Shown: positions 1-64,000 of the stretch, piece after piece
Numbering within the stretch: the first letter of the stretch is position 1
How the letters are laid out: the number at the start of each line of letters is the position of its first letter
Source of the DNA: an uncultured Bacteroidales bacterium
GTDB lineage: Bacteria; Bacteroidota; Bacteroidia; Bacteroidales; WCHB1-69
Assembly: GCA_900317715.1 (NCBI GenBank)
Contig: ONHS01000002.1
Location: 20,183-84,182, forward strand
Length of the DNA: 64,000 bases
Direction: 5' to 3'
The notes under the pieces: generated by a model
The model's database searches: none
Seen by the model: the letters and a program-made list of their open reading frames with translations, nothing else
What the model was told of the DNA's origin: nothing
Translations under genes and position numbers: made by a program

Positions 1-714
1 TACTTTGGATTTCTTATTACGAGCCCCTTCCAGCATCTTCTTCACCAACGACTCGGTTTGTCTGACAGAAAGCTGCTCATTCACAATCTGTTGCACCAAT
101 TTAGCTTGTGCCGTTTCGTCTTCCACCACCACTAATGCGCGGGCGTGTCCCATGGAGATCTGGTTATCGCGCACAGCCACCTGCACGGGTGTGGAGAGTT
201 TGAGCAGACGTAAGTAATTGGATATGGTCGTGTTGGTCTTACCCACTTTGGAACCCAGCTCCTCTTGGGTGAAATGGCACTCATCCATGAGCATTTGGTA
301 GCTGAGAGCGATTTCGATGGCGTTCAGGTCGGCACGCTGAATGTTCTCCACCAATGCCATCTGCAACGAAAGCGCATCATCGACGGTACGCACAAACGCG
401 GGAATTTCCGTCAAACCAGCCATTTGTGCGGCGCGGAAACGACGTTCGCCTGAAATCAGCTGATACTTGCCGTTGCCCACAGGGCGCACGGTCACCGGTT
501 GGATCAGTCCGTAGGTCTTGATGGACTGCGCCAATTCCTGCAACGACTCCTCGTCAAACTTCGTGCGCGGCTGATACGGGTTTGCCTCAATGCTGGCCAC
601 GTGGATGTTCGTATTGCCGCTCACCACTTGGGCGTTCTCCGCACGGGTGGGGATTTCCATATTCCCGAGCATGGCGCCCAATCCTCTTCCTAATGGTTTA
701 TCATTCTTTGGCAT
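1..714 (-). CDS. parB: ParB/Spo0J chromosome-partitioning protein; the C-terminus runs off the left window edge
   Basis: Own minus-strand translation from the ATG at 714: MPKNDKPLGRGLGAMLG...IEANPYQPRTKFDEESLQELAQSIKTYGLIQPVTVRP..YQLISGERRFRAAQMAG..LVENIQRADLN. These are classic ParB boxes. It is absent from the ORF track because it is open at the edge. The + ORFs at 5-693 are antisense shadows. Confidence 0.93.
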   Translation of the reverse strand, partial: MPKNDKPLGRGLGAMLGNMEIPTRAENAQVVSGNTNIHVASIEANPYQPRTKFDEESLQELAQSIKTYGLIQPVTVRPVGNGKYQLISGERRFRAAQMAGLTEIPAFVRTVDDALSLQMALVENIQRADLNAIEIALSYQMLMDECHFTQEELGSKVGKTNTTISNYLRLLKLSTPVQVAVRDNQISMGHARALVVVEDETAQAKLVQQIVNEQLSVRQTESLVKKMLEGARNKKSKV

Positions 715-830
715 GATGTTTATTTTTATTTTCCTAGGGCTCGCTGCGCTCGCCCTAGGCTGACATAGGTCGCCCTTACAGGGCTTTACTGAATGTACTA
801 CCCTAACAACTACTAACTGCTAACGGCTAA

Positions 831-1604
831 CTATACCGTGTATCCGTTCTTCAACAAAAACTCCTTCGCGAGGTTCATGTAATTGACGTGGCCGATGGAC
901 TTGATGTCATAGACGGCGATCGGGACGCCATAGCTGGGAGCCTCGCTCAGTCGCACTGTGCGATTGATGACGGTGTCGAAGACGATGTCTCGACAATGGA
1001 AGCGCACGTCCTCAAAGACCGCGTTGGCCGACTTGAAACGGTTGGTGTACATGGTCATGAGGATGCCCTCGATGGAGAGATTCGGGTTCATATTGGACTG
1101 CACAATACGCACTGTATTAAGCAGTTTTCCGAGTCCTTCGAGTGCGAAATACTCGCACTGCACGGGGATGATAACCGAGTCGGCAGCCACCAAGGCGTTG
1201 AGGGTCACCAGTCCGAGCGACGGCGCACAGTCAATGAAGATGAAGTCGTAGTCGTTCTTGATGTCGGCGACAGCATCCTTCATGCGGTACTCGCGGCGGT
1301 CGTAGGAAATCATCTCGATTTCGGCACCGACCAGATGGATAGTGGCGGGCATGAGGTAAAGGTTCGGGGTTTTGGTTTCCACCACAGCCTCCGAAGCCAT
1401 CTTGCCGTTCACGATGCAATCGTAAATGCTGACGGTATTGTCATCGGGATAGACACCCACGCCGCTGGAAGCGTTACCCTGCGGGTCGGCGTCAATCAGC
1501 AATACACGAAAATCCAGCAACGCCAACGACGCCGCCAGATTCACAGCGGTGGTGGTCTTCCCCACCCCGCCCTTCTGATTTACAATGGCAACAATTTTCC
1601 CCAT
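831..1604 (-). CDS. parA: ParA/Soj partitioning ATPase
   Basis: N-terminal deviant Walker A (IVAIVNQKGGVGKTTTAVNLA), 257 aa, directly upstream of parB. Confidence 0.95.
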   Translation of the reverse strand: MGKIVAIVNQKGGVGKTTTAVNLAASLALLDFRVLLIDADPQGNASSGVGVYPDDNTVSIYDCIVNGKMASEAVVETKTPNLYLMPATIHLVGAEIEMISYDRREYRMKDAVADIKNDYDFIFIDCAPSLGLVTLNALVAADSVIIPVQCEYFALEGLGKLLNTVRIVQSNMNPNLSIEGILMTMYTNRFKSANAVFEDVRFHCRDIVFDTVINRTVRLSEAPSYGVPIAVYDIKSIGHVNYMNLAKEFLLKNGYTV

Positions 1605-1957
1605 TATAATGAAAGGTCTATATCGTCAAACATGTTTCCGAGATCCATGTCCTCTTCTGATTTCTCAAAGCGGTCGTTTTCGAAGAAAGTATCTTCCGGA
1701 ACCGTACCATTCTCGATGAAATCAATCACGCCTGCCAACGCATTCTTGAACTTCTCAAAGTCCTCTTTATAGAGGAAAATCTTATGCTTTTCATAGAAGA
1801 AGTTGCCGTTGTCAGCATTGAACTTGCGCTTGCTCTCCGTAATCGTGAGATACATCTCTTCATTTCTACTTTTCTTGACATCGAAGAAATAGGTTCTTTT
1901 TCCAGCCTTAATCGCGCGCGAGAGCACTTCGTTTTTGTCTTGATTTTCCATATTCAC
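1604..1957 (-). CDS. DUF3276 / PUR-alpha-like nucleic-acid-binding protein
   Basis: 117 aa with the motif AGKRTYFFDVKKSRNEEMYLTITESKR, typical of the Bacteroidota DUF3276 family. Its stop overlaps the parA start (TAATG). Confidence 0.7.
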   Translation of the reverse strand: MNMENQDKNEVLSRAIKAGKRTYFFDVKKSRNEEMYLTITESKRKFNADNGNFFYEKHKIFLYKEDFEKFKNALAGVIDFIENGTVPEDTFFENDRFEKSEEDMDLGNMFDDIDLSL

Positions 1958-2029
1958 TGATACTTTTATTTATTCTATTCAAACCGCAAAAGTACGGATT
2001 TTTTGTTACAATAGATGAATTATTTTAAA

Positions 2030-4003
2030 TTATTTTCTTTTTTCAACTTGCTTTTGCTGCTTAACACGCTGTTGCTGTTGTTGTTGCTGCTGTTTCAGCA
2101 TCTGCTGTTGCTGTTTTTGCAACTGTTCCATCTTGAGTTGCCACTTGGATTTCTTCACCGGCTTCTTCATATTTTCCTGCAATGAAGCACGCAACTTATC
2201 CTCGTCGATGGCCTTGCGGAAGATGAACATCTGCAAGAAGGTCAACAAGTTGAACAACAGATAGTAATACGTCAGAGCGGAGGAGAAGTTGTTGAACATG
2301 AAGAGGAACATGATCGGCATCATATACATCATGATGTTCATCATGCGCTGCTGGTCCTTGTTGCCCTGCGTGGGAGCCATCAACTTCTGGTTCAGCCAAG
2401 TATAGACAATCGTGGCGATGGTCATCAAGATGGTGAACAAGCTGACATGGTCGCCGTAAAGCGGTATGGGATGGCTGAAATCCCAGATGGAGTCGTAAGT
2501 GGAAAGGTCTTCCGCCCACAGGAAGGACTGTTGTCTCAACTCGTATGCGGAGGGGAAGAAACGGTACATGGCGATGAGGATCGGCATCTGCAGCAACATC
2601 GGCAGACAGCCGCCGGCAGGTTTCACGCCCGCGCTCCGATAGAGCGACATCGTGGCCTGCTGTTTCTTCATCATATCCTCCTCTTTCGGATACTTTTCGT
2701 TGATAGCCTCAATTTCAGGCTTCAACGCACGCATCTTGGCGGATGACATGTAGGTCTTGTAACTCACTGGCAACACCACAATCTTGATGAAGATAGTGAG
2801 TATCAAGATGATAAGGCCGTAACTCAAGCCATAGGCCTCCAACCAGTTGAAGACCGGGATAATCACGAAGCGGTTGATCCACTGCAAGAGGAAGAAGCCC
2901 CAACCCAGCGGCACCTGACGTTCCAGCTTCTGGTCGTAGCCTTTCAACAGACGGTATTGGTTCGGACCCACGAACATGTACATGTCGAAGTGGCCTTTAT
3001 TGAGATCAGCCATCTCGAAATCCAAAGCCGCAGAACAATCCTTCAGCACTTTCGATTCGCTCTTCTCGGGCACCTGCACTTCCAAAGAACCTGACGTAAA
3101 GGCCTGATCCTTAGTCACCAAGCAGGTAGTAAAGAACTGTTGCTTGAAGGCGACCCATTTCAGAGGTGAGGTAAAGTCGCGTTGGTCGGGCTTGCGCTCG
3201 TCCAGGTTGCCCACTTCATCACCGTTGTCCATATAATATATAGATGTGATGTTCTTCTCATAGTCGTAGTTCTTCTCCACGCACTTCGGCTGCGCATCCC
3301 ACTGGAGTGTGAAGCTGCGTCTGTTCGGGTAGAGATACGATTCCATGTTGACCAAATTGATCTCATAATCAAAATGAAAATCATCAGGATAGAAGGTGTA
3401 CAAATATTCAATGTACGATTTTTGGTCCAGCACCTGACATTGGGTGGAATCGGACTGAGCGTTGGGATAGATGCGCAAGGAAAGTTTGTTATGTTTCTCA
3501 TCCACAACCAGTTCGTCCACATTCGCCACGAAGTAGCAGTCGGCGGTGGAGATTTCGGTTTGGTCGCGAAGCATCAGTTTCAGGGCCATCTCGTTGGTTC
3601 CGCCTTCATAAATCACCAAGGGAATCTTCGCAGAATCCTTCGGGGTGTAGCGATAGATGTCCTTCATTTCGACCAACTTGAGATAACCGCCCTTCTTGCT
3701 GAAGTGGTAGTAAGCCTTGTTGGTTTCCACGATATAGTCGCCATCCTCGCCCACCTGCGCGTTAGAGAAGCGTTGCGCGGGCGTGAGCGCCGTGTTGACG
3801 GGCGTTTGGGTGCTTTGAGTGGTATCCGAAGGAGCATCAAGGGCGAGGGTTTTCGCGGCTTCCTCCGCCTCTTTCTCCATTTCTTCCGCGATCTGCGCCT
3901 CTTGCGCAGCCCGTTGCTTTTTCACTTGAGAAGTCTGATAGAAGCTAAAGCCCAAAAACAGGGCGAAAATCAGCAACAGACCAATAACTGTATTCTTATC
4001 CAT
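2030..4003 (-). CDS. yidC: Membrane protein insertase YidC (long Bacteroidota form)
   Basis: 657 aa. N-terminal TM, large periplasmic domain, then a conserved 60-kDa-IMP core (GWGFFLLQWINRF..., MRALKPEIEAINEKY, LYRSAGVKPAGGCLPMLLQMPILIAMY). Q/K-rich tail. Confidence 0.93.
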   Translation of the reverse strand: MDKNTVIGLLLIFALFLGFSFYQTSQVKKQRAAQEAQIAEEMEKEAEEAAKTLALDAPSDTTQSTQTPVNTALTPAQRFSNAQVGEDGDYIVETNKAYYHFSKKGGYLKLVEMKDIYRYTPKDSAKIPLVIYEGGTNEMALKLMLRDQTEISTADCYFVANVDELVVDEKHNKLSLRIYPNAQSDSTQCQVLDQKSYIEYLYTFYPDDFHFDYEINLVNMESYLYPNRRSFTLQWDAQPKCVEKNYDYEKNITSIYYMDNGDEVGNLDERKPDQRDFTSPLKWVAFKQQFFTTCLVTKDQAFTSGSLEVQVPEKSESKVLKDCSAALDFEMADLNKGHFDMYMFVGPNQYRLLKGYDQKLERQVPLGWGFFLLQWINRFVIIPVFNWLEAYGLSYGLIILILTIFIKIVVLPVSYKTYMSSAKMRALKPEIEAINEKYPKEEDMMKKQQATMSLYRSAGVKPAGGCLPMLLQMPILIAMYRFFPSAYELRQQSFLWAEDLSTYDSIWDFSHPIPLYGDHVSLFTILMTIATIVYTWLNQKLMAPTQGNKDQQRMMNIMMYMMPIMFLFMFNNFSSALTYYYLLFNLLTFLQMFIFRKAIDEDKLRASLQENMKKPVKKSKWQLKMEQLQKQQQQMLKQQQQQQQQRVKQQKQVEKRK

Positions 4004-4146
4004 TTTCTAATTTTAAATTGGCGGCAAAAATACAAAAAAAATGGTTATGAGACGCACGTCAATGCGTCTCTGCTGCGTGCAAAGAGACCCCCTTTACAAC
4101 GTGTAGAGACGCATGAGCGTGCGCCCCTACTATGACAAAAGCTTTA

Positions 4147-4446
4147 TTATCTGAATTCAAACAGATTGGTGAACCCCGTCACCGTGAAAATTTTGATAAG
4201 ATTCTGGTTTGAGCAGACGATGGACACCTTATGGCCGCGAGGCTTGGCTTCCTTAAGAATGCTGAGGAAAATGCGGAGACCGCTGGAGGAGATATAATCC
4301 AATTTCTCGCAGTCAAGTACAATATCCTTGTCCACGTCAAGGATCGGTTGAATCTCTTTCTCCGTTTGGGGAGAGGCGGCGGTGTCCAAACGGCCTTCAA
4401 AGAAGACCACAATCTCGTCGTTCTGTTCTTTAATGGTGGTTTTCAT
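4147..4446 (-). CDS. STAS-domain anti-sigma-factor antagonist (SpoIIAA/RsbV-like)
   Basis: 99 aa with the motif LDYISSSGLRIFL, carrying the phosphorylatable Ser context of STAS proteins. It is the last gene of the partner-switching operon. Confidence 0.85.
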   Translation of the reverse strand: MKTTIKEQNDEIVVFFEGRLDTAASPQTEKEIQPILDVDKDIVLDCEKLDYISSSGLRIFLSILKEAKPRGHKVSIVCSNQNLIKIFTVTGFTNLFEFR

Positions 4447-4460
4447 TTTTATTGATAATT

Positions 4461-4871
4461 TTAATTTATTTTTTTCACAAGTGTAAGTATATTTTTCCCG
4501 TCCGTATGCTGATAGGTCACGGTGTCCATAAACTGCCGAACCAGGAGAATTCCCAATCCGCCGATGGACCGTTCCTCGGCCGGAAGGTTAATGTCGGGAT
4601 CCTCCTTGCCAGTGGGGTCGAAAGGGCTCCCGCGGTCGGCGATGGTGATGGTAAGCAGTCCGTCGGCCATGGAGGCGTCAATCCACACCTCGCCGACAGT
4701 GCCTTCCGGATAGGCGTAGTTCATCACATTGACCACAGCTTCCTCCACGGCCAGGTTGATATTCATAGACATCTCCATATCCATAGCGTTCTCTTCGCAG
4801 ATGGTGTCGATGAATGTCGCCAACAAGGGGACCTCCTGAACATCGTTGTGCAAAGTGAGCGTGTATTCCAT
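4461..4871 (-). CDS. RsbW/SpoIIAB-like anti-sigma serine kinase (HATPase_c)
   Basis: 136 aa. N-box-like EEAVVNVMNYAY and G-boxes DRGSPFDP / GGLGILLVRQFMD. Confidence 0.85.
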   Translation of the reverse strand: MEYTLTLHNDVQEVPLLATFIDTICEENAMDMEMSMNINLAVEEAVVNVMNYAYPEGTVGEVWIDASMADGLLTITIADRGSPFDPTGKEDPDINLPAEERSIGGLGILLVRQFMDTVTYQHTDGKNILTLVKKIN

Positions 4872-4876
4872 AGCGT

Positions 4877-6652
4877 TTATTTGGATGCTTTGGTGTAACG
4901 GATTGCCAGCATGGTGAGGTCGTCACTCTGTTCCGTGCCAGATTCAAAATCTTGTATCACCTCTGAGATATGATCTATGAGGTTGCGAGGAGTGGCATCG
5001 GCCATTTTCTTCAATTCGGCAAGCATGCGTTCTTCGCCAAACTGGTCGTGGGTGGTGTTTTCAGCCTCTGTGAGGCCATCGGTGTAGAGGAATATGGTGG
5101 AGTCAAGACCCACATGGGTTTCCTGGCGGGTGTACGTCCATTCCATGACCCCAAGCGGGATATTGGAATCCATCTGCAGGGTGGAAAGGGTCTGGTTGAC
5201 CAGCACCGGAGGACAGTGGGCGGCATTGCTATAGCTCAGCATGCCGGTTTTAAGATCCAGATTGCCAATAAAGAATGTGACGAAGATGGAGTTTTCATTC
5301 ATCTCAAACATGGCCATGTTCATCTGGTTCATGATCTCTTCGGGATTGGTGGTACGAGCGCACACCGTACGGAAGAGGCTTCTGGTGACGGCCATCATCA
5401 ACGAAGCGGGAACCCCTTTTCCGCTCACATCGCCCACGCAGAAAAGAAGATGACCGTTCACTATTTGGAAGTCGTATAAGTCGCCGCCCACCTCCTTGGC
5501 AGGCACCAGCGAACCGTATATCGCCACCTCGTCACAATCCGGATAAGGCGGGAAGGTCTTCGGGAGCATTCCCTGCTGGATGTCGCGGGCAATCTTCAGC
5601 TCGCTGCCGATGCGTTCCTTCTCGGCGCTCACCTCGCCCAGCTTCTGAATTCCACGGAAAGTACGCCACATGATGAACGCTAAAAGCAACAAGCCCAGAA
5701 ACATGGAGATGAGGAGCAGTTGGCTCACCCGGTGCAACCCTCTGTAAATCTCTTTGTCGGGAAAAAAGAGCGCCATCGACCACCCCGTGTTTCCGCCCAC
5801 CGGACTATAATGTATATAGTATTTCTCGCCATTGTATTTCACATTGGTGGATCCCTGCTTTCCCCCTTGCACAGCCTCGTTCAGATGTGCCGCCATCGTG
5901 TCCTGGTGAAGACGCGCGGTTTCCTCGAGCGTGATGCGCATCACCAGCGTGCTGTCGGGACAGACCATCACCCGTCCTGCATGGGAAAACAGATAGGTCT
6001 GGACATCCGCTTTTTGTTCGAAGAGGTCGCCGAGCCAGTCGAGCGAGACATCCGCGCCGAAAACGGCAACCGTGCGTCCCGAAGCATCGCACAACGGGAG
6101 GGTGTAAGTGCAGACCATCCCTTCCGAACCGTCGCTGTCAATATACGGTTCCGTCCACAGTCCGTCGGGATTCACAAGCCCGTCGGTGAACCAAGGCGCT
6201 TCCAGATAGTTGTGATCGGCCGAGCCGATCTGCTTGTTCTCAAGGGTGTCGTTGTTGCGGAACACGTAGGGCTCATACCAATAGCCTTTGGATGGATAAT
6301 AGTCGGGCAGGAAAGCGATGGCGCAGCCTGTCAAATCCGGGTTTTTCTCCATGATGTGCCGCAGGATGGGATATACGGAGTCGGGATTCACAATCGACTC
6401 TTCCAGTGCCCAATGGAGGTTGCCCACAGCCGTTTCCACACGGGTGACCATCTGTTGGATTTCTAAATTTTTGACCTGCAGTTCGGATGCGGCTCGCTGA
6501 CGCACCTCATTACGGATGCCGTTGCGGGCAAAATAGTATTGCACGGCACTGCCCACCTCCATCAGGATGGCTGCGGTCAGTAGCACCAGCACACCGCCTC
6601 GTGTCTGCAATTTCCGCCAAGTTTTGTTAATAGGATTGTCTGTTTTATTCAT
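4877..6652 (-). CDS. Membrane sensor PP2C (SpoIIE/RsbU-type) phosphatase with a Cache-like periplasmic domain
   Basis: 591 aa. Two TM segments flank a domain of about 270 aa. The C-terminal PP2C has GGDLYDF, VGDVSGKGVPASLMMA, LYTDGLTEA and DDLTMLAI. Confidence 0.88.
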   Translation of the reverse strand: MNKTDNPINKTWRKLQTRGGVLVLLTAAILMEVGSAVQYYFARNGIRNEVRQRAASELQVKNLEIQQMVTRVETAVGNLHWALEESIVNPDSVYPILRHIMEKNPDLTGCAIAFLPDYYPSKGYWYEPYVFRNNDTLENKQIGSADHNYLEAPWFTDGLVNPDGLWTEPYIDSDGSEGMVCTYTLPLCDASGRTVAVFGADVSLDWLGDLFEQKADVQTYLFSHAGRVMVCPDSTLVMRITLEETARLHQDTMAAHLNEAVQGGKQGSTNVKYNGEKYYIHYSPVGGNTGWSMALFFPDKEIYRGLHRVSQLLLISMFLGLLLLAFIMWRTFRGIQKLGEVSAEKERIGSELKIARDIQQGMLPKTFPPYPDCDEVAIYGSLVPAKEVGGDLYDFQIVNGHLLFCVGDVSGKGVPASLMMAVTRSLFRTVCARTTNPEEIMNQMNMAMFEMNENSIFVTFFIGNLDLKTGMLSYSNAAHCPPVLVNQTLSTLQMDSNIPLGVMEWTYTRQETHVGLDSTIFLYTDGLTEAENTTHDQFGEERMLAELKKMADATPRNLIDHISEVIQDFESGTEQSDDLTMLAIRYTKASK

Positions 6653-7695
6653 ATTTCAAATATTGTCTTTACACCTTCGGGTGTGTGTTCTACGGATATA
6701 TTTTGGCTGGCATTACGGATGAGTATCACCGCCAGCTCATCGGTTTCGGGTTTCTCCAACGCCGACACCTCCACTTCGCGTTGCAGCACCACCACCGAAG
6801 TCTCTTGTTTCAAATCACTGTGGTTCACCTCAATATGGACGGGGGTTGTGAAATCGGCTATCAGGACAAGCATCTCTTCCACCACATGGGTTACGGAGTC
6901 CATCTTTTCTGCGATGGAGCAGCGTATGCAGAACTGCTTGATTTTCGAAGTCATGTCGTAAAGGTCGAAGTCGCGGCTGGCAATATCGAATGCCAGAAGG
7001 CGAATTCTGTTCACGAAGGTGCGGGTTTGCGTGAGACGCGGCTCATTGAAGATTTGGCTGGGGGTTCCATCCTCAAGGAGGCATCCGTTATGGATGAACA
7101 GGATGCGGCTGCTCGTGTCGCGGGCAAAGCGCATCTCGTGGGTGACAATCACCATCGTCATCCCTTCTTGTGCCAAAGTGCGGACCACCCCTTGCACCTC
7201 GTCCACCATCGTAGGATCGAGCGACGAGGTAGGCTCGTCCATGAGCAGTATTTCCGGTTTCATGGCCAGGGTACGTGCAATGGCCGTCCGCTGCTGCTGT
7301 CCGCCAGAGAGGGATAAAGGCATTTGTCGGGCATGGTCGGCCATACCCACGTGGCGCAACATCTCCATCGCCAGTTCTTCCGCCTCCTCGCGCCCAAGAC
7401 CCAGGAGCTTCATCGGCGCAAGAGTCACGTTGTCCAGTACCGACAGGTGGCCGAAGAGATTGAACTGTTGGAACACCATGCCGACTTTCACGCCGGGGGT
7501 CAGAGTCACTTCGCCGCTGGTAGGCTGTTCCAGACCTGCCATACAGCGCAACAGAATGCTTTTCCCCGAGCCTGAAGAGCCGATAATACCCACCACCTCG
7601 CCACGGGAGACATGGAAAGAGACGTCATTCACCGCGTGTATCCGGTTGCCTTCCGGGGTGTCAAAATCCTTGAAGAGATGGGTAACGGTAATCAT
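6649..7695 (-). CDS. Polar amino-acid ABC transporter ATP-binding protein with an extra C-terminal domain of about 105 aa
   Basis: Start taken at MITVTHLFKDF (ATG at 7695). Walker A GSSGSGKS, signature LSGGQQQR, Walker B LLMDEPTSSLD. The 552-aa track ORF is a run-on into the permease gene. ATGA overlaps are present at both ends. Confidence 0.9.
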   Translation of the reverse strand: MITVTHLFKDFDTPEGNRIHAVNDVSFHVSRGEVVGIIGSSGSGKSILLRCMAGLEQPTSGEVTLTPGVKVGMVFQQFNLFGHLSVLDNVTLAPMKLLGLGREEAEELAMEMLRHVGMADHARQMPLSLSGGQQQRTAIARTLAMKPEILLMDEPTSSLDPTMVDEVQGVVRTLAQEGMTMVIVTHEMRFARDTSSRILFIHNGCLLEDGTPSQIFNEPRLTQTRTFVNRIRLLAFDIASRDFDLYDMTSKIKQFCIRCSIAEKMDSVTHVVEEMLVLIADFTTPVHIEVNHSDLKQETSVVVLQREVEVSALEKPETDELAVILIRNASQNISVEHTPEGVKTIFEI

Positions 7696-8321
7696 ATCTG
7701 CGAAATTCGGAAGAGAATATAGTCCAACAGTTTGTTCAGCAGCCACGCCAACAGAAAGTAAATCAGGGTGGTAATCAGCAATGGGAGCAGGTCTTGGCCA
7801 ACACCGTTGCGTATGGCTTGGGTGGCCAGGGTAAGGTCTTGGATGGCCACATAACCCACAACGGAAGTCCCTTTCATGGTGGCCACAGCCTGGAATTTGA
7901 AGGCAGGCATTCCGATGCGGAGGGCTTGGGGCAGCACAATGTAACGCATCGTCTGCCATTTGGAGAATCCCAGCATCTGCCCCGCCTCCATCTGTCCGCG
8001 TCCCACAGCGTCGATGGACGATTGGAGATTCCCGGCCACGAAGTTGGCGAAGATCAGTCCAATGGCTATCGAAGCCGCCAAAATCGGGCAGTGGCCGCCG
8101 AACAGCAGGTAGAAGACAATCAGGATCAGCACCATCAGCGGGGTGCCGCGCACCACCACCTTCCACCATTTGGAGACATTCTGCAGCCAGCGATGGCGGT
8201 TCTGTGAGAGTGCATATAGGCCGCAGCCGACCAGCGTGCCTATCAGCAACGACAGCGCGGAAATGACCACTGTAGCCAGCAACCCTTTCAGTATCAGCCA
8301 AATGCAATCCTCTAAACCCAT
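7692..8321 (-). CDS. Polar amino-acid ABC transporter permease (His/Glu/Gln/Arg family)
   Basis: Motifs RGTPLMVLILIVFY and EAGQMLGFSKWQTMRYIVLPQA (EAA loop). Start placed at ATG 8321 because the upstream TTG at 8354 overlaps the -7 box. Confidence 0.88.
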   Translation of the reverse strand: MGLEDCIWLILKGLLATVVISALSLLIGTLVGCGLYALSQNRHRWLQNVSKWWKVVVRGTPLMVLILIVFYLLFGGHCPILAASIAIGLIFANFVAGNLQSSIDAVGRGQMEAGQMLGFSKWQTMRYIVLPQALRIGMPAFKFQAVATMKGTSVVGYVAIQDLTLATQAIRNGVGQDLLPLLITTLIYFLLAWLLNKLLDYILFRISQI

Positions 8322-8351
8322 GACTTTTGCTTCACCTATACATTGAATTGG

Positions 8352-8359
8352 CAAAAATA
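8352..8359 (-). promoter_or_regulatory. Bacteroidota -7 promoter box (TAnnTTTG) for the ABC / partner-switch operon
   Basis: The minus strand reads TATTTTTG. It lies about 30 nt upstream of ATG 8321. Confidence 0.5.
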
Positions 8360-8391
8360 CATTTTTTTACCAATCAAAAAAGCGGGGTAAT

Positions 8392-8427
8392 AAAAAAAAA
8401 GCACCCCAAACTTGTGGTTTGGAGTGC
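8392..8427 (-). terminator. Intrinsic terminator downstream of tRNA-Lys
   Basis: Minus strand: GGCACTCCAAAC-CACAA-GTTTGGGGTGC followed by T9. Confidence 0.6.
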
Positions 8428-8433
8428 CTTTTG

Positions 8434-8506
8434 TGTCCCCTCAGGGACTCGAACCCTGGACCCATTGATTAAGAGTCAATTGCTCTACCAACTGAGCTAA
8501 GGAGAC
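8434..8506 (-). tRNA. tRNA-Lys (anticodon CTT)
   Basis: Minus strand: GTCTCCTTAGCTCAGTTGGTAGAGCAATTGACTCTTAATCAATGGGTCCAGGGTTCGAGTCCCTGAGGGGACA. Acceptor GTCTCCT/AGGGGAC, anticodon stem ATTGA/TCAAT with loop CTCTTAA, T-loop GGTTCGAGTCC. No encoded CCA. Confidence 0.93.
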
Positions 8507-8576
8507 ATTGTTTTTTCCTTCGCTTTTGCGGTTGCAAAAATACATTTTTTTTCTATTTTTGCAAAAAAAAATTGCG

Positions 8577-9116
8577 ATGAAAATTTATACACGTACAGGA
8601 GACAAAGGAACTACCTCATTATCAGATGGTTCAAGGGTATCAAAAAATGATATTTTGCTGCATGCATACGGCACAGTTGACGAGTTGAACAGCTTCATCG
8701 GGGTGGTAATTTCGCAGATTTCGGAAGAATTTCTGACAAGAGTGCAAAACGAACTCTTCGTGGTGGGCGGCATGTTGGCCACGCCGATTTCGAACTGGGA
8801 GAAGTACTGGAACGTGGATCGGCTGACCGAATTCACGACAGAGCTAGAGCATGAAATCGACCGGATGAGCGCCGAGCTAGAACCCATGCGCGGGTTCATC
8901 TTGCCACAGGGCAGCAAACTGATTGCCGACACGCATGTTTGTCGCACCGTTTGCCGTCGCGCCGAGCGGTATGTGGTGGCGCTGATGGAGGTCGATGAAG
9001 CCTATCAAAAAGTGCAAGTTTTGCTGAATCGGCTGTCCGATTTCTTCTTTATTTTGGCCCGATTTTTCCACAAAAAAGATAATATTTCTGAAACTCTCTA
9101 TCAATCAACGAAATAA
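8577..9116 (+). CDS. PduO-type ATP:cob(I)alamin adenosyltransferase
   Basis: MKIYTRTGDKGTTSL start and a ...RLSDFFF.LAR tail. Start moved to ATG 8577, downstream of the track's 8508. Confidence 0.85.
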   Translation: MKIYTRTGDKGTTSLSDGSRVSKNDILLHAYGTVDELNSFIGVVISQISEEFLTRVQNELFVVGGMLATPISNWEKYWNVDRLTEFTTELEHEIDRMSAELEPMRGFILPQGSKLIADTHVCRTVCRRAERYVVALMEVDEAYQKVQVLLNRLSDFFFILARFFHKKDNISETLYQSTK

Positions 9117-9201
9117 AAATTTAAAAAAAGGTTGACTTTTTCAGTTTAATATTATACTTTTGCGCCCTAAAAATTCAAACCATTAAATAAACGACAAAAC
9201 T

Positions 9202-9423
9202 ATGTATTGGACATTAGAATTAGCCACCCGATTAGAGGACGCTCCATGGCCGGCAACCCGCGACGAGCTGCTGGATTATGCCATCCGTTCCGGCGCCCCG
9301 ATGGAAGTGATTGAGAACCTTCAGGAAATCGACGACGAAGGGGAAACCTACGACTCCATCGAAGACATCTGGCCGGATTATCCATCCAAAGAGGATTTCT
9401 TCTTCAACGAGGACGAGTACTAA
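9202..9423 (+). CDS. DUF2795 family small protein
   Basis: 73 aa with WPATRDELLDYAIRSGAP..VIENLQEI. Confidence 0.7.
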   Translation: MYWTLELATRLEDAPWPATRDELLDYAIRSGAPMEVIENLQEIDDEGETYDSIEDIWPDYPSKEDFFFNEDEY

Positions 9424-9472
9424 GCCTCCCCTATCCAAAAGGCGAACCTAATTTATTAAAAACCAACAACAA

Positions 9473-9498
9473 AGCGCGCTAATATGGCGCGTTTTTTT
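9473..9498 (+). terminator. Intrinsic terminator after the DUF2795 gene
   Basis: GCGCGC-taatatg-GCGCG followed by T7. Confidence 0.6.
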
Positions 9499-9516
9499 CT
9501 ATTCCGGCATCAAGAC

Positions 9517-9542
9517 AAAAAAAAGACCCGCCGAAGCGGGTC
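9517..9542 (-). terminator. Intrinsic terminator after the PepSY-like gene pair
   Basis: GACCCGC-ttcg-GCGGGTC followed by T8 on the minus strand. Confidence 0.7.
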
Positions 9543-9566
9543 TTAAGGGTTTATGATGTATGAAAC

Positions 9567-9977
9567 TTAATCGGCGTACATGAAATTGCCGTTTTTGTCG
9601 AACTTCAAGTCTATGTTGTTATTGAGTTCCACATCATATTCTCTGAAATCTTTATCAATCTTGACAATGAAGTTGGTCGGGAACTGTGCTTGAACATATG
9701 CCAAGATGGTCGGTGGGATAACCGCTGCCGGAATCTCGGTCAAATGGCAATCCACTTTCTCCCATTCTCCCTTGCGCGTGAACTCAATCTCCGTCCCATC
9801 CTTCAGCACCACGTCATATTTACCGTCATCTTTCATGGCAGAGAGGAAACCGACATCCTTAAAGTTTTGATTGATAAACTGTTGCGCCTGCTGGGGAAGT
9901 TTTTCGAAAGTAAGCGGACGATCACAGGACACAAATGCCAATGTAATGATACCCAATAATACTATTAACTTTCTCAT
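9567..9977 (-). CDS. PepSY-like (putative beta-lactamase-inhibitor-like) lipoprotein, paralogue 1
   Basis: 136 aa. Signal peptide with Cys, LPQQAQQFINQNF.., KDGTEIEFTRKGEWEKVDC. Confidence 0.7.
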   Translation of the reverse strand: MRKLIVLLGIITLAFVSCDRPLTFEKLPQQAQQFINQNFKDVGFLSAMKDDGKYDVVLKDGTEIEFTRKGEWEKVDCHLTEIPAAVIPPTILAYVQAQFPTNFIVKIDKDFREYDVELNNNIDLKFDKNGNFMYAD

Positions 9978-10021
9978 ATTCAGAAGTTTAATTAATTTAA
10001 GACTATGTATAAACGAGATGA

Positions 10022-10438
10022 TTAATCAGCGTACAGGAAATTGCCCTTCGCGTCGAACTTCAATTCTATATCACTATTGAGTTCAATCTCATAACCATTA
10101 TATTTTTTGCTAATTTTGACAATAATATTGTTAGGGAATTGCGCTTTTACATATTTTGTGATGTTTGCGGGCACAATCGCAGCAGGCACAGCCGTTGTGT
10201 GGCAATCCACCTCTTTCCATTCTCCTTGAGCGGTGAACTCAATCTCCGTACCGTTTTTCAGCCTAACTTCATATTGGCCGTCATCTAACTTTGCCGACAA
10301 GAAACCAACACTGCTAAAATGTTGATTAATAAACTGTTGCGCTTTCTGCGGCAAATTATTAAACGAGACAGGCTGATCATTACTAGCCATGGCATTCAAT
10401 GTGAAGAATCCTAAAAGTAGAAGCAAAAACTTTTTCAT
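10022..10438 (-). CDS. PepSY-like secreted protein, paralogue 2
   Basis: 138 aa, collinear with 9567-9977 (LPQKAQQFINQHF, KNGTEIEFTAQGEWKEVDC). Confidence 0.7.
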   Translation of the reverse strand: MKKFLLLLLGFFTLNAMASNDQPVSFNNLPQKAQQFINQHFSSVGFLSAKLDDGQYEVRLKNGTEIEFTAQGEWKEVDCHTTAVPAAIVPANITKYVKAQFPNNIIVKISKKYNGYEIELNSDIELKFDAKGNFLYAD

Positions 10439-10701
10439 TTCTTACAATTATTTTTTGTGAACTAATATCATAACATATTTGACGGCGAAAATACAAAAAA
10501 CATTAACTCGAAACGAAATTTTATCAATTAAAAAATCTCATTTTAGTTCACTGAGAATTTTGTAATTTCGCCGTTCAAATTTCTAATGTTATGACCTCAC
10601 GAACTGACTATATCAAAAAACTTGGCTTAGAGCCACATCCGGAAGGATGCACTAAACGATCGACAAACAGGTTTCAACTATAATGGAATAATTTCAAAAA
10701 A

Positions 10702-11142
10702 ATGCCAACTCTCACCATCCGACATAAACGACATTGGTACGAGCCGAAGTTGCCGCACGCGGTCTTCCTGAACGGCTACTTTGTGGGTATGCTGAAGGAC
10801 GACCAGTTGCGGGGCGAGGTGCCGCCGGGCAGCTACGCGCTGCGGGTGCAGTTCGGCGGGCAGGTTCCGATAGGCAAGAAGGGCAAGAGCATCGATTTGT
10901 CGGTGTCCGCAACGGAGCAGGTGGAAGTCCCGCAGAATGGCGAGGTGGTGTGCGAGTTCCACGACCGCGAACGACTGTGGAACATCCTTTTCGACATCGA
11001 CCTCGTGCTATGGGTGGTGTCGTGGTTTGTCACCATGCCGCCGATTTATAAAATACTGTCAGATACGTTTTTCGTGATTTGGTTGGTAAGGTTGATATTG
11101 ATACGAAAGAGATATTATAACATTGTAAAGACAATTCGTTAA
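10702..11142 (+). CDS. Hypothetical protein with a C-terminal membrane anchor
   Basis: 146-aa ORF with consistent codon usage and two C-terminal hydrophobic segments. No family recognised. Confidence 0.45.
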   Translation: MPTLTIRHKRHWYEPKLPHAVFLNGYFVGMLKDDQLRGEVPPGSYALRVQFGGQVPIGKKGKSIDLSVSATEQVEVPQNGEVVCEFHDRERLWNILFDIDLVLWVVSWFVTMPPIYKILSDTFFVIWLVRLILIRKRYYNIVKTIR

Positions 11143-11218
11143 CATTATTTTGTATTTTTGCGCGCTCTTACCGATGGGGTGAGAAATAAAGAGAATTAAT
11201 CATTTAAAATTTGAAAAT

Positions 11219-12112
11219 ATGAAAAACACCCTCTTTTTATTAGCCGCAACAATGTTGCTGACCGTTTCCTGCCGCAATGGCAATTCCCAAAGCCAAACGA
11301 CGAACAACCCGCAGGAGCCCACCTTCACCATAACCACAAAAGAAAGTGTCTCGTTACTCTTCAAGAACGACAAGCCCATGATTATCGGGCTGGTAGATAA
11401 GGAAAATGAAATGCCCAAAGAGCTTTTCCTTGGCTCCTACGACGACGACCTGCTCGCAACGCTGATGCCCGAGGGTGCTTCCCGTTCGGCCATCAACGCC
11501 TTTCTGGTCATTGATTCATTACATACAATCCTCTTTGACGCTGGATTAGGCGCCGACAATGGCGGAAGTCTGCTGGAAAGTATGAAAAAAGCTGAGATAG
11601 AACCTGCTAAGGTCACAGCGGTATGTCTTACGCACCTGCACTTTGACCATATCGGCGGGTTGCTGCTCAAAGGCCAGGCTGCATTCCCCAACGCCACCCT
11701 CTACCTCTCGAAAGAGGAGTATGACGCATGGGGCGACGGCGGTACAATGGCAAAGAACAACGGCATGTGGAAACAGGTGATGGAAGCCTACAAAGGCCAT
11801 ATCAAGACTTTCCACGACGGTGAGAAACTCTTCGACGGTTTGGTGGTTGCCGAACTTGCGCCAGGCCACACCCCGGGTCACACTGTTTACACAGTGGACG
11901 GGTTCTGCCTCATCGCCGGCGATTTGTTGCATGCCCAAGATCTCCAGCTGGACCACCCGCAGTTCTGTGCCCGCTATGACACGGATCCCGCGCAAGCCGT
12001 CACCACGCGCACCCGCATCCTCAAGAGCGTCCGCGACAACGGTCTGTACTTTGCAGGCGCCCACTGCTACGACCATTTCATTAACCTCCGCGACCGCAGC
12101 AAGGAGCAATAG
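11219..12112 (+). CDS. MBL-fold metallo-hydrolase lipoprotein
   Basis: Lipobox LLTVSC, HLHFDHIGG (HxHxDH), later PGHTPGH. Confidence 0.85.
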   Translation: MKNTLFLLAATMLLTVSCRNGNSQSQTTNNPQEPTFTITTKESVSLLFKNDKPMIIGLVDKENEMPKELFLGSYDDDLLATLMPEGASRSAINAFLVIDSLHTILFDAGLGADNGGSLLESMKKAEIEPAKVTAVCLTHLHFDHIGGLLLKGQAAFPNATLYLSKEEYDAWGDGGTMAKNNGMWKQVMEAYKGHIKTFHDGEKLFDGLVVAELAPGHTPGHTVYTVDGFCLIAGDLLHAQDLQLDHPQFCARYDTDPAQAVTTRTRILKSVRDNGLYFAGAHCYDHFINLRDRSKEQ

Positions 12113-12179
12113 AGCCGCCAATTCGTTCGAGGAAGTACATTCTTTGCAAATATCTCTGCACACCAACCGCAAAAAATTG

Positions 12180-12187
12180 TATTTTTG
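12180..12187 (+). promoter_or_regulatory. -7 promoter box TATTTTTG upstream of the 7TM-AraC gene
   Basis: Sequence context ttgTATTTTTGccg. The heptamer array lies between it and the ORF. Confidence 0.45.
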
Positions 12188-12213
12188 CCGCGTTGGAGAT
12201 GAGGGAGTAGCCC

Positions 12214-12297
12214 CTAAACTCTAAACTCTAAACTCTAAACCCTAAACCCTAAACTCTAAACTCTAAACCCTCAACCCTAAACCCTAAACCCTAAACC
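12214..12297. repeat. Tandem array of 12 heptamers CTAAAC[CT], a permutation of CCCTAAA
   Basis: Read directly: ctaaact x3, ctaaacc x2, ctaaact x2, ctaaacc, ctcaacc, ctaaacc x3. Confidence 0.95.
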
Positions 12298-12304
12298 CAA
12301 AGAA

Positions 12305-13495
12305 TTGCTCACCACCCACCTCATATTATTCGCCGCCAACCTGACCTTCATCGTCACCCACCTTTACGGGTGGCTACTGAAGTGGTTCTACCGTCCCAAA
12401 GCTTACGGGGAGCACTTTCGCGAGTTGTTCCCGGCGCAGCGGATCGTGGGGGCGACCTACCTGCTGCAGATTTTCGAACTCCCCTACCTGCTGCAGATCG
12501 GCGATAGCGACGCGCTGATCTTCGTCAATGCCTTCTCGCTGCTCTTCCTCTCCATCCAGTTGATCGTCATGAGCGAAATCTATTTCTTCCCAAAGCAGAA
12601 ACATAGGCGACAATACCCTTTGCTTTATCTGCCGGCATTGATCGTGCTACTACCCATGTTCCTGCAGGCCATGAAAATCATCCCCCTCCCCGAGGGCTGG
12701 CGTACTTGGGTCATAGTAGCTGTGAGCAGCCTCTTTGCCTTCTACTTCGGTCTTAATATCCACATGCTCTGGAGAATAGAAAAGGCCGTGCGGCGCGCCA
12801 ACGAGGAACAGTACGCCGACAGCGACGACTTCCCCGTGCGCTTCGCCAACATCATCAAATGGATGCCCACTTTCGTCATCATATTGTTAGCCATCAACTT
12901 CTATGCCGACGACCCGTGGATGAAGTTTGCCCATGACATCTTCTTCATCTTCGCCAACGTCTGGTTCTGTATCCTAACCCTTAACCCTTGGCGGAAAGTC
13001 AATTCGGAATTCTCCATTCAGCATTCAGAATTAGAGACTCAAGAGTCGGAATTAAAAGAAGTGGAAGATGATAACAACAATGATACTGAAGAAGAAGATG
13101 ATGATGATGTCACTTCGGAATTGACGGAGCGAAACAGCGAAAGCATCCATCTTTTGAGCGATGCCAAGTACGACGAACTGGCGCGCCACCTCGAGAAGTT
13201 GCTCTCCGAGGACCACATCTTCACTGAGCCGCACATCACCATCGACACGCTCATCCAGCACCTCGGCACCAACACCAAATACCTCGCCGAAGTGATTCGT
13301 CGCAGCGGTTACCAATCCTTCTATGACATGATCAGCCAGCACCGCGTGCGCTACGCCATCGCCCTCATCCATCAACATCCCGACGAACTTTTGGCCGATA
13401 TCTCCGACCGTTGCGGATTCTCCTCCCAAGCCTCCATGGCCAAAGCCTTCAAAGCCCAAGGGAAAGAACCGCCGTCACGGTATAGAGCCTATTGA
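12305..13495 (+). CDS. 7-TM membrane protein with an acidic linker and a C-terminal AraC-type HTH
   Basis: About seven hydrophobic helices, linker EVEDDNNNDTEEEDDDDV, and a C-terminal AraC HTH (ITIDTLIQHLGTNTKYLAEVIR...ISDRCGFSSQASMAKAFK). The start is uncertain: TTG at 12305, with no nearby in-frame ATG. Confidence 0.75.
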   Translation: MLTTHLILFAANLTFIVTHLYGWLLKWFYRPKAYGEHFRELFPAQRIVGATYLLQIFELPYLLQIGDSDALIFVNAFSLLFLSIQLIVMSEIYFFPKQKHRRQYPLLYLPALIVLLPMFLQAMKIIPLPEGWRTWVIVAVSSLFAFYFGLNIHMLWRIEKAVRRANEEQYADSDDFPVRFANIIKWMPTFVIILLAINFYADDPWMKFAHDIFFIFANVWFCILTLNPWRKVNSEFSIQHSELETQESELKEVEDDNNNDTEEEDDDDVTSELTERNSESIHLLSDAKYDELARHLEKLLSEDHIFTEPHITIDTLIQHLGTNTKYLAEVIRRSGYQSFYDMISQHRVRYAIALIHQHPDELLADISDRCGFSSQASMAKAFKAQGKEPPSRYRAY

Positions 13496-13519
13496 CTGTT
13501 GGCTAGGGAAGAGGGACTA

Positions 13520-13620
13520 GGGATTAAGGTTTTGGGTTTATGGTTTAAGGTTTAGGGTTTAGGGTTTATGGTTTTGGGATTAAGGTTTTGGGGTTAAGGT
13601 TTTGGGGTTAAGGTTTAGGG
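13520..13620. repeat. Degenerate tandem array of about 14 heptamers, [GAT]GGTTT[AT] (TTTAGGG-type), inverted relative to 12214-12297
   Basis: gggatta aggtttt gggttta tggttta aggttta gggttta gggttta tggtttt gggatta aggtttt ggggtta aggtttt ggggtta aggttta ggg. Confidence 0.9.
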
Positions 13621-13660
13621 ATGAGAGCCTAAGTTCCTACTCCAAAGTCATCTGCAATGC

Positions 13661-13745
13661 TTTTTTCCTTTAGACGGAAAATTTTTCCTCTAGGCGGAAA
13701 ACAATGTACTTCTTGTGGAAATTTCCGCAGGAGGAAAATCCATTA
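13661..13745 (+). promoter_or_regulatory. Operator-like direct repeats of a TTTTCC-N7-GGAAAA palindrome upstream of the giant gene
   Basis: ttttttcctttagacggaaaa / tttttcctctaggcggaaaac, then ggaaatttcc..ggaaaatcc. All lie just upstream of the -7 box at 13759. Confidence 0.4.
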
Positions 13746-13758
13746 CATATATAAGTAG

Positions 13759-13766
13759 TACTTTTG
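13759..13766 (+). promoter_or_regulatory. -7 promoter box TACTTTTG for the giant surface-protein gene
   Basis: The TAnnTTTG match lies 46 nt upstream of ATG 13812. It overlaps the track's TTG start at 13764, which is therefore rejected. Confidence 0.5.
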
Positions 13767-13811
13767 CGGCCAAAATTTTTAACAGTTACATTCGTAAAAG
13801 AAACTACCATT

Positions 13812-16800
13812 ATGACAACCAAACTGATCATTCTCATTGTTGTCGGCCTCCTTGTTTTCGGGGCCCTCTTATGCATCATCGTCAAGGCCTGGCGTTACCG
13901 CCGCAACCACCCTGACGAGGTCTATTGGCCCTACAACGGACCTCTGCACAAGAAGAAAAAATCAAAAACCTGCCACAAGACCCTCCTTGTGGCGACACTG
14001 ATCCTATCCACATTGATGTGGACGAACGGTTTGATGGCTCAGAACGGGACTCCGGACGGTACCCGGGAGCACCCTTACCCCATCGGTGACATAAGCACCC
14101 TCATCTCTTTTGCACAATGCATCAACAACAATCAGCCTTTCGCATTCGAAAACGGCAAGTTCGTCTTCGATATAGACGGCAACATTCCGGCGGGCGGCGC
14201 GGACACCTACTTCGAGCAGACCGCCGACATCGACATGAACAGTGCCAATTGGAACATTCCTATTGGCAAGCAAAACAAAGGATTCGAAGGCACTTACTTA
14301 GGCGGTGGACACAAGATCATGAATCTGACGCTTACGGCCGACAATCGGGCACTCTTTTGCCACTCCAAAGGCCATATTTCTGACCTCACCATCGAAAGCC
14401 CCGTGTTCGAAGGCACTTTTAACGACGGCGGGGCATTAGCCACCTACGTGATGGGCGGTACTATCGACAACTGTCATGTCACGGGCAACGACTTGGTGTT
14501 CAACGGCAAAGATTGTGGTGCCCTGATAGGTTGGGTAGGTCAGTTGTCCGATTATTTCAAAGCTGATAGTATCAGGATCTCCAACTGTTCCAACCGTTGC
14601 CATATCACCTCCACATACCAACAATCGAACGCAAACGACCAGAACTCCGTGGCCGGCGTGGTGGCGGTCATCAACGCGCGGCACTACGTGGTGACTCGTT
14701 GCTTCAACACCGGCGACATCACTTCCACCTACAGGCCCAAGTTCCAAAACGACGAACTCTGCTTCGCCGGTGTGGTCGGCAGAGGCCTTTTGCCCAACTA
14801 TCCGTCTGAGATCACCTACTGCTACAACAGGGGCGACATCACCGCCCACTGCGGATACCTTGGCGGCGTGGCCGGCTTTTTCAACGACGAAGCCGGTATC
14901 AGCAACAGCACACGATGCGCCATCGACTACTGTTTCAACACCGGCAATATCACCGGCGAGTGCGTGTTGAATTCTGACGATCCGTCCGTACACACCGATG
15001 CCGACTCCAGTCTCAATGTCTTCTCCCTCGGCGGTGTGGTGGCGCCCTGCAAGACCCCGACGCGTTACTGCTTCAACACCGGCAATGTCACATTGACGAA
15101 GCACCCGCACCCGAAGTTCAACATCTGGGGCGACCAGGGGGTGGCCGGCGTGGGCAGCAGCGCCAAGCACTGCTTCAACGTGGGCGAAATCAACAACTAC
15201 GAGGAAAGAAACGGACGCGCGGCGGGCGTGGCTCGCGACACGGCGGCTTTCTGTCTCAATGCTGCATGCGTCTATGACCGCAACCCCAAATACACCTTCT
15301 CCCCGCACAACATCGCCAGAATAATCATCGGAGATTGTTTCTCCGACGCCCAGATGTCTGTCGATGGACAGGACGGCAACCTCTACCCCACTTCGAAAAT
15401 CATCGGCGAGTCCTCCAAGGGACAGCTCGGCAAAGACTGGATTTACGAGGATGGCCGTTACCCGCGACTCAAGTGGACCGACACCTGCGATTGGGCCCGC
15501 GACATCGCCAAAGTGGCCTGCACCCCCATCATCCTGGCCGACACCGTCACCGACATCCACCATGTGAAAAACGGCATCAGGCTGACCGGCTGCGACAACG
15601 GCGTGGTGTGGAAAGCCCCCGAGGGCAACTGTTTGTTCGTTGACCCGACGCTTGCCAACACAGCGTGCTCCAACAACGCCATCCAACCGGCATTGCAGCC
15701 CTTGTGCGGCGATTTCGTCACCGTGGCGGCTACCCTGAACGGCGACACCATCAAGACCGTCACCTTGCTTCGCAGCGTGGCCATGCCCCACGACACCCTC
15801 ACCGTCGATAACCTCGACGACCTGAAGACACTGCGCGACGGTGTCAACACCGGCAAAGCCTTCCCCTACAAAAGCTACGAAGTGCCTCGCTACGCGGATG
15901 GGGTCACCTTCAAGCTGACCACCGACCTCGACATGCAGAGCGAGAGTCCTTGGGCGCCCATCGGCTCGGTCTTCAGCGGCAGCCGCTTCGCGGGTCATTT
16001 CCTCGGCGGCGGCCATACCATCGACAATCTCAGTCTCGATGATGCCACTCCTTATATCTACAAGAATGCCAATGTCGGCGGTCTTTTCGGAATGCTGAGC
16101 GGTGAGGTGCGCGACCTGACCTTCACCAACCTTCATGCGAATTCCACCACCATAGTGGCGGGAGCCGTCTGCGCCCTGATGAACGGCGCCACCATCGAAA
16201 ACTGCATTGTCAAGGGGCATATCGAGACCTCCAGATCCAGCAACAACTACGCCATCAGCGGCACCGCCGGCCTGGCAGGCGCGTCGCTGACCACTCGCGA
16301 TCAAGACTTCAACTTCTTTTGTCGCGACACCATCCGCAACTGCGTCAACTATGCGGACATCATCACCCATGTCGGCCGCGGCGCCAACATCGCCTCCCAT
16401 AGTGTCGGCGGCATTATCGGTCACGGCGGCGTGGTGATCGACTGCGCCAATGCGGGCGACATCTCCGGCGGCAGCGAATGCGGCTACATCGGCGGCATCG
16501 GCGGCGATATGACCAGTGCCCTGCGCTGCTTCAACACCGGCCGCGTCACCATCGCAGAGGCTCCCCAAGCTATAGACTACTTCGTCGGCGGCGTGGTGGG
16601 AAAGAACGAATATGACAGCACCATCATGTACTGCTATAATGCCGGAACCGTCGATGGCAGTGACCGCAGTCCAGTCGGTGGCATCGTCGGCTATGGTGCC
16701 CCGCGATACTGCTACATGACCAACACGGTAACCGGCAGGGGCAAATATCTCGGCAGCATTGCGGGCACTGTAAATCCCAATACCCGAGATTGCTATTACG

Positions 16801-19800
16801 ACAAGCAGATGTCCCCCCTGGGTGGCGAAAATGGACAAGATGCTTCCGGACGATCCCTTGTTGGTCTTGAAACCACCGGCATGCTGGGCTCTGCCCTTCA
16901 AAGTTCGTTGGGAGACCCCGCAAACTGGATCTTCACCCCGGGACTATATCCCCAGCTTGCAATATCCGCTGATGTGGAGACGCAGCACGCCGCGTCTCTA
17001 CGGGCCCAACTATCTCGCGTTTCCGTCATGCCGGTCGTGCTGGGTCACGGCCAAAACTGGATGTCCGCCCACGACAGTATTCCCCTCCGCGGCTGCGATG
17101 AGCACCACTTCTGGACAAAGCTCCAAGGCTGTGTAACAGTTGACAGTTGCCATGTCACTGCCACGAATCGCGACATGGGGGTGATCGAACTTGCCGCCAC
17201 CATCGACAGCGTCCCCTACCGTTTCGTCACGCTTAAGTTCAACATGGACGAGAAACACGCCCTCGTCATCAAAAACGCCGCGCAGTTCGACACCATGCGG
17301 ATGGTCATCAACAAAGGTGGCTACTACCACTACAGCGACAGCACTTTCCACACAGCCATTCCTGCCAATGCCGACTCTACCGACTTCGTCGCCATTGACG
17401 ACGGCGGCAACGAACGTTTCTTCAAGCTCATCACCGACATCGACATCAATGATATTAAGGAAGAGGGGCATGTCAGAGGATGGATTCCCGTCGGAGGATT
17501 CGCCGACGACTGCTGCGCCATTTATGAAGGCAACCCCTTCAAGGGAACTTTCGACGGCTGCGGCCACACCATCAGACATCTGACGTTCCAGCGGTATGAC
17601 AACTTTCATCCCACGGATTTCTGCGACCATCACCAAGGCTTGTTCGGCACGGTGGATGGCGGCACGGTGAAGAACCTGCGCATCGCGCAAAGCGACACCA
17701 CGTTGGGCAACAGCAGCGCGTTCCTCTGCAGTGTGAACAAAGGAGGCACCCTTTACCATTGCGAAATCGACTCCTGCTCCCTGACCATCCGTTACGGCGC
17801 TTCCGATGCTGAAAGATACAACCATGCCTTGCTCTGCGCCAAGAACGAAGGCGGCACCATCGACAGCTGCCAGGTGAGAAACAGTGTGATAGCCCCGGAT
17901 TCGTCAAGCCTTGCATCCATTTCCAACATCGGTGGTGTCTGCGCACTCAACGACCGTGGCGTCGTCAGCCGCTGTATAGCAGAGCATCTCTCCATAAACG
18001 ATCCTCGTCAGGAACAAGGAGCACTGCAGAGTGTGGGTGGCATCTGCGGAAAGAACTTCCATGGACAGCTGCAGTTTGGCACCATAAAAAACAGCCAGAT
18101 CACCCTCAAAATGAATCTGCCGCACAAGTTTATCGGCGGCATCTGCGGTCTCAGCGGCTACGATCCCGATAAAGACACGGACGAACAAACCTACGCCCAT
18201 ATTCCTTCTGTCATTAGTGATTGCAACAGCGATTCGACCATAATCAACGCCTACACTCATGGGGACAATGATAGCACCAAAAAGATAATGAATATCGGCG
18301 GCATTGTGGGTTCCTGCCAAGGACGCATCATCCAACTCGAACGATGCTCCACCATGGAAAACAGCCGCATTTTGGCTGTCGCCGACACCGTGGGCGGTAT
18401 CTGCGGTCGCTTCTGCGGCGAAGGAGGCGAGAGTTACTGTAATACCTGTGGAAACAACGCTTCGGTGACGGGCAACGACTATGTGGGCGGCATTGTGGGG
18501 CTTATGAGTGGCGCCCAACTGCACGAAGGCAATAATCAGGGCGAGGTACGTTCTCTCATAGACTTCGAATATAACTCAGGCTACTATGCCGGCGGCATAG
18601 CGGGTGCCGTGGTGGGAGAATCCAGCCTCTTCAGTTGCAACAACAGTGGCACTGTCGCAGCCGACTCAAGCTATGTGGGCGGCATTGCGGGTGCCTTGAT
18701 GGGGGAGAGTAACCTCTTCCTTTGCTCAAACCACGGTGATGTCAGCGGTTTCAACCAAGTGGGTGGTTTGGCCGGCCTTATCCTAAAAGACGCCTGGTTC
18801 GAAGAGAGCACTAACAACGGCCTTGTGAGAGGCATCGCCCAGGTGGGTGGATTGGTAGGCTATTTGAAAAGTTCCACGGGAAACAGATGTAGCAAAAACA
18901 ACAACTATGCAGACACCATACACTTCTCCGCCATGGGCGGCGGTGTCTGCGGCTATGCCGAAGACACCACGATGCTTGAAGGCTGCTCCAGCGTGATGAT
19001 TCTGCCATACGATACAATAATAAGAATACAGAGTGTGGAAGAGCTCGGACTAATCCGCGACAATGTAAACAATGGCAGCAACAGCTACGAAGGCATAGTC
19101 ATCGTGCTGGATTGGGACCTCAACTTGGGTAATGGATGGACTCCCATCGGTACACCCAAGCATCCTTTCCGCGGCACCTTCGACGGTCAAGACCATACCA
19201 TCATTTTCGGTATCTACAACGAATCAAATGACTACCAGGGATTCTTCGGTTATATGCAAGGTACCGTCAAGAACGTCAATTTCTCTCAATGCAGTGTCAT
19301 CGGCCGCAACTATGTAGGCGTTATCGCGGGCTACTGCAACGGCACCATCTCGAACTGCTATTCTTATCGCGAGAAGGTGGAAGGTGAGAAATATGTCGGT
19401 GGTCTGGTCGGCATGGCCAGCTATTCGGAAATCCAGGACTGCTTCAACGGCAACAACGTTTTTGGCGAGCAATACGTGAGCGGCATTGTGGGCGACTTCG
19501 CATCGTGCAAGAACGACAACTGCTATGGCACAATGAAATATGATCTTTATGGCGGCAACGTGAGCCGCTGCTACAACTACGGCATGGTCAGAGCCACGGG
19601 CGATACCAGCCACGTGGGCGGCATCGCCGGCTTCACCTCGGCCGAGGTGAAACATTGCTACAACAGCGGCATCGTCGATGGCAAAGACTTTGTGGGCGGC
19701 CTCTGCGGCCTGCTCGATGGCGACAACCTCCACCACTGCTACAACGCCGGCTATGTGTCCGCCACCGGCAACAACAAAGGAGCCATATGTGGAAGTCTCG

Positions 19801-22800
19801 ATTTACAAAACATAATGTACAATTGCTTTTACGACCGCCAAATGTGTACGGTGCAGGACAACAACGCCTCGGGCTACAACACGCTCAAGATGACGGGCAC
19901 CGTCCTCCAAAATGTCTTCGGCACGGACTACTGGTCGTACCACGACAATGAATATCCCACTCTCAAAACGACTAAAAAAGACAGCACCTATTTCCGTATT
20001 TCGGTGAAGCCGTTGTTGCTCCCGGGCAATATGCCGGTGGACAAAGTCGTGCAACCTTTCTGCGGCGTCACGGGGAATGCTCTTGGCATCCAAGTTGAGT
20101 GGTCGCGATACGGGACAGCAACACCAACAGTGGACACTATACATCTGGCCGACAAAGACAGCATTACGCTGATCGGTTGCGGTATGGATACGTTGATAGT
20201 GAGCCACCCCAGCTATGGCTTCGAACGCCTGGTGCCGATTGTGGTAGCCGCAAAAGAGGCCACGGTGGAGACCGTGCACACATGCGGCAGCATCTACAAG
20301 TGGAACAAGAACAATAAGTATTATTACGAAACGGGATTCTACACCTGTGATACTTGCGCTAATAAACCGGCCTTGGACCTTACCATCACTCCTGTCACAA
20401 TCACCTCAACACTTATCAATAGCACTTGCGAGACGATCCCTGACGGCGCAGTGCTTGTATCGGTGACAGGGGGGCCCGGCAACGGATTCCGCTACCTGTG
20501 GACAAATTCCCTCACGGGAGACACCATCAGCAACACACCTGCCCTCACGAACATAACAGCCGGCTATTATTCAGTGACCGTGACCGATTCGCTTTTCCCG
20601 ACCTGTGAACAAACAAGTCCGCAACAATTGTTCTCATTTGACTCGGTAAAATTGACCATCAAGAGTTGTGACGCAAACAAAACCTACGACGGCACAGCGC
20701 TCACGGGCAACCGCTATGTGGTGACCGAGCAGGGCTTCGAACCCGATACCCTTCCCGCCGACAGCTTCGCCATCCTCGCCGACGGCGACACCCTGCGCGT
20801 CACGTTCGACAGTAACGCCGTCAATGCCGGAACATACGATAACAAATTCACCTACAGCATCTCCAACGGCATCGACCACAGCTGCCACTACGATGTCAAT
20901 ACGATTTTCGGCACTCTCTCCATCACCCCGCGCCCCGCCACCATCATCGTCAATGACACCAGCAAAACCTACGGAGATGAAGACCCCGTTTTCTCCGGTA
21001 CAGTCACTGGACTTGTCAACAGCGATAGCCTCGTAATCCACTATTTCAGGAGTTCCAACATAGAAACCGTGGGTAACCACCCCGACATACTGACCGCCGA
21101 GCTAAACGAAAACTATACGGTGACCATCGACTCGGGGGATCTCACCATCTCCTGCCGCGATCTCTTGAACAAAATTGACACTGCCAATTGGCCCGACGAC
21201 ATCGAGAACTGGAACGAATGCTATTCCCCATCCAACACCAACGCGCTGCCTTCTATCGACAGTATCAAAAAACTGATAATCAAGCAACTGATACTGGCCA
21301 ACAACGACACGTTGCAACCCGATGCCTTCCAAGTGCTCACAAAGGATTCGACGATATTGGCTAACAACTGCGATTGGAAGTGGGTACGCACCTATACCGT
21401 CAAGATTTCCAACCCCAACTTTTGCGATTCGACAAGCAGAGTCATTTACGTGAGCGGCGGCGACCAGTCGGCTCCTGTGCGCTCTATCAACGATCTTTGG
21501 AAATACGGCACATTATATCAGGATGCCTGCTTGGCCAGTTTCGACATAGACCATTTTTTCCCCCAAGACACGGATCTCTTCGACGACTGCAGCCAAATGA
21601 CCATCACCCACAAGGACACCCACACCGGCGACGACCACTACGGATGGACGATCCGCCGTTCGTATGTGGTGACGGATGCCTGCGGCCATACCATTTACGA
21701 TACCATCGAGGTCTCCGGCCGCGACCAGACGCCCCCTGTGGCTAGCAACCCCGAGGTTAAAAACAACACCCTATGGGCCGATTCTGCCCAGTGCCTCTGC
21801 GACAGCATCCGTACTATCCATGACATAGAGGAATTGACGACTATCTTCGGTATCAGCGACGCCTGCTCTGGCGAGGATGTCCGCCTGGTGAGTTCGTCGA
21901 AAACGCTGAAAACCGGCGAACACTGCGACTACACGGTGATCATCGCCTACGTGGTGGCCGATGCCTACGGCAACTCGACGACCATCTATCATGCGCAGTT
22001 CATCCAAGACACGATAGGGCCTACCTTCGAGATCGTCCCCCATGACACTACCCTGTGCGTTGACCCCGACGGCGACTACGGAAACACCGTCACCCGTGTC
22101 GCAGCCGAAATAACGATTACGAATCTGCGCGACAGCTGCACAAAAGTGCAGGATAATTTCAGTATCCAAAGCTCAATAGATACTTCCCGCTTTAACATTC
22201 AACATCCTCGGGGGTATAGAATAACTCAGGGCGAATCTGACAATGGCGTGCGACACTACAAGCAACTCTGGACCGTGACCGACTCCTGTGGCAACACCAC
22301 CTACGATTCGATCTCCATCCACGTTCGTCCTTTGCCGAAAATCACTGAAATCAACGTACCCGATCAACACATCATCTACGGCAATCCTATCACGGATGTG
22401 TGGATATATCATCAGTACTCCGACCTTTCCATAACGGGTTCGTCCGGCATTGGATTGGACTCGCTCGGATGCTCTGTAGAACATAAAAAAGACCAAAATA
22501 ATAATGAATATGACAGAGTGTATGGCGATCCTGAATTCGCCGTCTCTAACGCCAAGTTTCTCGTTACGGCCACCAGCCGCCAGGGATGGGGCTGCAGCAT
22601 CGATAGCAGCACCTTCAGCATCAAGGTGGAACCGAGACCTATCGTCATCACCGCCACCGACGCCACCAAGAAGTACGACGGCACCCCGCTGACCTCGAAC
22701 AACTACACCTGTACGACGAACGATAACAAACCTGCCCTCGTCCATGATGACGTTATTTCACGCTTGTCCTTCAGCGGCAGCCGGACTGATGTAGGTTCAT

Positions 22801-25800
22801 GCGAAAACACCCCCGGCAATGCAAAAATCACCGCCCCGAACGACACCACCATCGACAAGACCTCCAGCTATTCGATTGACTACTACCCCGGGACGCTGAC
22901 GGTAACGGTAAATGACACCCTCATCAAGGTTATCCCCGGCAGCGCAAGCAAGGTTTACGACGGCACACCGCTGACGAAGAATGAGCACGACGACTTCACC
23001 GTGACGGGCGTTCCCGAAGACCTCACCTGGACCGCCACCGCCGACGGAACGGTGACGAACGTAGTTCCCGGCGTGGGCGAGAAGGCCGTGAATGCGGTGA
23101 CCTCGTTCCAAATCTTCGACGCCGATGGCCATGATGTGACCGCCTATTTCACCAATATCCATAAAGACTCGATTGGCACGCTGACCATTCTTCCCAAAGC
23201 GGTGACCCTGACCAGCGGTGGCAAGACCCGCGAGTACAACGGCACGGCACTGACGAACGATGAGGTGGAAGGCAGGAATGCCAACGGCCTGACAGTAGAG
23301 ACCGGCTGGGTCGGTGAAGAGGGGGCAACCTACACCTTCACCGGCAGCCAGACAATCGTCGGCAAATGCGCGAACGCCTTCGACTATACCCTGAAAGAGA
23401 ACACGACAGCTTCCAACTACCACATCGTCAAGACCGAAGACACGCTGGAAATCACCGCCAACACAACGCCGATTGTGATCACCTCTGCCAACGGCAGCTG
23501 GATGTATGACGGCAACACGCACACGAAGCCGGAATACACGGTGACTTACGGCGGCACAGGCATCAACGCGGTGCCTGGCAGCAACGGCCTGCAGTTCGAG
23601 CTGCCTATCGGCGACACCCTGACGGTCACTCCGACGTGCGGCGGGGTCACGACTTTCAGCGACAACAGCGCGAACAACAACAGCTACGATTTCACCATCC
23701 AGCATCAGGATCAATATGCATACATCACCGCCACTTACGGCACGCTGAGTATCACCGCCAACACAACGCCGATAACGGTTGTCCCGGCTGGCGGCACCAA
23801 GCCCTACAACGGCACGCCGCTGACGAAGACGGCACAAACAGATTTCACCGTGACGGGCGTTCCCGAAGGCTTCACCTGGACAGCTACGGCGGATGGCACG
23901 GTGACGAATGTGATTCCCGGAGACGGCGAGAAGACCGTGAACGCGGTGTCAGAGTTCAAGATATTCCGAGGCACTGCAGATGTGACCGCCTATTTCACCA
24001 ATATTAATACAACCTCGACCGGCACGCTGACCATTCTTCCCAAAGAGGTAACCCTGACCAGCGGCAGCAAGACACGTGAGTTCAACGGCACGGCACTGAC
24101 GAACGCTGAAGTGGAAAGCACAAATGCTAACGGTCTGACAGAGGAGACCGGCTGGATTGACGGCGAGGGCGCAACCTACAGCTTCACGGGCAGCCAGACA
24201 ACCGTCGGCAAGTGCGTGAACGCCTTCAGCTATACCCTGAAAGAGAACACGACAGCTTCCAACTACCACATCGTCAAGACCGAAGACACGCTGGAAATCA
24301 CCGCCAACACGACGGCAATCAAGGTTGTCCCGGCTGGCGGCAGCAAAACCTACGACGGCACAGCGTTGACGAAGACAGCGCCCGAAGACTTCACCGTGAC
24401 GGGTGTGCCCGAAGGCTTCACTTGGACAGCCACCGCCGACGGCACCGTGACGAACGTTGTTCCTGGCACTGGCGAAAAATCCGTGAACGCGGTAACAGCG
24501 TTCAATATCTTCCAAGGCATCACGGATGTCACGAACCAGTTTGCCGGTATCAACAAGAGTGCGACCGCCACTTTGTCTATCACCCCGGACACGGTGACCC
24601 TGACCAGCGGCGGCAAGGCCCGCGAGTATAATGGTTCGGCACTGACGAACGCCGAAGTGGAAGGCAGGAATGCCAACGGCCTGACAGTGGAGACCGGCTG
24701 GGTCGGTGAAGAGGGGGCAACCTACACCTTCACCGGCAGCCAGACAATCGTCGGCAAATGCGTGAACGCCTTCAGCTATACCCTGAAAGAGAACACGACA
24801 GCTTCCAACTACTACATCATCAAGACCGAAGACACGCTGGAAATCACCGCCAACATGGCGGAGATCACGGTTGTCCCCGGCAGCGGCAGCAAGGTTTACG
24901 ACGGCACGCCGCTGACGAAGACGGCGCATGGCGACTTCACGGTGACGGGGGTGCCTTCAGGCTTCACCTGGACAGCCACCGCCGACGGCACGGTGACGAA
25001 CGTCACACCAGGAGCGGGCGAGAAAGCCGTGAATGCGGTGACCTCGTTCCACATCTTCGACGCGGAAGGCGACACTGTGACCGCCTATTTCGCCAATATC
25101 GACACAAGCGAGACCGGCACGCTGACGATCACCCCGGTATCCGTCCTTGTCAACGCAAATGCGAATAGCAAGATCTACGGCGAAGCAGATCCAACGCTTA
25201 CCGCCACGGTCACGGGCGTACTCGAAAACGACGATTTCGTCCCGAGCTACACCATCTCGCGCGAAACCGGCAACAATGTCGGTCAATACATCATCACGCC
25301 CACCGGTGATGTCGCCCAAGGCAACTATACCGTCACCTACGACACGGCACTGTTCACCATTCTCTGCCGCAATATCGTGGAACCCACCAATTGGCCTGCA
25401 AACCTCACAAATCAGAACAATTGTTTCGCCAACGCGGACATGACAGTCCTGAAAGATGCAAGCGAGATACAGACACTCTTTGCGAACTGCAACCCCGTCA
25501 CGAATGCCAGTGAAATCACCGTGACGGCGCAGGACAATGCCACTGCGACCAGCGATTGCGAATGGACGTGGATCCGCACCTACAACATCTCGATTACCGG
25601 TGGTTGCGCTTCGACGACGAAGACGATGAGCGTTAGCGGCGGCGACCATACCGCACCGGCCTTGACCGGCACTTGGCCCGGCAACATCGAAAATGTGAAC
25701 AGCTGCTTTAACGACACCTTGCAGAACATGCTCTACACCAACGCCCAGGTGAAAGCCCTCTTCTCCGACTGCGGAGAGTTCACCGTGGACAGCACCTTGA

Positions 25801-27881
25801 CCATCTCGGGCAACAACTGTTCATGGATCGTCACCAAAGCCTACACCGTGAAAGATGCGTGTGGCAATATTTACCACACCTCCGGCAACACACTGCCCAG
25901 CATGAGCGTCAGCGGCGGCGACCACACCAAGCCCAGTTTCAACGTTCCCGCAGCGATCTCCCTTTGCGCTAACGACGACGGTTCCTTCAACATTTCCCCT
26001 GACATCACAGGCAATGTAACGGTTGCTACCGACAACTGCACCGCATCAGAGGACTTGACCGTTTCGTTCACAGACGGGGACACCATCACTTTACCGAACG
26101 GAAAAAGTCAGACCATCAGGACTTGGACGGTGACCGATGCGTGCGGCAACGATTCTTCGCAAACGCAGACCATCACCATCAACCCTCCTGTGGAACTTGA
26201 CGTGACCAATACCACGCAAACCATCATCTTGGGCGAAAATATTGAAAACGTCCATGTCTCATACAACTACGCCGACCTCTCATACAGCACTCTGCCTGAT
26301 GGTTTGAGTTACAACTCTTCTACTAATATACTGTCCGGCATCCCGACGGAAGTGGGCGATTACACGGTGACCTTCACGGCTGCGAGCGACCAAACACCCT
26401 CCTGCGGCAGCAAGCAGGAAACGGTCAACATCACGGTTCTCCGCATCCAAGCACCGGTTGTGGTGACCTCCGATTCCGCAGTCAAGTTCTACGACGGTCT
26501 TCCACTCGTGAGCCACCACTACACCGTCACGCTCGGTCAGGACACCATTCCCGCTGACGATGCCACCGGTTTGCTCTTCACCCTACCCTACGGCGACAAG
26601 ATTACCGTCACCCCGAATCCGGAGAGCACCCTCACCAACGCGGGCAGTATTGACAACCTCTTCAGCTGTGTCCTTGAGAATCCGCATCACTACGAATCGT
26701 TCAGCGAGCAATATGGCAAGCTGATCATCAACAGGGCAACGCTCAGCATGGAATTGGACACCGCCCGCACGTATGACGGACATCCGCTCGTGGTGACTGC
26801 CGACCAGTTGCACATCACGGGACTCGCTGCCACTGACATCATCACCAGCGGCACTATCACCACTGATGGCTACTCAGCCGGCACCTACGTCTGCGAAGAA
26901 GGTGGCTTCAATGCCTTCATGGAAAACGGTGTCGCCATAAAGAGCGATTTCGCCATCAACAACGGTTTGAGCAACTACACGCCCGTCTTCAACGTCACGC
27001 TGCGCATCCTGCCCATCACCGAAGGCTTTGAATGCCCCGACGATCTCCTCTTTGTGCTGACAGAAGGTACCTCCGACACGATGGTGACCCTTCCGGCCAG
27101 CGCCACCCTGACGCCAAGCGTTGAGCGCACCGTCATCAGCAACAACCTCGAAAGCCTGAACCCGCTGACGGCAGGCACGCACACCATCGTCTGGACTCTC
27201 TCCGACGACCTCGGCAATGCGATGACCAGCTGCGAGCAGACCGTGACCGTGGAATACACTCCGTGCGTAGGGGTCACCTACCACGACCACTTCTACGATG
27301 CCGTGCGTATCGGTTCTCAATGCTGGCTCACCGAGAACCTGCGGAACTCCCAAACCAGCAACAACGATGCGATTGCCAACTACCACGCTTACAAGGATGA
27401 CGAAGAGAATTTGCAGAAGTTCGGCTACCTCTACTCTTGGTACTCCGCGATGAATGTCCCCGAGGGCGACGACACTGCCCTTCCTGCCGACTCTATCGGT
27501 GACAACGGACGGCCTTACGTGCAAGGCATCTGTCCGACGGGTTGGGCCGTGGGTAACACGACAGATTTCGCCATCCTCAGCACGACAGTCGGGGATGCCA
27601 CGTTGCTGAAAGACGCAGGAGCCAGCTATTGGGCAACAGGCCGCGGAGGTGTCACGCCTAACAGCGGTTTCAACGCCCGGGGCGGCGGTCTTTACAACTC
27701 CACACTGCAGCGCTTCGAGGATCTGCTCACCGGCGACCACTACTGGAAGCCTGAGAGCACCCCCAACAGCACTGTTGCTGGCAGCGCCGTCATCAACTAC
27801 TTCTGCGACTCCATCATGAGTGAAGAGAGTCTGAAGACCGACTTGAGGAGCGTGCGATGCATCCGCAAAGTGGCTCAGTAG
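13812..27881 (+). CDS. Giant (4689-aa) cell-surface protein: GLUG-like Gly-rich beta-helix repeats, one SprB-like repeat, MBG-like (YDGT[AP]LT) domains, HYR-like modules, C-terminal FISUMP (Fibrobacter succinogenes major paralogous) domain
   Basis: One uninterrupted ORF. It has dozens of GG[IVL][AVC]G repeats (about 14.1-19.9 kb) and an SprB-like unit (CETIPDGAVLVSVTGGPGNGFRYLW..AGYYSVTVTD). K[TV]YDGT[PA]LT MBG-like units and HYR-like W.V.D.CGN...V.V.D...P units follow. The C-terminus reads GSQCWLTENLR...FGYLYSW..CPTGW. Confidence 0.9.
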   Translation: MTTKLIILIVVGLLVFGALLCIIVKAWRYRRNHPDEVYWPYNGPLHKKKKSKTCHKTLLVATLILSTLMWTNGLMAQNGTPDGTREHPYPIGDISTLISFAQCINNNQPFAFENGKFVFDIDGNIPAGGADTYFEQTADIDMNSANWNIPIGKQNKGFEGTYLGGGHKIMNLTLTADNRALFCHSKGHISDLTIESPVFEGTFNDGGALATYVMGGTIDNCHVTGNDLVFNGKDCGALIGWVGQLSDYFKADSIRISNCSNRCHITSTYQQSNANDQNSVAGVVAVINARHYVVTRCFNTGDITSTYRPKFQNDELCFAGVVGRGLLPNYPSEITYCYNRGDITAHCGYLGGVAGFFNDEAGISNSTRCAIDYCFNTGNITGECVLNSDDPSVHTDADSSLNVFSLGGVVAPCKTPTRYCFNTGNVTLTKHPHPKFNIWGDQGVAGVGSSAKHCFNVGEINNYEERNGRAAGVARDTAAFCLNAACVYDRNPKYTFSPHNIARIIIGDCFSDAQMSVDGQDGNLYPTSKIIGESSKGQLGKDWIYEDGRYPRLKWTDTCDWARDIAKVACTPIILADTVTDIHHVKNGIRLTGCDNGVVWKAPEGNCLFVDPTLANTACSNNAIQPALQPLCGDFVTVAATLNGDTIKTVTLLRSVAMPHDTLTVDNLDDLKTLRDGVNTGKAFPYKSYEVPRYADGVTFKLTTDLDMQSESPWAPIGSVFSGSRFAGHFLGGGHTIDNLSLDDATPYIYKNANVGGLFGMLSGEVRDLTFTNLHANSTTIVAGAVCALMNGATIENCIVKGHIETSRSSNNYAISGTAGLAGASLTTRDQDFNFFCRDTIRNCVNYADIITHVGRGANIASHSVGGIIGHGGVVIDCANAGDISGGSECGYIGGIGGDMTSALRCFNTGRVTIAEAPQAIDYFVGGVVGKNEYDSTIMYCYNAGTVDGSDRSPVGGIVGYGAPRYCYMTNTVTGRGKYLGSIAGTVNPNTRDCYYDKQMSPLGGENGQDASGRSLVGLETTGMLGSALQSSLGDPANWIFTPGLYPQLAISADVETQHAASLRAQLSRVSVMPVVLGHGQNWMSAHDSIPLRGCDEHHFWTKLQGCVTVDSCHVTATNRDMGVIELAATIDSVPYRFVTLKFNMDEKHALVIKNAAQFDTMRMVINKGGYYHYSDSTFHTAIPANADSTDFVAIDDGGNERFFKLITDIDINDIKEEGHVRGWIPVGGFADDCCAIYEGNPFKGTFDGCGHTIRHLTFQRYDNFHPTDFCDHHQGLFGTVDGGTVKNLRIAQSDTTLGNSSAFLCSVNKGGTLYHCEIDSCSLTIRYGASDAERYNHALLCAKNEGGTIDSCQVRNSVIAPDSSSLASISNIGGVCALNDRGVVSRCIAEHLSINDPRQEQGALQSVGGICGKNFHGQLQFGTIKNSQITLKMNLPHKFIGGICGLSGYDPDKDTDEQTYAHIPSVISDCNSDSTIINAYTHGDNDSTKKIMNIGGIVGSCQGRIIQLERCSTMENSRILAVADTVGGICGRFCGEGGESYCNTCGNNASVTGNDYVGGIVGLMSGAQLHEGNNQGEVRSLIDFEYNSGYYAGGIAGAVVGESSLFSCNNSGTVAADSSYVGGIAGALMGESNLFLCSNHGDVSGFNQVGGLAGLILKDAWFEESTNNGLVRGIAQVGGLVGYLKSSTGNRCSKNNNYADTIHFSAMGGGVCGYAEDTTMLEGCSSVMILPYDTIIRIQSVEELGLIRDNVNNGSNSYEGIVIVLDWDLNLGNGWTPIGTPKHPFRGTFDGQDHTIIFGIYNESNDYQGFFGYMQGTVKNVNFSQCSVIGRNYVGVIAGYCNGTISNCYSYREKVEGEKYVGGLVGMASYSEIQDCFNGNNVFGEQYVSGIVGDFASCKNDNCYGTMKYDLYGGNVSRCYNYGMVRATGDTSHVGGIAGFTSAEVKHCYNSGIVDGKDFVGGLCGLLDGDNLHHCYNAGYVSATGNNKGAICGSLDLQNIMYNCFYDRQMCTVQDNNASGYNTLKMTGTVLQNVFGTDYWSYHDNEYPTLKTTKKDSTYFRISVKPLLLPGNMPVDKVVQPFCGVTGNALGIQVEWSRYGTATPTVDTIHLADKDSITLIGCGMDTLIVSHPSYGFERLVPIVVAAKEATVETVHTCGSIYKWNKNNKYYYETGFYTCDTCANKPALDLTITPVTITSTLINSTCETIPDGAVLVSVTGGPGNGFRYLWTNSLTGDTISNTPALTNITAGYYSVTVTDSLFPTCEQTSPQQLFSFDSVKLTIKSCDANKTYDGTALTGNRYVVTEQGFEPDTLPADSFAILADGDTLRVTFDSNAVNAGTYDNKFTYSISNGIDHSCHYDVNTIFGTLSITPRPATIIVNDTSKTYGDEDPVFSGTVTGLVNSDSLVIHYFRSSNIETVGNHPDILTAELNENYTVTIDSGDLTISCRDLLNKIDTANWPDDIENWNECYSPSNTNALPSIDSIKKLIIKQLILANNDTLQPDAFQVLTKDSTILANNCDWKWVRTYTVKISNPNFCDSTSRVIYVSGGDQSAPVRSINDLWKYGTLYQDACLASFDIDHFFPQDTDLFDDCSQMTITHKDTHTGDDHYGWTIRRSYVVTDACGHTIYDTIEVSGRDQTPPVASNPEVKNNTLWADSAQCLCDSIRTIHDIEELTTIFGISDACSGEDVRLVSSSKTLKTGEHCDYTVIIAYVVADAYGNSTTIYHAQFIQDTIGPTFEIVPHDTTLCVDPDGDYGNTVTRVAAEITITNLRDSCTKVQDNFSIQSSIDTSRFNIQHPRGYRITQGESDNGVRHYKQLWTVTDSCGNTTYDSISIHVRPLPKITEINVPDQHIIYGNPITDVWIYHQYSDLSITGSSGIGLDSLGCSVEHKKDQNNNEYDRVYGDPEFAVSNAKFLVTATSRQGWGCSIDSSTFSIKVEPRPIVITATDATKKYDGTPLTSNNYTCTTNDNKPALVHDDVISRLSFSGSRTDVGSCENTPGNAKITAPNDTTIDKTSSYSIDYYPGTLTVTVNDTLIKVIPGSASKVYDGTPLTKNEHDDFTVTGVPEDLTWTATADGTVTNVVPGVGEKAVNAVTSFQIFDADGHDVTAYFTNIHKDSIGTLTILPKAVTLTSGGKTREYNGTALTNDEVEGRNANGLTVETGWVGEEGATYTFTGSQTIVGKCANAFDYTLKENTTASNYHIVKTEDTLEITANTTPIVITSANGSWMYDGNTHTKPEYTVTYGGTGINAVPGSNGLQFELPIGDTLTVTPTCGGVTTFSDNSANNNSYDFTIQHQDQYAYITATYGTLSITANTTPITVVPAGGTKPYNGTPLTKTAQTDFTVTGVPEGFTWTATADGTVTNVIPGDGEKTVNAVSEFKIFRGTADVTAYFTNINTTSTGTLTILPKEVTLTSGSKTREFNGTALTNAEVESTNANGLTEETGWIDGEGATYSFTGSQTTVGKCVNAFSYTLKENTTASNYHIVKTEDTLEITANTTAIKVVPAGGSKTYDGTALTKTAPEDFTVTGVPEGFTWTATADGTVTNVVPGTGEKSVNAVTAFNIFQGITDVTNQFAGINKSATATLSITPDTVTLTSGGKAREYNGSALTNAEVEGRNANGLTVETGWVGEEGATYTFTGSQTIVGKCVNAFSYTLKENTTASNYYIIKTEDTLEITANMAEITVVPGSGSKVYDGTPLTKTAHGDFTVTGVPSGFTWTATADGTVTNVTPGAGEKAVNAVTSFHIFDAEGDTVTAYFANIDTSETGTLTITPVSVLVNANANSKIYGEADPTLTATVTGVLENDDFVPSYTISRETGNNVGQYIITPTGDVAQGNYTVTYDTALFTILCRNIVEPTNWPANLTNQNNCFANADMTVLKDASEIQTLFANCNPVTNASEITVTAQDNATATSDCEWTWIRTYNISITGGCASTTKTMSVSGGDHTAPALTGTWPGNIENVNSCFNDTLQNMLYTNAQVKALFSDCGEFTVDSTLTISGNNCSWIVTKAYTVKDACGNIYHTSGNTLPSMSVSGGDHTKPSFNVPAAISLCANDDGSFNISPDITGNVTVATDNCTASEDLTVSFTDGDTITLPNGKSQTIRTWTVTDACGNDSSQTQTITINPPVELDVTNTTQTIILGENIENVHVSYNYADLSYSTLPDGLSYNSSTNILSGIPTEVGDYTVTFTAASDQTPSCGSKQETVNITVLRIQAPVVVTSDSAVKFYDGLPLVSHHYTVTLGQDTIPADDATGLLFTLPYGDKITVTPNPESTLTNAGSIDNLFSCVLENPHHYESFSEQYGKLIINRATLSMELDTARTYDGHPLVVTADQLHITGLAATDIITSGTITTDGYSAGTYVCEEGGFNAFMENGVAIKSDFAINNGLSNYTPVFNVTLRILPITEGFECPDDLLFVLTEGTSDTMVTLPASATLTPSVERTVISNNLESLNPLTAGTHTIVWTLSDDLGNAMTSCEQTVTVEYTPCVGVTYHDHFYDAVRIGSQCWLTENLRNSQTSNNDAIANYHAYKDDEENLQKFGYLYSWYSAMNVPEGDDTALPADSIGDNGRPYVQGICPTGWAVGNTTDFAILSTTVGDATLLKDAGASYWATGRGGVTPNSGFNARGGGLYNSTLQRFEDLLTGDHYWKPESTPNSTVAGSAVINYFCDSIMSEESLKTDLRSVRCIRKVAQ
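22906..25140 (+). repeat. Intragenic tandem repeat: three and a half copies of a unit of about 543 nt (181 aa), interrupted once by a 300-nt module
   Basis: Unit boundaries at ...LEITANTT/MA... (about 23450, 24295, 24838). Stretches of about 150 nt carry only about 4 mismatches between copies (e.g. 23275-23425 vs 24665-24815). Confidence 0.85.
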
Positions 27882-27918
27882 TCGGCGAATCGGACCATTT
27901 TTTGCGAACACGAAAAAA

Positions 27919-27949
27919 AGCCCTGGCTCAACGGAGTCAGGGCTTTTTC
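27919..27949. terminator. Bidirectional intrinsic terminator between convergent genes
   Basis: AGCCCTG-gctcaacggagt-CAGGGCT, flanked by A7 upstream and T5 downstream. Confidence 0.7.
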
Positions 27950-27986
27950 AGCTATGAAAAGAGAGTTTATGGTGCCTTTTTCGTCA

Positions 27987-29249
27987 TCACCACCGTTCCA
28001 CGAAATCTCTAACCAACTTGAAGACAGGCTCGTAAGAAACGAAAATGGCATTTTCATAGTTATCCAAAGGGGTATGATAATAGGGGAAGGCATCGCCGCT
28101 CTCATTCTCGAAAAGGATGCTCGGGACTCCTTTTTGGGTGAACGGATAATGGTCGCTGTTACCAGCCAACTCGCCGCGATTCAGCCCCTTAAAGTAGTGC
28201 TTTTCTCCATTGATTTTGTCGAACAACTCAAAACCGCGGTCGGAATTGGTTTCGACATATTGCACAGGGTTGTTGTCGCCAATCATGTCAATGTTGATGA
28301 GGAATTTGATTCGATCCAACGGAACCGTCGGGTGCGCGACATACCATTCCGAACCGCGCAAACCTGCGTCCTCTCCTGAAAAAGCGATGAAGTACATGTC
28401 GTACTCCGGGCGATTTTGCGCGTAATAGGCTGCCAATGTGACGATTGAAGCCGTACCGGAGGCATTGTCGTTCGCGCCCGCGTAGAAGACCTTCTTGCCG
28501 AGATTGCCCAAATGGTCGTAATGTGCCGTGAAGACAAAACAGCTATCGTGGCGACGACCCTCCACCTTGGCAATAACGTTGAAAAGCTCATAATCTTTCA
28601 AAAATTTGTTCTCGATGTTGACCGTGATGCTATTGGCACCTTGCGGAAAATTGGACGCCCAAATTACAGGTTTCCCCGTAACGCGCTCACCGTAAGCCTT
28701 ATAGAATTTGAGATGGGGTTCCCAAAGTTGGATCATACCCGCGTTGGCACAGCTTTTCCCGCCCCAAATTTTCTGAAAATCTTGGTAATGACGGTAGGAG
28801 AACCAAAAGTCGCAAACCACGAAACAGTCCTTGTACTCGGGTTTCGCAAGGTCGGCGAACATCTTCGCAGCGTCGTAGTTGTTCGTATCGACGTAATAAA
28901 GCTTGTAGGTGCCACGCACGCCGGGCGAGTACTCGCGCATGGAAAAATCGATGCCGGGAGTCAACTTCTTGCCATCCACGCTCATCTCCATCTTGCTCGG
29001 GAAGGTGTTGATGTTGATGGTAAACGGCTGGCATTCAACATAATCAACCCCAGTTTTGGAAAACTCCTTTTGCAGGTATTTGCCCGCCTTGTTCGCACCG
29101 CCATAGTAATAGCCGCGACCCTGGTATTTTGCGGAAGACAACTCCTTCAGAACTTGTTTGTAATGCGCCAAATCCTGCGCTTGCAGAGACGACACGCACA
29201 TCGTTTCTACGAATATAAACACCCATGCAAATAAAAACAGTTTTTTCAT
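27987..29249 (-). CDS. M28-family aminopeptidase (secreted)
   Basis: Signal peptide, FVFTAHYDHLG, GANDNASGTASIV, FIAFSGEDAGLRGSEWY, NSDHYPF. Confidence 0.88.
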   Translation of the reverse strand: MKKLFLFAWVFIFVETMCVSSLQAQDLAHYKQVLKELSSAKYQGRGYYYGGANKAGKYLQKEFSKTGVDYVECQPFTININTFPSKMEMSVDGKKLTPGIDFSMREYSPGVRGTYKLYYVDTNNYDAAKMFADLAKPEYKDCFVVCDFWFSYRHYQDFQKIWGGKSCANAGMIQLWEPHLKFYKAYGERVTGKPVIWASNFPQGANSITVNIENKFLKDYELFNVIAKVEGRRHDSCFVFTAHYDHLGNLGKKVFYAGANDNASGTASIVTLAAYYAQNRPEYDMYFIAFSGEDAGLRGSEWYVAHPTVPLDRIKFLINIDMIGDNNPVQYVETNSDRGFELFDKINGEKHYFKGLNRGELAGNSDHYPFTQKGVPSILFENESGDAFPYYHTPLDNYENAIFVSYEPVFKLVRDFVERW

Positions 29250-29399
29250 CGTCTTGAAATTTTAATTTTCGACCGCAAAAATACAAGTGATTTTGAAATG
29301 GGATTTTAAGAAAACGGAAAAGTTCTTAAAAAAAATAGTAGGCACTTGATGAAGGAGGCTCTGCCATCCCGAACATAGAGGAACATAATATATTGAGAA

Positions 29400-30443
29400 A
29401 TGAATGGTTTTTATTTGTACTTTTGCGGCATGATTCAGAGCAAACTTACAGTTGGGAATAAAGTCATCGATTTCAGCGAGTTCCCGGGAGCGGCGACGCT
29501 GCGGGAGGTGGCTGAAGACGGCGTTTGCACAACCTACTGCAACAATGAATACCTGAGCAGCCGGCTGACGGAGAACCCCGTGGGACGCTATATGCTGCTG
29601 ACCCAAAGCGCCAAATGTTTCGTGGATTGCGAGCTGGAGGTGCATCGGACTGGCGCCCCCGTGATGTTGATGACGCTGGCGAAACACAGCGACAACATCC
29701 GGAGAACCCGGCCACAAGAGGAACGTTTCTGGCTGACCGGCGACGTGTGCCTTTCGCTTTTCCCGCAGGAGGACACCGTCGTAAACCACTGCAAACAAGG
29801 GGAAACGTTAGAGTTGTTCAACATCGTGATAGCTGAATCAATTGTGCGGCAGTTGGCCGAACGCCATCCCGACGAGCTGAACCGATTCTGCCAAGATTTC
29901 GACCGAGGCGAAGTATTCTACTACACCAAACCCAACACGCAGGCTTCTCGCAAGCTGCTTAACGTTTTCCGTTCCGTGGAGCATTGCAACGAAATGGGCA
30001 ACTACGCAGAGAAATACATCGAGGCCAACGTCCTCGACTGCCTTTCGATGATGATTAACGGCACGAATGGTTCCGACGAGATGCTTTCTCCCGTCAACCT
30101 GGTCCTTTCCGACAAGGTGCATGAGGCTCGCGACATCATGACGACACAGTACCAGAACCCGCCGTCGTTACACGATTTGGCTACCATGGTGGGGACCAAC
30201 GAATGTACGCTGAAATCGGCCTTCAAGCAGGAGTTCGGCACCACCGTCTTCCAGTGCCTCTTCGATCGCCGTATGGAGTTAGCCTCCCATTATCTGCTTG
30301 ATTCACAGCTTCCCATCGCCGAAGTCGGCTTCTTGCTTGGCTACGATTACCAAAGTCATTTCTGCACCGCCTTCAGAAGAAAGTACGGGATATCGCCCAG
30401 CGAATACCGCGAGCAAAAAGGTGATGCTACTCTGAAGAAATAA
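29400..30443 (+). CDS. AraC-family transcriptional regulator
   Basis: C-terminal dual HTH (LHDLATMVGTNECTLKSAFKQEFG...IAEVGFLLGYDYQSHFCTAFRRKYGISPSEYR). The start is ambiguous (29400 or 29430) because a TACTTTTG box lies at about 29417-29424. Confidence 0.85.
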   Translation: MNGFYLYFCGMIQSKLTVGNKVIDFSEFPGAATLREVAEDGVCTTYCNNEYLSSRLTENPVGRYMLLTQSAKCFVDCELEVHRTGAPVMLMTLAKHSDNIRRTRPQEERFWLTGDVCLSLFPQEDTVVNHCKQGETLELFNIVIAESIVRQLAERHPDELNRFCQDFDRGEVFYYTKPNTQASRKLLNVFRSVEHCNEMGNYAEKYIEANVLDCLSMMINGTNGSDEMLSPVNLVLSDKVHEARDIMTTQYQNPPSLHDLATMVGTNECTLKSAFKQEFGTTVFQCLFDRRMELASHYLLDSQLPIAEVGFLLGYDYQSHFCTAFRRKYGISPSEYREQKGDATLKK

Positions 30444-30571
30444 GAGTTATTCGCCAGACCGAATCCGTTGCAAATGTGCTAAATTCCGTAAGATGAAAAT
30501 CACGCTTCGGATTAAAGTGTACTTTTGCCGCCCGAAAAAAAATGGAGAATAACAATTAAAAATTTAGAGAT

Positions 30572-31276
30572 ATGAAAAAGACTTTGATCATGATTTCATT
30601 GTGCGCCTTGTTTTTTGGTTGCACGAAAGATTGGGGTAATCCCACAACCCGTAACTATCCTATCGACGGTGCCTTCACCGAACTTGATGTGAGCAACGCT
30701 TTCCATGTGACCGTGAGCGACCAGGTGACAGACGTAGTTGTCACAGTGGACGATATGGCTCACGAAAAAGTGGTGGTAAAAGTCGTCAATGGTAAACTGC
30801 AAATCGGTTTCAAGCCGAACACTTGGTACAACGGCACCAAAGCCGTGGCCGTCATCCCTGCCACCGAAAATCTGCGCGATATTGATCTCAGTGGTGCTTC
30901 CTCTTTCACGGGCGACCTCAACGGTCACGACGTGGACATTGACCTCAGCGGCGCTTCCTATTTCCAAGGTTCTGTGGAAGCCGATAAGATCGACCTCGAC
31001 CTCAGTGGTGCTTCAAAAGCCGTTATGAACGGTTTCTGTACAGAGAAGATGGATATTGACATCAGTGGTGCCAGCACTTTGAACGCTTCCCTTCTGGAAA
31101 CTCCGTCCGTGTTTGGAGACCTTAGCGGTGCCAGTACGGCCGATGTCACAATCTGTTCCCATATGAATGTGAGTTTGAGTGGTGCAAGTACACTCATCTA
31201 CGGTCTTGTTTCTCCTGATTGCAATCCTGTCATCAACTGTTCATGTACCGGCGCTTCAACGTATAGACCGCGGTAA
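30572..31276 (+). CDS. DUF2807 / GIN-domain lipoprotein (putative adhesin-head beta-helix)
   Basis: Lipobox FFGC, with LSGAS[ST] repeated about 7 times at regular spacing. Confidence 0.75.
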   Translation: MKKTLIMISLCALFFGCTKDWGNPTTRNYPIDGAFTELDVSNAFHVTVSDQVTDVVVTVDDMAHEKVVVKVVNGKLQIGFKPNTWYNGTKAVAVIPATENLRDIDLSGASSFTGDLNGHDVDIDLSGASYFQGSVEADKIDLDLSGASKAVMNGFCTEKMDIDISGASTLNASLLETPSVFGDLSGASTADVTICSHMNVSLSGASTLIYGLVSPDCNPVINCSCTGASTYRPR

Positions 31277-31354
31277 AATAGGAAATTGCTGAAAAGTTAA
31301 GGTAGTCAAATACATTGACGAAAAGCAAACACCTAACTGCAAAAACCAACAGAA

Positions 31355-32638
31355 ATGGCAAAGAGAACAACAAAGAAACATCTTTTCGGAAAAATTCTTC
31401 TAGCGTTGCTGATAGGAGTTACAGTGCTATGTTGTTTTTATTCCTATTTCGGGGGCTTCAAGAGGCCTAAACCCATTGACAAAGAGGAATTTTCAAAGTG
31501 TTCGAGCACTATTTCGGATATCTCTGTCCCCGATTCCGTACGCATCATCGCGTTGGGCGAAGCAACGCATGGCAATGCCGAGTTTCAGCAGCTCAAACTT
31601 GATGTTTTCAAGTTGATGGTCGAGAAATACGGTGTGCGGGCGTTTGCGCTGGAGGGCGACTACGGCGGCTGCGAGACGGTCAACCGTTACATCCACGGCG
31701 GCGCGGGTACGGCGCAGGAGGCGGCTGCAGCCATAGGCTTCCCCATCTACAGGACCGAGCAGATGGCGCAACTCATTGACTGGATGCGCCAATACAACAT
31801 GACGGCCGCTGAGGGCGAAGACCTTCGCTTCTACGGCTTCGACATGCAAATTTACGAAAAGAATTACAAGTATCTGTTAGAGGCTGCCAAGAAATACGCG
31901 GTGCCGACGGAAGAATTGGAGAAGTTGTGGGACAAGTCTGAAGACAAGTACTCAGCATCATTCACTGCCGACCAGAAAGCGAAAGTGATAGAAAAAGTAC
32001 GGCAGGATTTGCTGCAGTTGAACGACTCGACAACGGCGCAGGCAGTGCATTTTGCGAATATCCTGCTCCAGAATATTGCTTTAGGGAAGGTGTTTGATGA
32101 CATGTCGAAAGGGATTGCGTTGCGAGACTCGCTGATGTTCGTGAACACGCATTGGATCATGGAACAAGAGGAAGCCCGAGGCAACGCGTGTATCTTTGTC
32201 TCCGCACACAACGGCCATATTGAACGTCGCCACGATTATGGGACCCTTGGAAAAGCGATGGGTGCCATGCTGGCAAACGAGCTTGGCAAGGTCTATTTCG
32301 CCATCGGCACGGATTTCTGCAAGGCGAAGGTCAGTTTGCCGAAGGGGAAACGCGGCAAACGCAGTAACCACACCTTCTTCTCAAAAGACCCGCTGGCCGA
32401 AGCTGCAAAAGAATGCGGATACGAGACCTGCTGGCTCGACTTCGCTTCCGTACCCGAAAGTTCTACACTATCCTCGCGGCTCTCCGAATACACCTGGCTC
32501 GGTGACGTAGGCGAAGGCTACTCCCCGCTCATGGCGATTTTCCCGCAGTCCTACCGCGACTGGGACTGCCCCGCAACACTCTACAACGGCATGATCTTCG
32601 TCACCAACGCGCACCCAATACTGGTACTCAAGGAGTAA
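31355..32638 (+). CDS. Erythromycin-esterase-family (Ere-like) protein with an N-terminal TM anchor
   Basis: IIALGEATHGNAEFQQLKLDVFKLMVEKYGVRAFALEGDY...VNRYIHGG matches the family N-terminal signature. 427 aa. Confidence 0.75.
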   Translation: MAKRTTKKHLFGKILLALLIGVTVLCCFYSYFGGFKRPKPIDKEEFSKCSSTISDISVPDSVRIIALGEATHGNAEFQQLKLDVFKLMVEKYGVRAFALEGDYGGCETVNRYIHGGAGTAQEAAAAIGFPIYRTEQMAQLIDWMRQYNMTAAEGEDLRFYGFDMQIYEKNYKYLLEAAKKYAVPTEELEKLWDKSEDKYSASFTADQKAKVIEKVRQDLLQLNDSTTAQAVHFANILLQNIALGKVFDDMSKGIALRDSLMFVNTHWIMEQEEARGNACIFVSAHNGHIERRHDYGTLGKAMGAMLANELGKVYFAIGTDFCKAKVSLPKGKRGKRSNHTFFSKDPLAEAAKECGYETCWLDFASVPESSTLSSRLSEYTWLGDVGEGYSPLMAIFPQSYRDWDCPATLYNGMIFVTNAHPILVLKE

Positions 32639-32644
32639 GTAATA

Positions 32645-32736
32645 GTCCCGTATGTTGCGTTGTTAACGCAACCATTGTCCCGTATGTTGCATTGCCAACG
32701 CAACCATTGTCCCGTATGTTGCGTTGCCAACGCAAC
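32645..32736 (+). repeat. REP-like array A (3 units of 32 nt)
   Basis: GTCCCGTATGTTGCGTTG[TC][TC]AACGCAACCATT x3. Each unit contains the palindrome GTTGCGTTG-c-CAACGCAAC. Confidence 0.9.
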
Positions 32737-32785
32737 ACAAAACAATCCTTATTTTATGAATTTTTGCCGTTAAAAACAAATCAAC

Positions 32786-33283
32786 ATGAACTGGACCATC
32801 ATCATCATCGAAACCCTCGTCATGACCGCCGCATTCACGGCCATGATCCTGATTCCGCTAGTGAAGAACCCCGTGTGGTGGATTCACGACTACCCGGAAG
32901 ACATCCAGGAAGAGTACTTCAAGACGCACGAGCGCGTGCCGTCGAAGTTCTTCACCAAAACCGTGCTGCTCAAGAAGGGCTTTGCACTGCTCGTCACCCT
33001 TGCTGTGATGCTCGGACTAATGAAACTGGCCGGCGCCTACAATTTTTGGTCGGCCTTCGCTCTGAGCTACGGCATCTGGCTCTTCCTCGACTGGTACGAC
33101 TGCTTCTTCCTCGACTGGGTGCTCTTCGCCAACCTGAAGTCCGTGCGCCTGCCCGGCACCGAGCACATGGACGTAGCCTACCATCAGAAAAAGTACCACT
33201 TCGTGCAATCCCTATGGGGCATGCTCATCGGCTTGATCCCATGCCTAATCGGAGCGGGGATATATGCGTGGCTGTGCTGCTGA
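32786..33283 (+). CDS. Hypothetical integral membrane protein
   Basis: 165 aa with about 4 hydrophobic helices. No family recognised. Confidence 0.5.
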   Translation: MNWTIIIIETLVMTAAFTAMILIPLVKNPVWWIHDYPEDIQEEYFKTHERVPSKFFTKTVLLKKGFALLVTLAVMLGLMKLAGAYNFWSAFALSYGIWLFLDWYDCFFLDWVLFANLKSVRLPGTEHMDVAYHQKKYHFVQSLWGMLIGLIPCLIGAGIYAWLCC

Positions 33284-33322
33284 TTTTACCTCCCCGTTTT
33301 TTAATGAAAGCCATGGCCCCAT

Positions 33323-33444
33323 ATTGTATGTTTTCCAACATTAACACAGGTTCTGTATGTTGCGTTGTTAACGCCAGTTCTGTATGTTGCGTTGCCAACG
33401 CAACAAAAAAGTTGCCAACGCAACAAAAAAGTTGCCAACGCAAC
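33323..33444 (+). repeat. REP-like array B (one degenerate and two full units, plus 3 copies of AAAAAAGTTGCCAACGCAAC half-units)
   Basis: ttgtatgttttccaacattaacac / ttctgtatgttgcgttgttaacgc / cagttctgtatgttgcgttgccaacgcaac, then the half-unit tandem. Confidence 0.85.
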
Positions 33445-33468
33445 AAAAAAAAAAAAAAATAAAATAAC

Positions 33469-33882
33469 ATGCTCAAACTCGAAAAAATCTTAACCCTTTT
33501 CATCGGCATCGGCGCAGTGGGCGGTGCCGTGATGATGTGGATTGACCCTACGGGCGTAGCGTGGGGCGGTGAACCGCTGTTAGAGTTGTTGCGTGCGAAG
33601 ATGCCCTGGCCGGATATCTTCTTCCGGAACTTCATCCCCTCTGGCTTCATGCTGCTGTTCCTGAACGGCATCACCCAATTAGCTGCGGCCTATTTGCTTT
33701 TCAAGAAACACCCGCTCGCGCAATGGGCAGTCCTCGCCTGTGGCATCATCCTTATGCTCTGGATCGTCCTCGAATGGTGGGTTTGGGACTTCAATGCCAT
33801 CAGCAACCTCTATTTCGTGTTCGGACTAGTGGAGGCTGTGGCGGCTATTCTAAGTTTGAGGAAAGAGAAGGAGGTCAAATGA
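33469..33882 (+). CDS. Hypothetical 4-TM membrane protein
   Basis: 137 aa. Its stop overlaps the next start (ATGA). Confidence 0.5.
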   Translation: MLKLEKILTLFIGIGAVGGAVMMWIDPTGVAWGGEPLLELLRAKMPWPDIFFRNFIPSGFMLLFLNGITQLAAAYLLFKKHPLAQWAVLACGIILMLWIVLEWWVWDFNAISNLYFVFGLVEAVAAILSLRKEKEVK

Positions 33883-34409
33883 AACGTGTCCGACAATATA
33901 TCGGTATTTTGGCCGCGTTGGTGGTCTATTACCTCATCCACGAAGGGGCGCATTTGCTGCACGCGCTGATCCATGGAGTGTTCAAACAGGTCAACTTTAT
34001 GGCTTTGGGTGTTCAGATTGACGTGTTCCGCGACCAAATGACAGACGCTCAGCTGGGATGGTTTTGTCTGGCGGGTCCAATCGCCACTTTCGTTGCCGCA
34101 TGGATTATGGTGCTACTCAGCAAGCGGATTCGTCCTGCCCAAATCAACGCCTCCAAGTTGTTTTTGGCCTGTTGCTGGTACACTTCCATCGTCCTACTCC
34201 TCCTGGATCCACTCTATCTCTCAGTCATCTACCGTTTTGTGGGCGGTGGAGATATGAATGGCATCAAACTGCTAATCCCCGAGATAGCTGCAGCCATTGT
34301 TTTCGGAATTATATTTGTGCTGCACATAGTTGTATTGTGGAAGGTGCTTCTCCCAAGGTATCAGAGAGCTTTCTCTACAGCTTCCAACAATTCCTCTCCA
34401 CGAAAATAG
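33879..34409 (+). CDS. Membrane protein with an HExxH motif (putative zinc metalloprotease)
   Basis: Start at MKRVRQYIG (ATG 33879). YYLIHEGAHLLHALIHG lies within or next to TM1. 176 aa. Confidence 0.5.
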   Translation: MKRVRQYIGILAALVVYYLIHEGAHLLHALIHGVFKQVNFMALGVQIDVFRDQMTDAQLGWFCLAGPIATFVAAWIMVLLSKRIRPAQINASKLFLACCWYTSIVLLLLDPLYLSVIYRFVGGGDMNGIKLLIPEIAAAIVFGIIFVLHIVVLWKVLLPRYQRAFSTASNNSSPRK

Positions 34410-35377
34410 CCCAATATGATGCCGTTTCGGTCGATGAGGAGAACCCGCGGAACACCCGAAATGCCATAAAGCAACGACGAATTATTGCGGTCGGTGTCAA
34501 CCAACTGCGGATAGGTGATTCCCATCTCCTTGACAGCTTCATCGTGGTTCTCGATTTTGTCCCATATATCAACGCCTACCACCACAAGCCCGCTGTCGGC
34601 ATATTTTATATGCAGAGGCTTCAGCGTCTCCTCGATTTCCCTTCGGCAAGGACCACACCACGACGCCCACAAGTCCACCACTGCCACTTTGCCTGCGATG
34701 AGCGCGCTTAGGGTGGTTGTTTTGCCCGTGGCATAATCCACGGCCTCAAAATCGCGGAATGGCGAGCCTGTTTTCACCTGTATTTGAGTAGATATTTTCT
34801 GCATGTATTGGCTAAGATTCGGATGGTTCTTGACAACCGAAGAGGCAGAGGCATAGCAAGAAAGCAGACGCCGAATAGCTGGAGTGGGCTCTTCGTTATA
34901 AAGGTCTACACCCATAGTCAGAACATACGCAATGTTTAACAATATCTCCCCACCGATCTTGTTTTCGGCATTGGCTTCGTATAGCGACCAACCTGCAGAA
35001 TCCACGTAATCCTTCATTTGTTGAGTATAAGCATCGTAGATTGCGACCAGCGAATCATACATCACCTTATCCTCATCCAACACACGTACCGCCTGACGCG
35101 CTACCTGTTGCCGTGCGTTTTTCAGAGTATAACTCATACTCCTGTCTTCGGTATTGACCACGACCAGCATAGCGGTGTCTGTATGCCCTCGAAATTGGAA
35201 CATTCCGTTGGCGATGATGGCGGAGTCGATATCCGCATTTGTTTCCTTGTTGTGCATTTTCACATACGCCCCATCATAGCCTGTTATAGTGCCAACAATG
35301 GAATAATTGTTTTTCTGCGCCACAACTGCCAGCGAAATCACCAGCAAGAGCCCAAGCATAAAAGTCTCTTTCTTCAT
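34361..35377 (-). CDS. TlpA/AhpC-TSA-family thiol:disulfide oxidoreductase (secreted)
   Basis: Signal peptide from MKKETFMLGLLLVISLAVVAQ. C-terminal thioredoxin fold with WASWCGPCRRE. Confidence 0.85.
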   Translation of the reverse strand: MKKETFMLGLLLVISLAVVAQKNNYSIVGTITGYDGAYVKMHNKETNADIDSAIIANGMFQFRGHTDTAMLVVVNTEDRSMSYTLKNARQQVARQAVRVLDEDKVMYDSLVAIYDAYTQQMKDYVDSAGWSLYEANAENKIGGEILLNIAYVLTMGVDLYNEEPTPAIRRLLSCYASASSVVKNHPNLSQYMQKISTQIQVKTGSPFRDFEAVDYATGKTTTLSALIAGKVAVVDLWASWCGPCRREIEETLKPLHIKYADSGLVVVGVDIWDKIENHDEAVKEMGITYPQLVDTDRNNSSLLYGISGVPRVLLIDRNGIILGYFRGEELLEAVEKAL

Positions 35378-35527
35378 ATTCTCCTTTTTCCACGACGGAC
35401 AACAATGTCCATCTAATAGTATTAGTCGCAAATTCCAGCCAAAATGTTATATCTGGTGTTTTTTTTGCACATTTGCGAAACATTCACGCGCAAAACATTG
35501 TATTTTTGCAGCCACAAAATTCCTTGA

Positions 35528-36052
35528 ATGATGGAAACCGAAAGAATTCTGCTGCGTCCGTGGCGCGAGAGCGATGCCGAGACGCTTTACAAATACGCCT
35601 CCGACCCTGAGGTGGGGCCTCGCGCGGGATGGGCTCCGCACCAAAGCGTGGAGGAAAGCCTGGAAATTATCCGCACCGTATTCAACGATGCGCTGAACAC
35701 ATGGGCCATTGAGCTAAAAGCCACTGGCGAGGCTATTGGCGCGATGGGCTACGGTCCCTCCTGCGACTGCAAACTCCCCGCCCGCGAGAACGAACCCATC
35801 TGCGGCTATTGGGTGGCCAAGCCCTACTGGAACCAAGGCATTTGCACGGAAGCGCTGCGGCTGATGCTGGACCATATCCGCAAGACAACGGAAATCAAAT
35901 CCCTTGTCAGCGGCCACTTTATCGACAACCCCGCCTCGGGTCGCGTGATGGAGAAGTGCGGCTTCGTGCCCTCCGGAGAAACTTGCATCGACGAAACTCA
36001 ATACCAAGGAGCGGACCGGCCAATCCGGGTACTGCGACTGGAACTAAAATAG
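35528..36052 (+). CDS. GNAT-family N-acetyltransferase (RimJ/RimL-like)
   Basis: ILLRPWRESDAETLYKYASDPEV... and GYWVAKPYWNQGICTEALRLMLDH. Confidence 0.85.
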   Translation: MMETERILLRPWRESDAETLYKYASDPEVGPRAGWAPHQSVEESLEIIRTVFNDALNTWAIELKATGEAIGAMGYGPSCDCKLPARENEPICGYWVAKPYWNQGICTEALRLMLDHIRKTTEIKSLVSGHFIDNPASGRVMEKCGFVPSGETCIDETQYQGADRPIRVLRLELK

Positions 36053-36055
36053 ACT

Positions 36056-36148
36056 ATGAAGTGGCTAGAAAAATATAGACTTGGTTTCGACATTTGGGGC
36101 TTGCTCCTCTTCCTGCTGGTAATGCTCCCGAACATCATTTTGCGGTTG
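36056..36148 (+). pseudogene. 5' fragment (about 30 codons) of a paralogue of the membrane-protein gene at 49032-49490
   Basis: MKWLEKYRLGFDIWGLLLFLLVMLPNI vs MTPLKQYRFGFDPWGLLLFLLVMLPNF. A 35-nt run is identical at DNA level (tggggcttgctcctcttcctgctggtaatgctccc). Homology ends just before REP array C. Confidence 0.7.
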
Positions 36149-36191
36149 CGAACTACCTTATTTGAAAGCCATTTCTTCGCCACCTCATATC

Positions 36192-36390
36192 CCATATGTT
36201 GCGTTGCCAACGCCAGTTCTGTATGTTGCGTTGCCAACGCCAGTTCTGTATGTTGCGTTGCCAACGCAACTAAGTCCCGTATGTTGCGTCGTTAACGCCA
36301 GTTCTGTATGTTGCGTTGCCAACGCAACTAAGTCCCGTATGTTGCGTTGCCAACGCAACCAACTCCCTTATGCCGCGTTGCCAATGCAAC
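36192..36390 (+). repeat. REP-like array C (7 units)
   Basis: Units of 26-32 nt of the form [CAGTTCT|AGTCCC]GTATGTTGCGTTGCCAACGC(AAC..). Confidence 0.9.
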
Positions 36391-36393
36391 TCA

Positions 36394-37488
36394 TCATTCG
36401 CAAAGCCTTCGTGCCATCTCATTCAACTCAAGGCACTGCCCCCGACGAACAGCAAGCTTCTCATTGTGATGCTCCCAAGGAGCAAGAATTAGCAACTGTC
36501 CCTGTGCACAAGCATCCATACGCTTGCCACCCGGCTTCGCAAGATCAGTAAAACCGTTTTCTTGTATGTAAATCAACGGCAACCCCTCATCAAAAGCAGC
36601 CCGCATAATAGCTTTCTCCCCCGGCGAGATGGCAGGTGACACCAACACCGCACCTTTTCTAGCCGCTGTCAAGTATTCCGCCACTTTGATTTTTATCTCT
36701 CTTTCCGTAAGGTTGCGGGAACATTGCACCTGCAACCGGTCAGGGTAATCTAGCAAAAGGCGGTTACCAATAGCTGAAAAGGTAATGCCCGCAGCCTCCA
36801 CATTGTGCTGCACTCGGAACAAATCGGGGTGCTCGCGCTTCATCAACAGCCTGCGCGGGTTGTCAGCCAAGTAATGTCGCCAAGCGTCAAGCTGTCCTTT
36901 ACGCAGCAGCAACTTGTCATTGTAACCCCGAGCGAAAAGCATCCCATGGTTTCGGTCTTCCCCCCTTCGGTCTCGTTTCGTCTGCCTCTGTTCCGTATGT
37001 TGCTTTGTTAACGCCAGTTCTGTATATTGCGTTGTTAACGCAGGTTCAGTATGTTGCGTTGTCAACGCAACATTCATCCCCAAAAAAAGCTCCCTATAAT
37101 GCCTATTGCAGCTCTGCTTAAACCCTCTCAACGCAATCCCAATCGGCTTCTCCATTTTCTCCTTAACGAAAAGAATTCCATGCAAATGGTCGGGCATCAT
37201 CTGTAACGCGACAACCTCAATTTCGGGATTGTGAACAGGTGCCGCCCACCATTCGTCAGCCACACACTGCCCAAGCTCTGAAAGAACCATACGCGGTTCC
37301 TCGTCACTCCCTTTTAGTGCATCGCTTCTGCCCACCACCCCTCCAAAAAGCGGTCGGCGCCCCTCCGTCACCATCGTAATCATGTAAATCTGTCGGCCTG
37401 TGTAGTCATGCCCCACACAACGTCGCAGCATGGAGGGCTTCTTCTCTCCAGCATAAGCTTTCTGTGCTTCAAATGTTTCTCTTTTCAT
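36394..37488 (-). CDS. RAYT-like IS200/IS605-family Y1 (HUH) transposase with a C-terminal extension of about 130 aa
   Basis: HUH motif MPDHLHGILF (aa 98-107). Tyr region WRHYLADNPRRLL (aa 203-215), resembling the YI..NP helix of RAYT/TnpA proteins. Flanked by its cognate-looking REPs. Confidence 0.7.
   Translation of the reverse strand: MKRETFEAQKAYAGEKKPSMLRRCVGHDYTGRQIYMITMVTEGRRPLFGGVVGRSDALKGSDEEPRMVLSELGQCVADEWWAAPVHNPEIEVVALQMMPDHLHGILFVKEKMEKPIGIALRGFKQSCNRHYRELFLGMNVALTTQHTEPALTTQYTELALTKQHTEQRQTKRDRRGEDRNHGMLFARGYNDKLLLRKGQLDAWRHYLADNPRRLLMKREHPDLFRVQHNVEAAGITFSAIGNRLLLDYPDRLQVQCSRNLTEREIKIKVAEYLTAARKGAVLVSPAISPGEKAIMRAAFDEGLPLIYIQENGFTDLAKPGGKRMDACAQGQLLILAPWEHHNEKLAVRRGQCLELNEMARRLCE
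36989..37071 (+). repeat. REP-like array D (3 units) inside the RAYT coding sequence
   Basis: ttccgtatgttgctttgttaacgc cagttctgtatattgcgttgttaacgc aggttcagtatgttgcgttgtcaacgcaac. It is translated in frame as VALTTQHTEPALTTQYTELALTKQHTEQ. Confidence 0.9.
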
Positions 37489-37516
37489 AGTTTTAAGTTT
37501 TAATTTTGTTCATCGC

Positions 37517-37640
37517 CTGTTCAGTATGTTGCGTTGCCAACGCAACCGAGTTCCGTATGTTGCGTTGTTAACGCAACTCATGTTCCGTATGTTGCCTTGT
37601 TAACGCAACCAAGTTCCGTATGTTGCGTTGCCAACGCAAC
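37517..37640 (+). repeat. REP-like array E (4 units)
   Basis: ctgttcagtatgttgcgttgccaacgcaac / cgagttccgtatgttgcgttgttaacgcaac / tcatgttccgtatgttgccttgttaacgcaac / caagttccgtatgttgcgttgccaacgcaac. Confidence 0.9.
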
Positions 37641-37737
37641 TCATATTACCGCCGCAAAAGTACAACTTTTCCCTCAAAATAAAACCAACCCACCAACTTT
37701 TTGCGTATTTTTGCCGCCTCAACTTTAGCTTTATAAA

Positions 37738-38355
37738 ATGAAACAGGAAATCAACCCCAAAGAGACCAACAGAGCCTTCGCATTCGAGATGTGGATGAGC
37801 GCGCCCATGCCCATGGTGACGCTGGTGAAGACAATGAACGTCAGCCACTTGCTGAGACTTAGCCGAAAGAAGAACATCAAGTTCAATACGCTGATGTGCT
37901 GGTGTATCGGCAAGACCGCCAGCGAGACGAAGGAACTCCATTTGCTGCCAGAGGACGGAAAACTCTTCCTTTACGACCAGATTGCCATCAACGTTGTGGT
38001 GCGCAATTGCAAGGGTGGCATCAACTCCTGCGACATCCCATTCTCGACCGATATCCAGCAATTCAACCGTGATTACATAGAGCTAACGACAAAGGTGGCA
38101 AAAGAATGTCAAAGCAGCTTCCTGGACGGCTACATGATCGTTGGCACGTCTGCCATGATCCAGACTGAGCTCGACTGCGTCTGCAACCAATACACCGACA
38201 AGTTCCTCAATCCGATGGTGATGTGGGGCAAGTACCGCAAATGCTGGTTCAAGACCACGTTGCCCGTCTCTTTCCAATTCCATCACGTGCAGATGGACGG
38301 CGGGGATGCCGCACGGTTCTTGGAAGCGCTACAACAAACCATCTACGCGCTATGA
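37738..38355 (+). CDS. Chloramphenicol-acetyltransferase-family (CAT-like) protein
   Basis: 205 aa. FEMWMSAPMPMVTL at the N-terminus and SFQFHHVQMDGGDAARFLEAL at the C-terminus (the catalytic-His motif HH..DG of the CAT fold). Confidence 0.7.
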   Translation: MKQEINPKETNRAFAFEMWMSAPMPMVTLVKTMNVSHLLRLSRKKNIKFNTLMCWCIGKTASETKELHLLPEDGKLFLYDQIAINVVVRNCKGGINSCDIPFSTDIQQFNRDYIELTTKVAKECQSSFLDGYMIVGTSAMIQTELDCVCNQYTDKFLNPMVMWGKYRKCWFKTTLPVSFQFHHVQMDGGDAARFLEALQQTIYAL

Positions 38356-38422
38356 TTTGCCGTGTGCTATTTGTTTTTCGCGCCTGTTAATTACATAAAG
38401 TCATAGAAACAAATACAAAAAT

Positions 38423-38953
38423 ATGTTAAAACGATTATTCACAGCAACATTCGGAATTGTGGTACTCCTGCTTGTCATGAGCGCATGCCACAACACGCAG
38501 AAAGCTTCCGCCCAAGTGGAAGGACTATACACTTATGAGCACGCCTTTGAATACGATTTGGACGGCAACCACTTCGACGTGCATGAGACCGGCACCATGG
38601 ATTTCCATCCCGACGGCACCGCCCTCGACTCCGCCCGGCAGATCTATGCGGTGACACTAAAAGATAGCAGCAATGTGACTTACGTGTTTAACTACGTCAG
38701 TCCCAGCAATTGGCGACTGGACGGCAAGGACTTCTACTTCTCAGGCGTCAAGGAAGACTTCCGTATGGAGGTGATTGAAGGAGGAGACAACGAACCCGAA
38801 TTAGCCCAAAAGATTGTTGATGTTGTGGGCGGCAGCATCGACTACGAGTACAAGTTCCATCTGGACACGCTTACGGCCGACCTTTTGCAGTGGAGTTTCA
38901 CCTACCGCAACGGCCACAGCGATACTTGGGAGTTCTACAGGGCAAAGCAGTAA
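38423..38953 (+). CDS. Hypothetical lipoprotein
   Basis: Lipobox LVMSAC. 176 aa. No family recognised. Confidence 0.5.
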   Translation: MLKRLFTATFGIVVLLLVMSACHNTQKASAQVEGLYTYEHAFEYDLDGNHFDVHETGTMDFHPDGTALDSARQIYAVTLKDSSNVTYVFNYVSPSNWRLDGKDFYFSGVKEDFRMEVIEGGDNEPELAQKIVDVVGGSIDYEYKFHLDTLTADLLQWSFTYRNGHSDTWEFYRAKQ

Positions 38954-38959
38954 ACGTTT

Positions 38960-39964
38960 CTATTTTCCAATCCTTTTCGCCAGCCCGATAGCTCCCGACG
39001 GGCAAACCAACCGGCACAGGTGACAGCCGAGCTGCATAAATTCCAGCGCATCGCGCCAAGTCTCGATGCCGCCGATGCCGCTGAACTCTATGCTTTCGTT
39101 TTTCGGCAGTCGGGTGACACAAGCCGGCAATGATTGAGTGAGCTTGCCCTCGTTTTCGTGGTGTTGTCTGTTCACTATCGGATTTTGTGCCATTTCGAGG
39201 ATGAACCGCAGGGCGATGGGCTTCACCGCGCGGCCCGAATAGCCCGAAACAGTCCATTTTTCACTAACTTTGGCCTCGGGAGAAAGCGTCACACTCTTGA
39301 TGGTGTTGATTGCTGAGACTGCAAATGAAATCCAATCCTCCTCGAACTCGCCCATGATGCTGGCTACGATCACTTTGGTCGGATAGTTCTGCTTCAGCCG
39401 ACGCAGAATGTCGAAATCGACCTCGTAGGGGTTCTCGCTCAACTGCTCCATGTTGCGGAAACCGGCAAACGCCGTACCTTCTTTGACGGCATCGAAACGA
39501 GGCGACACCTCGTGGATGTCCTGTTTGCAGATGGTCTTGTAGAAGACGCCTGCCCAGCCCATCTCTAAAGCGCGGGCTACCATGTCGTAGTTGGAGCAGA
39601 CAGCCGATGAAGCAAGAAAGAACGGATTTTCGCAAGGAATGCCGCAGAAGGTGATGGCGAGGCTGGGAAGCGGTTTGTTGTTCTCAACTGGTTCGCACTC
39701 AACCGCTTTCAGCAGTTCGCGGATGCGTATCGGACGGTCGTAGTGGATGCAGGCCTGTTCGGCACGTTCGAGGTCGGCATCAGAGCAACCCTCAAGCCAC
39801 TTCCCAGCATTCTTCGAATTGTCAAAGCGAATGGCGCGGATGGCACGTGCGGGATTTCCTTTCCCACAGGCTTTGGTGCAGGGTGCCTCTTCGCAGAAGA
39901 GACAGCGAGTTTTTTTTTCAATATCAACACAACAAAAATTTACACATACGCCATTATCGTCCAA
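38960..39964 (-). CDS. PreA/dihydroorotate-dehydrogenase-family ORF, apparently collapsed by in-frame deletions (possibly non-functional)
   Basis: ITFCGIPCENPFFLASS, VSPRF, IVASIMG, SAINTIKSV, VSGYSGRAVKPIALRF, SGIGGIETWRDALEF and a terminal C..VCPSGAI are all present. The segment expected to carry the NFSCP catalytic loop, and most of the C-terminal ferredoxin part, appear to be missing. Confidence 0.5.
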   Translation of the reverse strand: MDDNGVCVNFCCVDIEKKTRCLFCEEAPCTKACGKGNPARAIRAIRFDNSKNAGKWLEGCSDADLERAEQACIHYDRPIRIRELLKAVECEPVENNKPLPSLAITFCGIPCENPFFLASSAVCSNYDMVARALEMGWAGVFYKTICKQDIHEVSPRFDAVKEGTAFAGFRNMEQLSENPYEVDFDILRRLKQNYPTKVIVASIMGEFEEDWISFAVSAINTIKSVTLSPEAKVSEKWTVSGYSGRAVKPIALRFILEMAQNPIVNRQHHENEGKLTQSLPACVTRLPKNESIEFSGIGGIETWRDALEFMQLGCHLCRLVCPSGAIGLAKRIGK

Positions 39965-40015
39965 ACAAATACACGATTATTCCGCTATGTGAAAAGCATG
40001 GTTCTTTGTTTTTTG

Positions 40016-40023
40016 TATTTTTG
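40016..40023 (+). promoter_or_regulatory. -7 promoter box TATTTTTG for the glycerate kinase gene
   Basis: ttttgTATTTTTGccg, 22 nt upstream of ATG 40045. Confidence 0.5.
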
Positions 40024-40044
40024 CCGCGTGAAACAATAGCAGTT

Positions 40045-41121
40045 ATGAATAAACATAAATTTATATCGGCAATAGATTCTTTCAAAGGTTGTCTGACCTC
40101 GCGAGAGGCGAATCAGGCGGCAGCACATGGGATAAGCAACATCTACCCCGATGCCGAGATAGTCCAGATACCCGTCAGCGATGGCGGCGAAGGATTCGTG
40201 GAGGCTTTCCATTCCGCCATCGGTGGAGAAATACAAGAGCTTACGGTGAACGACCCGCTGATGCGTCCTGTCGTGGCGCACTATTTGTTGAAGGACTCCA
40301 CCGCCGTCATCGAAATCGCACAGGCCAGCGGGTTGCCTCTATTGAAGAAGGAGGAACGTAATCCACTGATAGCCAGCAGCTATGGAACGGGCGAGTTGGT
40401 GGCAGATGCGGTTCTCAAAGGCGCGAAGCATATCATCGTGGGACTCGGCGGCAGTGCCACCAGCGATGCCGGTATCGGGATGATTCGCGCTTTGATTAAG
40501 ATTTTTGTGAAAAAAGGCACCTGGGATGACATCAAAGAGCTGAAAAACGTTCATTTCACCATCGCTTCCGACGTGAAAAATCCGCTTTACGGCGAGAATG
40601 GTGCGGCTCACGTGTTCGGTCCACAGAAGGGTGCCTCTCCGGAAGATGTGCTCACGTTGGACCATCGAGCCAAGAAATTTGCCGAGGCTTCCGCCAAGCA
40701 TTTCGGTCACGACCGCTCCAAAATGAAAGGGGCGGGGGCCGCGGGCGGACTGGGCTATGCCTTCCTGCAATATATGGGGGCCGAATGCAAGTCCGGCATC
40801 CAGCTGTTGCTTGAAACCATCCATTTCGATGAGATGGTCAAGGATGCCGACCTTGTCATCACGGGCGAGGGCTCTTCCGACCGTCAGACGCTGATGGGCA
40901 AGCTTCCCGTAGGCATTTTGGAGCAATCGGGCGATGCGCCTGTCTGCCTGATCGCAGGACGCATCAGCGACCGTGAACAACTGCTGCAGGCCGGTTTCGC
41001 ATACGTGGAGTGCATTAACCCTGTCGGTATTACACTAGAAGAAGCGATGCGCAAGGAGGTGGCGACACGGAATATCAGCGACACTGTTGCCCGCATATTA
41101 AGCAATGGTGCAGAAAAATAA
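40045..41121 (+). CDS. Glycerate kinase
   Basis: Start at MNKHKFISAIDSFKGCLTSREA. PVSDGGEGFVEAF, GLGGSATSDAGIGM, ITGEGSSDRQTLMGKLP. The track's upstream extension to 39847 crosses the promoter. Confidence 0.88.
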   Translation: MNKHKFISAIDSFKGCLTSREANQAAAHGISNIYPDAEIVQIPVSDGGEGFVEAFHSAIGGEIQELTVNDPLMRPVVAHYLLKDSTAVIEIAQASGLPLLKKEERNPLIASSYGTGELVADAVLKGAKHIIVGLGGSATSDAGIGMIRALIKIFVKKGTWDDIKELKNVHFTIASDVKNPLYGENGAAHVFGPQKGASPEDVLTLDHRAKKFAEASAKHFGHDRSKMKGAGAAGGLGYAFLQYMGAECKSGIQLLLETIHFDEMVKDADLVITGEGSSDRQTLMGKLPVGILEQSGDAPVCLIAGRISDREQLLQAGFAYVECINPVGITLEEAMRKEVATRNISDTVARILSNGAEK

Positions 41122-41143
41122 TCCTCTTTTAAAAGATTAAAGT

Positions 41144-42265
41144 ATGAGAAAACATTGGATTGACAATTTACGGTGGGTGACAGTGCTGCTGGTGCTGCTC
41201 TATCACGTCATCTATTTTTATAACAACAAAGGAGTCTTCGGCGGCGTGGGCGGTTTCGGCGACGGTCCGCAGTACCAGGATGTGCTGATGTACATACTCT
41301 ATCCGTGGTTTATGCCGCTGCTGTTCCTGCTGGCGGGCATCAGCGCACGATATTCGTTAGAGAAGCATCCCGCGAAAGAGTGGTTCAAGTCGCGCACACG
41401 CAAACTGCTGGTACCCAGCACCATCGGTCTGTTCGTATTCCAATGGATGACCGGCTATTTCAACACCCTCGTGGCGCGACAATCGGTGTTGGCCTCCATG
41501 AAGCAGCCTGCCTTATATTTTCTCTGGGTGGTCAGCGGCACCGGTCCATTGTGGTTTATCCAGGATTTGTGGCTGTTTTCATTGGTGTTGTTGCTAATCC
41601 GTAGAATTACTCCCCTACCCGCCTCAAAGGGGAAATGCGCCTTTTCTTGCAAGTGGGCGTCCAAAGCCTCCATCCTTTGGATCGTGCTGCTCGGCATCCT
41701 CTTCTGGCTCGGCGAACAGACGCTCATCCGCAACCCACGTCCGGAATCCGCCGACGGCCTATACAATCTCTACAAGCCGTTCTTCTACCTGATTCCCTTC
41801 CTGATGGGCTATTACATCTTCTCGCGCGACGGGGTGCAGGAAACGGTCAAGAAGTATTGGATTCCGCTGATGGCTGGCGCGGTCATCGCCGGCATCGCGC
41901 TCATCATCACCACTTGGGGCGAGAACAACACCACTCCTGAATATCTTTGCAGTCCGCTCAACTGCCTCTATGGCTGGATGATGTGTCTCGCGATGATGGG
42001 CTGGTTCAATGCCCGCTTCGACCGGACAAACGCCTTCGCCGGTTACATGACGCGCACCAGTTTCGGTATCTATATCACTCACTATCTGATTATTGCAGGT
42101 CTCGGTTCCATGATGTTTTTCTACACAAAGTTACCGCCTGCCGCGATGTACATCATTTTGACAATCGCCGTTTTCACTATCTCGCCGCTACTTTACGAAG
42201 GTTTGCGCCGCAGTCCTTTCCTGGGCTGGTGCATTTTCGGGGAACCCATAAAACAAAAAAAATAA
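41144..42265 (+). CDS. Acyltransferase family 3 (OpgC/OafA-like) membrane protein
   Basis: WIDNLRWVTVLLVLLYHV at the N-terminus and about 10 TM helices. 373 aa. Confidence 0.8.
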   Translation: MRKHWIDNLRWVTVLLVLLYHVIYFYNNKGVFGGVGGFGDGPQYQDVLMYILYPWFMPLLFLLAGISARYSLEKHPAKEWFKSRTRKLLVPSTIGLFVFQWMTGYFNTLVARQSVLASMKQPALYFLWVVSGTGPLWFIQDLWLFSLVLLLIRRITPLPASKGKCAFSCKWASKASILWIVLLGILFWLGEQTLIRNPRPESADGLYNLYKPFFYLIPFLMGYYIFSRDGVQETVKKYWIPLMAGAVIAGIALIITTWGENNTTPEYLCSPLNCLYGWMMCLAMMGWFNARFDRTNAFAGYMTRTSFGIYITHYLIIAGLGSMMFFYTKLPPAAMYIILTIAVFTISPLLYEGLRRSPFLGWCIFGEPIKQKK

Positions 42266-42320
42266 GATTGCTTGTAATTTTCAGGTGATGTTCTGCATCT
42301 AATGGACAAAATCAAAAAAG

Positions 42321-42803
42321 ATGAAGATTCAAGAAGAACAATTCGCTCGCTTGGTGCGGGAGCACAAAAACACCATCTACACGGTGTGCTACATGTTCTC
42401 CCAAGACGAAGATGAGGTGAACGATCTCTTTCAGGAGACGCTGATCAACATGTGGAAAGGCATCGATGGTTTTCGCGAAGAAAGTAAGATCAGCACGTGG
42501 ATCTATCGTGTGGCCCTGAACACATGTCTCCTACAAGAACGAAAGAAGAAGAAAGAGGTGCAAACCGTGCCGCTTTCCATGGACATCAACTTCTTCGAGG
42601 ACAACGACGCCAACAGCTCGCAGGTTCGTCAACTCCATGAACGCATCGGAAAGCTTGGCTTGGTCGACAGGGCCATCGTGATGATGTGGCTGGAGGACAT
42701 GAGCTACGATGAAATCGGCGCCGTCATGGGAATCACCGCACAAAACGTGGGCGTAAAGCTCTTCAGAATCAAAGAACAGCTGAAAAAAATTCATGATTCA
42801 TAA
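42321..42803 (+). CDS. ECF-type sigma-70 family RNA polymerase sigma factor
   Basis: Region 2 (DLFQETLINMWKGIDGFREESKISTWIYRVALNTC) and region 4 (MSYDEIGAVMGITAQNVGVKLFRIKEQL). Confidence 0.88.
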   Translation: MKIQEEQFARLVREHKNTIYTVCYMFSQDEDEVNDLFQETLINMWKGIDGFREESKISTWIYRVALNTCLLQERKKKKEVQTVPLSMDINFFEDNDANSSQVRQLHERIGKLGLVDRAIVMMWLEDMSYDEIGAVMGITAQNVGVKLFRIKEQLKKIHDS

Positions 42804-42867
42804 TTCATAATGCATAATTGGAATTAGGAATCAAGAGTTAAAAATTAACCTGAAAAATCACAAGAAA

Positions 42868-43446
42868 ATGGAAGAAATGAATTTCGAGGAATTGAGCAAA
42901 CAATACGCCATCCTCAAAGAACAACTTAATAATCAAGAGATTGTCAACGACCGCTTACTTCGTGAATCCATGAAGTTGAGGAAGAAAGACATTCAATCCA
43001 CTGAAAAAGTAGTATTTGGATGCGTCATAGGCTGCATCTTCATCTACCCGCTCTCGTATTTCATGCATCTTTGGAGTCTCCCCTTCACGACTGTAACCTG
43101 TCTCATAGTAATAATCTGTGCTATAGCCACTTATTACATGCACAAGCCGGTGGAGAAACTCAACTTCATGAACGACGACCTCGCCACGGTGGCTCGCGTG
43201 ATGGCCAAGTTCAAAAAACAATACAACAACTGGCTGCACTATGTGACACCTGCCCTCCTGATTCCTTGGGGCATTTGGGGATGCTATGAAGCGGGCTGGT
43301 CGCATGCACCCGAGGGGAGCAATCCCTGGCTGTTGATTATTCCGCTGATTGTCGGCGGTCTCTGCGGCGCACTCATCGGCTACAAATACCACCGCAAGGC
43401 CGTGAACGCCGCCCAAGACATCATCGACGATATTGAGAGTCTATAA
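42868..43446 (+). CDS. Hypothetical 4-TM membrane protein downstream of the ECF sigma (possible cognate anti-sigma; speculative)
   Basis: 192 aa with an N-terminal coiled segment, then TM helices. The link to the sigma factor rests on position only. Confidence 0.45.
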   Translation: MEEMNFEELSKQYAILKEQLNNQEIVNDRLLRESMKLRKKDIQSTEKVVFGCVIGCIFIYPLSYFMHLWSLPFTTVTCLIVIICAIATYYMHKPVEKLNFMNDDLATVARVMAKFKKQYNNWLHYVTPALLIPWGIWGCYEAGWSHAPEGSNPWLLIIPLIVGGLCGALIGYKYHRKAVNAAQDIIDDIESL

Positions 43447-43532
43447 AGCCATAAAAATCAACAAGTTACCACTATTCATCAATAAAAGCCTATTGACATA
43501 AATGATAAGATAAACCATCCATTGCATAAAAG

Positions 43533-43556
43533 AGCCCGTTTTGCGGGCTTTTTTTT
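43533..43556 (+). terminator. Intrinsic terminator
   Basis: AGCCCG-ttttg-CGGGCT followed by T8. Confidence 0.7.
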
Positions 43557-43609
43557 GTATTTTTGCCGATTGATGTATTCATCCCTTAGGTTATAAAGAC
43601 AAATTGAAG

Positions 43610-44929
43610 ATGAAAGTATATAATGCCAACATTCTTTTCACGAAAGAACGCAGCCATTTCGAAGTGCTGGAGAACGGCTATGTCGCTGTGGATGCCGACG
43701 GGCGCGTAACCGGCGTGGCATCAGACCTGGCATCGCTTGGGGCCGACGCTTCCGAGCGCCAAAACGAGCCCGATGACGGCACCGAAATCATCGACTTCGG
43801 CGACCGTCTGCTGATTCCCGCCATGAACGACCTGCACGTGCACGCCGCGCAATACCGCAACCAAGGCATCGCCATGGACTTGGAACTGTTGCCGTGGCTC
43901 CAAAATTACACCTTTCCCGAGGAGACGAAATACGCCGACACGGTATATGCCGAACGAATGTACCGCCGGTTTGTGCACGACCTGTGGCGCGCGGGCACCA
44001 TGCGTACCTGCACTTTTGCCTCCATACACACGGAAAGCACCCGCATACTGATGCGCCTTTTCCAGGAGGCCGGCATGGGGGCGTTGGTCGGCAAGGTGGG
44101 CATGAACCGCAACTGTCCTGAAAATCTGTCGGAATCGGTGGAGGAGATGGTACAGGGCTATGAATCCTTGATAGAGGAATTCAACGGACCGGACGCGCTA
44201 GTACGTCCGATCATCACACCGCGTTTCATCCCATCGTGCACGCCTGAGATGCTACGCGCCTGCGGAGAACTGGCCGCCAAGTACCAACTGCATGTGCAGT
44301 CACACCTGTCTGAAAACAAGGACGAAATCGCCCAAGTGAAGATACTGGAGCCGGACAGCACCTGCTACGGCGACGCTTACGACCGCTATGGGCTCTTCGG
44401 ACAGACACCCACCGTGATGGCGCATTGCGTATTCACCGAACAGGAGGAGATGGAACTGATGAAACGGCGAGGCGTGATGGTGGCCCACTGCCCCACCTCG
44501 AATCTCAACGTAACCACGGGCATTGCCCCCATCCGGCAGTTCCTGGACAAAGGGTTGCGCGTGGGCTTCGGCAGCGACATCAGCGGCGGTCACAGCCTGA
44601 GCATCTTCCAGATGATGATCTATGCGATACAGATGAGCAAGCTGCACTATCAGCGGGATCATGCCCGGTCGTTCCTCACCCTCTCGGAAACGTTCTGGAT
44701 GGCCACGAAGTCGGCAGGAAGTTTCTTCGGCCAAGTGGGCAGCTTCGAGCCCGGCTACGAATTCGACGCCCTTGTCATCGACGACCACGAGCTGAACCAC
44801 GACAACTATTCGCTGTTAGAGCGTTTGGAGCGCTTCATCTACCTCGGCGACGACCGCCAGATTGCACACCGGTTCTGCAGAGGAAAAGAAATTCCGGAAC
44901 CGAGTATATTTTGTATTTTTGCCGAATAA
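43610..44929 (+). CDS. Amidohydrolase-superfamily enzyme, guanine-deaminase-like
   Basis: 439 aa. LLIPAMNDLHVHAAQY (HxH metal site), ..VQSHLSEN.., ..MAHCVF.., GFGSDISGG. Start moved to ATG 43610. Confidence 0.65.
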   Translation: MKVYNANILFTKERSHFEVLENGYVAVDADGRVTGVASDLASLGADASERQNEPDDGTEIIDFGDRLLIPAMNDLHVHAAQYRNQGIAMDLELLPWLQNYTFPEETKYADTVYAERMYRRFVHDLWRAGTMRTCTFASIHTESTRILMRLFQEAGMGALVGKVGMNRNCPENLSESVEEMVQGYESLIEEFNGPDALVRPIITPRFIPSCTPEMLRACGELAAKYQLHVQSHLSENKDEIAQVKILEPDSTCYGDAYDRYGLFGQTPTVMAHCVFTEQEEMELMKRRGVMVAHCPTSNLNVTTGIAPIRQFLDKGLRVGFGSDISGGHSLSIFQMMIYAIQMSKLHYQRDHARSFLTLSETFWMATKSAGSFFGQVGSFEPGYEFDALVIDDHELNHDNYSLLERLERFIYLGDDRQIAHRFCRGKEIPEPSIFCIFAE

Positions 44930-44938
44930 TAAAATCTT

Positions 44939-45736
44939 ATGAAAAAGACCCTCTTCATATTCCTTGTTCTGCTTTTCGCAGTATCTTGTCGGCACGTTCC
45001 CGAGCAGCAGAGCCAGGATAAGGTAACCGAAATCGTTGAACGCGGCACATTGCTCGTGGGCACTACCGGCGATTACCGTCCACTGTCTTTTCGCGAAAGC
45101 GACGGAACATACTGGGGCTTCGGGATAGAATTGGCCCAAGAGATTGCCCGTGAGTTAGGGGTAGAAGCAGCATTCGTGCAGACCTCGTGGCCTACGCTGA
45201 CCGCCGATGTGCTGGCTGAACCTCAGATTTTCGACCTTGCCATAGGCGGCATCACCATCACCGATGCCCGATGTGAGATCATGCTGATGAGCGAGGGATA
45301 TCTGGCAAACGGCAAGACCATCCTTTGCCGTGCCTCAGACACCAGCCTATTCCACTCATTGGCCGACATCGACAAGCCTGAAGTGCGTGTAATGGTGAAT
45401 CCTGGCGGGCTGAACGAGCAGTTTGCCAACGAAAACCTCACGCATGCCACCATCATCATTCATGAAAAGAACGAAGAAATTCCTGCGCTTATCGCAGAGG
45501 GAGAGGCCGATGTGATGATAACGGAGATTGCGGAAGCGCCTTATTATGTGCAAACAGACTCCCGGCTGGCCGCACCGCTGCTGAACGAACCTTTCACCCA
45601 TAGTGAAATTGGCGTGTTGATGCAGAAAGGCCAGGAGGATTTGCTACAGCTGGTGAACAACAAAATCCAGAAAATGAAGGCGGACGGCTCACTTCGCCGA
45701 CTGCACGAAAAGTACGGACTGATATACGCTTATTAA
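44939..45736 (+). CDS. Periplasmic-binding-fold lipoprotein (SBP_bac_3), cyclohexadienyl-dehydratase (PheC)-like
   Basis: Lipobox FAVSC. LLVGTTGDYRPLSF...GFGIELAQEIARELGV...VQTSWPTL..D...FDLAIGGITIT..R. Confidence 0.65.
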   Translation: MKKTLFIFLVLLFAVSCRHVPEQQSQDKVTEIVERGTLLVGTTGDYRPLSFRESDGTYWGFGIELAQEIARELGVEAAFVQTSWPTLTADVLAEPQIFDLAIGGITITDARCEIMLMSEGYLANGKTILCRASDTSLFHSLADIDKPEVRVMVNPGGLNEQFANENLTHATIIIHEKNEEIPALIAEGEADVMITEIAEAPYYVQTDSRLAAPLLNEPFTHSEIGVLMQKGQEDLLQLVNNKIQKMKADGSLRRLHEKYGLIYAY

Positions 45737-45799
45737 AGACACAAAGTTCGTCCAGTCTTATCAATTTGTAAGAAATAAAAAAAACGAATAAACAAGTAA

Positions 45800-46423
45800 A
45801 TGAAAAAATGTCTCACCTGCATGGTCGTCGGGCTGATAGTACTCCTCTCCGGCTGTGCGCAAAAACAAGAAAAAATGGCAACAATTTACGATTACAAAGT
45901 CCTGAACAACAAAGGAGAAGAAGTGGACCTCGCGCAATATCGCGGCAATGTCCTCATGATTGTCAACACCGCTTCAAAGTGCGGTTTCACCCCGCAATAT
46001 GATGGCTTGGAAGCGCTCTACAAAAAGTACAAAGACCAGGGTCTGGTGATTCTCGGTTTCCCGTGCGACCAGTTCAAGCACCAGGAGCCCGGCACCGACG
46101 AAGAGATCGCCGAATTCTGCCGCCTGAACCACGGTGTCACTTTCCCGTTGATGAAGAAGATCGACGTTTTTGGCGAGAATGCAGAGCCGCTCTTTACGTA
46201 CCTCACCCAGCAGGTACCCACCGAAGAAGTAAAAGGACTGAAAAACAAAGCCACGATGGCGCTGGTCGACAGTCTGAGCAAGGCCGAGGGTCGCGGCGAA
46301 GGCGACATCCGCTGGAACTTCACCAAATTCCTCATTTCCAAGGACGGCACCGTCATCAAGCGCTTCCCGCCAGTGGCCACTCCCGAAGATCTGGAGCCCG
46401 AGATTGAGGCGATGCTGAAATAA
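45800..46423 (+). CDS. Glutathione peroxidase-family lipoprotein
   Basis: VNTASKCGFTPQY, LGFPCDQFKHQEPG, WNFTKFLI. Confidence 0.9.
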   Translation: MKKCLTCMVVGLIVLLSGCAQKQEKMATIYDYKVLNNKGEEVDLAQYRGNVLMIVNTASKCGFTPQYDGLEALYKKYKDQGLVILGFPCDQFKHQEPGTDEEIAEFCRLNHGVTFPLMKKIDVFGENAEPLFTYLTQQVPTEEVKGLKNKATMALVDSLSKAEGRGEGDIRWNFTKFLISKDGTVIKRFPPVATPEDLEPEIEAMLK

Positions 46424-46451
46424 TCGTTCCCTTGTTTATGGATTTTCGAAC

Positions 46452-46495
46452 AACCGCCGAAAAGTTTTTTGTAACTTTTCGGCGGTTTTGTTTTG
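46452..46495 (+). terminator. Intrinsic terminator (15-bp stem)
   Basis: AACCGCCGAAAAGTT-ttttgt-AACTTTTCGGCGGTT, then TTGTTTT. Confidence 0.75.
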
Positions 46496-46684
46496 CAAAA
46501 AAGAGTATGAAGAAAATTTTATCTCCACGTATCACGCAAATCTTCACGTATTTCAATTTACGACAAATTCAATTTATTATACGTGCAGATACGAGCGATA
46601 CGCGGAGATAATATTTTCCGCCAAATGAAAACATATAATTCTTGTTTTGTTTACTTTTGCCGCGTAAAAAAGCATAAAGATAAT

Positions 46685-47272
46685 ATGGAAGAAAAGTTTT
46701 GTCAGAGTTGCGGAATGCCGCTGACCCCGGAAATCCTCGGCACCAACGCCGACGGCAGCCAAAACGAAGAATACTGCATCTACTGCTACAAGGATGGTGC
46801 ATTCACCGGTGACTTCACCATGGAGGAGATGGTGGAATTCTGCGCACAATTTGTGGAGGAGTACAACAAGAACACCGGCCAAAACCTAAGTCGCGAAGAG
46901 TACAAGGGCGTGCTTCGTCAGTATTACCCCCATCTGAAACGTTGGCAGCTGCCCGCCGACCAGCTGCCGCACGCCACCTCGCCCATCAAACAGCAGCTTA
47001 TCGACGAGGTCAATGCATTGGGCATCAAGGACATGCCGCGCATCAACAACCTCTTCGTGCTGCAAGGTTCGTTCGTCAACATGGAGTACACCCTCAACGG
47101 CAACAAGGTGAAACTCCTCGACGACAATGCCACGTATTGGGGTAATCAGGTAGAGAAACAAGGTACAAACGGTCGCTGCTTCGGTATTGCCTGCGACGAG
47201 CATCACATCCTTGTGAGCGAGTACGGGAAGGACGGTGCGGATGCCGAGCTGGTGGTGTTCAAGAGGAGATAA
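46685..47272 (+). CDS. Zinc-ribbon-domain protein
   Basis: MEEKFCQSCGMPL....EEYCIYCYKDGAF, with two CxxC pairs. 195 aa. Start at ATG 46685, after the TACTTTTG box. Confidence 0.6.
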   Translation: MEEKFCQSCGMPLTPEILGTNADGSQNEEYCIYCYKDGAFTGDFTMEEMVEFCAQFVEEYNKNTGQNLSREEYKGVLRQYYPHLKRWQLPADQLPHATSPIKQQLIDEVNALGIKDMPRINNLFVLQGSFVNMEYTLNGNKVKLLDDNATYWGNQVEKQGTNGRCFGIACDEHHILVSEYGKDGADAELVVFKRR

Positions 47273-47274
47273 GT

Positions 47275-47427
47275 ATGAAAACCGAAGTACAACCCCAGGA
47301 AACCCCGCGAGCATTCGCCTTCGAGATGTGGATGACCGCACCGATGGTGACGTCGGTGAAGACGATGGACTGCGGGAATGCGGCGAGTTTTTTCGAGGCA
47401 TTGCAGAAAACCATCGAAACACTGTGA
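47275..47427 (+). pseudogene. Internally deleted remnant of a CAT-like gene (paralogue of 37738-38355)
   Basis: 50-codon ORF: MKTEVQPQETPRAFAFEMWMTAPMVTSVKTM|DCGNAASFFEALQKTIETL. This is the first ~31 and last ~19 residues of the 205-aa paralogue joined in frame. Confidence 0.75.
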
Positions 47428-47708
47428 TGAAAGCTTCTTCCTGTTGGTATCTTGCCAATTTCCGGATTAAAACTGCCCTGTTCAAGAAAAAAGACCCTAT
47501 TATCGGTATAATCGACAAGATGTGGGGAATTATGCGGAACGAGGCATTTCCGAAGTATATAAAGATGTAGATTATGCTGTATTTAATTACTATTCAGCAT
47601 ATTACATAAAATTGTGTTTTTAACAAGAAAGTCGCTCATAAAAATGTGTTATGTTTTAAGATAGTCACTCATTTTTTTGTACTTTTGCAGCTGGATAAAA
47701 TCATCAGT

Positions 47709-49004
47709 ATGTATAGAAATGTTATAAATGAGCTGATCAATTGGAAAATGTCACCATATAGGAAGCCCTTGCTTCTGTTGGGTGCACGACAGGTAGGCAA
47801 AACGTATATATTAAAGTACTTTGGCCAATCTTTCTATAAAAATGTAGCATATATCAACTGCGACCACAACGAACGTGTAAAGGATTTGTTCACAGAGGAT
47901 TATGATATAGATCGAATTTTGCTCAGTATCAGCGCAATTACGGGAGAGACCATTATACCTGGAGAAACATTGATAATCCTCGATGAAGTGCAGGAACTGC
48001 GGCGAGGTCTCTCTTCTCTCAAGTATTTCTGCGAAAATGCACCAGAACAGCACGTATGCGTTGCAGGTTCTTTGTTAGGGGTCACGATGCGACACGGGGA
48101 GTCATTTCCCGTCGGCAAAGTGAACATCATTAAAATGTATCCGATGACTTTTGATGAGTTTTTGAGAGCCAAAGGAAAAGATCTTTTAGCTGATCTTTTG
48201 CAAAAAAGGGATTGGGACACTCTCCGAGGAACTCATACTGTATTGATTCAACTTTTGCGCGAATATTATTTTGTTGGGGGAATGCCTGGTGTGGTTTCCC
48301 TTTTCAGAGAAACAAACGATGCCAATATCGTTAGAAAGGCACAGGACGAAATACTATCCGCATACGCCAACGATATGGCAAAACACACCACTCCCACTGA
48401 AATAAAGAGGATTTCGCAGGTTTGGCGATCCATGCCATCACAACTTTCCAAGGAAAACAAAAAATTCATCTATGGTGTTGTGCGTGAAGGAGGGCGCGCC
48501 AAGGATTTCGAGCTTGCCATACAATGGCTTGTTGATGCTGGGCTAGTTCTCCGTGTACCGCGTGTGTCCACCCCTGCGATGCCCTTGAACCTGTACGAGG
48601 ATATTTCCACATTCAAATTATACCTTTTGGATGTTGGACTGTTAGGCGCCTTGGCCGGCACTCCTGCCGAACTGCTTCTGATGCCCAACAATATGGGGGA
48701 AGGGAAAGGTATGTTTACGGAGAACTATGTATGTACTCAATTAGTGGCGGGAACAGGAAGGTTGCCTTTCTACTACAGTCGCGAAAATAGTCGTCTCGAG
48801 ATTGATTTCGTTGTTCAATACGGCACGCAGATTGTGCCTGTTGAAGTGAAGGCTGAGGAAAATCTTCAGTCGAAATCCTTGAAGACCATTTTGCAAAAAC
48901 ATAAAGATTTAACAGCCGTCCGTTTTTCGATGAGTCCTTACCGTGAACAGGAAAGGATGACCAACATGCCGCTATATGGTGCAAGCGTCTGCTTCACCGA
49001 TTGA
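47709..49004 (+). CDS. AAA-family ATPase with a DUF4143-type C-terminus
   Basis: Start at MYRNVINEL. Walker A LLGARQVGKT, Walker B LIILDEVQ, C-terminal ..EIDFVV..VPVEVKA (restriction-endonuclease-like). Confidence 0.75.
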   Translation: MYRNVINELINWKMSPYRKPLLLLGARQVGKTYILKYFGQSFYKNVAYINCDHNERVKDLFTEDYDIDRILLSISAITGETIIPGETLIILDEVQELRRGLSSLKYFCENAPEQHVCVAGSLLGVTMRHGESFPVGKVNIIKMYPMTFDEFLRAKGKDLLADLLQKRDWDTLRGTHTVLIQLLREYYFVGGMPGVVSLFRETNDANIVRKAQDEILSAYANDMAKHTTPTEIKRISQVWRSMPSQLSKENKKFIYGVVREGGRAKDFELAIQWLVDAGLVLRVPRVSTPAMPLNLYEDISTFKLYLLDVGLLGALAGTPAELLLMPNNMGEGKGMFTENYVCTQLVAGTGRLPFYYSRENSRLEIDFVVQYGTQIVPVEVKAEENLQSKSLKTILQKHKDLTAVRFSMSPYREQERMTNMPLYGASVCFTD

Positions 49005-49031
49005 ACCACAACTTTATGATTATCAAACACT

Positions 49032-49490
49032 ATGACACCGCTAAAACAATACCGTTTCGGCTTCGACCCGTGGGGCTTGCTCCTCTTCCTGCTGGTAATG
49101 CTCCCCAACTTCATCTGGTTCGCCGTTCCCGCACCGAACGACATCCTGCGCACGGATTCGGTCACGCCGGTGGTGGACGCCATCGGCTCCGTGTTCCAAG
49201 TGCTGACCGTCGCGTGCCTCTGCTTCGTTATCCATAAAGACAGAAGCAAACTTCGTTTCTCGTCCCTAATCATTGCCACAATTGTTTGCGTCGCAATATA
49301 TTACATTGGCTGGGCGCTCTATTACACAGCCAATGTGAACCCCATCGTCATCCTTCTGCTGACTGTCCCGCCCTGCTTGGCGTTCATCCTCTTTGCCGCC
49401 GACCGGAAGAACCTTCCGGCAATCCTCTTCGCCACAGCATTTGCCGTATGCCATCTGGTGTTTGCGGTCGCGAATTTTATAGTCAAATGA
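49032..49490 (+). CDS. Hypothetical 4-TM membrane protein
   Basis: 152 aa. Translationally coupled (ATGA) to the next gene. Intact paralogue of the fragment at 36056. Confidence 0.55.
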   Translation: MTPLKQYRFGFDPWGLLLFLLVMLPNFIWFAVPAPNDILRTDSVTPVVDAIGSVFQVLTVACLCFVIHKDRSKLRFSSLIIATIVCVAIYYIGWALYYTANVNPIVILLLTVPPCLAFILFAADRKNLPAILFATAFAVCHLVFAVANFIVK

Positions 49491-49984
49491 AACATCTCCC
49501 AAATCTCATAACAGCTCTCCGGTTATTGGGCGCTCTCGGTCTCCTCTTCTTCGATGTGGGAAGTGTCGCCTTTTGGGTAATATATCTCGCCTGCGGATTG
49601 AGCGATATGGTAGATGGTTTCTTGGCAAGGAAGCTCCACTGCGAAAGCAAAACTGGGGCACTGTTGGACAGTCTGGCGGATTTAGCGTTTGTGGTCAGCA
49701 GCTGCATAAAGCTGATCCCTGTCTTGGCACTTCCCCATTGGCTTTGGCTCTGGGGCGCGGCAATCGTCGTCATCAAAGTCATCAACCAGATTTCCGCCAT
49801 AGTGATGTACAAGAAATGTCGTTTTCCGCACACCATCGCCAACAAAGCGGCCGGTCTTCTGCTTTTCGTCGGAGTTCCATTGACCGTGTTTCTGGAATCT
49901 GTCGTGCCAATGGTCATCATAGCCGTTGTCGCGACCTTTGCCGCCGTTCAGGAGGGTCATTTCATAAGAACAAGGGCGGTTTGA
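49487..49984 (+). CDS. CDP-alcohol phosphatidyltransferase-family protein
   Basis: Start at MKHLPNLITALR. Motif GLSDMVDGFLARK....G..LDSLAD. Confidence 0.8.
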   Translation: MKHLPNLITALRLLGALGLLFFDVGSVAFWVIYLACGLSDMVDGFLARKLHCESKTGALLDSLADLAFVVSSCIKLIPVLALPHWLWLWGAAIVVIKVINQISAIVMYKKCRFPHTIANKAAGLLLFVGVPLTVFLESVVPMVIIAVVATFAAVQEGHFIRTRAV

Positions 49985-50000
49985 TTTCGTGATTTATTTG

Positions 50001-50008
50001 TATTTTTG
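50001..50008 (+). promoter_or_regulatory. -7 promoter box within a 25-nt element shared with the WYL gene promoter
   Basis: TTTCGTGATTTATTTGTATTTTTGC (49985-50009). Confidence 0.5.
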
Positions 50009-50054
50009 CAGTTGAAAAAAATACGTTTCATACCGGCAGAATAACAAGATAAAC

Positions 50055-51635
50055 ATGCTCAAATATAAAGTATTCATAAGCAGTGTACAATCGGAGTTTT
50101 CACAAGAACGACAGCTTGTTTTTGACTTCATCCGTAATGACGAGTTGATGGGGCAATACTTTGAGCCGTTCATTTTTGAGCAGATTGCCGCACAAGATGC
50201 GAATCCTCGCCAATTATATTTGGATGAGGCTTCTTCGAGCCAGGTTTATCTCCTGTTGGTGGGAAAGAGGTATGGCAATGTTTTGCCAGACGGCATTTCT
50301 CCAACCGAGAAAGAATATCAAGCAGCAGGAGAGGGCAATGCTTGGAGAGTCGCATTCATCAGCGATTTGGACGGACAGCAACGTGAAGATGCGGAAGAAC
50401 GTTTCTTCCGAAAAGTTCAGAACGAGCTTTCATACCGTGTCTTTTCTAATCCTTCTGTCCTGGTGTCGCTGGTCAAACAATCGCTGTATGCGTATCTTAA
50501 ACACAAAGGCGTTATACAAACATTAAGTTTCGACGAACAGACCCGCGATGATGCCTCTATGGCCGATATTGATGCAACGAAAATCAAAGAATTCTTGCAT
50601 CAGGCCCGTCAAAAACGAGGGTTCCCATTGGCCGAAGACTCCGACCCAATCACGGTGCTCCAGCATCTGAGATTGTTGCGGCAGGACAAGCCCAGCAATG
50701 GAGCGTTACTAATGTTCGCCAACGACCCGCAATACTTTTTCCCCTCTGCGGTGGTCAAATGTGCGTGGTTTCTCGGCACAGAGACGGTAAAACCTATCGA
50801 AGATTATAAAACCTTCGAGGGCGGAGTGGCAGATCAAATCAGCCAAGCCACCAGTTGGGTGATGTCGAAACTGTCGGTGCGTTTTGGCCAGCGAAACGTG
50901 GAGGTGCAAAACGAGGTTGAATTTGAGATACCGCGATCCGTCATCTTCGAGACCATTGTGAATGCCGTGGCCCATCGCGACTACAACAGCACGGGGAGTG
51001 TACAGGTTTCCGTATTCCGAAATCGTATTGTGGTACGCAATCCGGGGACGTTGCCTGTAGAACTCACCAAGGCCGACTTGATGAAAGAACATGGCTCTTA
51101 TCCGCATAACCCGTACTTGGCGGAAGTCTTGTACCAGATGGGCTATATCGAGAAATACGGCACAGGCATCACAGAAAATATCCGCAGGATGCAAGAGGCT
51201 CGTCTCCTTGCTCCGGAGATAGACTTGAGCGCCGAGTTCATTACTACGATCTGGCGTGATAATGATGCAACTAATATTGGAACTAACCTTGGAACTAATA
51301 TTGGAACTAATAATGCAACTAATGATGCAACTAATGGTGCAACTAATGATGCAACTTCTAAAGATTATTTAGCTGTCAATAAGCGTATTATAGATAGAAA
51401 AGTGAAAAAGAAAGTAAGAAAAAGAATGACAGAGCAACAATTACAGGAATGCATCGTTGAGGCTTGTTATGTGGAACATTCTATTGAGGAGCTTGCTAAA
51501 CTGTTGGGAAAGTCAGAGTCACACATACGAAACCGATTCATCACCAATATGGTTGCAGACGGAATTCTTTTGCGAACCAAACCAGAACACTCTTCAGGTC
51601 AGACATACATGACAAATCCAAAACTTGACAAATAG
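50055..51635 (+). CDS. DUF4062 N-terminal domain fused to a HATPase_c_4-type ('RecG-like' putative DNA-binding) module and a C-terminal winged helix
   Basis: KVFISSVQSEFSQERQ...VYLLLVGKRYG (DUF4062-like). IVNAVAHRDYNSTGSVQVSVF.NRIVVRNPG..., HNPYLAEVLYQMGYIEKYGTGI. Low-complexity NIGTNLGTNIGTNNATNDATNGATNDAT. Confidence 0.65.
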   Translation: MLKYKVFISSVQSEFSQERQLVFDFIRNDELMGQYFEPFIFEQIAAQDANPRQLYLDEASSSQVYLLLVGKRYGNVLPDGISPTEKEYQAAGEGNAWRVAFISDLDGQQREDAEERFFRKVQNELSYRVFSNPSVLVSLVKQSLYAYLKHKGVIQTLSFDEQTRDDASMADIDATKIKEFLHQARQKRGFPLAEDSDPITVLQHLRLLRQDKPSNGALLMFANDPQYFFPSAVVKCAWFLGTETVKPIEDYKTFEGGVADQISQATSWVMSKLSVRFGQRNVEVQNEVEFEIPRSVIFETIVNAVAHRDYNSTGSVQVSVFRNRIVVRNPGTLPVELTKADLMKEHGSYPHNPYLAEVLYQMGYIEKYGTGITENIRRMQEARLLAPEIDLSAEFITTIWRDNDATNIGTNLGTNIGTNNATNDATNGATNDATSKDYLAVNKRIIDRKVKKKVRKRMTEQQLQECIVEACYVEHSIEELAKLLGKSESHIRNRFITNMVADGILLRTKPEHSSGQTYMTNPKLDK

Positions 51636-51680
51636 GATTGAAATGTTGTCGGCGCGAAAATAGGTTTCGTGATTTATTCG

Positions 51681-51688
51681 TATTTTTG
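51681..51688 (+). promoter_or_regulatory. -7 promoter box of the WYL gene within the shared 25-nt element
   Basis: TTTCGTGATTTATTCGTATTTTTGC (51665-51689), 24/25 identical to 49985-50009. Confidence 0.5.
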
Positions 51689-51709
51689 CCGCCGAAAAAT
51701 CGAAACAAT

Positions 51710-52792
51710 ATGCCCGCAAACAAAAACGCTGTCACGCGCTACTACATTCTCGACAAGTTGTTGGCGAACCGTTACCACAACTACTCGACCGAGGATTTGT
51801 GCCGTCTGGTCAACGAGGAGTTGGAAGAATTGAAGCCAGAAAAGAAAGAGAGTTGGCAAGTGAGCCGTCGTACCATTGAACTTGACCTTCATTATTTGGA
51901 ACACGAAAGCCCTTTTGTCGCTGATATAGAGCATTATCAGATTGATGATGTAAGTCCACGAACTCTCAAGACGATCAAGAAAAGTTGCCATCGTTATGCG
52001 GATCCATCGTTCTCCATCTTCACGCAGAAGCTTACGGATGACGAGAAACATCTGCTTGGCGAAGCTTTCACCCTCCTTGGACAATTTGATGGTCTGCCGA
52101 ATCTTGAGGGTTTGGAAAGGCTCAGGGAGAGTCTCAAAGTGAAGACTGACCGCCAGATTGTGTCGTTCACCAAGAATCCTTTGGAAGGAAAGAGTCTGTT
52201 GGGGGAATTGTTCACTGCCATCACGCAGAAGCAGGTGGTGGAGTTGCATTTCCACAAGTTCGACACGCCTGAAACAGACCGTTCGGCGGTGGTTTTCCCC
52301 TATTTGCTCAAGGAGTATAACCGTCGTTGGTATCTCATCGCTGCTGCCGAAGACACGGGCAAAATACTCAGCTTCGCCCTCGACCGTCTGGACAAGTTCG
52401 TCCCGTTGCCCGCACGTCATTATAAGGAATACGATGGAGACCTCAACGAATGTTTCGAGGACATCATCGGGGTGACGCTCATCGAAGGCAATCCATTGCA
52501 GACCATCCTCTTCTGGGTCAGCGACTATTCCAAAGATTATGTCGCCACAAAACCCTTGCACGAGTCCCAGCGGCATCATAAAGGAAAGCAGGAAAAGGAA
52601 TTGCGCCAACAATACCCGAATCTTGACGGGGGCGCGTTCTTCTCCATCGACTGCATCGAGAACTACGAGCTGATCAGGGAACTGACTTCTTTCGGCAAAG
52701 AGTTGTTGGTTCTTGCTCCGGAGAAAATGCAAGAAGTAATTATCACTAAAATAACAGATATGCTTAACAAATACCAGATGCTAAGCAAATAA
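51710..52792 (+). CDS. WYL-domain transcriptional regulator (HTH-WYL-WCX architecture)
   Basis: Start at MPANKNAVTRYYILDKLL (HTH). VVFPYLLKEYNRRWYLIAAAEDTGKILSFALDRL (WYL core). C-terminal ELLVLAPEKMQE. Confidence 0.85.
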   Translation: MPANKNAVTRYYILDKLLANRYHNYSTEDLCRLVNEELEELKPEKKESWQVSRRTIELDLHYLEHESPFVADIEHYQIDDVSPRTLKTIKKSCHRYADPSFSIFTQKLTDDEKHLLGEAFTLLGQFDGLPNLEGLERLRESLKVKTDRQIVSFTKNPLEGKSLLGELFTAITQKQVVELHFHKFDTPETDRSAVVFPYLLKEYNRRWYLIAAAEDTGKILSFALDRLDKFVPLPARHYKEYDGDLNECFEDIIGVTLIEGNPLQTILFWVSDYSKDYVATKPLHESQRHHKGKQEKELRQQYPNLDGGAFFSIDCIENYELIRELTSFGKELLVLAPEKMQEVIITKITDMLNKYQMLSK

Positions 52793-52827
52793 ATTTTTCT
52801 GCCTCGCTTTACATCTAAATTTTTTCA

Positions 52828-52835
52828 TATCTTTG
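52828..52835 (+). promoter_or_regulatory. -7 promoter box TATCTTTG at the head of the AT-rich operon
   Basis: 36 nt after the WYL stop and 42 nt before ATG 52877. Confidence 0.45.
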
Positions 52836-52876
52836 CATCGTTGACGATAAATATATTTAATAAAACTTATGGTAAA

Positions 52877-53071
52877 ATGAAACCTCTTGAAGCTATGATT
52901 CCATATTGTGGAAATTGTTCGCGTAAAATAAAGAAAGAAGGACTGTCTAAAGATGAGTATTATTGTGATGTTTTCATTGATACTCCGATGAAAGGAATTG
53001 TTACCTCAGATACAGATGGGACTTGTTGTGTAGAATTGGGAGTTTATAAACCAATTCAACAAAATAATTGA
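52877..53071 (+). CDS. Small Cys-rich protein (64 aa), possible zinc ribbon
   Basis: MKPLEAMIPYCGNCSRK...YYCDVF...GTCCVE. First ORF after the operon promoter. The track's TTG start at 52841 is unlikely. Confidence 0.4.
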   Translation: MKPLEAMIPYCGNCSRKIKKEGLSKDEYYCDVFIDTPMKGIVTSDTDGTCCVELGVYKPIQQNN

Positions 53072-53126
53072 ATAAACTTGGAAATATTGAATGAATTAAA
53101 AACTTACTTATAAATGATAATGGATT

Positions 53127-54602
53127 ATGGAAGAAAAATTTGGCTTATTAAAATTGGGCAGTGTAATAAATTTGAAAACTAATGGAAAAGGACAAAATTG
53201 CATATCAAGATTATCCCTTTTACTTGGTCGCAGAATAACATTAAAAGAAATAAATGAATTCATCGAATCGGACAGGTTTTCTCTTGAGTACATTGACAAA
53301 GATGGAAATGAAACAAAGAAAGATTCTTGCACGGGATTTCGATTCAAGTTACCATGGCAAGATGTTAGAGGGAATGACGTTTATGGTCATTTCAAAAAAA
53401 ATGGCTCCATTTTTATGGGTGTGATTTGGAGCGGAAAAAGTGGAAAAAGAAATGTAAACCTTAGAAAGCATGGACACGTTGATCAAACCAGTTGGGATAA
53501 ACTAAAAAAACTATGTGGCAATGAAATAAGTGAGAGTAGTATTGGAGATTATATTACCTCAGATATTGAATATTACAATGGCGCAGGTTACACTAAATTT
53601 CCTGATGGTACAGTGGTAACTTCGGAAACTGGAAAATTCGTTAAGTTTAATACTAGTCTTAATGTCGGAGGGGAAGTGCTGGTTGGCTGGTTTACAAAAG
53701 TTCGAGGACGTTTTGAGGGAATAAGTTGGGGAACGGAAGCGGATTTTAAATCGGCTCAAGAGTTAAGAGAACAGTTCTTTGTGGGGCGTATGGTTTTTGA
53801 TTCTATAGAGAAATGCAACATCTTTTTGGAAGAGCTTAAGGGAAAAATCATTCCTGAGCCATGGGAGTACAAACGTAAGAAAGACGATACTTTTAAAAAC
53901 CCAATATTGAAATCCTATCTACAGTTTGAATTGGATAGACTTTTCTATGAACAGGATGTGTTAAACTATCCCGATAGGATAATAACCAACGAAAGCAATA
54001 GTAAAGTATGGTTTAACACAAATCTTATTAACATATATGGAAAAGAATTGTTTCTTGTTGGCACTCTTTTAGAAATATCTAACAAGATATATATAGGCGA
54101 TCTTGAAATATCACCATCCACAATGAAAATGAGGCAGCTGGGGTTTAAATCATCAAAAAAGCCTTTGCCACCTGTGTTTTTTAAGGATATAAATGAGATT
54201 TTTTTCCATTGGGACTGGGAGATAGATCTAGATATGATAAAATCCGAACACATTATAGGAGAGCGTAAGGAGAGATTTCCGGGAAAATACCATAAGATGA
54301 CAACAGATTCTTTAGGTCGCATACTTGATTCTGCAATAGAATTAGCAAGAAGTATAGCACAACGAAACTATAAGTTTATCGTACCAATGTACTATCCTAC
54401 TGCAAATAGGATTCAATTGTTAATGCCGATATATTTAGAAACTTCTTATTTCGGTAAACCGGATTTTGCGTTAGTATTAACTCCTCATGCAAATGAAAAG
54501 TTGTATACTCCCGAAACAATACTAGGATTAGATGAAGTTTATCAGGATGCGCGGTTAATAGCAAAGCCTGAAGAATCTTGGCTTAACCCTGAGATGTTAT
54601 AA
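53127..54602 (+). CDS. Hypothetical 491-aa protein: two beta-rich N-terminal modules plus a C-terminal region that I tentatively liken to DUF3825
   Basis: Internal duplication: FRFKLPWQDVRGNDVYGHFKKNGSIFMGVIWSG vs VKFNTSLNVGGEVLVGWFTKVRGRFEGISWGT. C-terminal half: PWEY..NPILKSYLQFELDRLFYEQ...WFNTNLINIYGKELF...YQDARLIAKPEESWL. Confidence 0.6.
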   Translation: MEEKFGLLKLGSVINLKTNGKGQNCISRLSLLLGRRITLKEINEFIESDRFSLEYIDKDGNETKKDSCTGFRFKLPWQDVRGNDVYGHFKKNGSIFMGVIWSGKSGKRNVNLRKHGHVDQTSWDKLKKLCGNEISESSIGDYITSDIEYYNGAGYTKFPDGTVVTSETGKFVKFNTSLNVGGEVLVGWFTKVRGRFEGISWGTEADFKSAQELREQFFVGRMVFDSIEKCNIFLEELKGKIIPEPWEYKRKKDDTFKNPILKSYLQFELDRLFYEQDVLNYPDRIITNESNSKVWFNTNLINIYGKELFLVGTLLEISNKIYIGDLEISPSTMKMRQLGFKSSKKPLPPVFFKDINEIFFHWDWEIDLDMIKSEHIIGERKERFPGKYHKMTTDSLGRILDSAIELARSIAQRNYKFIVPMYYPTANRIQLLMPIYLETSYFGKPDFALVLTPHANEKLYTPETILGLDEVYQDARLIAKPEESWLNPEML

Positions 54603-54658
54603 TATAACAATTGTCAACTAAATAAATGTACAAATAGAAAACAACAAAATTATTATGT

Positions 54659-57600
54659 ATGAAATATCCTACAGTTTCAGAATATATAGAATCTCTTCGT
54701 GTTGCAAATGATAATCTTGCAACTTTGACGTCTTTGGAGCTTGTTCTTGGTACTGATGGAAATCCAACTTATTCGAAAGAAAACCATGGTGTTGTCTTTC
54801 GGATGAAAGATAGGGATACCGATTTAGAGTATAATGTAAAATGTTTTACTGATGAACAAGAAGGCAGAGAAACATTGTATGAGCAAATTAATAATAGTCA
54901 AGGTGTATGGTTCCCTGATGGAGTTAAATATTATGCTAACGAGCTATTTGTAGATACTGCGATTTCGGATGCTAATGAATTTCCAGTAGTTGTTATTCCT
55001 TGTTGCAAAACGACAAACCTTATTTCTTTTATCAACACAAACATTGCAAATTGCTCGCTTATCTCAAAACTTGCAGATAGTTTTAGTTGTGTTGTAGAAT
55101 GGGTTAAAGAAAAGGGTTGCTTTTGGCATGAACTAAATGTCGATTCACTTTATGTGAACGACACTGGTCATATTGTTGTTTCGGATATTGACGGACACAT
55201 TGAAACAACTAATTCTACCAAGAAAAACGATGATTTGAACGCATACCTAATTCTTCTATCGCTAAAAGCACTGTATAGGGATTCAAGTTTGTTCAATGCA
55301 AAAGACGTCAAGCCGTATATTCTCTTCGATGGGGATAATTTCACCGAGCTTCCTGCAAATGAGATTATTACAAGATTGTCGATATTAAATGATTCTGAGA
55401 TTTCATCCATAATTAGTGATGTTTTCGTAAAAATTGGACATGGCAATTCTAATGAAACGCGAAACGACTTGCAGCAATCCGAGATTTATGAAGACGGCCT
55501 AAAAATGATGGCGGAAAAGGGAAATGTTACAATGCAATTGCAGCTGGCGCGGAAATGTTGGGATAATGAAATGTATGAAGAATCATTTAAATGGTATAAA
55601 CAAGCAGCATCTCAAGAGGATGCAGATGGTTTATATGGCTTAGGATTGTGTTATCGTAATGGTTTTGGAATAGAAAAGGATTTGACAAAATCATTTCATT
55701 GTTTTCTTAATGCTTCTGAGTTGGGATTGTTGGATGCTCAATATGAACTTGCTGAAGCATATTATTTCGGATGGGGAGTTCGCAAGGATAAGACAAAGGC
55801 AATGGATTTGTATTTCAAAGCTGCTCAAAGGGGGCATGCTATGTCAGAATTTATGATTGGTCATTATCTTATGTTCAATCGTGGAGAGATTGACAGCTCT
55901 TTTGCCATTACAAGTAAACGTGATACAGTGAAGGCATTTGAATGGTTTTTGAAATCCGCTAAACAAGGTTATCATCCTGCACAACGAAGGATAGGTGCAT
56001 TCTATGAAACCGGCACAGACCCTTGTGTAAGAAATATTAGCAAAGCTATGGAGTGGTATCAAAAGGCAGCTGCCCAAGGTAATGATAAAGCCTTGTTTGC
56101 AATAGGAAGATTGTATGCCAATGGTCTTGATGAAAGAAATCCTGATAACAAGAAAGCTTATGAGTATTATTTGCAAGCGGCAAATAAAGGTCTTCGTGAT
56201 GCTCAGTTTAGGGTAGGTGTTGCATTGTTATTTGGCAAGGGGATAGAAAAGGATAAAGATGCAGCTGTTGAGTGGATTCGAAAATCTGCTGACAAAGGTT
56301 ATGCGGCGGCAAAAAAGCTTATCATTGAAATTGAATATAGTGAAGAAGTCTCTGAAGAAACGGGAACCACAGGATTAGAAATAGTATCTGCTACTATTGA
56401 CGATTATGGTGTTCTTTATAGTCAAAACGGGAAAAAACTTTTGAAATATAGTATAGAAGAAGGATTCGATAGTGATGGAATATACGGTGGTTCAATAAGC
56501 ATGTTTGATGAAGAAAGCGAATTTGGAAGCATAAAACAACAAAGTTTAAATCAATATAAAGTAAAAGAAGGGACAGAGATAATCTGTGAGAATGCTTTTT
56601 ACGAATGTGAGTCGTTGGAAAGCATATCTTTACCTTCTACGCTACATGTAATTGGGGAGAGTGCTTTTTTCGGATGTGAAAATCTCTCTTGTGTAACATC
56701 ATATTCCACTCTTAAAAGAATAGGAGAACGAGCTTTTATGGATTGTCATAGTCTAAAGTCAATTGACACTTTAGATGGTGTTGAATCTATCGGGGAGGGT
56801 GCTTTTTCTGGTTGCTATAGTTTGCACAATCTCACTTTGCCAAGTACTTTACAGAAGATAACAGGAAGTACTTTACATGGAGTAAAAAGAATCTTATCCG
56901 AATCAAAAAAATTTTTGGTGGAAGACAATTGTTTGTTAAGTTCAGATAAAAAAACACTGATATATTTTATTCAAAACGAATTAAAGACCTTTGAGATTCC
57001 TAATGGTGTCGAAATCATCGGTTCTTCTGCATTTGAAGGAGCGAATGTTAATTATTTGAAAATCCCTGAAAGTGTCAAAATCATTGGAAATTCATCATTT
57101 TCTGGATGTGCATTAAGGGAAATCTTTTTGCCAGATTCAGTAATACAAATTGGTTATTCAGCTTTTTGTGGGTGCGAAAGTCTAACGAAGGTTCGTTTGC
57201 CGAACCGATTATCTTCTATTGACATACAAACTTTTGATTCGTGTTATAGACTAACAAACATTCATTTACCTAGTTCCATTAAAGAAATTAATCATTGGGC
57301 TTTTGCAAGGACAGGACTCTCTTCTTTTTGTTTTCCTATAAATGTTGAAAAAATTGGATGGGGATTGTTTGCAGGTACTCAAATTAAAAAAATAAATTCG
57401 GAATCAGAATCAATTATTGTTAGAGACATGGCTGTTTATAGCAATCTTGGAAAAACACTATCTCAATATTATGGAAATGAAAAAAAGTTTGTGATTCCAG
57501 AAGGGGTTGAAGAAATATCCAAATTAACTTTCACATCTTATATCAAAGAAATAATCTTTCCAAAGTCAATAAAAAAACTCTGTGATATGATATGGTACGA

Positions 57601-57715
57601 CGGTACTATTCCGGAGAAAATATATGTGCACAAAGAATTCAAAAAAGTCATTCTTGAATATTTACCAGAGTATTATTATAGTCATGTATTTGTAATTGAA
57701 GATGATAGTAATTGA
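54659..57715 (+). CDS. 1018-aa cytoplasmic multidomain protein: N-terminal protein-kinase-like (divergent) domain + about 7 Sel1 repeats + BspA-type leucine-rich repeats
   Basis: No signal peptide. aa 40-190: VVFRMKD..EYNVKCF (beta3 Lys-like), CFWHELNVDSLYVNDTGHIVVSDIDGH (catalytic / DFG-like loops, non-canonical). aa 290-560: Sel1 (AAQGNDKALFAIGRLYANG, ADKGYAAAKKLI). aa 620-1000: ICENAFYECESLESISLPSTLHVIGESAFFGCENL, repeated. Confidence 0.75.
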   Translation: MKYPTVSEYIESLRVANDNLATLTSLELVLGTDGNPTYSKENHGVVFRMKDRDTDLEYNVKCFTDEQEGRETLYEQINNSQGVWFPDGVKYYANELFVDTAISDANEFPVVVIPCCKTTNLISFINTNIANCSLISKLADSFSCVVEWVKEKGCFWHELNVDSLYVNDTGHIVVSDIDGHIETTNSTKKNDDLNAYLILLSLKALYRDSSLFNAKDVKPYILFDGDNFTELPANEIITRLSILNDSEISSIISDVFVKIGHGNSNETRNDLQQSEIYEDGLKMMAEKGNVTMQLQLARKCWDNEMYEESFKWYKQAASQEDADGLYGLGLCYRNGFGIEKDLTKSFHCFLNASELGLLDAQYELAEAYYFGWGVRKDKTKAMDLYFKAAQRGHAMSEFMIGHYLMFNRGEIDSSFAITSKRDTVKAFEWFLKSAKQGYHPAQRRIGAFYETGTDPCVRNISKAMEWYQKAAAQGNDKALFAIGRLYANGLDERNPDNKKAYEYYLQAANKGLRDAQFRVGVALLFGKGIEKDKDAAVEWIRKSADKGYAAAKKLIIEIEYSEEVSEETGTTGLEIVSATIDDYGVLYSQNGKKLLKYSIEEGFDSDGIYGGSISMFDEESEFGSIKQQSLNQYKVKEGTEIICENAFYECESLESISLPSTLHVIGESAFFGCENLSCVTSYSTLKRIGERAFMDCHSLKSIDTLDGVESIGEGAFSGCYSLHNLTLPSTLQKITGSTLHGVKRILSESKKFLVEDNCLLSSDKKTLIYFIQNELKTFEIPNGVEIIGSSAFEGANVNYLKIPESVKIIGNSSFSGCALREIFLPDSVIQIGYSAFCGCESLTKVRLPNRLSSIDIQTFDSCYRLTNIHLPSSIKEINHWAFARTGLSSFCFPINVEKIGWGLFAGTQIKKINSESESIIVRDMAVYSNLGKTLSQYYGNEKKFVIPEGVEEISKLTFTSYIKEIIFPKSIKKLCDMIWYDGTIPEKIYVHKEFKKVILEYLPEYYYSHVFVIEDDSN

Positions 57716-58403
57716 GTCAAAAAGAAAGAAACCAGAAACCCTGCTTGGGGAATATCCTAATGCGGTGTTTTGTGATGTGACGAGCAAATCACCATATCTT
57801 GAATTAAGGCAATTAAGTCCGTTTTATCCATGGGGAGGTATACCTGTTAGTTTTTCACCAGGAGTTGAAGCCTCTTGTGTAGAAGCAGTATGGCAAGGAT
57901 TGAAAGTGTTTGAAAACGCTGATGTTGATACGGAATTGTTTTTAAACAACACTATGAAAGGTCTAAAACGTTCGTCACGAGTTTATGGTAAAGTCTTGGG
58001 GCACAGGAAAGGTGTTGATGGTGAAATATTACTTAATTATCATGATGCTCGTAGAAAAATATACATTCCCACATATAAGTGGATGTTGGAACATAAAGCT
58101 TTTTATACCATTGAATATTTAAGGGCTTTTTGCCAAGAAAACCCCAACGTCACTCTCGTATTATTAGATTATCAGACAAATAGCAATATTGAGGATCTAA
58201 CCAAGCCTTTGTCTCACGCATTTTTGGTTAAATCATACGTAGAGGGATTGCCTCCGTATGATGATGTAGTGATAGAGAAAACGGTTCACCATGTGGTCGT
58301 TGGGCGACGTGTTCATGAATGGCAAACAAAAGAGTATTCATTTAAGAAGCTCCCAGTGGTTGACGACAATAACAAACAATTAGCAATTGATTTCGATGAA
58401 TAG
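57702..58403 (+). CDS. NADAR-like (YbiA/DUF1768-like) protein; candidate ADP-ribose-removing antidote
   Basis: LSPFYPWGGIPVSF..VEASCVEAVWQGLKVF, compared with my recollection of E. coli YbiA (FSNFAAWPIKVDGKTWPTSEHYFQAQKF). It overlaps the upstream gene by 14 nt and the downstream gene by 8 nt. Confidence 0.5.
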   Translation: MIVIESKRKKPETLLGEYPNAVFCDVTSKSPYLELRQLSPFYPWGGIPVSFSPGVEASCVEAVWQGLKVFENADVDTELFLNNTMKGLKRSSRVYGKVLGHRKGVDGEILLNYHDARRKIYIPTYKWMLEHKAFYTIEYLRAFCQENPNVTLVLLDYQTNSNIEDLTKPLSHAFLVKSYVEGLPPYDDVVIEKTVHHVVVGRRVHEWQTKEYSFKKLPVVDDNNKQLAIDFDE

Positions 58404-59805
58404 AAGGAAGGATTACAAAGAATTTAAGCAACTTCTTGAGAAGTATAATATTACAAAGTTTTATCACTTCACAGACCATGACAATGTTGATTCTATAATC
58501 AAGAATGGTGGATTGTTCTCTTATGGTGATTGTATTAAACGCGGAATTAGAATAAACAGGCCAGGTGGGTCGGCGTTGTCGCACGAACTGGATTATAAAG
58601 AAAATTTGCAAAATTATGTTAGGGTTAGTTTATGCAAGAAACATCCAATGATGTTTACAGCAATACAGGATGAACGAATCGTAAACCCTGTGATATTGGA
58701 AATTGACACAGATGTTCTTTTTATAGAGGGTAATATTTTTTCAGATAAGAATGCGGTTCGGAAAGATTCATGTAAGGGAAAGAGTTTCGCTGATTTTAGC
58801 AGAATACATTTCAATACAGTCAAACAAAGGAACCAATTTGAGGTTGATGATGACGAGCAAGACTATTATCAGGCAGAAATACTGGTACCACATCACATCT
58901 CGCTTAACTATATTTTGAATTTGACCGATTTCCAAACATTGGATTCTGAGAGAAAAGAGAGTTGTCTTAAGATACCTTATTCTTCAGCCATTACTCGGGA
59001 AAATCCAGCTGGTATTTTCTTCATACTTAATCAATCGTATCCCACAGAAGAAAAGATAGAGTATGGAGGTGAAAAGATGTCCAAGGCAAGAGTTGAAGGA
59101 GGCATTGTTGATAAAGTGATAAACGAACTTATTTTGAGTAATACAAGTAATGGCGTCCTCAATGATAAGTATAATATTTCTGTTATTGGATATGGTGACT
59201 ATGCGTATAGTTGCATTGAAAAAGGAAATGTTCATACTTTGAAAGAGCTCCAAGATAATCCATTGTTTGTTAGAACAATGTCCAAAAAAACTAAGACACG
59301 ACAAGGAACAAAAACAATCGAGATAAAACAACCAACATGGATAAAAACTAATAGTGATGGGGATGCAAAACTATATAAAGCCCTAAATAAAGCTCGAGAT
59401 ATAATTGAGAACTGGGCAGAGGAACATGAATCGTCATACCCACCTATTGTGATACACATCACAGAATACAGATACCATGGCGCGGATGATAGTGATATGA
59501 AGCAAATGGCAAACCAAATAAAGTCCATATTTACAAAAGATGGGAATGCCTTGTTTTTCAACATCATTCTCACGGAAAAGGAAGATGCTGTTTCCGTACT
59601 ATTTCCATATGACAATCAAGCAGTTTCAGACTCATATTATGGGACGATGTATTGTTTAATGTCCAGCATTTTGCCAAAATCATTTAATCAAAATGTCGCT
59701 TGTTTTAATGAGATTGAAGATGTTTTATGTCAAAGATATGGAATAGCCTTTAATGTTAAATTCAAGGACTTATTTGATACTATACTCTCTATTATACCAA
59801 AATGA
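58396..59805 (+). CDS. DarT-like (DUF4433) ADP-ribosyltransferase fused to a vWA-like domain with a degenerate MIDAS
   Basis: N-terminus: KFYHFTDHDNVDSIIKNGGL, LQNYVRVSLCKKHPMMF, PVILEIDTDVLFIEGNIFSDKNAV, DYYQAEILVPHHISLNYILNL. These are collinear with the DarT motifs IYHITH..NL..IL, DYVPFYF, FTD.N and KQAEFLV (catalytic Glu). C-terminus: IFFILNQSYP... YNISVIGYGD... GDAKLYKALNKARDII... PPIVIHITEY..., a TerY-type vWA layout with DxSxS -> NQSYP. Confidence 0.8.
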   Translation: MNRRKDYKEFKQLLEKYNITKFYHFTDHDNVDSIIKNGGLFSYGDCIKRGIRINRPGGSALSHELDYKENLQNYVRVSLCKKHPMMFTAIQDERIVNPVILEIDTDVLFIEGNIFSDKNAVRKDSCKGKSFADFSRIHFNTVKQRNQFEVDDDEQDYYQAEILVPHHISLNYILNLTDFQTLDSERKESCLKIPYSSAITRENPAGIFFILNQSYPTEEKIEYGGEKMSKARVEGGIVDKVINELILSNTSNGVLNDKYNISVIGYGDYAYSCIEKGNVHTLKELQDNPLFVRTMSKKTKTRQGTKTIEIKQPTWIKTNSDGDAKLYKALNKARDIIENWAEEHESSYPPIVIHITEYRYHGADDSDMKQMANQIKSIFTKDGNALFFNIILTEKEDAVSVLFPYDNQAVSDSYYGTMYCLMSSILPKSFNQNVACFNEIEDVLCQRYGIAFNVKFKDLFDTILSIIPK

Positions 59806-60142
59806 ACTGGTCTTGTAAGTATAAATATTCTCTTTTGATATTTACAGAACGACACCTGAAATCACCATTTCAGACAATTCGCGACAGGTGAACTTTTTAT
59901 GACAAGAATATTTTGCAACCAGCTGTCATTTAGTGAATTATATGATTGTTTGTGGTGATTTTAGTGAACCAATCAGTCCAAACAAACATACAATCAGCAA
60001 GGCATCGCTAGGTTTTTCAACGGCGACGAGACGCTGGAGAGACAAACACCCCCCTCTTTGCAAGCCTTGCAACCCCTCCCTCATCACCCGAAATATCGTA
60101 TTTTTGCGCCGGTTAATAATTGTAAGTAAGAGTGCTCATATT

Positions 60143-60295
60143 ATGAATGATACACTACCAAAAGAAGTCCATCATCAGAAGGCGTTGTTCAGCCGGGACC
60201 TGCCTTTTAAGCCTCAATATGGCATGATGCTGTATGTCGAGGCGGGCGCGAATGAAGAGATCGACGGGTACTTTCACAAGAATATGATTGGGTAG
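60143..60295 (+). CDS. Possible small ORF (50 aa) behind a -7 box
   Basis: TATTTTTG box at 60099-60106, 37 nt upstream of the ATG. MNDTLPKEVHHQKALFSRDL.. No family recognised. Confidence 0.25.
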   Translation: MNDTLPKEVHHQKALFSRDLPFKPQYGMMLYVEAGANEEIDGYFHKNMIG

Positions 60296-60400
60296 CGTTC
60301 GGGGCACGAAAGCGATGGAGGAAGCGGAGGCGCTGGGGAGGGCGATAGCACAATAATTTTCATCTCATCCCGTTTACCTTTCGTTTTGAAACCCTTTTCA

Positions 60401-60754
60401 ATGAACAATACTCTACGTGTTATACTGAAGGTCCTGATGGTCATCACCTGGGTTTTGATGATGGGGTGGTATATATCCCTTCTCCTCACCCTCCTGCAGG
60501 CATATCGCATGTACGGGAATATGCCCATTGGTGAAGTTCCATACTTTTCTCTGCCCATGTTCGATTTTTGTTTTGTGTTTGGATTTTTCAATTTTCTGGT
60601 GATGATATTCATGGGATTTCCTTTGAATCTTTGGAATATGGTCAATGAATTCAAGTTCAAGAAGTTCAGTACCCTTATGATTTCGGCCTGTTACATTTTC
60701 CTTGCCGTGGTATTCGTTATCATTTGGTTTTACCTTTGGTCATATATCGACTGA
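60401..60754 (+). CDS. Small 3-4-TM membrane protein upstream of vanW-like
   Basis: MNNTLRVILKVLMVITWVLMMGW... An alternative TTG start lies at 60386. Confidence 0.5.
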   Translation: MNNTLRVILKVLMVITWVLMMGWYISLLLTLLQAYRMYGNMPIGEVPYFSLPMFDFCFVFGFFNFLVMIFMGFPLNLWNMVNEFKFKKFSTLMISACYIFLAVVFVIIWFYLWSYID

Positions 60755-60779
60755 TCTCATCTTGTTTTTCACCCCAACA

Positions 60780-61595
60780 ATGAAACGGAAACTGTTTTGT
60801 GAAATATCACCTTTTACCTATCGTCTTTCGACGGAGAAGGAAATCCTGAAGCGGCATCTGAAGGATTTGTCCCAGAAGACCCTCTTTGCCAAAGAAAGAT
60901 CAACAACAGCATTGCCTGAGCTTGTTTGGCAGCACAATTCCCTTATCCGTCGTCGGTTAGGCAATGTCAATATGCAATTGCAGGAGAACAAGGCCACCAA
61001 TTTGGCTTTGGCCGTGAAACACATTGACAGACTGCTGATTCGTCCCGGCGAGACCTTCTCGGTCTGGAAGTGCATCGGCCGAACCACTAAGCGGAAGGGC
61101 TACAAAGAGGGGCTTACCATCGCGAAAGGGCAGCCGGCGCAAGGAATTGGCGGCGGGATGTGCCAATTGTCGAACCTGATACACTGGATGGTTCTGCATA
61201 GCGAGCTGACCATCACGGAGCACCATCACCACGACGGGTTGGACCTTTTCCCCGATTTCGGCCGGCAAATTCCGTTCGGCACAGGCACCAGCATCTCGTA
61301 CAACTACCTCGATTACCGGGTGAGGAACGACTCGGACAACACCTACCAACTACGGTTATGGGTGGATGAGGAATATCTCTGTGGCGAACTCCGCGCGGCA
61401 GAACCCCAACCCCACACCTTCCATATCCATATCGAGAATGAACGCTTTACCCGTGAAGACGGGGTCGTCTATCGCAACGGCGAGGTCTATCGGGACATCC
61501 TCGATCCCGCCACGGGTCGCTGTCTCGACAGCCAACTCATCCGCACCAACCACGCCAAGGTTATGTACGAATGTCCGGAGGAACTAATCGAATAA
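60780..61595 (+). CDS. VanW-family protein
   Basis: Start at MKRKLFCEISPFTY. PGETFSVWKCIGRTTKRKGY, QGIGGGMCQLSNLIHW, GTGTSISYNYLDYRVRN. Confidence 0.85.
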   Translation: MKRKLFCEISPFTYRLSTEKEILKRHLKDLSQKTLFAKERSTTALPELVWQHNSLIRRRLGNVNMQLQENKATNLALAVKHIDRLLIRPGETFSVWKCIGRTTKRKGYKEGLTIAKGQPAQGIGGGMCQLSNLIHWMVLHSELTITEHHHHDGLDLFPDFGRQIPFGTGTSISYNYLDYRVRNDSDNTYQLRLWVDEEYLCGELRAAEPQPHTFHIHIENERFTREDGVVYRNGEVYRDILDPATGRCLDSQLIRTNHAKVMYECPEELIE

Positions 61596-61666
61596 CTTGC
61601 CAACCTGTTTCTTCTGCTAAAAGCCAAAAGCCAACGGCTAACGGCCAATGTCTAATACCAAACCAA

Positions 61667-61778
61667 ACAATAATTTTCACCCTATCTCGTTTACCTTTAG
61701 TCTGAAACTTATTTTTAACGAACATTACCGCAGTATTAATTATCATTTGGATCTACTTTGGATCGTATATCTATTGAT
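61667..61778 (+). pseudogene. Internally deleted remnant duplicating the leader, 5' end and 3' end of the 60350-60755 membrane-protein cassette
   Basis: ACAATAATTTTCACCCTATCTCGTTTACCTTTAGTCTGAAAC.. parallels 60350-60412. GTATTAATTATCATTTGGATCTACTTTGGATCGTATATCTATTGAT parallels 60706-60755. Both start codons are lost. Confidence 0.65.
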
Positions 61779-61919
61779 TGGCTGGTTTCTTTATTTAACG
61801 AACGGACAAAGACATATAACCGGCAAATATGTTGCACGCAAACAACACTTTTTTCAAATAATGTTGTTTGTGCGCAACATTTTTATTATTTTTGCAGTCT
61901 GATTTAAAAGCGGAAACGT

Positions 61920-62222
61920 ATGAGCACCGAAATGATGAAAAAGGTTATTGCCGACTACTTTGAGACGCAGCCCGTCTTGAAGGCTTGGCTTTTCGGTTCC
62001 TTCGCCCGTGGCGAGGAGACCCCGAGAAGCGATGTGGATATCCTTTTCGTGCCCGACCGCTCTGGCAAACCCTTCACGCTCTTCACGCATGGCGGCATGC
62101 TGATGGATTTGCAGGAGTTGCTCGGACGCGAGGTCGATTTGGTAGAAGAAGGATCGCTCCGTCCGTATGCCGCTGAAACAGCTAACCGTGATAAAATACT
62201 GATTTATGAGAGAAAGAGCTAG
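61920..62222 (+). CDS. MNT-type nucleotidyltransferase (antitoxin of the HepT/MNT type VII TA pair)
   Basis: WLFGSFARGEETPRSDVDILF (GSxxRGxxxxxSDxD). Confidence 0.85.
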   Translation: MSTEMMKKVIADYFETQPVLKAWLFGSFARGEETPRSDVDILFVPDRSGKPFTLFTHGGMLMDLQELLGREVDLVEEGSLRPYAAETANRDKILIYERKS

Positions 62223-62703
62223 AGACAAAGGGCGTTTGGAGGATATCATTGAATATTCCGACAATGTCACGAAGTTCATCAGTGGCCACACTTTTGAGAC
62301 ATTTGTTGCCGACAAGCTTACATACTATTCCGTGATGAAGAATGTGGAAGTAGTGGGCGAAGCAGCCTATATGTTGAGCAAAGCATTTAAAAAGGCACAT
62401 TCTAAGACACCTTGGAAGACAGTTCAGGGTATGCGCCACGTCTTAGTTCACGACTATGCCAATGTTGTTGCAGCAACACTCTACGACACCGCCGTCAACG
62501 GTATCCCCGAATTACGCGAACAGGTGGAGAAGTACCTCGCAGAAACAGACTGGGAGGCATGGGCTTCCGCTCCTGACGATTTTGAAGACTCCGTTGATGA
62601 AAGTGTTGCGAAAGTCGCCCGCAACATGAAAGCCAAAGGTTATGCCGTTGGCGATATTGCCGAGATTACGGGGTTGACGGAGGAGGAGATAAGGGGATTG
62701 TAG
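62206..62703 (+). CDS. HepT-like (DUF86) toxin with a C-terminal extension of about 50 aa
   Basis: Rx4HxY motif in QGMRHVLVHDYANV. Overlaps the MNT gene by 17 nt. The tail ends AKGYAVGDIAEITGLTEEEIRGL. Confidence 0.8.
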   Translation: MRERARDKGRLEDIIEYSDNVTKFISGHTFETFVADKLTYYSVMKNVEVVGEAAYMLSKAFKKAHSKTPWKTVQGMRHVLVHDYANVVAATLYDTAVNGIPELREQVEKYLAETDWEAWASAPDDFEDSVDESVAKVARNMKAKGYAVGDIAEITGLTEEEIRGL

Positions 62704-62737
62704 AAATACGGCAAATGTTGTATTGTTGTACATTATA

Positions 62738-63394
62738 ATGAAACATCCCCAAACATCAGACATAAAAAAGGCGATACTTTTCTTTCTCGCAATACTGACA
62801 ACCGTGTTTTCAAATGCGCAAGTGAAAGCGGTGCGATGTACGGAGGAGGACTACAATCAGGCTTTGCGAAGTCTGATTCTCTGTTCTTGTTCGGACTTCG
62901 CATCGGTTGATCTTTCACAAATTGAAAGTAGGCAAATCGACAGCGTGTTGCATCAACATTATTTTGTAGCCGAAGGTTTTGACGAAGCGGATTTCGACCT
63001 TGAATGGAAGAGAATGCCTTATCAACATGCTCAAGCTGCCTACATTGTGGAATTTGGAGTGATAAACAAGGGGTTAGGAGTTCCTGTAGATACAAAAACG
63101 GCATTTATTGACTCGCTGTTTCATCCTTTGGGCACTATAAACGGCGGTCTAATGGAAACTGATTGCTGCATCCACCAGATTGCCACGCGAGAAATAAACC
63201 ACTTGAGCTTACCGCCATTTTTGTACCTCTACCGTTGGGAATCAGACAAGTCGATACCTGAATTAATAGACCAATATTTTCCGACGGATCTTCTTATTTT
63301 AGAGTATTGCTATTCAATTACTGGAGAACTTTTTGTGAAAGGCGAAGAATTCCGTACCAGTAGTATGGTATATATGAAAGTGAGTGTTAAATGA
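62738..63394 (+). CDS. Hypothetical secreted protein
   Basis: Signal peptide KKAILFFLAILTTVFSNAQ. No family recognised. Confidence 0.45.
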   Translation: MKHPQTSDIKKAILFFLAILTTVFSNAQVKAVRCTEEDYNQALRSLILCSCSDFASVDLSQIESRQIDSVLHQHYFVAEGFDEADFDLEWKRMPYQHAQAAYIVEFGVINKGLGVPVDTKTAFIDSLFHPLGTINGGLMETDCCIHQIATREINHLSLPPFLYLYRWESDKSIPELIDQYFPTDLLILEYCYSITGELFVKGEEFRTSSMVYMKVSVK

Positions 63395-63691
63395 TCATAT
63401 AGTAGTGGTATCTCTTAACCACCCTCCTGATTTCGTATGTTACATTCTCCTTACTGCGATATTCATTGTCATTTGGATTTACCTCGGAGGGAAGTTCGAT
63501 TGATTGGATGCTTTCTTTGTTTTCCAATATCACGTTCTGCATGTAAAGGAAATTTTGTACCTTTGCACTCGGAAAAGAATAAAAGAGAATAAAGAAGAAT
63601 AAAAGAGAATAAAGGAAAGTAAAAGCAGTCATACCTACCTGTCAGAATACCTTTTGAACAAAACACAAAAATAGTTGTTTTCACCACTCTT

Positions 63692-64000
63692 ATGAGCCAT
63701 ATCCACGATTTCTCCCACATCATCGTCCGCGATGCCACCGAGAACAACCTCAAGCACGTTAACGTCAGGATTCCCAAGGGGAAAATCACCGTGGTAACGG
63801 GCGTGTCGGGATCGGGCAAGTCGTCGCTGGTGCTGGACACCATCGCGGCCAAGTCGCGAAGGGAACTCAACGACACCTTCCCCTCGTTCACGCAGCAGTA
63901 CCTGCCCAAATACGGGCGACCGCACGTGGGCGACATCCAGAACCTGCCCATCGCCATCGTCATCGAGCAGCGCAAGCCGGCCTCCAACTCCCGCTCCACG
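63692..64000 (+). CDS. UvrA-like ABC ATPase (N-terminus only; runs off the right edge)
   Basis: Own translation: MSHIHDFSHIIVRDATENNLKHVNVRIPKGKITVVTGVSGSGKSSLVLDTIAA.... This is the UvrA-family N-terminal Walker A context. It could be uvrA or a UvrA paralogue. Confidence 0.8.
   Translation, partial: MSHIHDFSHIIVRDATENNLKHVNVRIPKGKITVVTGVSGSGKSSLVLDTIAAKSRRELNDTFPSFTQQYLPKYGRPHVGDIQNLPIAIVIEQRKPASNSRST

What the first reader, a model, noticed from the sequence alone, without database searches (positions are those of the whole stretch)
58396..59805. DarT-like ADP-ribosyltransferase fused to a vWA-like domain with a degenerate metal site
The first ~200 aa are collinear with all the DarT (DUF4433) motifs I can recall. 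This includes the NAD-binding YH.T block and the QAE[IF]LV block holding the catalytic Glu, so the ART looks catalytically competent.

The remaining ~265 aa have the beta-alpha-beta rhythm and landmark positions of a TerY-type vWA domain. The MIDAS DxSxS reads N-Q-S-Y-P, and the later Thr and Asp positions are also substituted. This suggests a protein-interaction rather than a metal-dependent role.

Canonical DarT toxins are single-domain proteins. A covalently attached vWA module implies regulated docking, for example onto the kinase-like/Sel1/LRR protein or a phage target.
Basis: partly seen in the sequence, partly recalled or inferred. Interest (0 to 1): 0.8.

Follow-up and report, generated by a model that had tools for sequence, protein, structure and literature searches.

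The report
DarT toxin fused to dead-MIDAS vWA
This gene encodes a DNA-modifying toxin domain (DarT-like) joined to a docking domain that has lost its metal site, and it belongs to a conserved three-gene module of gut and rumen Bacteroidales that looks like a previously undescribed, rewired offshoot of a known anti-phage system.

Summary
ORF 58396..59805 (+, 469 aa) is a two-domain protein. The N-terminal half matches DarT (Pfam 8.8e-28; Foldseek to Thermus DarT 4.8e-8). The C-terminal half is a TerY-type vWA domain (PADLOC TerY 1.8e-34; Foldseek to CMG2 and integrin I domains). The MIDAS reads N212-Q-S-Y-P216, the Thr position is Ala324 and the Asp position is Glu357.

The DarT residues match guanine-specific DarT1 rather than DarT2: Ser78 at the 'Y' position, Asn119 at the base-reading position, plus Met86, Asp66, Gln159 and Glu161.

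About 200 Bacteroidales species carry a DarT-vWA relative. In 74 of the 88 loci I examined it sits in a full TerY-P triad with an intact MIDAS, a PP2C phosphatase and active kinases. The window's clade (14/14 loci here, plus 3 more looked up) has lost the MIDAS, the PP2C and the kinase catalytic loop together. Its partner is a pseudokinase-Sel1-LRR protein.

DUF6939, encoded just upstream with overlapping stop and start codons, accompanies this DarT subfamily in every architecture seen. It shares the NADAR E-x6-K motif (hhalign 82%), so it is the likely antitoxin, although fold search did not support NADAR.

I rate it a new variant of known kinds (DarT-NADAR and TerY-P). No paper describing it was found.

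The parts
58396..59805 (+). DarT-vWA fusion gene (469 aa), the effector of the module
   Evidence: ORF. Pfam DarT 8.8e-28. PADLOC TerY 1.8e-34. AF2 model pLDDT 90 with Foldseek hits to DarT and vWA structures.
58396..58950 (+). DarT1-like ADP-ribosyltransferase domain (aa 1-185). Key residues: H24-F25-T26 (58465-58473), D66, S78, M86, N119, Q159-A160-E161 (the E161 codon is 58876-58878).
   Evidence: Family profile against PDB: DarT1 8baq 5.6e-10, DarT2 7omv 0.059. Residue map to E. coli C7 DarT1 and PMC11543638. The nine DarT1-equivalent positions tabulated are identical in 83 of 88 loci (S78 or M86 is substituted in five); H24, F25, T26, D66, N119, Q159 and E161 are identical in all 88.
58975..59802 (+). 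TerY-type vWA domain (aa about 194-469) with a degenerate MIDAS. N212-Q-S-Y-P216 is at 59029-59043, A324 (Thr position) at 59365-59367, and E357 (Asp position) at 59464-59466.
   Evidence: PADLOC TerY over residues 194-461. Foldseek vWA hits. MIDAS columns compared across 88 loci. Pfam VWA models do not detect it.
57702..58403 (+). DUF6939 gene, the constant partner of this DarT subfamily and the probable antitoxin (NADAR-like motif E63-x6-K70, D158). The ORF listing starts it at TTG 57696, but homologues start at the ATG at 57702.
   Evidence: Pfam DUF6939 2.1e-64 and NADAR-DarT1 0.0042. Adjacent to the DarT gene (in one locus, L096, separated from it by the Sel1-LRR gene) in all examined loci that retain enough flanking sequence, apart from three exceptions (L059, L060, L061; L086 has it about 4 kb away). 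hhalign against true NADAR-DarT1: probability 82%, E 1e-5. Its stop overlaps the DarT-vWA start.
54659..57715 (+). Pseudokinase-Sel1-LRR_5 protein (1018 aa), the proposed sensor and scaffold. The kinase-like domain is aa 1-270 (54659-55468), the Sel1 repeats are aa about 280-600, and the BspA-type LRR_5 region is aa about 650-1018.
   Evidence: Pfam Sel1 1.5e-48 and LRR_5 1.5e-64. The N-terminus against an L001 TerY-P kinase gives BLASTP 4e-31. The catalytic loop AHGDIKSDN is replaced by WHELNVDSL.
56617..57684 (+). Hypervariable LRR_5 cassette inside the sensor gene
   Evidence: No blastn match to the otherwise ~99% identical locus L009. Amino-acid identity drops from at least 98% (aa 1-650) to about 40% (aa 651-1018).
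53127..54602 (+). DUF3825 gene (491 aa). It is an accessory gene of the low-GC island and is not part of the conserved core.
   Evidence: Pfam DUF3825 4.6e-47. Present in L009 at 80% nt identity but absent from the other clade loci.

Best explanation
The gene is the effector of a three-gene conflict module, most likely anti-phage or abortive-infection. The module descends from a DarT-armed TerY-P system.

**Shown**
- The protein joins a DarT1-like ADP-ribosyltransferase with intact catalytic residues to a TerY-type vWA domain.
- In the larger sister clade the same fusion has an intact MIDAS and sits in an operon with a PP2C phosphatase and active Ser/Thr kinases.
- In the window's clade the MIDAS, the PP2C and the kinase catalytic loop are all gone. 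The DarT residues, the vWA fold, a pseudokinase-Sel1-LRR_5 partner and DUF6939 are kept.

**Inferred mechanism**
1. The pseudokinase-Sel1-LRR protein is the sensor, and its swappable LRR cassette recognises a trigger such as a phage protein.
2. The metal-free vWA domain is a protein-protein adaptor. It couples DarT to the pseudokinase scaffold and replaces the ancestral phosphorylation/MIDAS switch with direct, binding-controlled regulation.
3. On activation, DarT uses NAD+ to ADP-ribosylate single-stranded DNA. The target is probably guanine N2, as in DarT1, because the base-reading residue is Asn119. This blocks replication of the phage and/or the host.
4. DUF6939 is translationally coupled just upstream. 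It acts as the antitoxin, probably as a NADAR-related glycohydrolase that removes the adduct, and possibly also by binding the toxin.
For: - **Domain identities:**
- **DarT1-type residues:** H24, F25, T26, D66, S78, M86, N119, Q159 and E161, mapped through onto the residues tested by mutagenesis in PMC11543638. H24, F25, T26, D66, N119, Q159 and E161 are identical in all 88 loci, while S78 or M86 is substituted in five.
- **Sister-clade operon:** L001 is TerY (1.3e-51), PP2C (6.9e-13) and two STK_OB kinases (about 1e-54).
- **Co-variation of the switch parts:** 74 of 74 PP2C-bearing loci have DxSxS/T/D. 14 of 14 PP2C-less loci do not. Every genuine kinase homologue in the first set keeps the H-x-D-x-K-x-x-N catalytic loop (H[G/C]D…N) and DYDG. 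None in the second set does (one spurious L046 ORF set aside).
- **Synteny:** the Sel1-LRR_5, DUF6939 and DarT-vWA genes are syntenic, with overlapping or abutting genes in most loci, in all MIDAS-less loci.
- **Fusion evidence:** the same DarT module is fused directly to LRR_5 or to Sel1+LRR_5 in other proteins.
- **Variable LRR:** cassette swap between near-identical strains.
- **DUF6939:** it accompanies this DarT subfamily whatever the fusion partner. It shares the NADAR E-x6-K block.
- **Island context:** low-GC island among other defence-type genes.
Against: - No activity was or could be measured here.
- The catalytic Arg of DarT1/DarT2 (R52/R51) has no clear aligned equivalent. The NAD-loop position is H, R or W in the family. 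The guanine-contacting K74 and Y75 of DarT1 are not conserved, so the substrate could differ.
- The DUF6939 model (pLDDT 88) gave no Foldseek match to any PDB entry (best E 2.1), although the PDB holds a DarT1-associated NADAR, 8bat. HMM searches of PDB sequences also found nothing.
- The MIDAS, PP2C and kinase losses map to essentially one clade. They therefore count as about one evolutionary event, not many independent ones.
- No direct evidence exists for a vWA-pseudokinase contact, for phage defence, or for a trigger.
- PADLOC does not call the window's module as any system.
Confidence: 0.55

Rival explanations
1. The module is a plain two-gene toxin-antitoxin pair (DUF6939 and DarT-vWA). 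The MIDAS-less vWA domain is an evolutionary relic with no regulatory role. The Sel1-LRR protein is functionally independent, for example a BspA-like adhesin.
For: - The stop-start overlap and antitoxin-first order are typical of TA pairs.
- DUF6939 and this DarT module occur together without vWA or Sel1-LRR in other loci.
- BspA-type LRR_5 proteins are often surface proteins (NCBIfam adhesin-like weak hits).
Against: - The vWA fold is confidently predicted and conserved at 40-50% identity across the MIDAS-less clade, so it is not decaying.
- The Sel1-LRR gene is syntenic in every MIDAS-less locus and overlaps DUF6939 by about 14-20 nt in the window.
- Its N-terminus is a cytoplasmic-type kinase-like domain homologous to TerY-P kinases, and the sequence shows no obvious signal peptide.
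Confidence: 0.15
2. The architecture is as in the best explanation, but the DarT domain does not modify ssDNA guanine. It targets another base, RNA, a protein recruited by the vWA domain, or simply consumes NAD+.
For: - The R52-equivalent Arg is not identifiable.
- The guanine-contacting K74 and Y75 of DarT1 are not conserved.
- NCBIfam toxin_DarT scores only 41 bits against a cut-off of 150.
- vWA domains typically bind proteins.
Against: - The base-reading Asn (N119, equivalent to N104), together with M86, D66, Q159 and E161, matches the DarT1 catalytic set.
- The partner shares the NADAR motif, and NADAR is known to reverse guanine ADP-ribosylation (PMC11543638).
Confidence: 0.15
3. The protein is a secreted or contact-dependent inter-bacterial (polymorphic) toxin. 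DUF6939 is its immunity protein, and the vWA, Sel1 and LRR parts mediate delivery or target-cell binding.
For: - The DarT module is found at either end of many multi-domain proteins with repeat domains, always next to DUF6939. This resembles toxin/immunity cassettes.
- The LRR part is hypervariable.
Against: - No secretion, trafficking or pre-toxin domains (Rhs, T6SS, T9SS CTD, signal peptide) were detected in any component.
- The ancestral context is the cytoplasmic TerY-PP2C-kinase signalling triad, a validated anti-phage module according to the literature summarised in PMC11090510.
Confidence: 0.07

Closest known systems
DarT1-NADAR (DarTG1) toxin-antitoxin system (E. coli C7, Geobacter lovleyi; PDB 8baq, 8bat)
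   Same: - ART domain of the DarT family, with best PDB sequence match to DarT1 (5.6e-10).
- Shares H-F-T, Ser at the 'Y' position, Met, the base-reading Asn, and Q-x-E.
- The adjacent partner gene shares the NADAR E-x6-K catalytic block (hhalign 82%).
- Two overlapping genes.
   Different: - The toxin carries a 275-aa vWA domain.
- The partner is Pfam DUF6939, below the NADAR-DarT1 gathering score, with no fold match to 8bat.
- The gene order is antitoxin first.
- A third conserved gene (pseudokinase-Sel1-LRR) is present.
- The R52 equivalent is unclear.
TerY-P triad (TerY vWA + PP2C phosphatase + Ser/Thr kinase; PADLOC TerY-P, anti-phage module)
   Same: - The C-terminal domain is a TerY-type vWA (1.8e-34).
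- The neighbour's N-terminal domain is homologous to TerY-P kinases (4e-31).
- The sister clade is a bona fide full triad.
   Different: - The window has no PP2C.
- The kinase has lost its catalytic Asp, Lys and Asn.
- The MIDAS is lost.
- TerY is fused to an enzymatic effector (DarT), and a DUF6939 gene is added.
- The kinase carries Sel1+LRR_5 instead of an OB fold or zinc ribbon.
DarT2-DarG (DarTG2; Thermus, Mycobacterium)
   Same: Same ART fold (Foldseek 7omy 4.8e-8), and the catalytic Glu sits in a QAE-type motif.
   Different: - His119 of DarT2 is Asn here, and Tyr71 is Ser.
- There is no macrodomain antitoxin.
- Profile similarity is much weaker (0.059).

Membership tests
DarT (Pfam PF14487 / DUF4433) | Profile HMM match above the curated gathering score | tested here: met
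   97.8 bits against a cut-off of 22.5, E 8.8e-28, residues 23-175.
DarT (Pfam PF14487 / DUF4433) | ADP-ribosyltransferase fold like the solved DarT structures | tested here: met
   AF2 model pLDDT 90. Foldseek: Thermus DarT 7omy E 4.8e-8 with TMt 0.61; DarT1 8baq E 1.3e-5.
DarT (Pfam PF14487 / DUF4433) | Catalytic Glu and the NAD-binding His-x-Thr | tested here: met
   E161 aligns with E152 (DarT1) and E160 (DarT2). H24 and T26 align with H17 and T19. All are invariant in 88 loci.
DarT (Pfam PF14487 / DUF4433) | Catalytic Arg of the NAD-binding loop (R51 in DarT2, R52 in DarT1) | tested here: inconclusive
   The loop has an indel. The aligned position is Leu, Ala or Glu, and the neighbouring position 63 is His, Arg or Trp. 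Invariant R76 and R94 lie elsewhere, and model coordinates could not be inspected.
DarT (Pfam PF14487 / DUF4433) | NAD-dependent ADP-ribosylation of ssDNA bases | not testable with these tools
   Requires a biochemical assay.
DarT2 equivalog (NCBIfam NF048013 toxin_DarT) | Score above the equivalog cut-off | tested here: not met
   41 bits against a cut-off of 150. His119 is Asn and Tyr71 is Ser.
DarT1 subfamily (guanine-specific) | Asn at the base-reading position, Ser at the H-Y-E 'Y' position, and the catalytic Asp54 and Met71 | tested here: met
   N119, S78, D66 and M86 align with N104, S63, D54 and M71. The guanine contacts K74 and Y75 are not conserved.
DarT1 subfamily (guanine-specific) | Cognate NADAR antitoxin encoded next to it | tested here: inconclusive
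   - The partner is DUF6939. The NADAR-DarT1 HMM is sub-threshold (17-25.6 bits against 27) and hits 9 of 21 members.
- hhalign gives 82% over 70 columns with E-x6-K conserved.
- There is no Foldseek or PDB-sequence match to NADAR 8bat.
vWA / TerY | vWA (Rossmann-like beta-alpha-beta) fold | tested here: met
   Foldseek hits to CMG2, ANTXR and integrin I domains at E 1e-7 to 1e-5 with TMt 0.5-0.7. PADLOC TerY 1.8e-34.
vWA / TerY | MIDAS metal site DxSxS ... T ... D | tested here: not met
   The site reads N212-Q-S-Y-P216, A324 and E357. The sister clade keeps DxSxS, T and TDG in the same columns.
vWA / TerY | Match to the Pfam VWA models (PF00092, PF13519) | tested here: not met
   No hit even at E 10 for residues 191-469. 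There are weak hits for the sister-clade protein and clear hits for the standalone relative P0085.
TerY-P system | PP2C phosphatase gene in the operon | tested here: not met
   tblastn with the L001 PP2C finds nothing in the window or in any of the 14 clade loci, but finds it in 74 of 74 sister-clade loci.
TerY-P system | Active Ser/Thr kinase (HxD catalytic loop with Asn, plus DFG-like Asp) | tested here: not met
   The kinase-like domain is homologous (4e-31), but HGDxKxxN is replaced by HELNVDSL. The VAIK Lys and DxDG are kept.

The most novel reading that the evidence does not exclude
The DarT-TerY fusions define a previously undescribed family of Bacteroidales immune modules, and they point to a mechanism for TerY-P in general, which the accessible literature describes only as a hypothesised signalling switch. 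Under this reading, the TerY vWA domain is the subunit that carries or gates the effector, and its MIDAS reads the phosphorylation state set by the kinase/PP2C pair. The window's clade would then be a natural experiment. Kinase activity, phosphatase and MIDAS were discarded together and replaced by a pseudokinase-Sel1-LRR receptor with exchangeable LRR cassettes. That receptor would control a guanine-specific DNA ADP-ribosyltransferase directly. DUF6939 would be a new, structurally divergent branch of NADAR-type DNA de-ADP-ribosylases.
Probability: 0.3. Interest if true: 0.8.

Novelty: new variant of a known kind. Interest (0 to 1): 0.66.

Why it matters
**Toxin control.** Characterised DarT toxins are small, single-domain and controlled only by their antitoxin. 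Here a DarT1-like enzyme is hard-wired to a signalling adaptor and to a repeat-protein receptor. That would make DNA ADP-ribosylation a regulated immune output rather than a simple TA poison.

**A clue to TerY-P.** The sister clade shows TerY-P triads carrying an explicit enzymatic effector. This gives a testable handle on how TerY-P, whose mechanism is described only as a hypothesis in the literature I could access, transmits its signal. The joint loss of MIDAS, PP2C and kinase catalysis links the MIDAS to the phospho-switch.

**Reach.** The family occurs in roughly 200 species-level genomes of gut and rumen Bacteroidales, including Segatella copri and Parabacteroides distasonis. It is therefore relevant to phage-host dynamics in the microbiome.

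**New enzyme candidate.** DUF6939 is a large family (more than 7,900 clusters) with no literature found. It is a candidate new DNA de-ADP-ribosylase.

Tried and rejected
- **Single-sequence phmmer against PDB.** It gave only a marginal DarT1 hit (0.22), so a family profile was needed.
- **DUF6939 as a clear NADAR.** Not accepted as shown:
  - Profile searches against PDB sequences found nothing relevant.
  - Foldseek of a good model found nothing in the PDB or in BFVD.
  - Only Pfam sub-threshold hits and hhalign support the link.
- **Pfam VWA models on the C-terminal half.** No hit. The fold assignment rests on PADLOC TerY, Foldseek and the transitive link to P0085.
- **Phage origin.** No tblastn match in 50,697 phage records. 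No tRNA or obvious integration signature lies near the island.
- **Promoter and terminator scan.** At background level and uninformative for Bacteroidales.
- **Donor LRR cassettes elsewhere in the window.** None found.
- **DUF3825 as a core component.** Rejected. It is present only in the window and L009.
- **Literature.** Searches for a DarT-vWA or DarT-TerY fusion and for DUF6939 found nothing. The 2012 Ter-systems paper (PMC4104200) is not held, so prior mention there cannot be excluded.
- **Many independent co-losses of MIDAS, PP2C and kinase.** Rejected. The NJ tree shows essentially one clade.
Full report
**1. The observation**

The ORF listing finds an ORF at 58387/58396..59805 on the + strand. 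The ATG overlaps the stop codon of the upstream gene (gatttcgATGAATAG), which suggests translational coupling. The gene lies in a block of about 35% G+C (roughly 53-60 kb), set in sequence of about 46-50% G+C.

**2. Domain identities**

- **N-terminal half.** Pfam places residues 23-175 in DarT (PF14487; E 8.8e-28; 97.8 bits against a cut-off of 22.5). PADLOC gives DarT at 1.3e-15.
- **C-terminal half.** PADLOC gives TerY at 1.8e-34 for residues 194-461.
- **Structure.** An AlphaFold2 model built on a 28-sequence family alignment is confident (pLDDT 90, pTM 0.87). Foldseek against the PDB returns two sets of hits:
  - DarT structures: 7omy at 4.8e-8 with TMt 0.61, and DarT1 8baq at 1.3e-5.
  - vWA domains of CMG2/ANTXR2, TEM8 and integrin I domains, at E about 1e-7 to 1e-5 with TMt 0.5-0.7.
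- **Pfam VWA models.** They do not detect the C-terminal half at all. The standalone relative P0085 (31% identical, E 3.2e-23 to the query) is a clear PF00092 and PF13519 member.

**3. Catalytic residues of the DarT half**

A profile of the family hits E. coli C7 DarT1 (8baq) at 5.6e-10. It hits the Thermosipho DarTG fusion at 3.3e-4 and Thermus DarT2 at only 0.059. I combined that alignment with the mutagenesis described in PMC11543638. The crystallised proteins are Glu-to-Ala mutants, so QAE aligns with QAA.

| This protein | E. coli C7 DarT1 | Note |
|---|---|---|
| H24 / F25 / T26 | H17 / F18 / T19 | NAD binding |
| D66 | D54 | catalytic Asp |
| S78 | S63 | DarT2 has Tyr71 here |
| M86 | M71 | |
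| F87 (Phe or Tyr in the family) | F72 | |
| N119 | N104 | base-coordinating; DarT2 has His119 |
| Q159 | Q150 | |
| E161 | E152 | catalytic Glu |

H24, F25, T26, D66, N119, Q159 and E161 are identical in all 88 loci tabulated. S78 is Gly or Cys in three loci and M86 is Gln in two.

There are two caveats:
- The Arg that is essential in DarT1 and DarT2 (R52 and R51) falls in a loop with an indel and has no clear equivalent.
- The guanine contacts K74 and Y75 are not conserved.

The enzyme therefore looks competent and DarT1-like. Its exact substrate is inferred, not shown.

**4. The MIDAS**

The window protein reads N212-Q-S-Y-P216. It has Ala324 where vWA domains have the MIDAS Thr, and Glu357 where they have the Asp of the TDG motif. 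In the same alignment columns the sister clade reads D-x-S-x-S, (W)T and TDG.

**5. Distribution**

- The word-indexed protein search found 85 clusters, about 80 of them full-length fusions of 428-487 aa.
- A scan of one genome per GTDB species found 200 loci encoding relatives. The best 80 are almost all Bacteroidales. They include Prevotella, Segatella copri (including a complete chromosome), Parabacteroides distasonis, Bacteroides, Duncaniella, Muribaculaceae and Alistipes.
- The window itself is 99% identical to a rumen MAG (RUG13189, locus L009).
- There is no match in the phage collection.

**6. Gene context: two system types**

*Sister clade.* In L001 the operon is DUF6939, DarT-vWA, a 277-aa protein, two kinases and DUF4407. 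PADLOC identifies these as TerY (1.3e-51), PP2C (6.9e-13) and STK_OB (5e-54 and 7e-55). That is a complete TerY-P triad.

*Window clade.* The conserved core is a Sel1-LRR_5 protein, DUF6939 and DarT-vWA, with no PP2C.

*Tabulation across 88 loci*:
- All 74 loci with a PP2C gene have an intact MIDAS. Their kinases keep the H-x-D-x-K-x-x-N catalytic loop (mostly HGD[L/I]KPDN) and DYDG; a few deviate at single positions, and one ORF in L046 in the table is not a kinase.
- All 14 loci without PP2C have the degenerate MIDAS. Their kinase-like domains, where present, have lost the catalytic Asp, Lys and Asn (WHELNVDS, WNKMDISK, WYDLSADS, WSDLDVNK).

*The window's partner.* The first 240 aa of the 1018-aa protein (54659..57715) are homologous to the L001 kinase (BLASTP 4e-31, 27% identity). 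The VAIK-type Lys and the DxDG motif are retained, so this is a pseudokinase that may still bind nucleotide.

*Phylogenetic caveat.* A neighbour-joining tree places all MIDAS-less proteins in one clade. There is one possible independent loss, P0210. The co-loss is striking, but it counts as roughly one evolutionary event.

**7. The partner DUF6939**

- **The gene.** The gene at 57702..58403 matches Pfam DUF6939 (2.1e-64). The family is very large, with more than 7,900 clusters, and no paper mentions it.
- **Linkage.** It lies next to this DarT subfamily in nearly every locus with enough flanking sequence. L059, L060 and L061 are exceptions, and in L086 it lies about 4 kb away. The linkage also holds where the DarT module is fused to something other than vWA, or sits at the C-terminus:
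  - L089 and L091;
  - a P. distasonis plasmid record.
- **Support for a NADAR link:**
  - Nine of 21 members give sub-threshold hits to Pfam NADAR-DarT1 and to no other family consistently. The best is 25.6 bits against a cut-off of 27.
  - hhalign of the DUF6939 alignment against 20 bona fide DarT1-associated NADARs gives probability 82% and E 1e-5 over 70 columns.
  - That stretch contains LSPFYP..G.IP..VE63-x6-K70-VFE, aligned to LSAFHL..G.IP..LE-x6-K-VFE. These are the Glu and Lys shown to be catalytic in E. coli C7 NADAR (E88 and K95, PMC11543638).
  - LLD158Y.TN resembles the FTD-I-E-FN block that holds the catalytic Asp (D171). In the alignment the two Asp residues sit one column apart, so this is a resemblance rather than an aligned match.
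- **Evidence against:**
  - A good model (pLDDT 88) found no structural neighbour in the PDB (best E 2.1) or in BFVD.
  - The PDB does contain a DarT1-associated NADAR, 8bat.
- **Conclusion.** DUF6939 is very probably the cognate antagonist of this DarT. Its NADAR ancestry is plausible but unproven.

**8. Links between DarT and the repeat protein**

- **Many architectures.** An exhaustive HMMER search of 1.84 billion representatives found 2,709 relatives, 209 of them at E ≤ 1e-30. Only about ten representatives are full-length DarT-vWA. The DarT module (40-50% identical) also occurs at the N- or C-terminus of many other architectures.
- **Direct fusions.** Sampled examples are DarT+LRR_5, LRR_5+DarT, DarT+Sel1+LRR_5, DarT+FGE-sulfatase and CpXC+DarT. 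These fusions are Rosetta-stone evidence that the DarT module works together with Sel1/LRR_5 repeat proteins.
- **Cassette swap.** Between the window and the near-identical L009, the sensor protein is at least 98% identical over residues 1-650. Identity is about 40% over residues 651-1018 (the LRR_5 part), with no nucleotide-level match for 56617-57684. DarT-vWA (466 of 469 residues) and DUF6939 (231 of 235) are almost unchanged. The LRR region thus behaves as an exchangeable specificity cassette.

**9. Mechanism**

*Shown:* the domain identities, conservation of the DarT1-type catalytic set, loss of the MIDAS, PP2C and kinase catalysis in this clade, the strict three-gene synteny, the DUF6939 linkage, and LRR hypervariability.

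*Inferred:*
- The pseudokinase-Sel1-LRR protein senses a trigger.
- The metal-free vWA domain docks DarT onto that scaffold, replacing the ancestral phospho/MIDAS switch.
- Activated DarT ADP-ribosylates ssDNA, probably at guanine.
- DUF6939 reverses or blocks this in uninfected cells.

Background on TerY-P as a proposed metal-sensing phospho-switch and as a stand-alone anti-phage module comes from PMC11090510.

**10. Comparison and novelty**

- The protein is a member of the DarT Pfam family and has a TerY-type vWA fold. It fails the MIDAS criterion.
- Its operon fails the PP2C and active-kinase criteria of TerY-P, and it lacks a DarG macrodomain.
- It is best described as a new variant that combines a DarT1-NADAR-like toxin/antitoxin pair with a degenerate TerY-P signalling scaffold.
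- Full-text searches found no description of a DarT-vWA or DarT-TerY fusion, or of DUF6939. The 2012 Ter-systems paper could not be read, so an earlier brief mention cannot be excluded.

**11. Verdict**

- Interest is 0.66. The finding is real, widespread in gut and rumen Bacteroidales, apparently undescribed and mechanistically suggestive for TerY-P.
- It is built from known parts, and all functional steps remain inferred.

Noticed in passing
window 56617-57684 (aa 651-1018 of the gene at 54659..57715) compared with L009 6282-7289: The LRR_5 part of the sensor protein is replaced by a different cassette (about 40% aa identity, no blastn match) in a MAG whose flanking genes are ~99% identical. 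The switch from at least 98% to about 40% identity falls within aa 651-700. This suggests recombinational exchange of a specificity module.
   Followed up: partly
window 53127-54602 (+): This DUF3825 protein (491 aa) has an N-terminal 238 aa with no Pfam match. It belongs to the same low-GC island and is shared with L009 at only 80% nt identity. It is absent from all other related loci, and its function and link to the module are unknown.
   Followed up: partly
window 50055-52792 (+): Two genes lie just upstream of the island. The first combines DUF4062 and HATPase_c_4 and has PADLOC similarity to pAgo-associated SIR2/PNTD proteins (4e-15). The second is a WYL-WCX regulator. Together they suggest a defence-island neighbourhood.
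   Followed up: no
window 61920-62703 (+): An overlapping pair of genes encodes a nucleotidyltransferase (MNT-like, PF01909) and a HepT-like RNase (PF01934). This is a HEPN/MNT toxin-antitoxin module. A VanW-like gene lies at 60702-61595.
   Followed up: no
proteins P0213, P0214, P0216, P0224, P0228, P0258: The same DarT subfamily (40-50% identical) is fused N- or C-terminally to LRR_5, Sel1+LRR_5, an FGE-sulfatase domain or CpXC. It is therefore a promiscuous effector module, not a single-domain toxin.
   Followed up: partly
L003 5251-6048 and L004 105-902: In one relative of the window's module, an ADP-ribosylglycohydrolase gene (PF03747) sits just upstream of the Sel1-LRR/DUF6939/DarT-vWA genes. 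It could be a second de-ADP-ribosylating activity.
   Followed up: no
window protein aa 291-314 (59266-59337): The vWA domain carries a Lys/Arg/Thr-rich beta-hairpin insertion (VRTMSKKTKTRQGTKTIEIKQPTW). It is conserved in both clades but deleted in some members (P0043, P0044, P0051, P0077). It could be a DNA- or partner-binding arm.
   Followed up: no
L001 15082-16542; P0210: A DUF4407 membrane/coiled-coil protein follows the kinases in the L001 TerY-P-type operon. Separately, P0210 sits inside the MIDAS-intact clade but reads N-S-G/I/D, which may be an independent MIDAS loss.
   Followed up: no
window 12000-28000: This long stretch has higher G+C (0.52-0.57 over most of it) and strongly negative GC skew (about -0.10 to -0.14) with high AT skew. 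It is compositionally distinct from the rest of the window.
   Followed up: no
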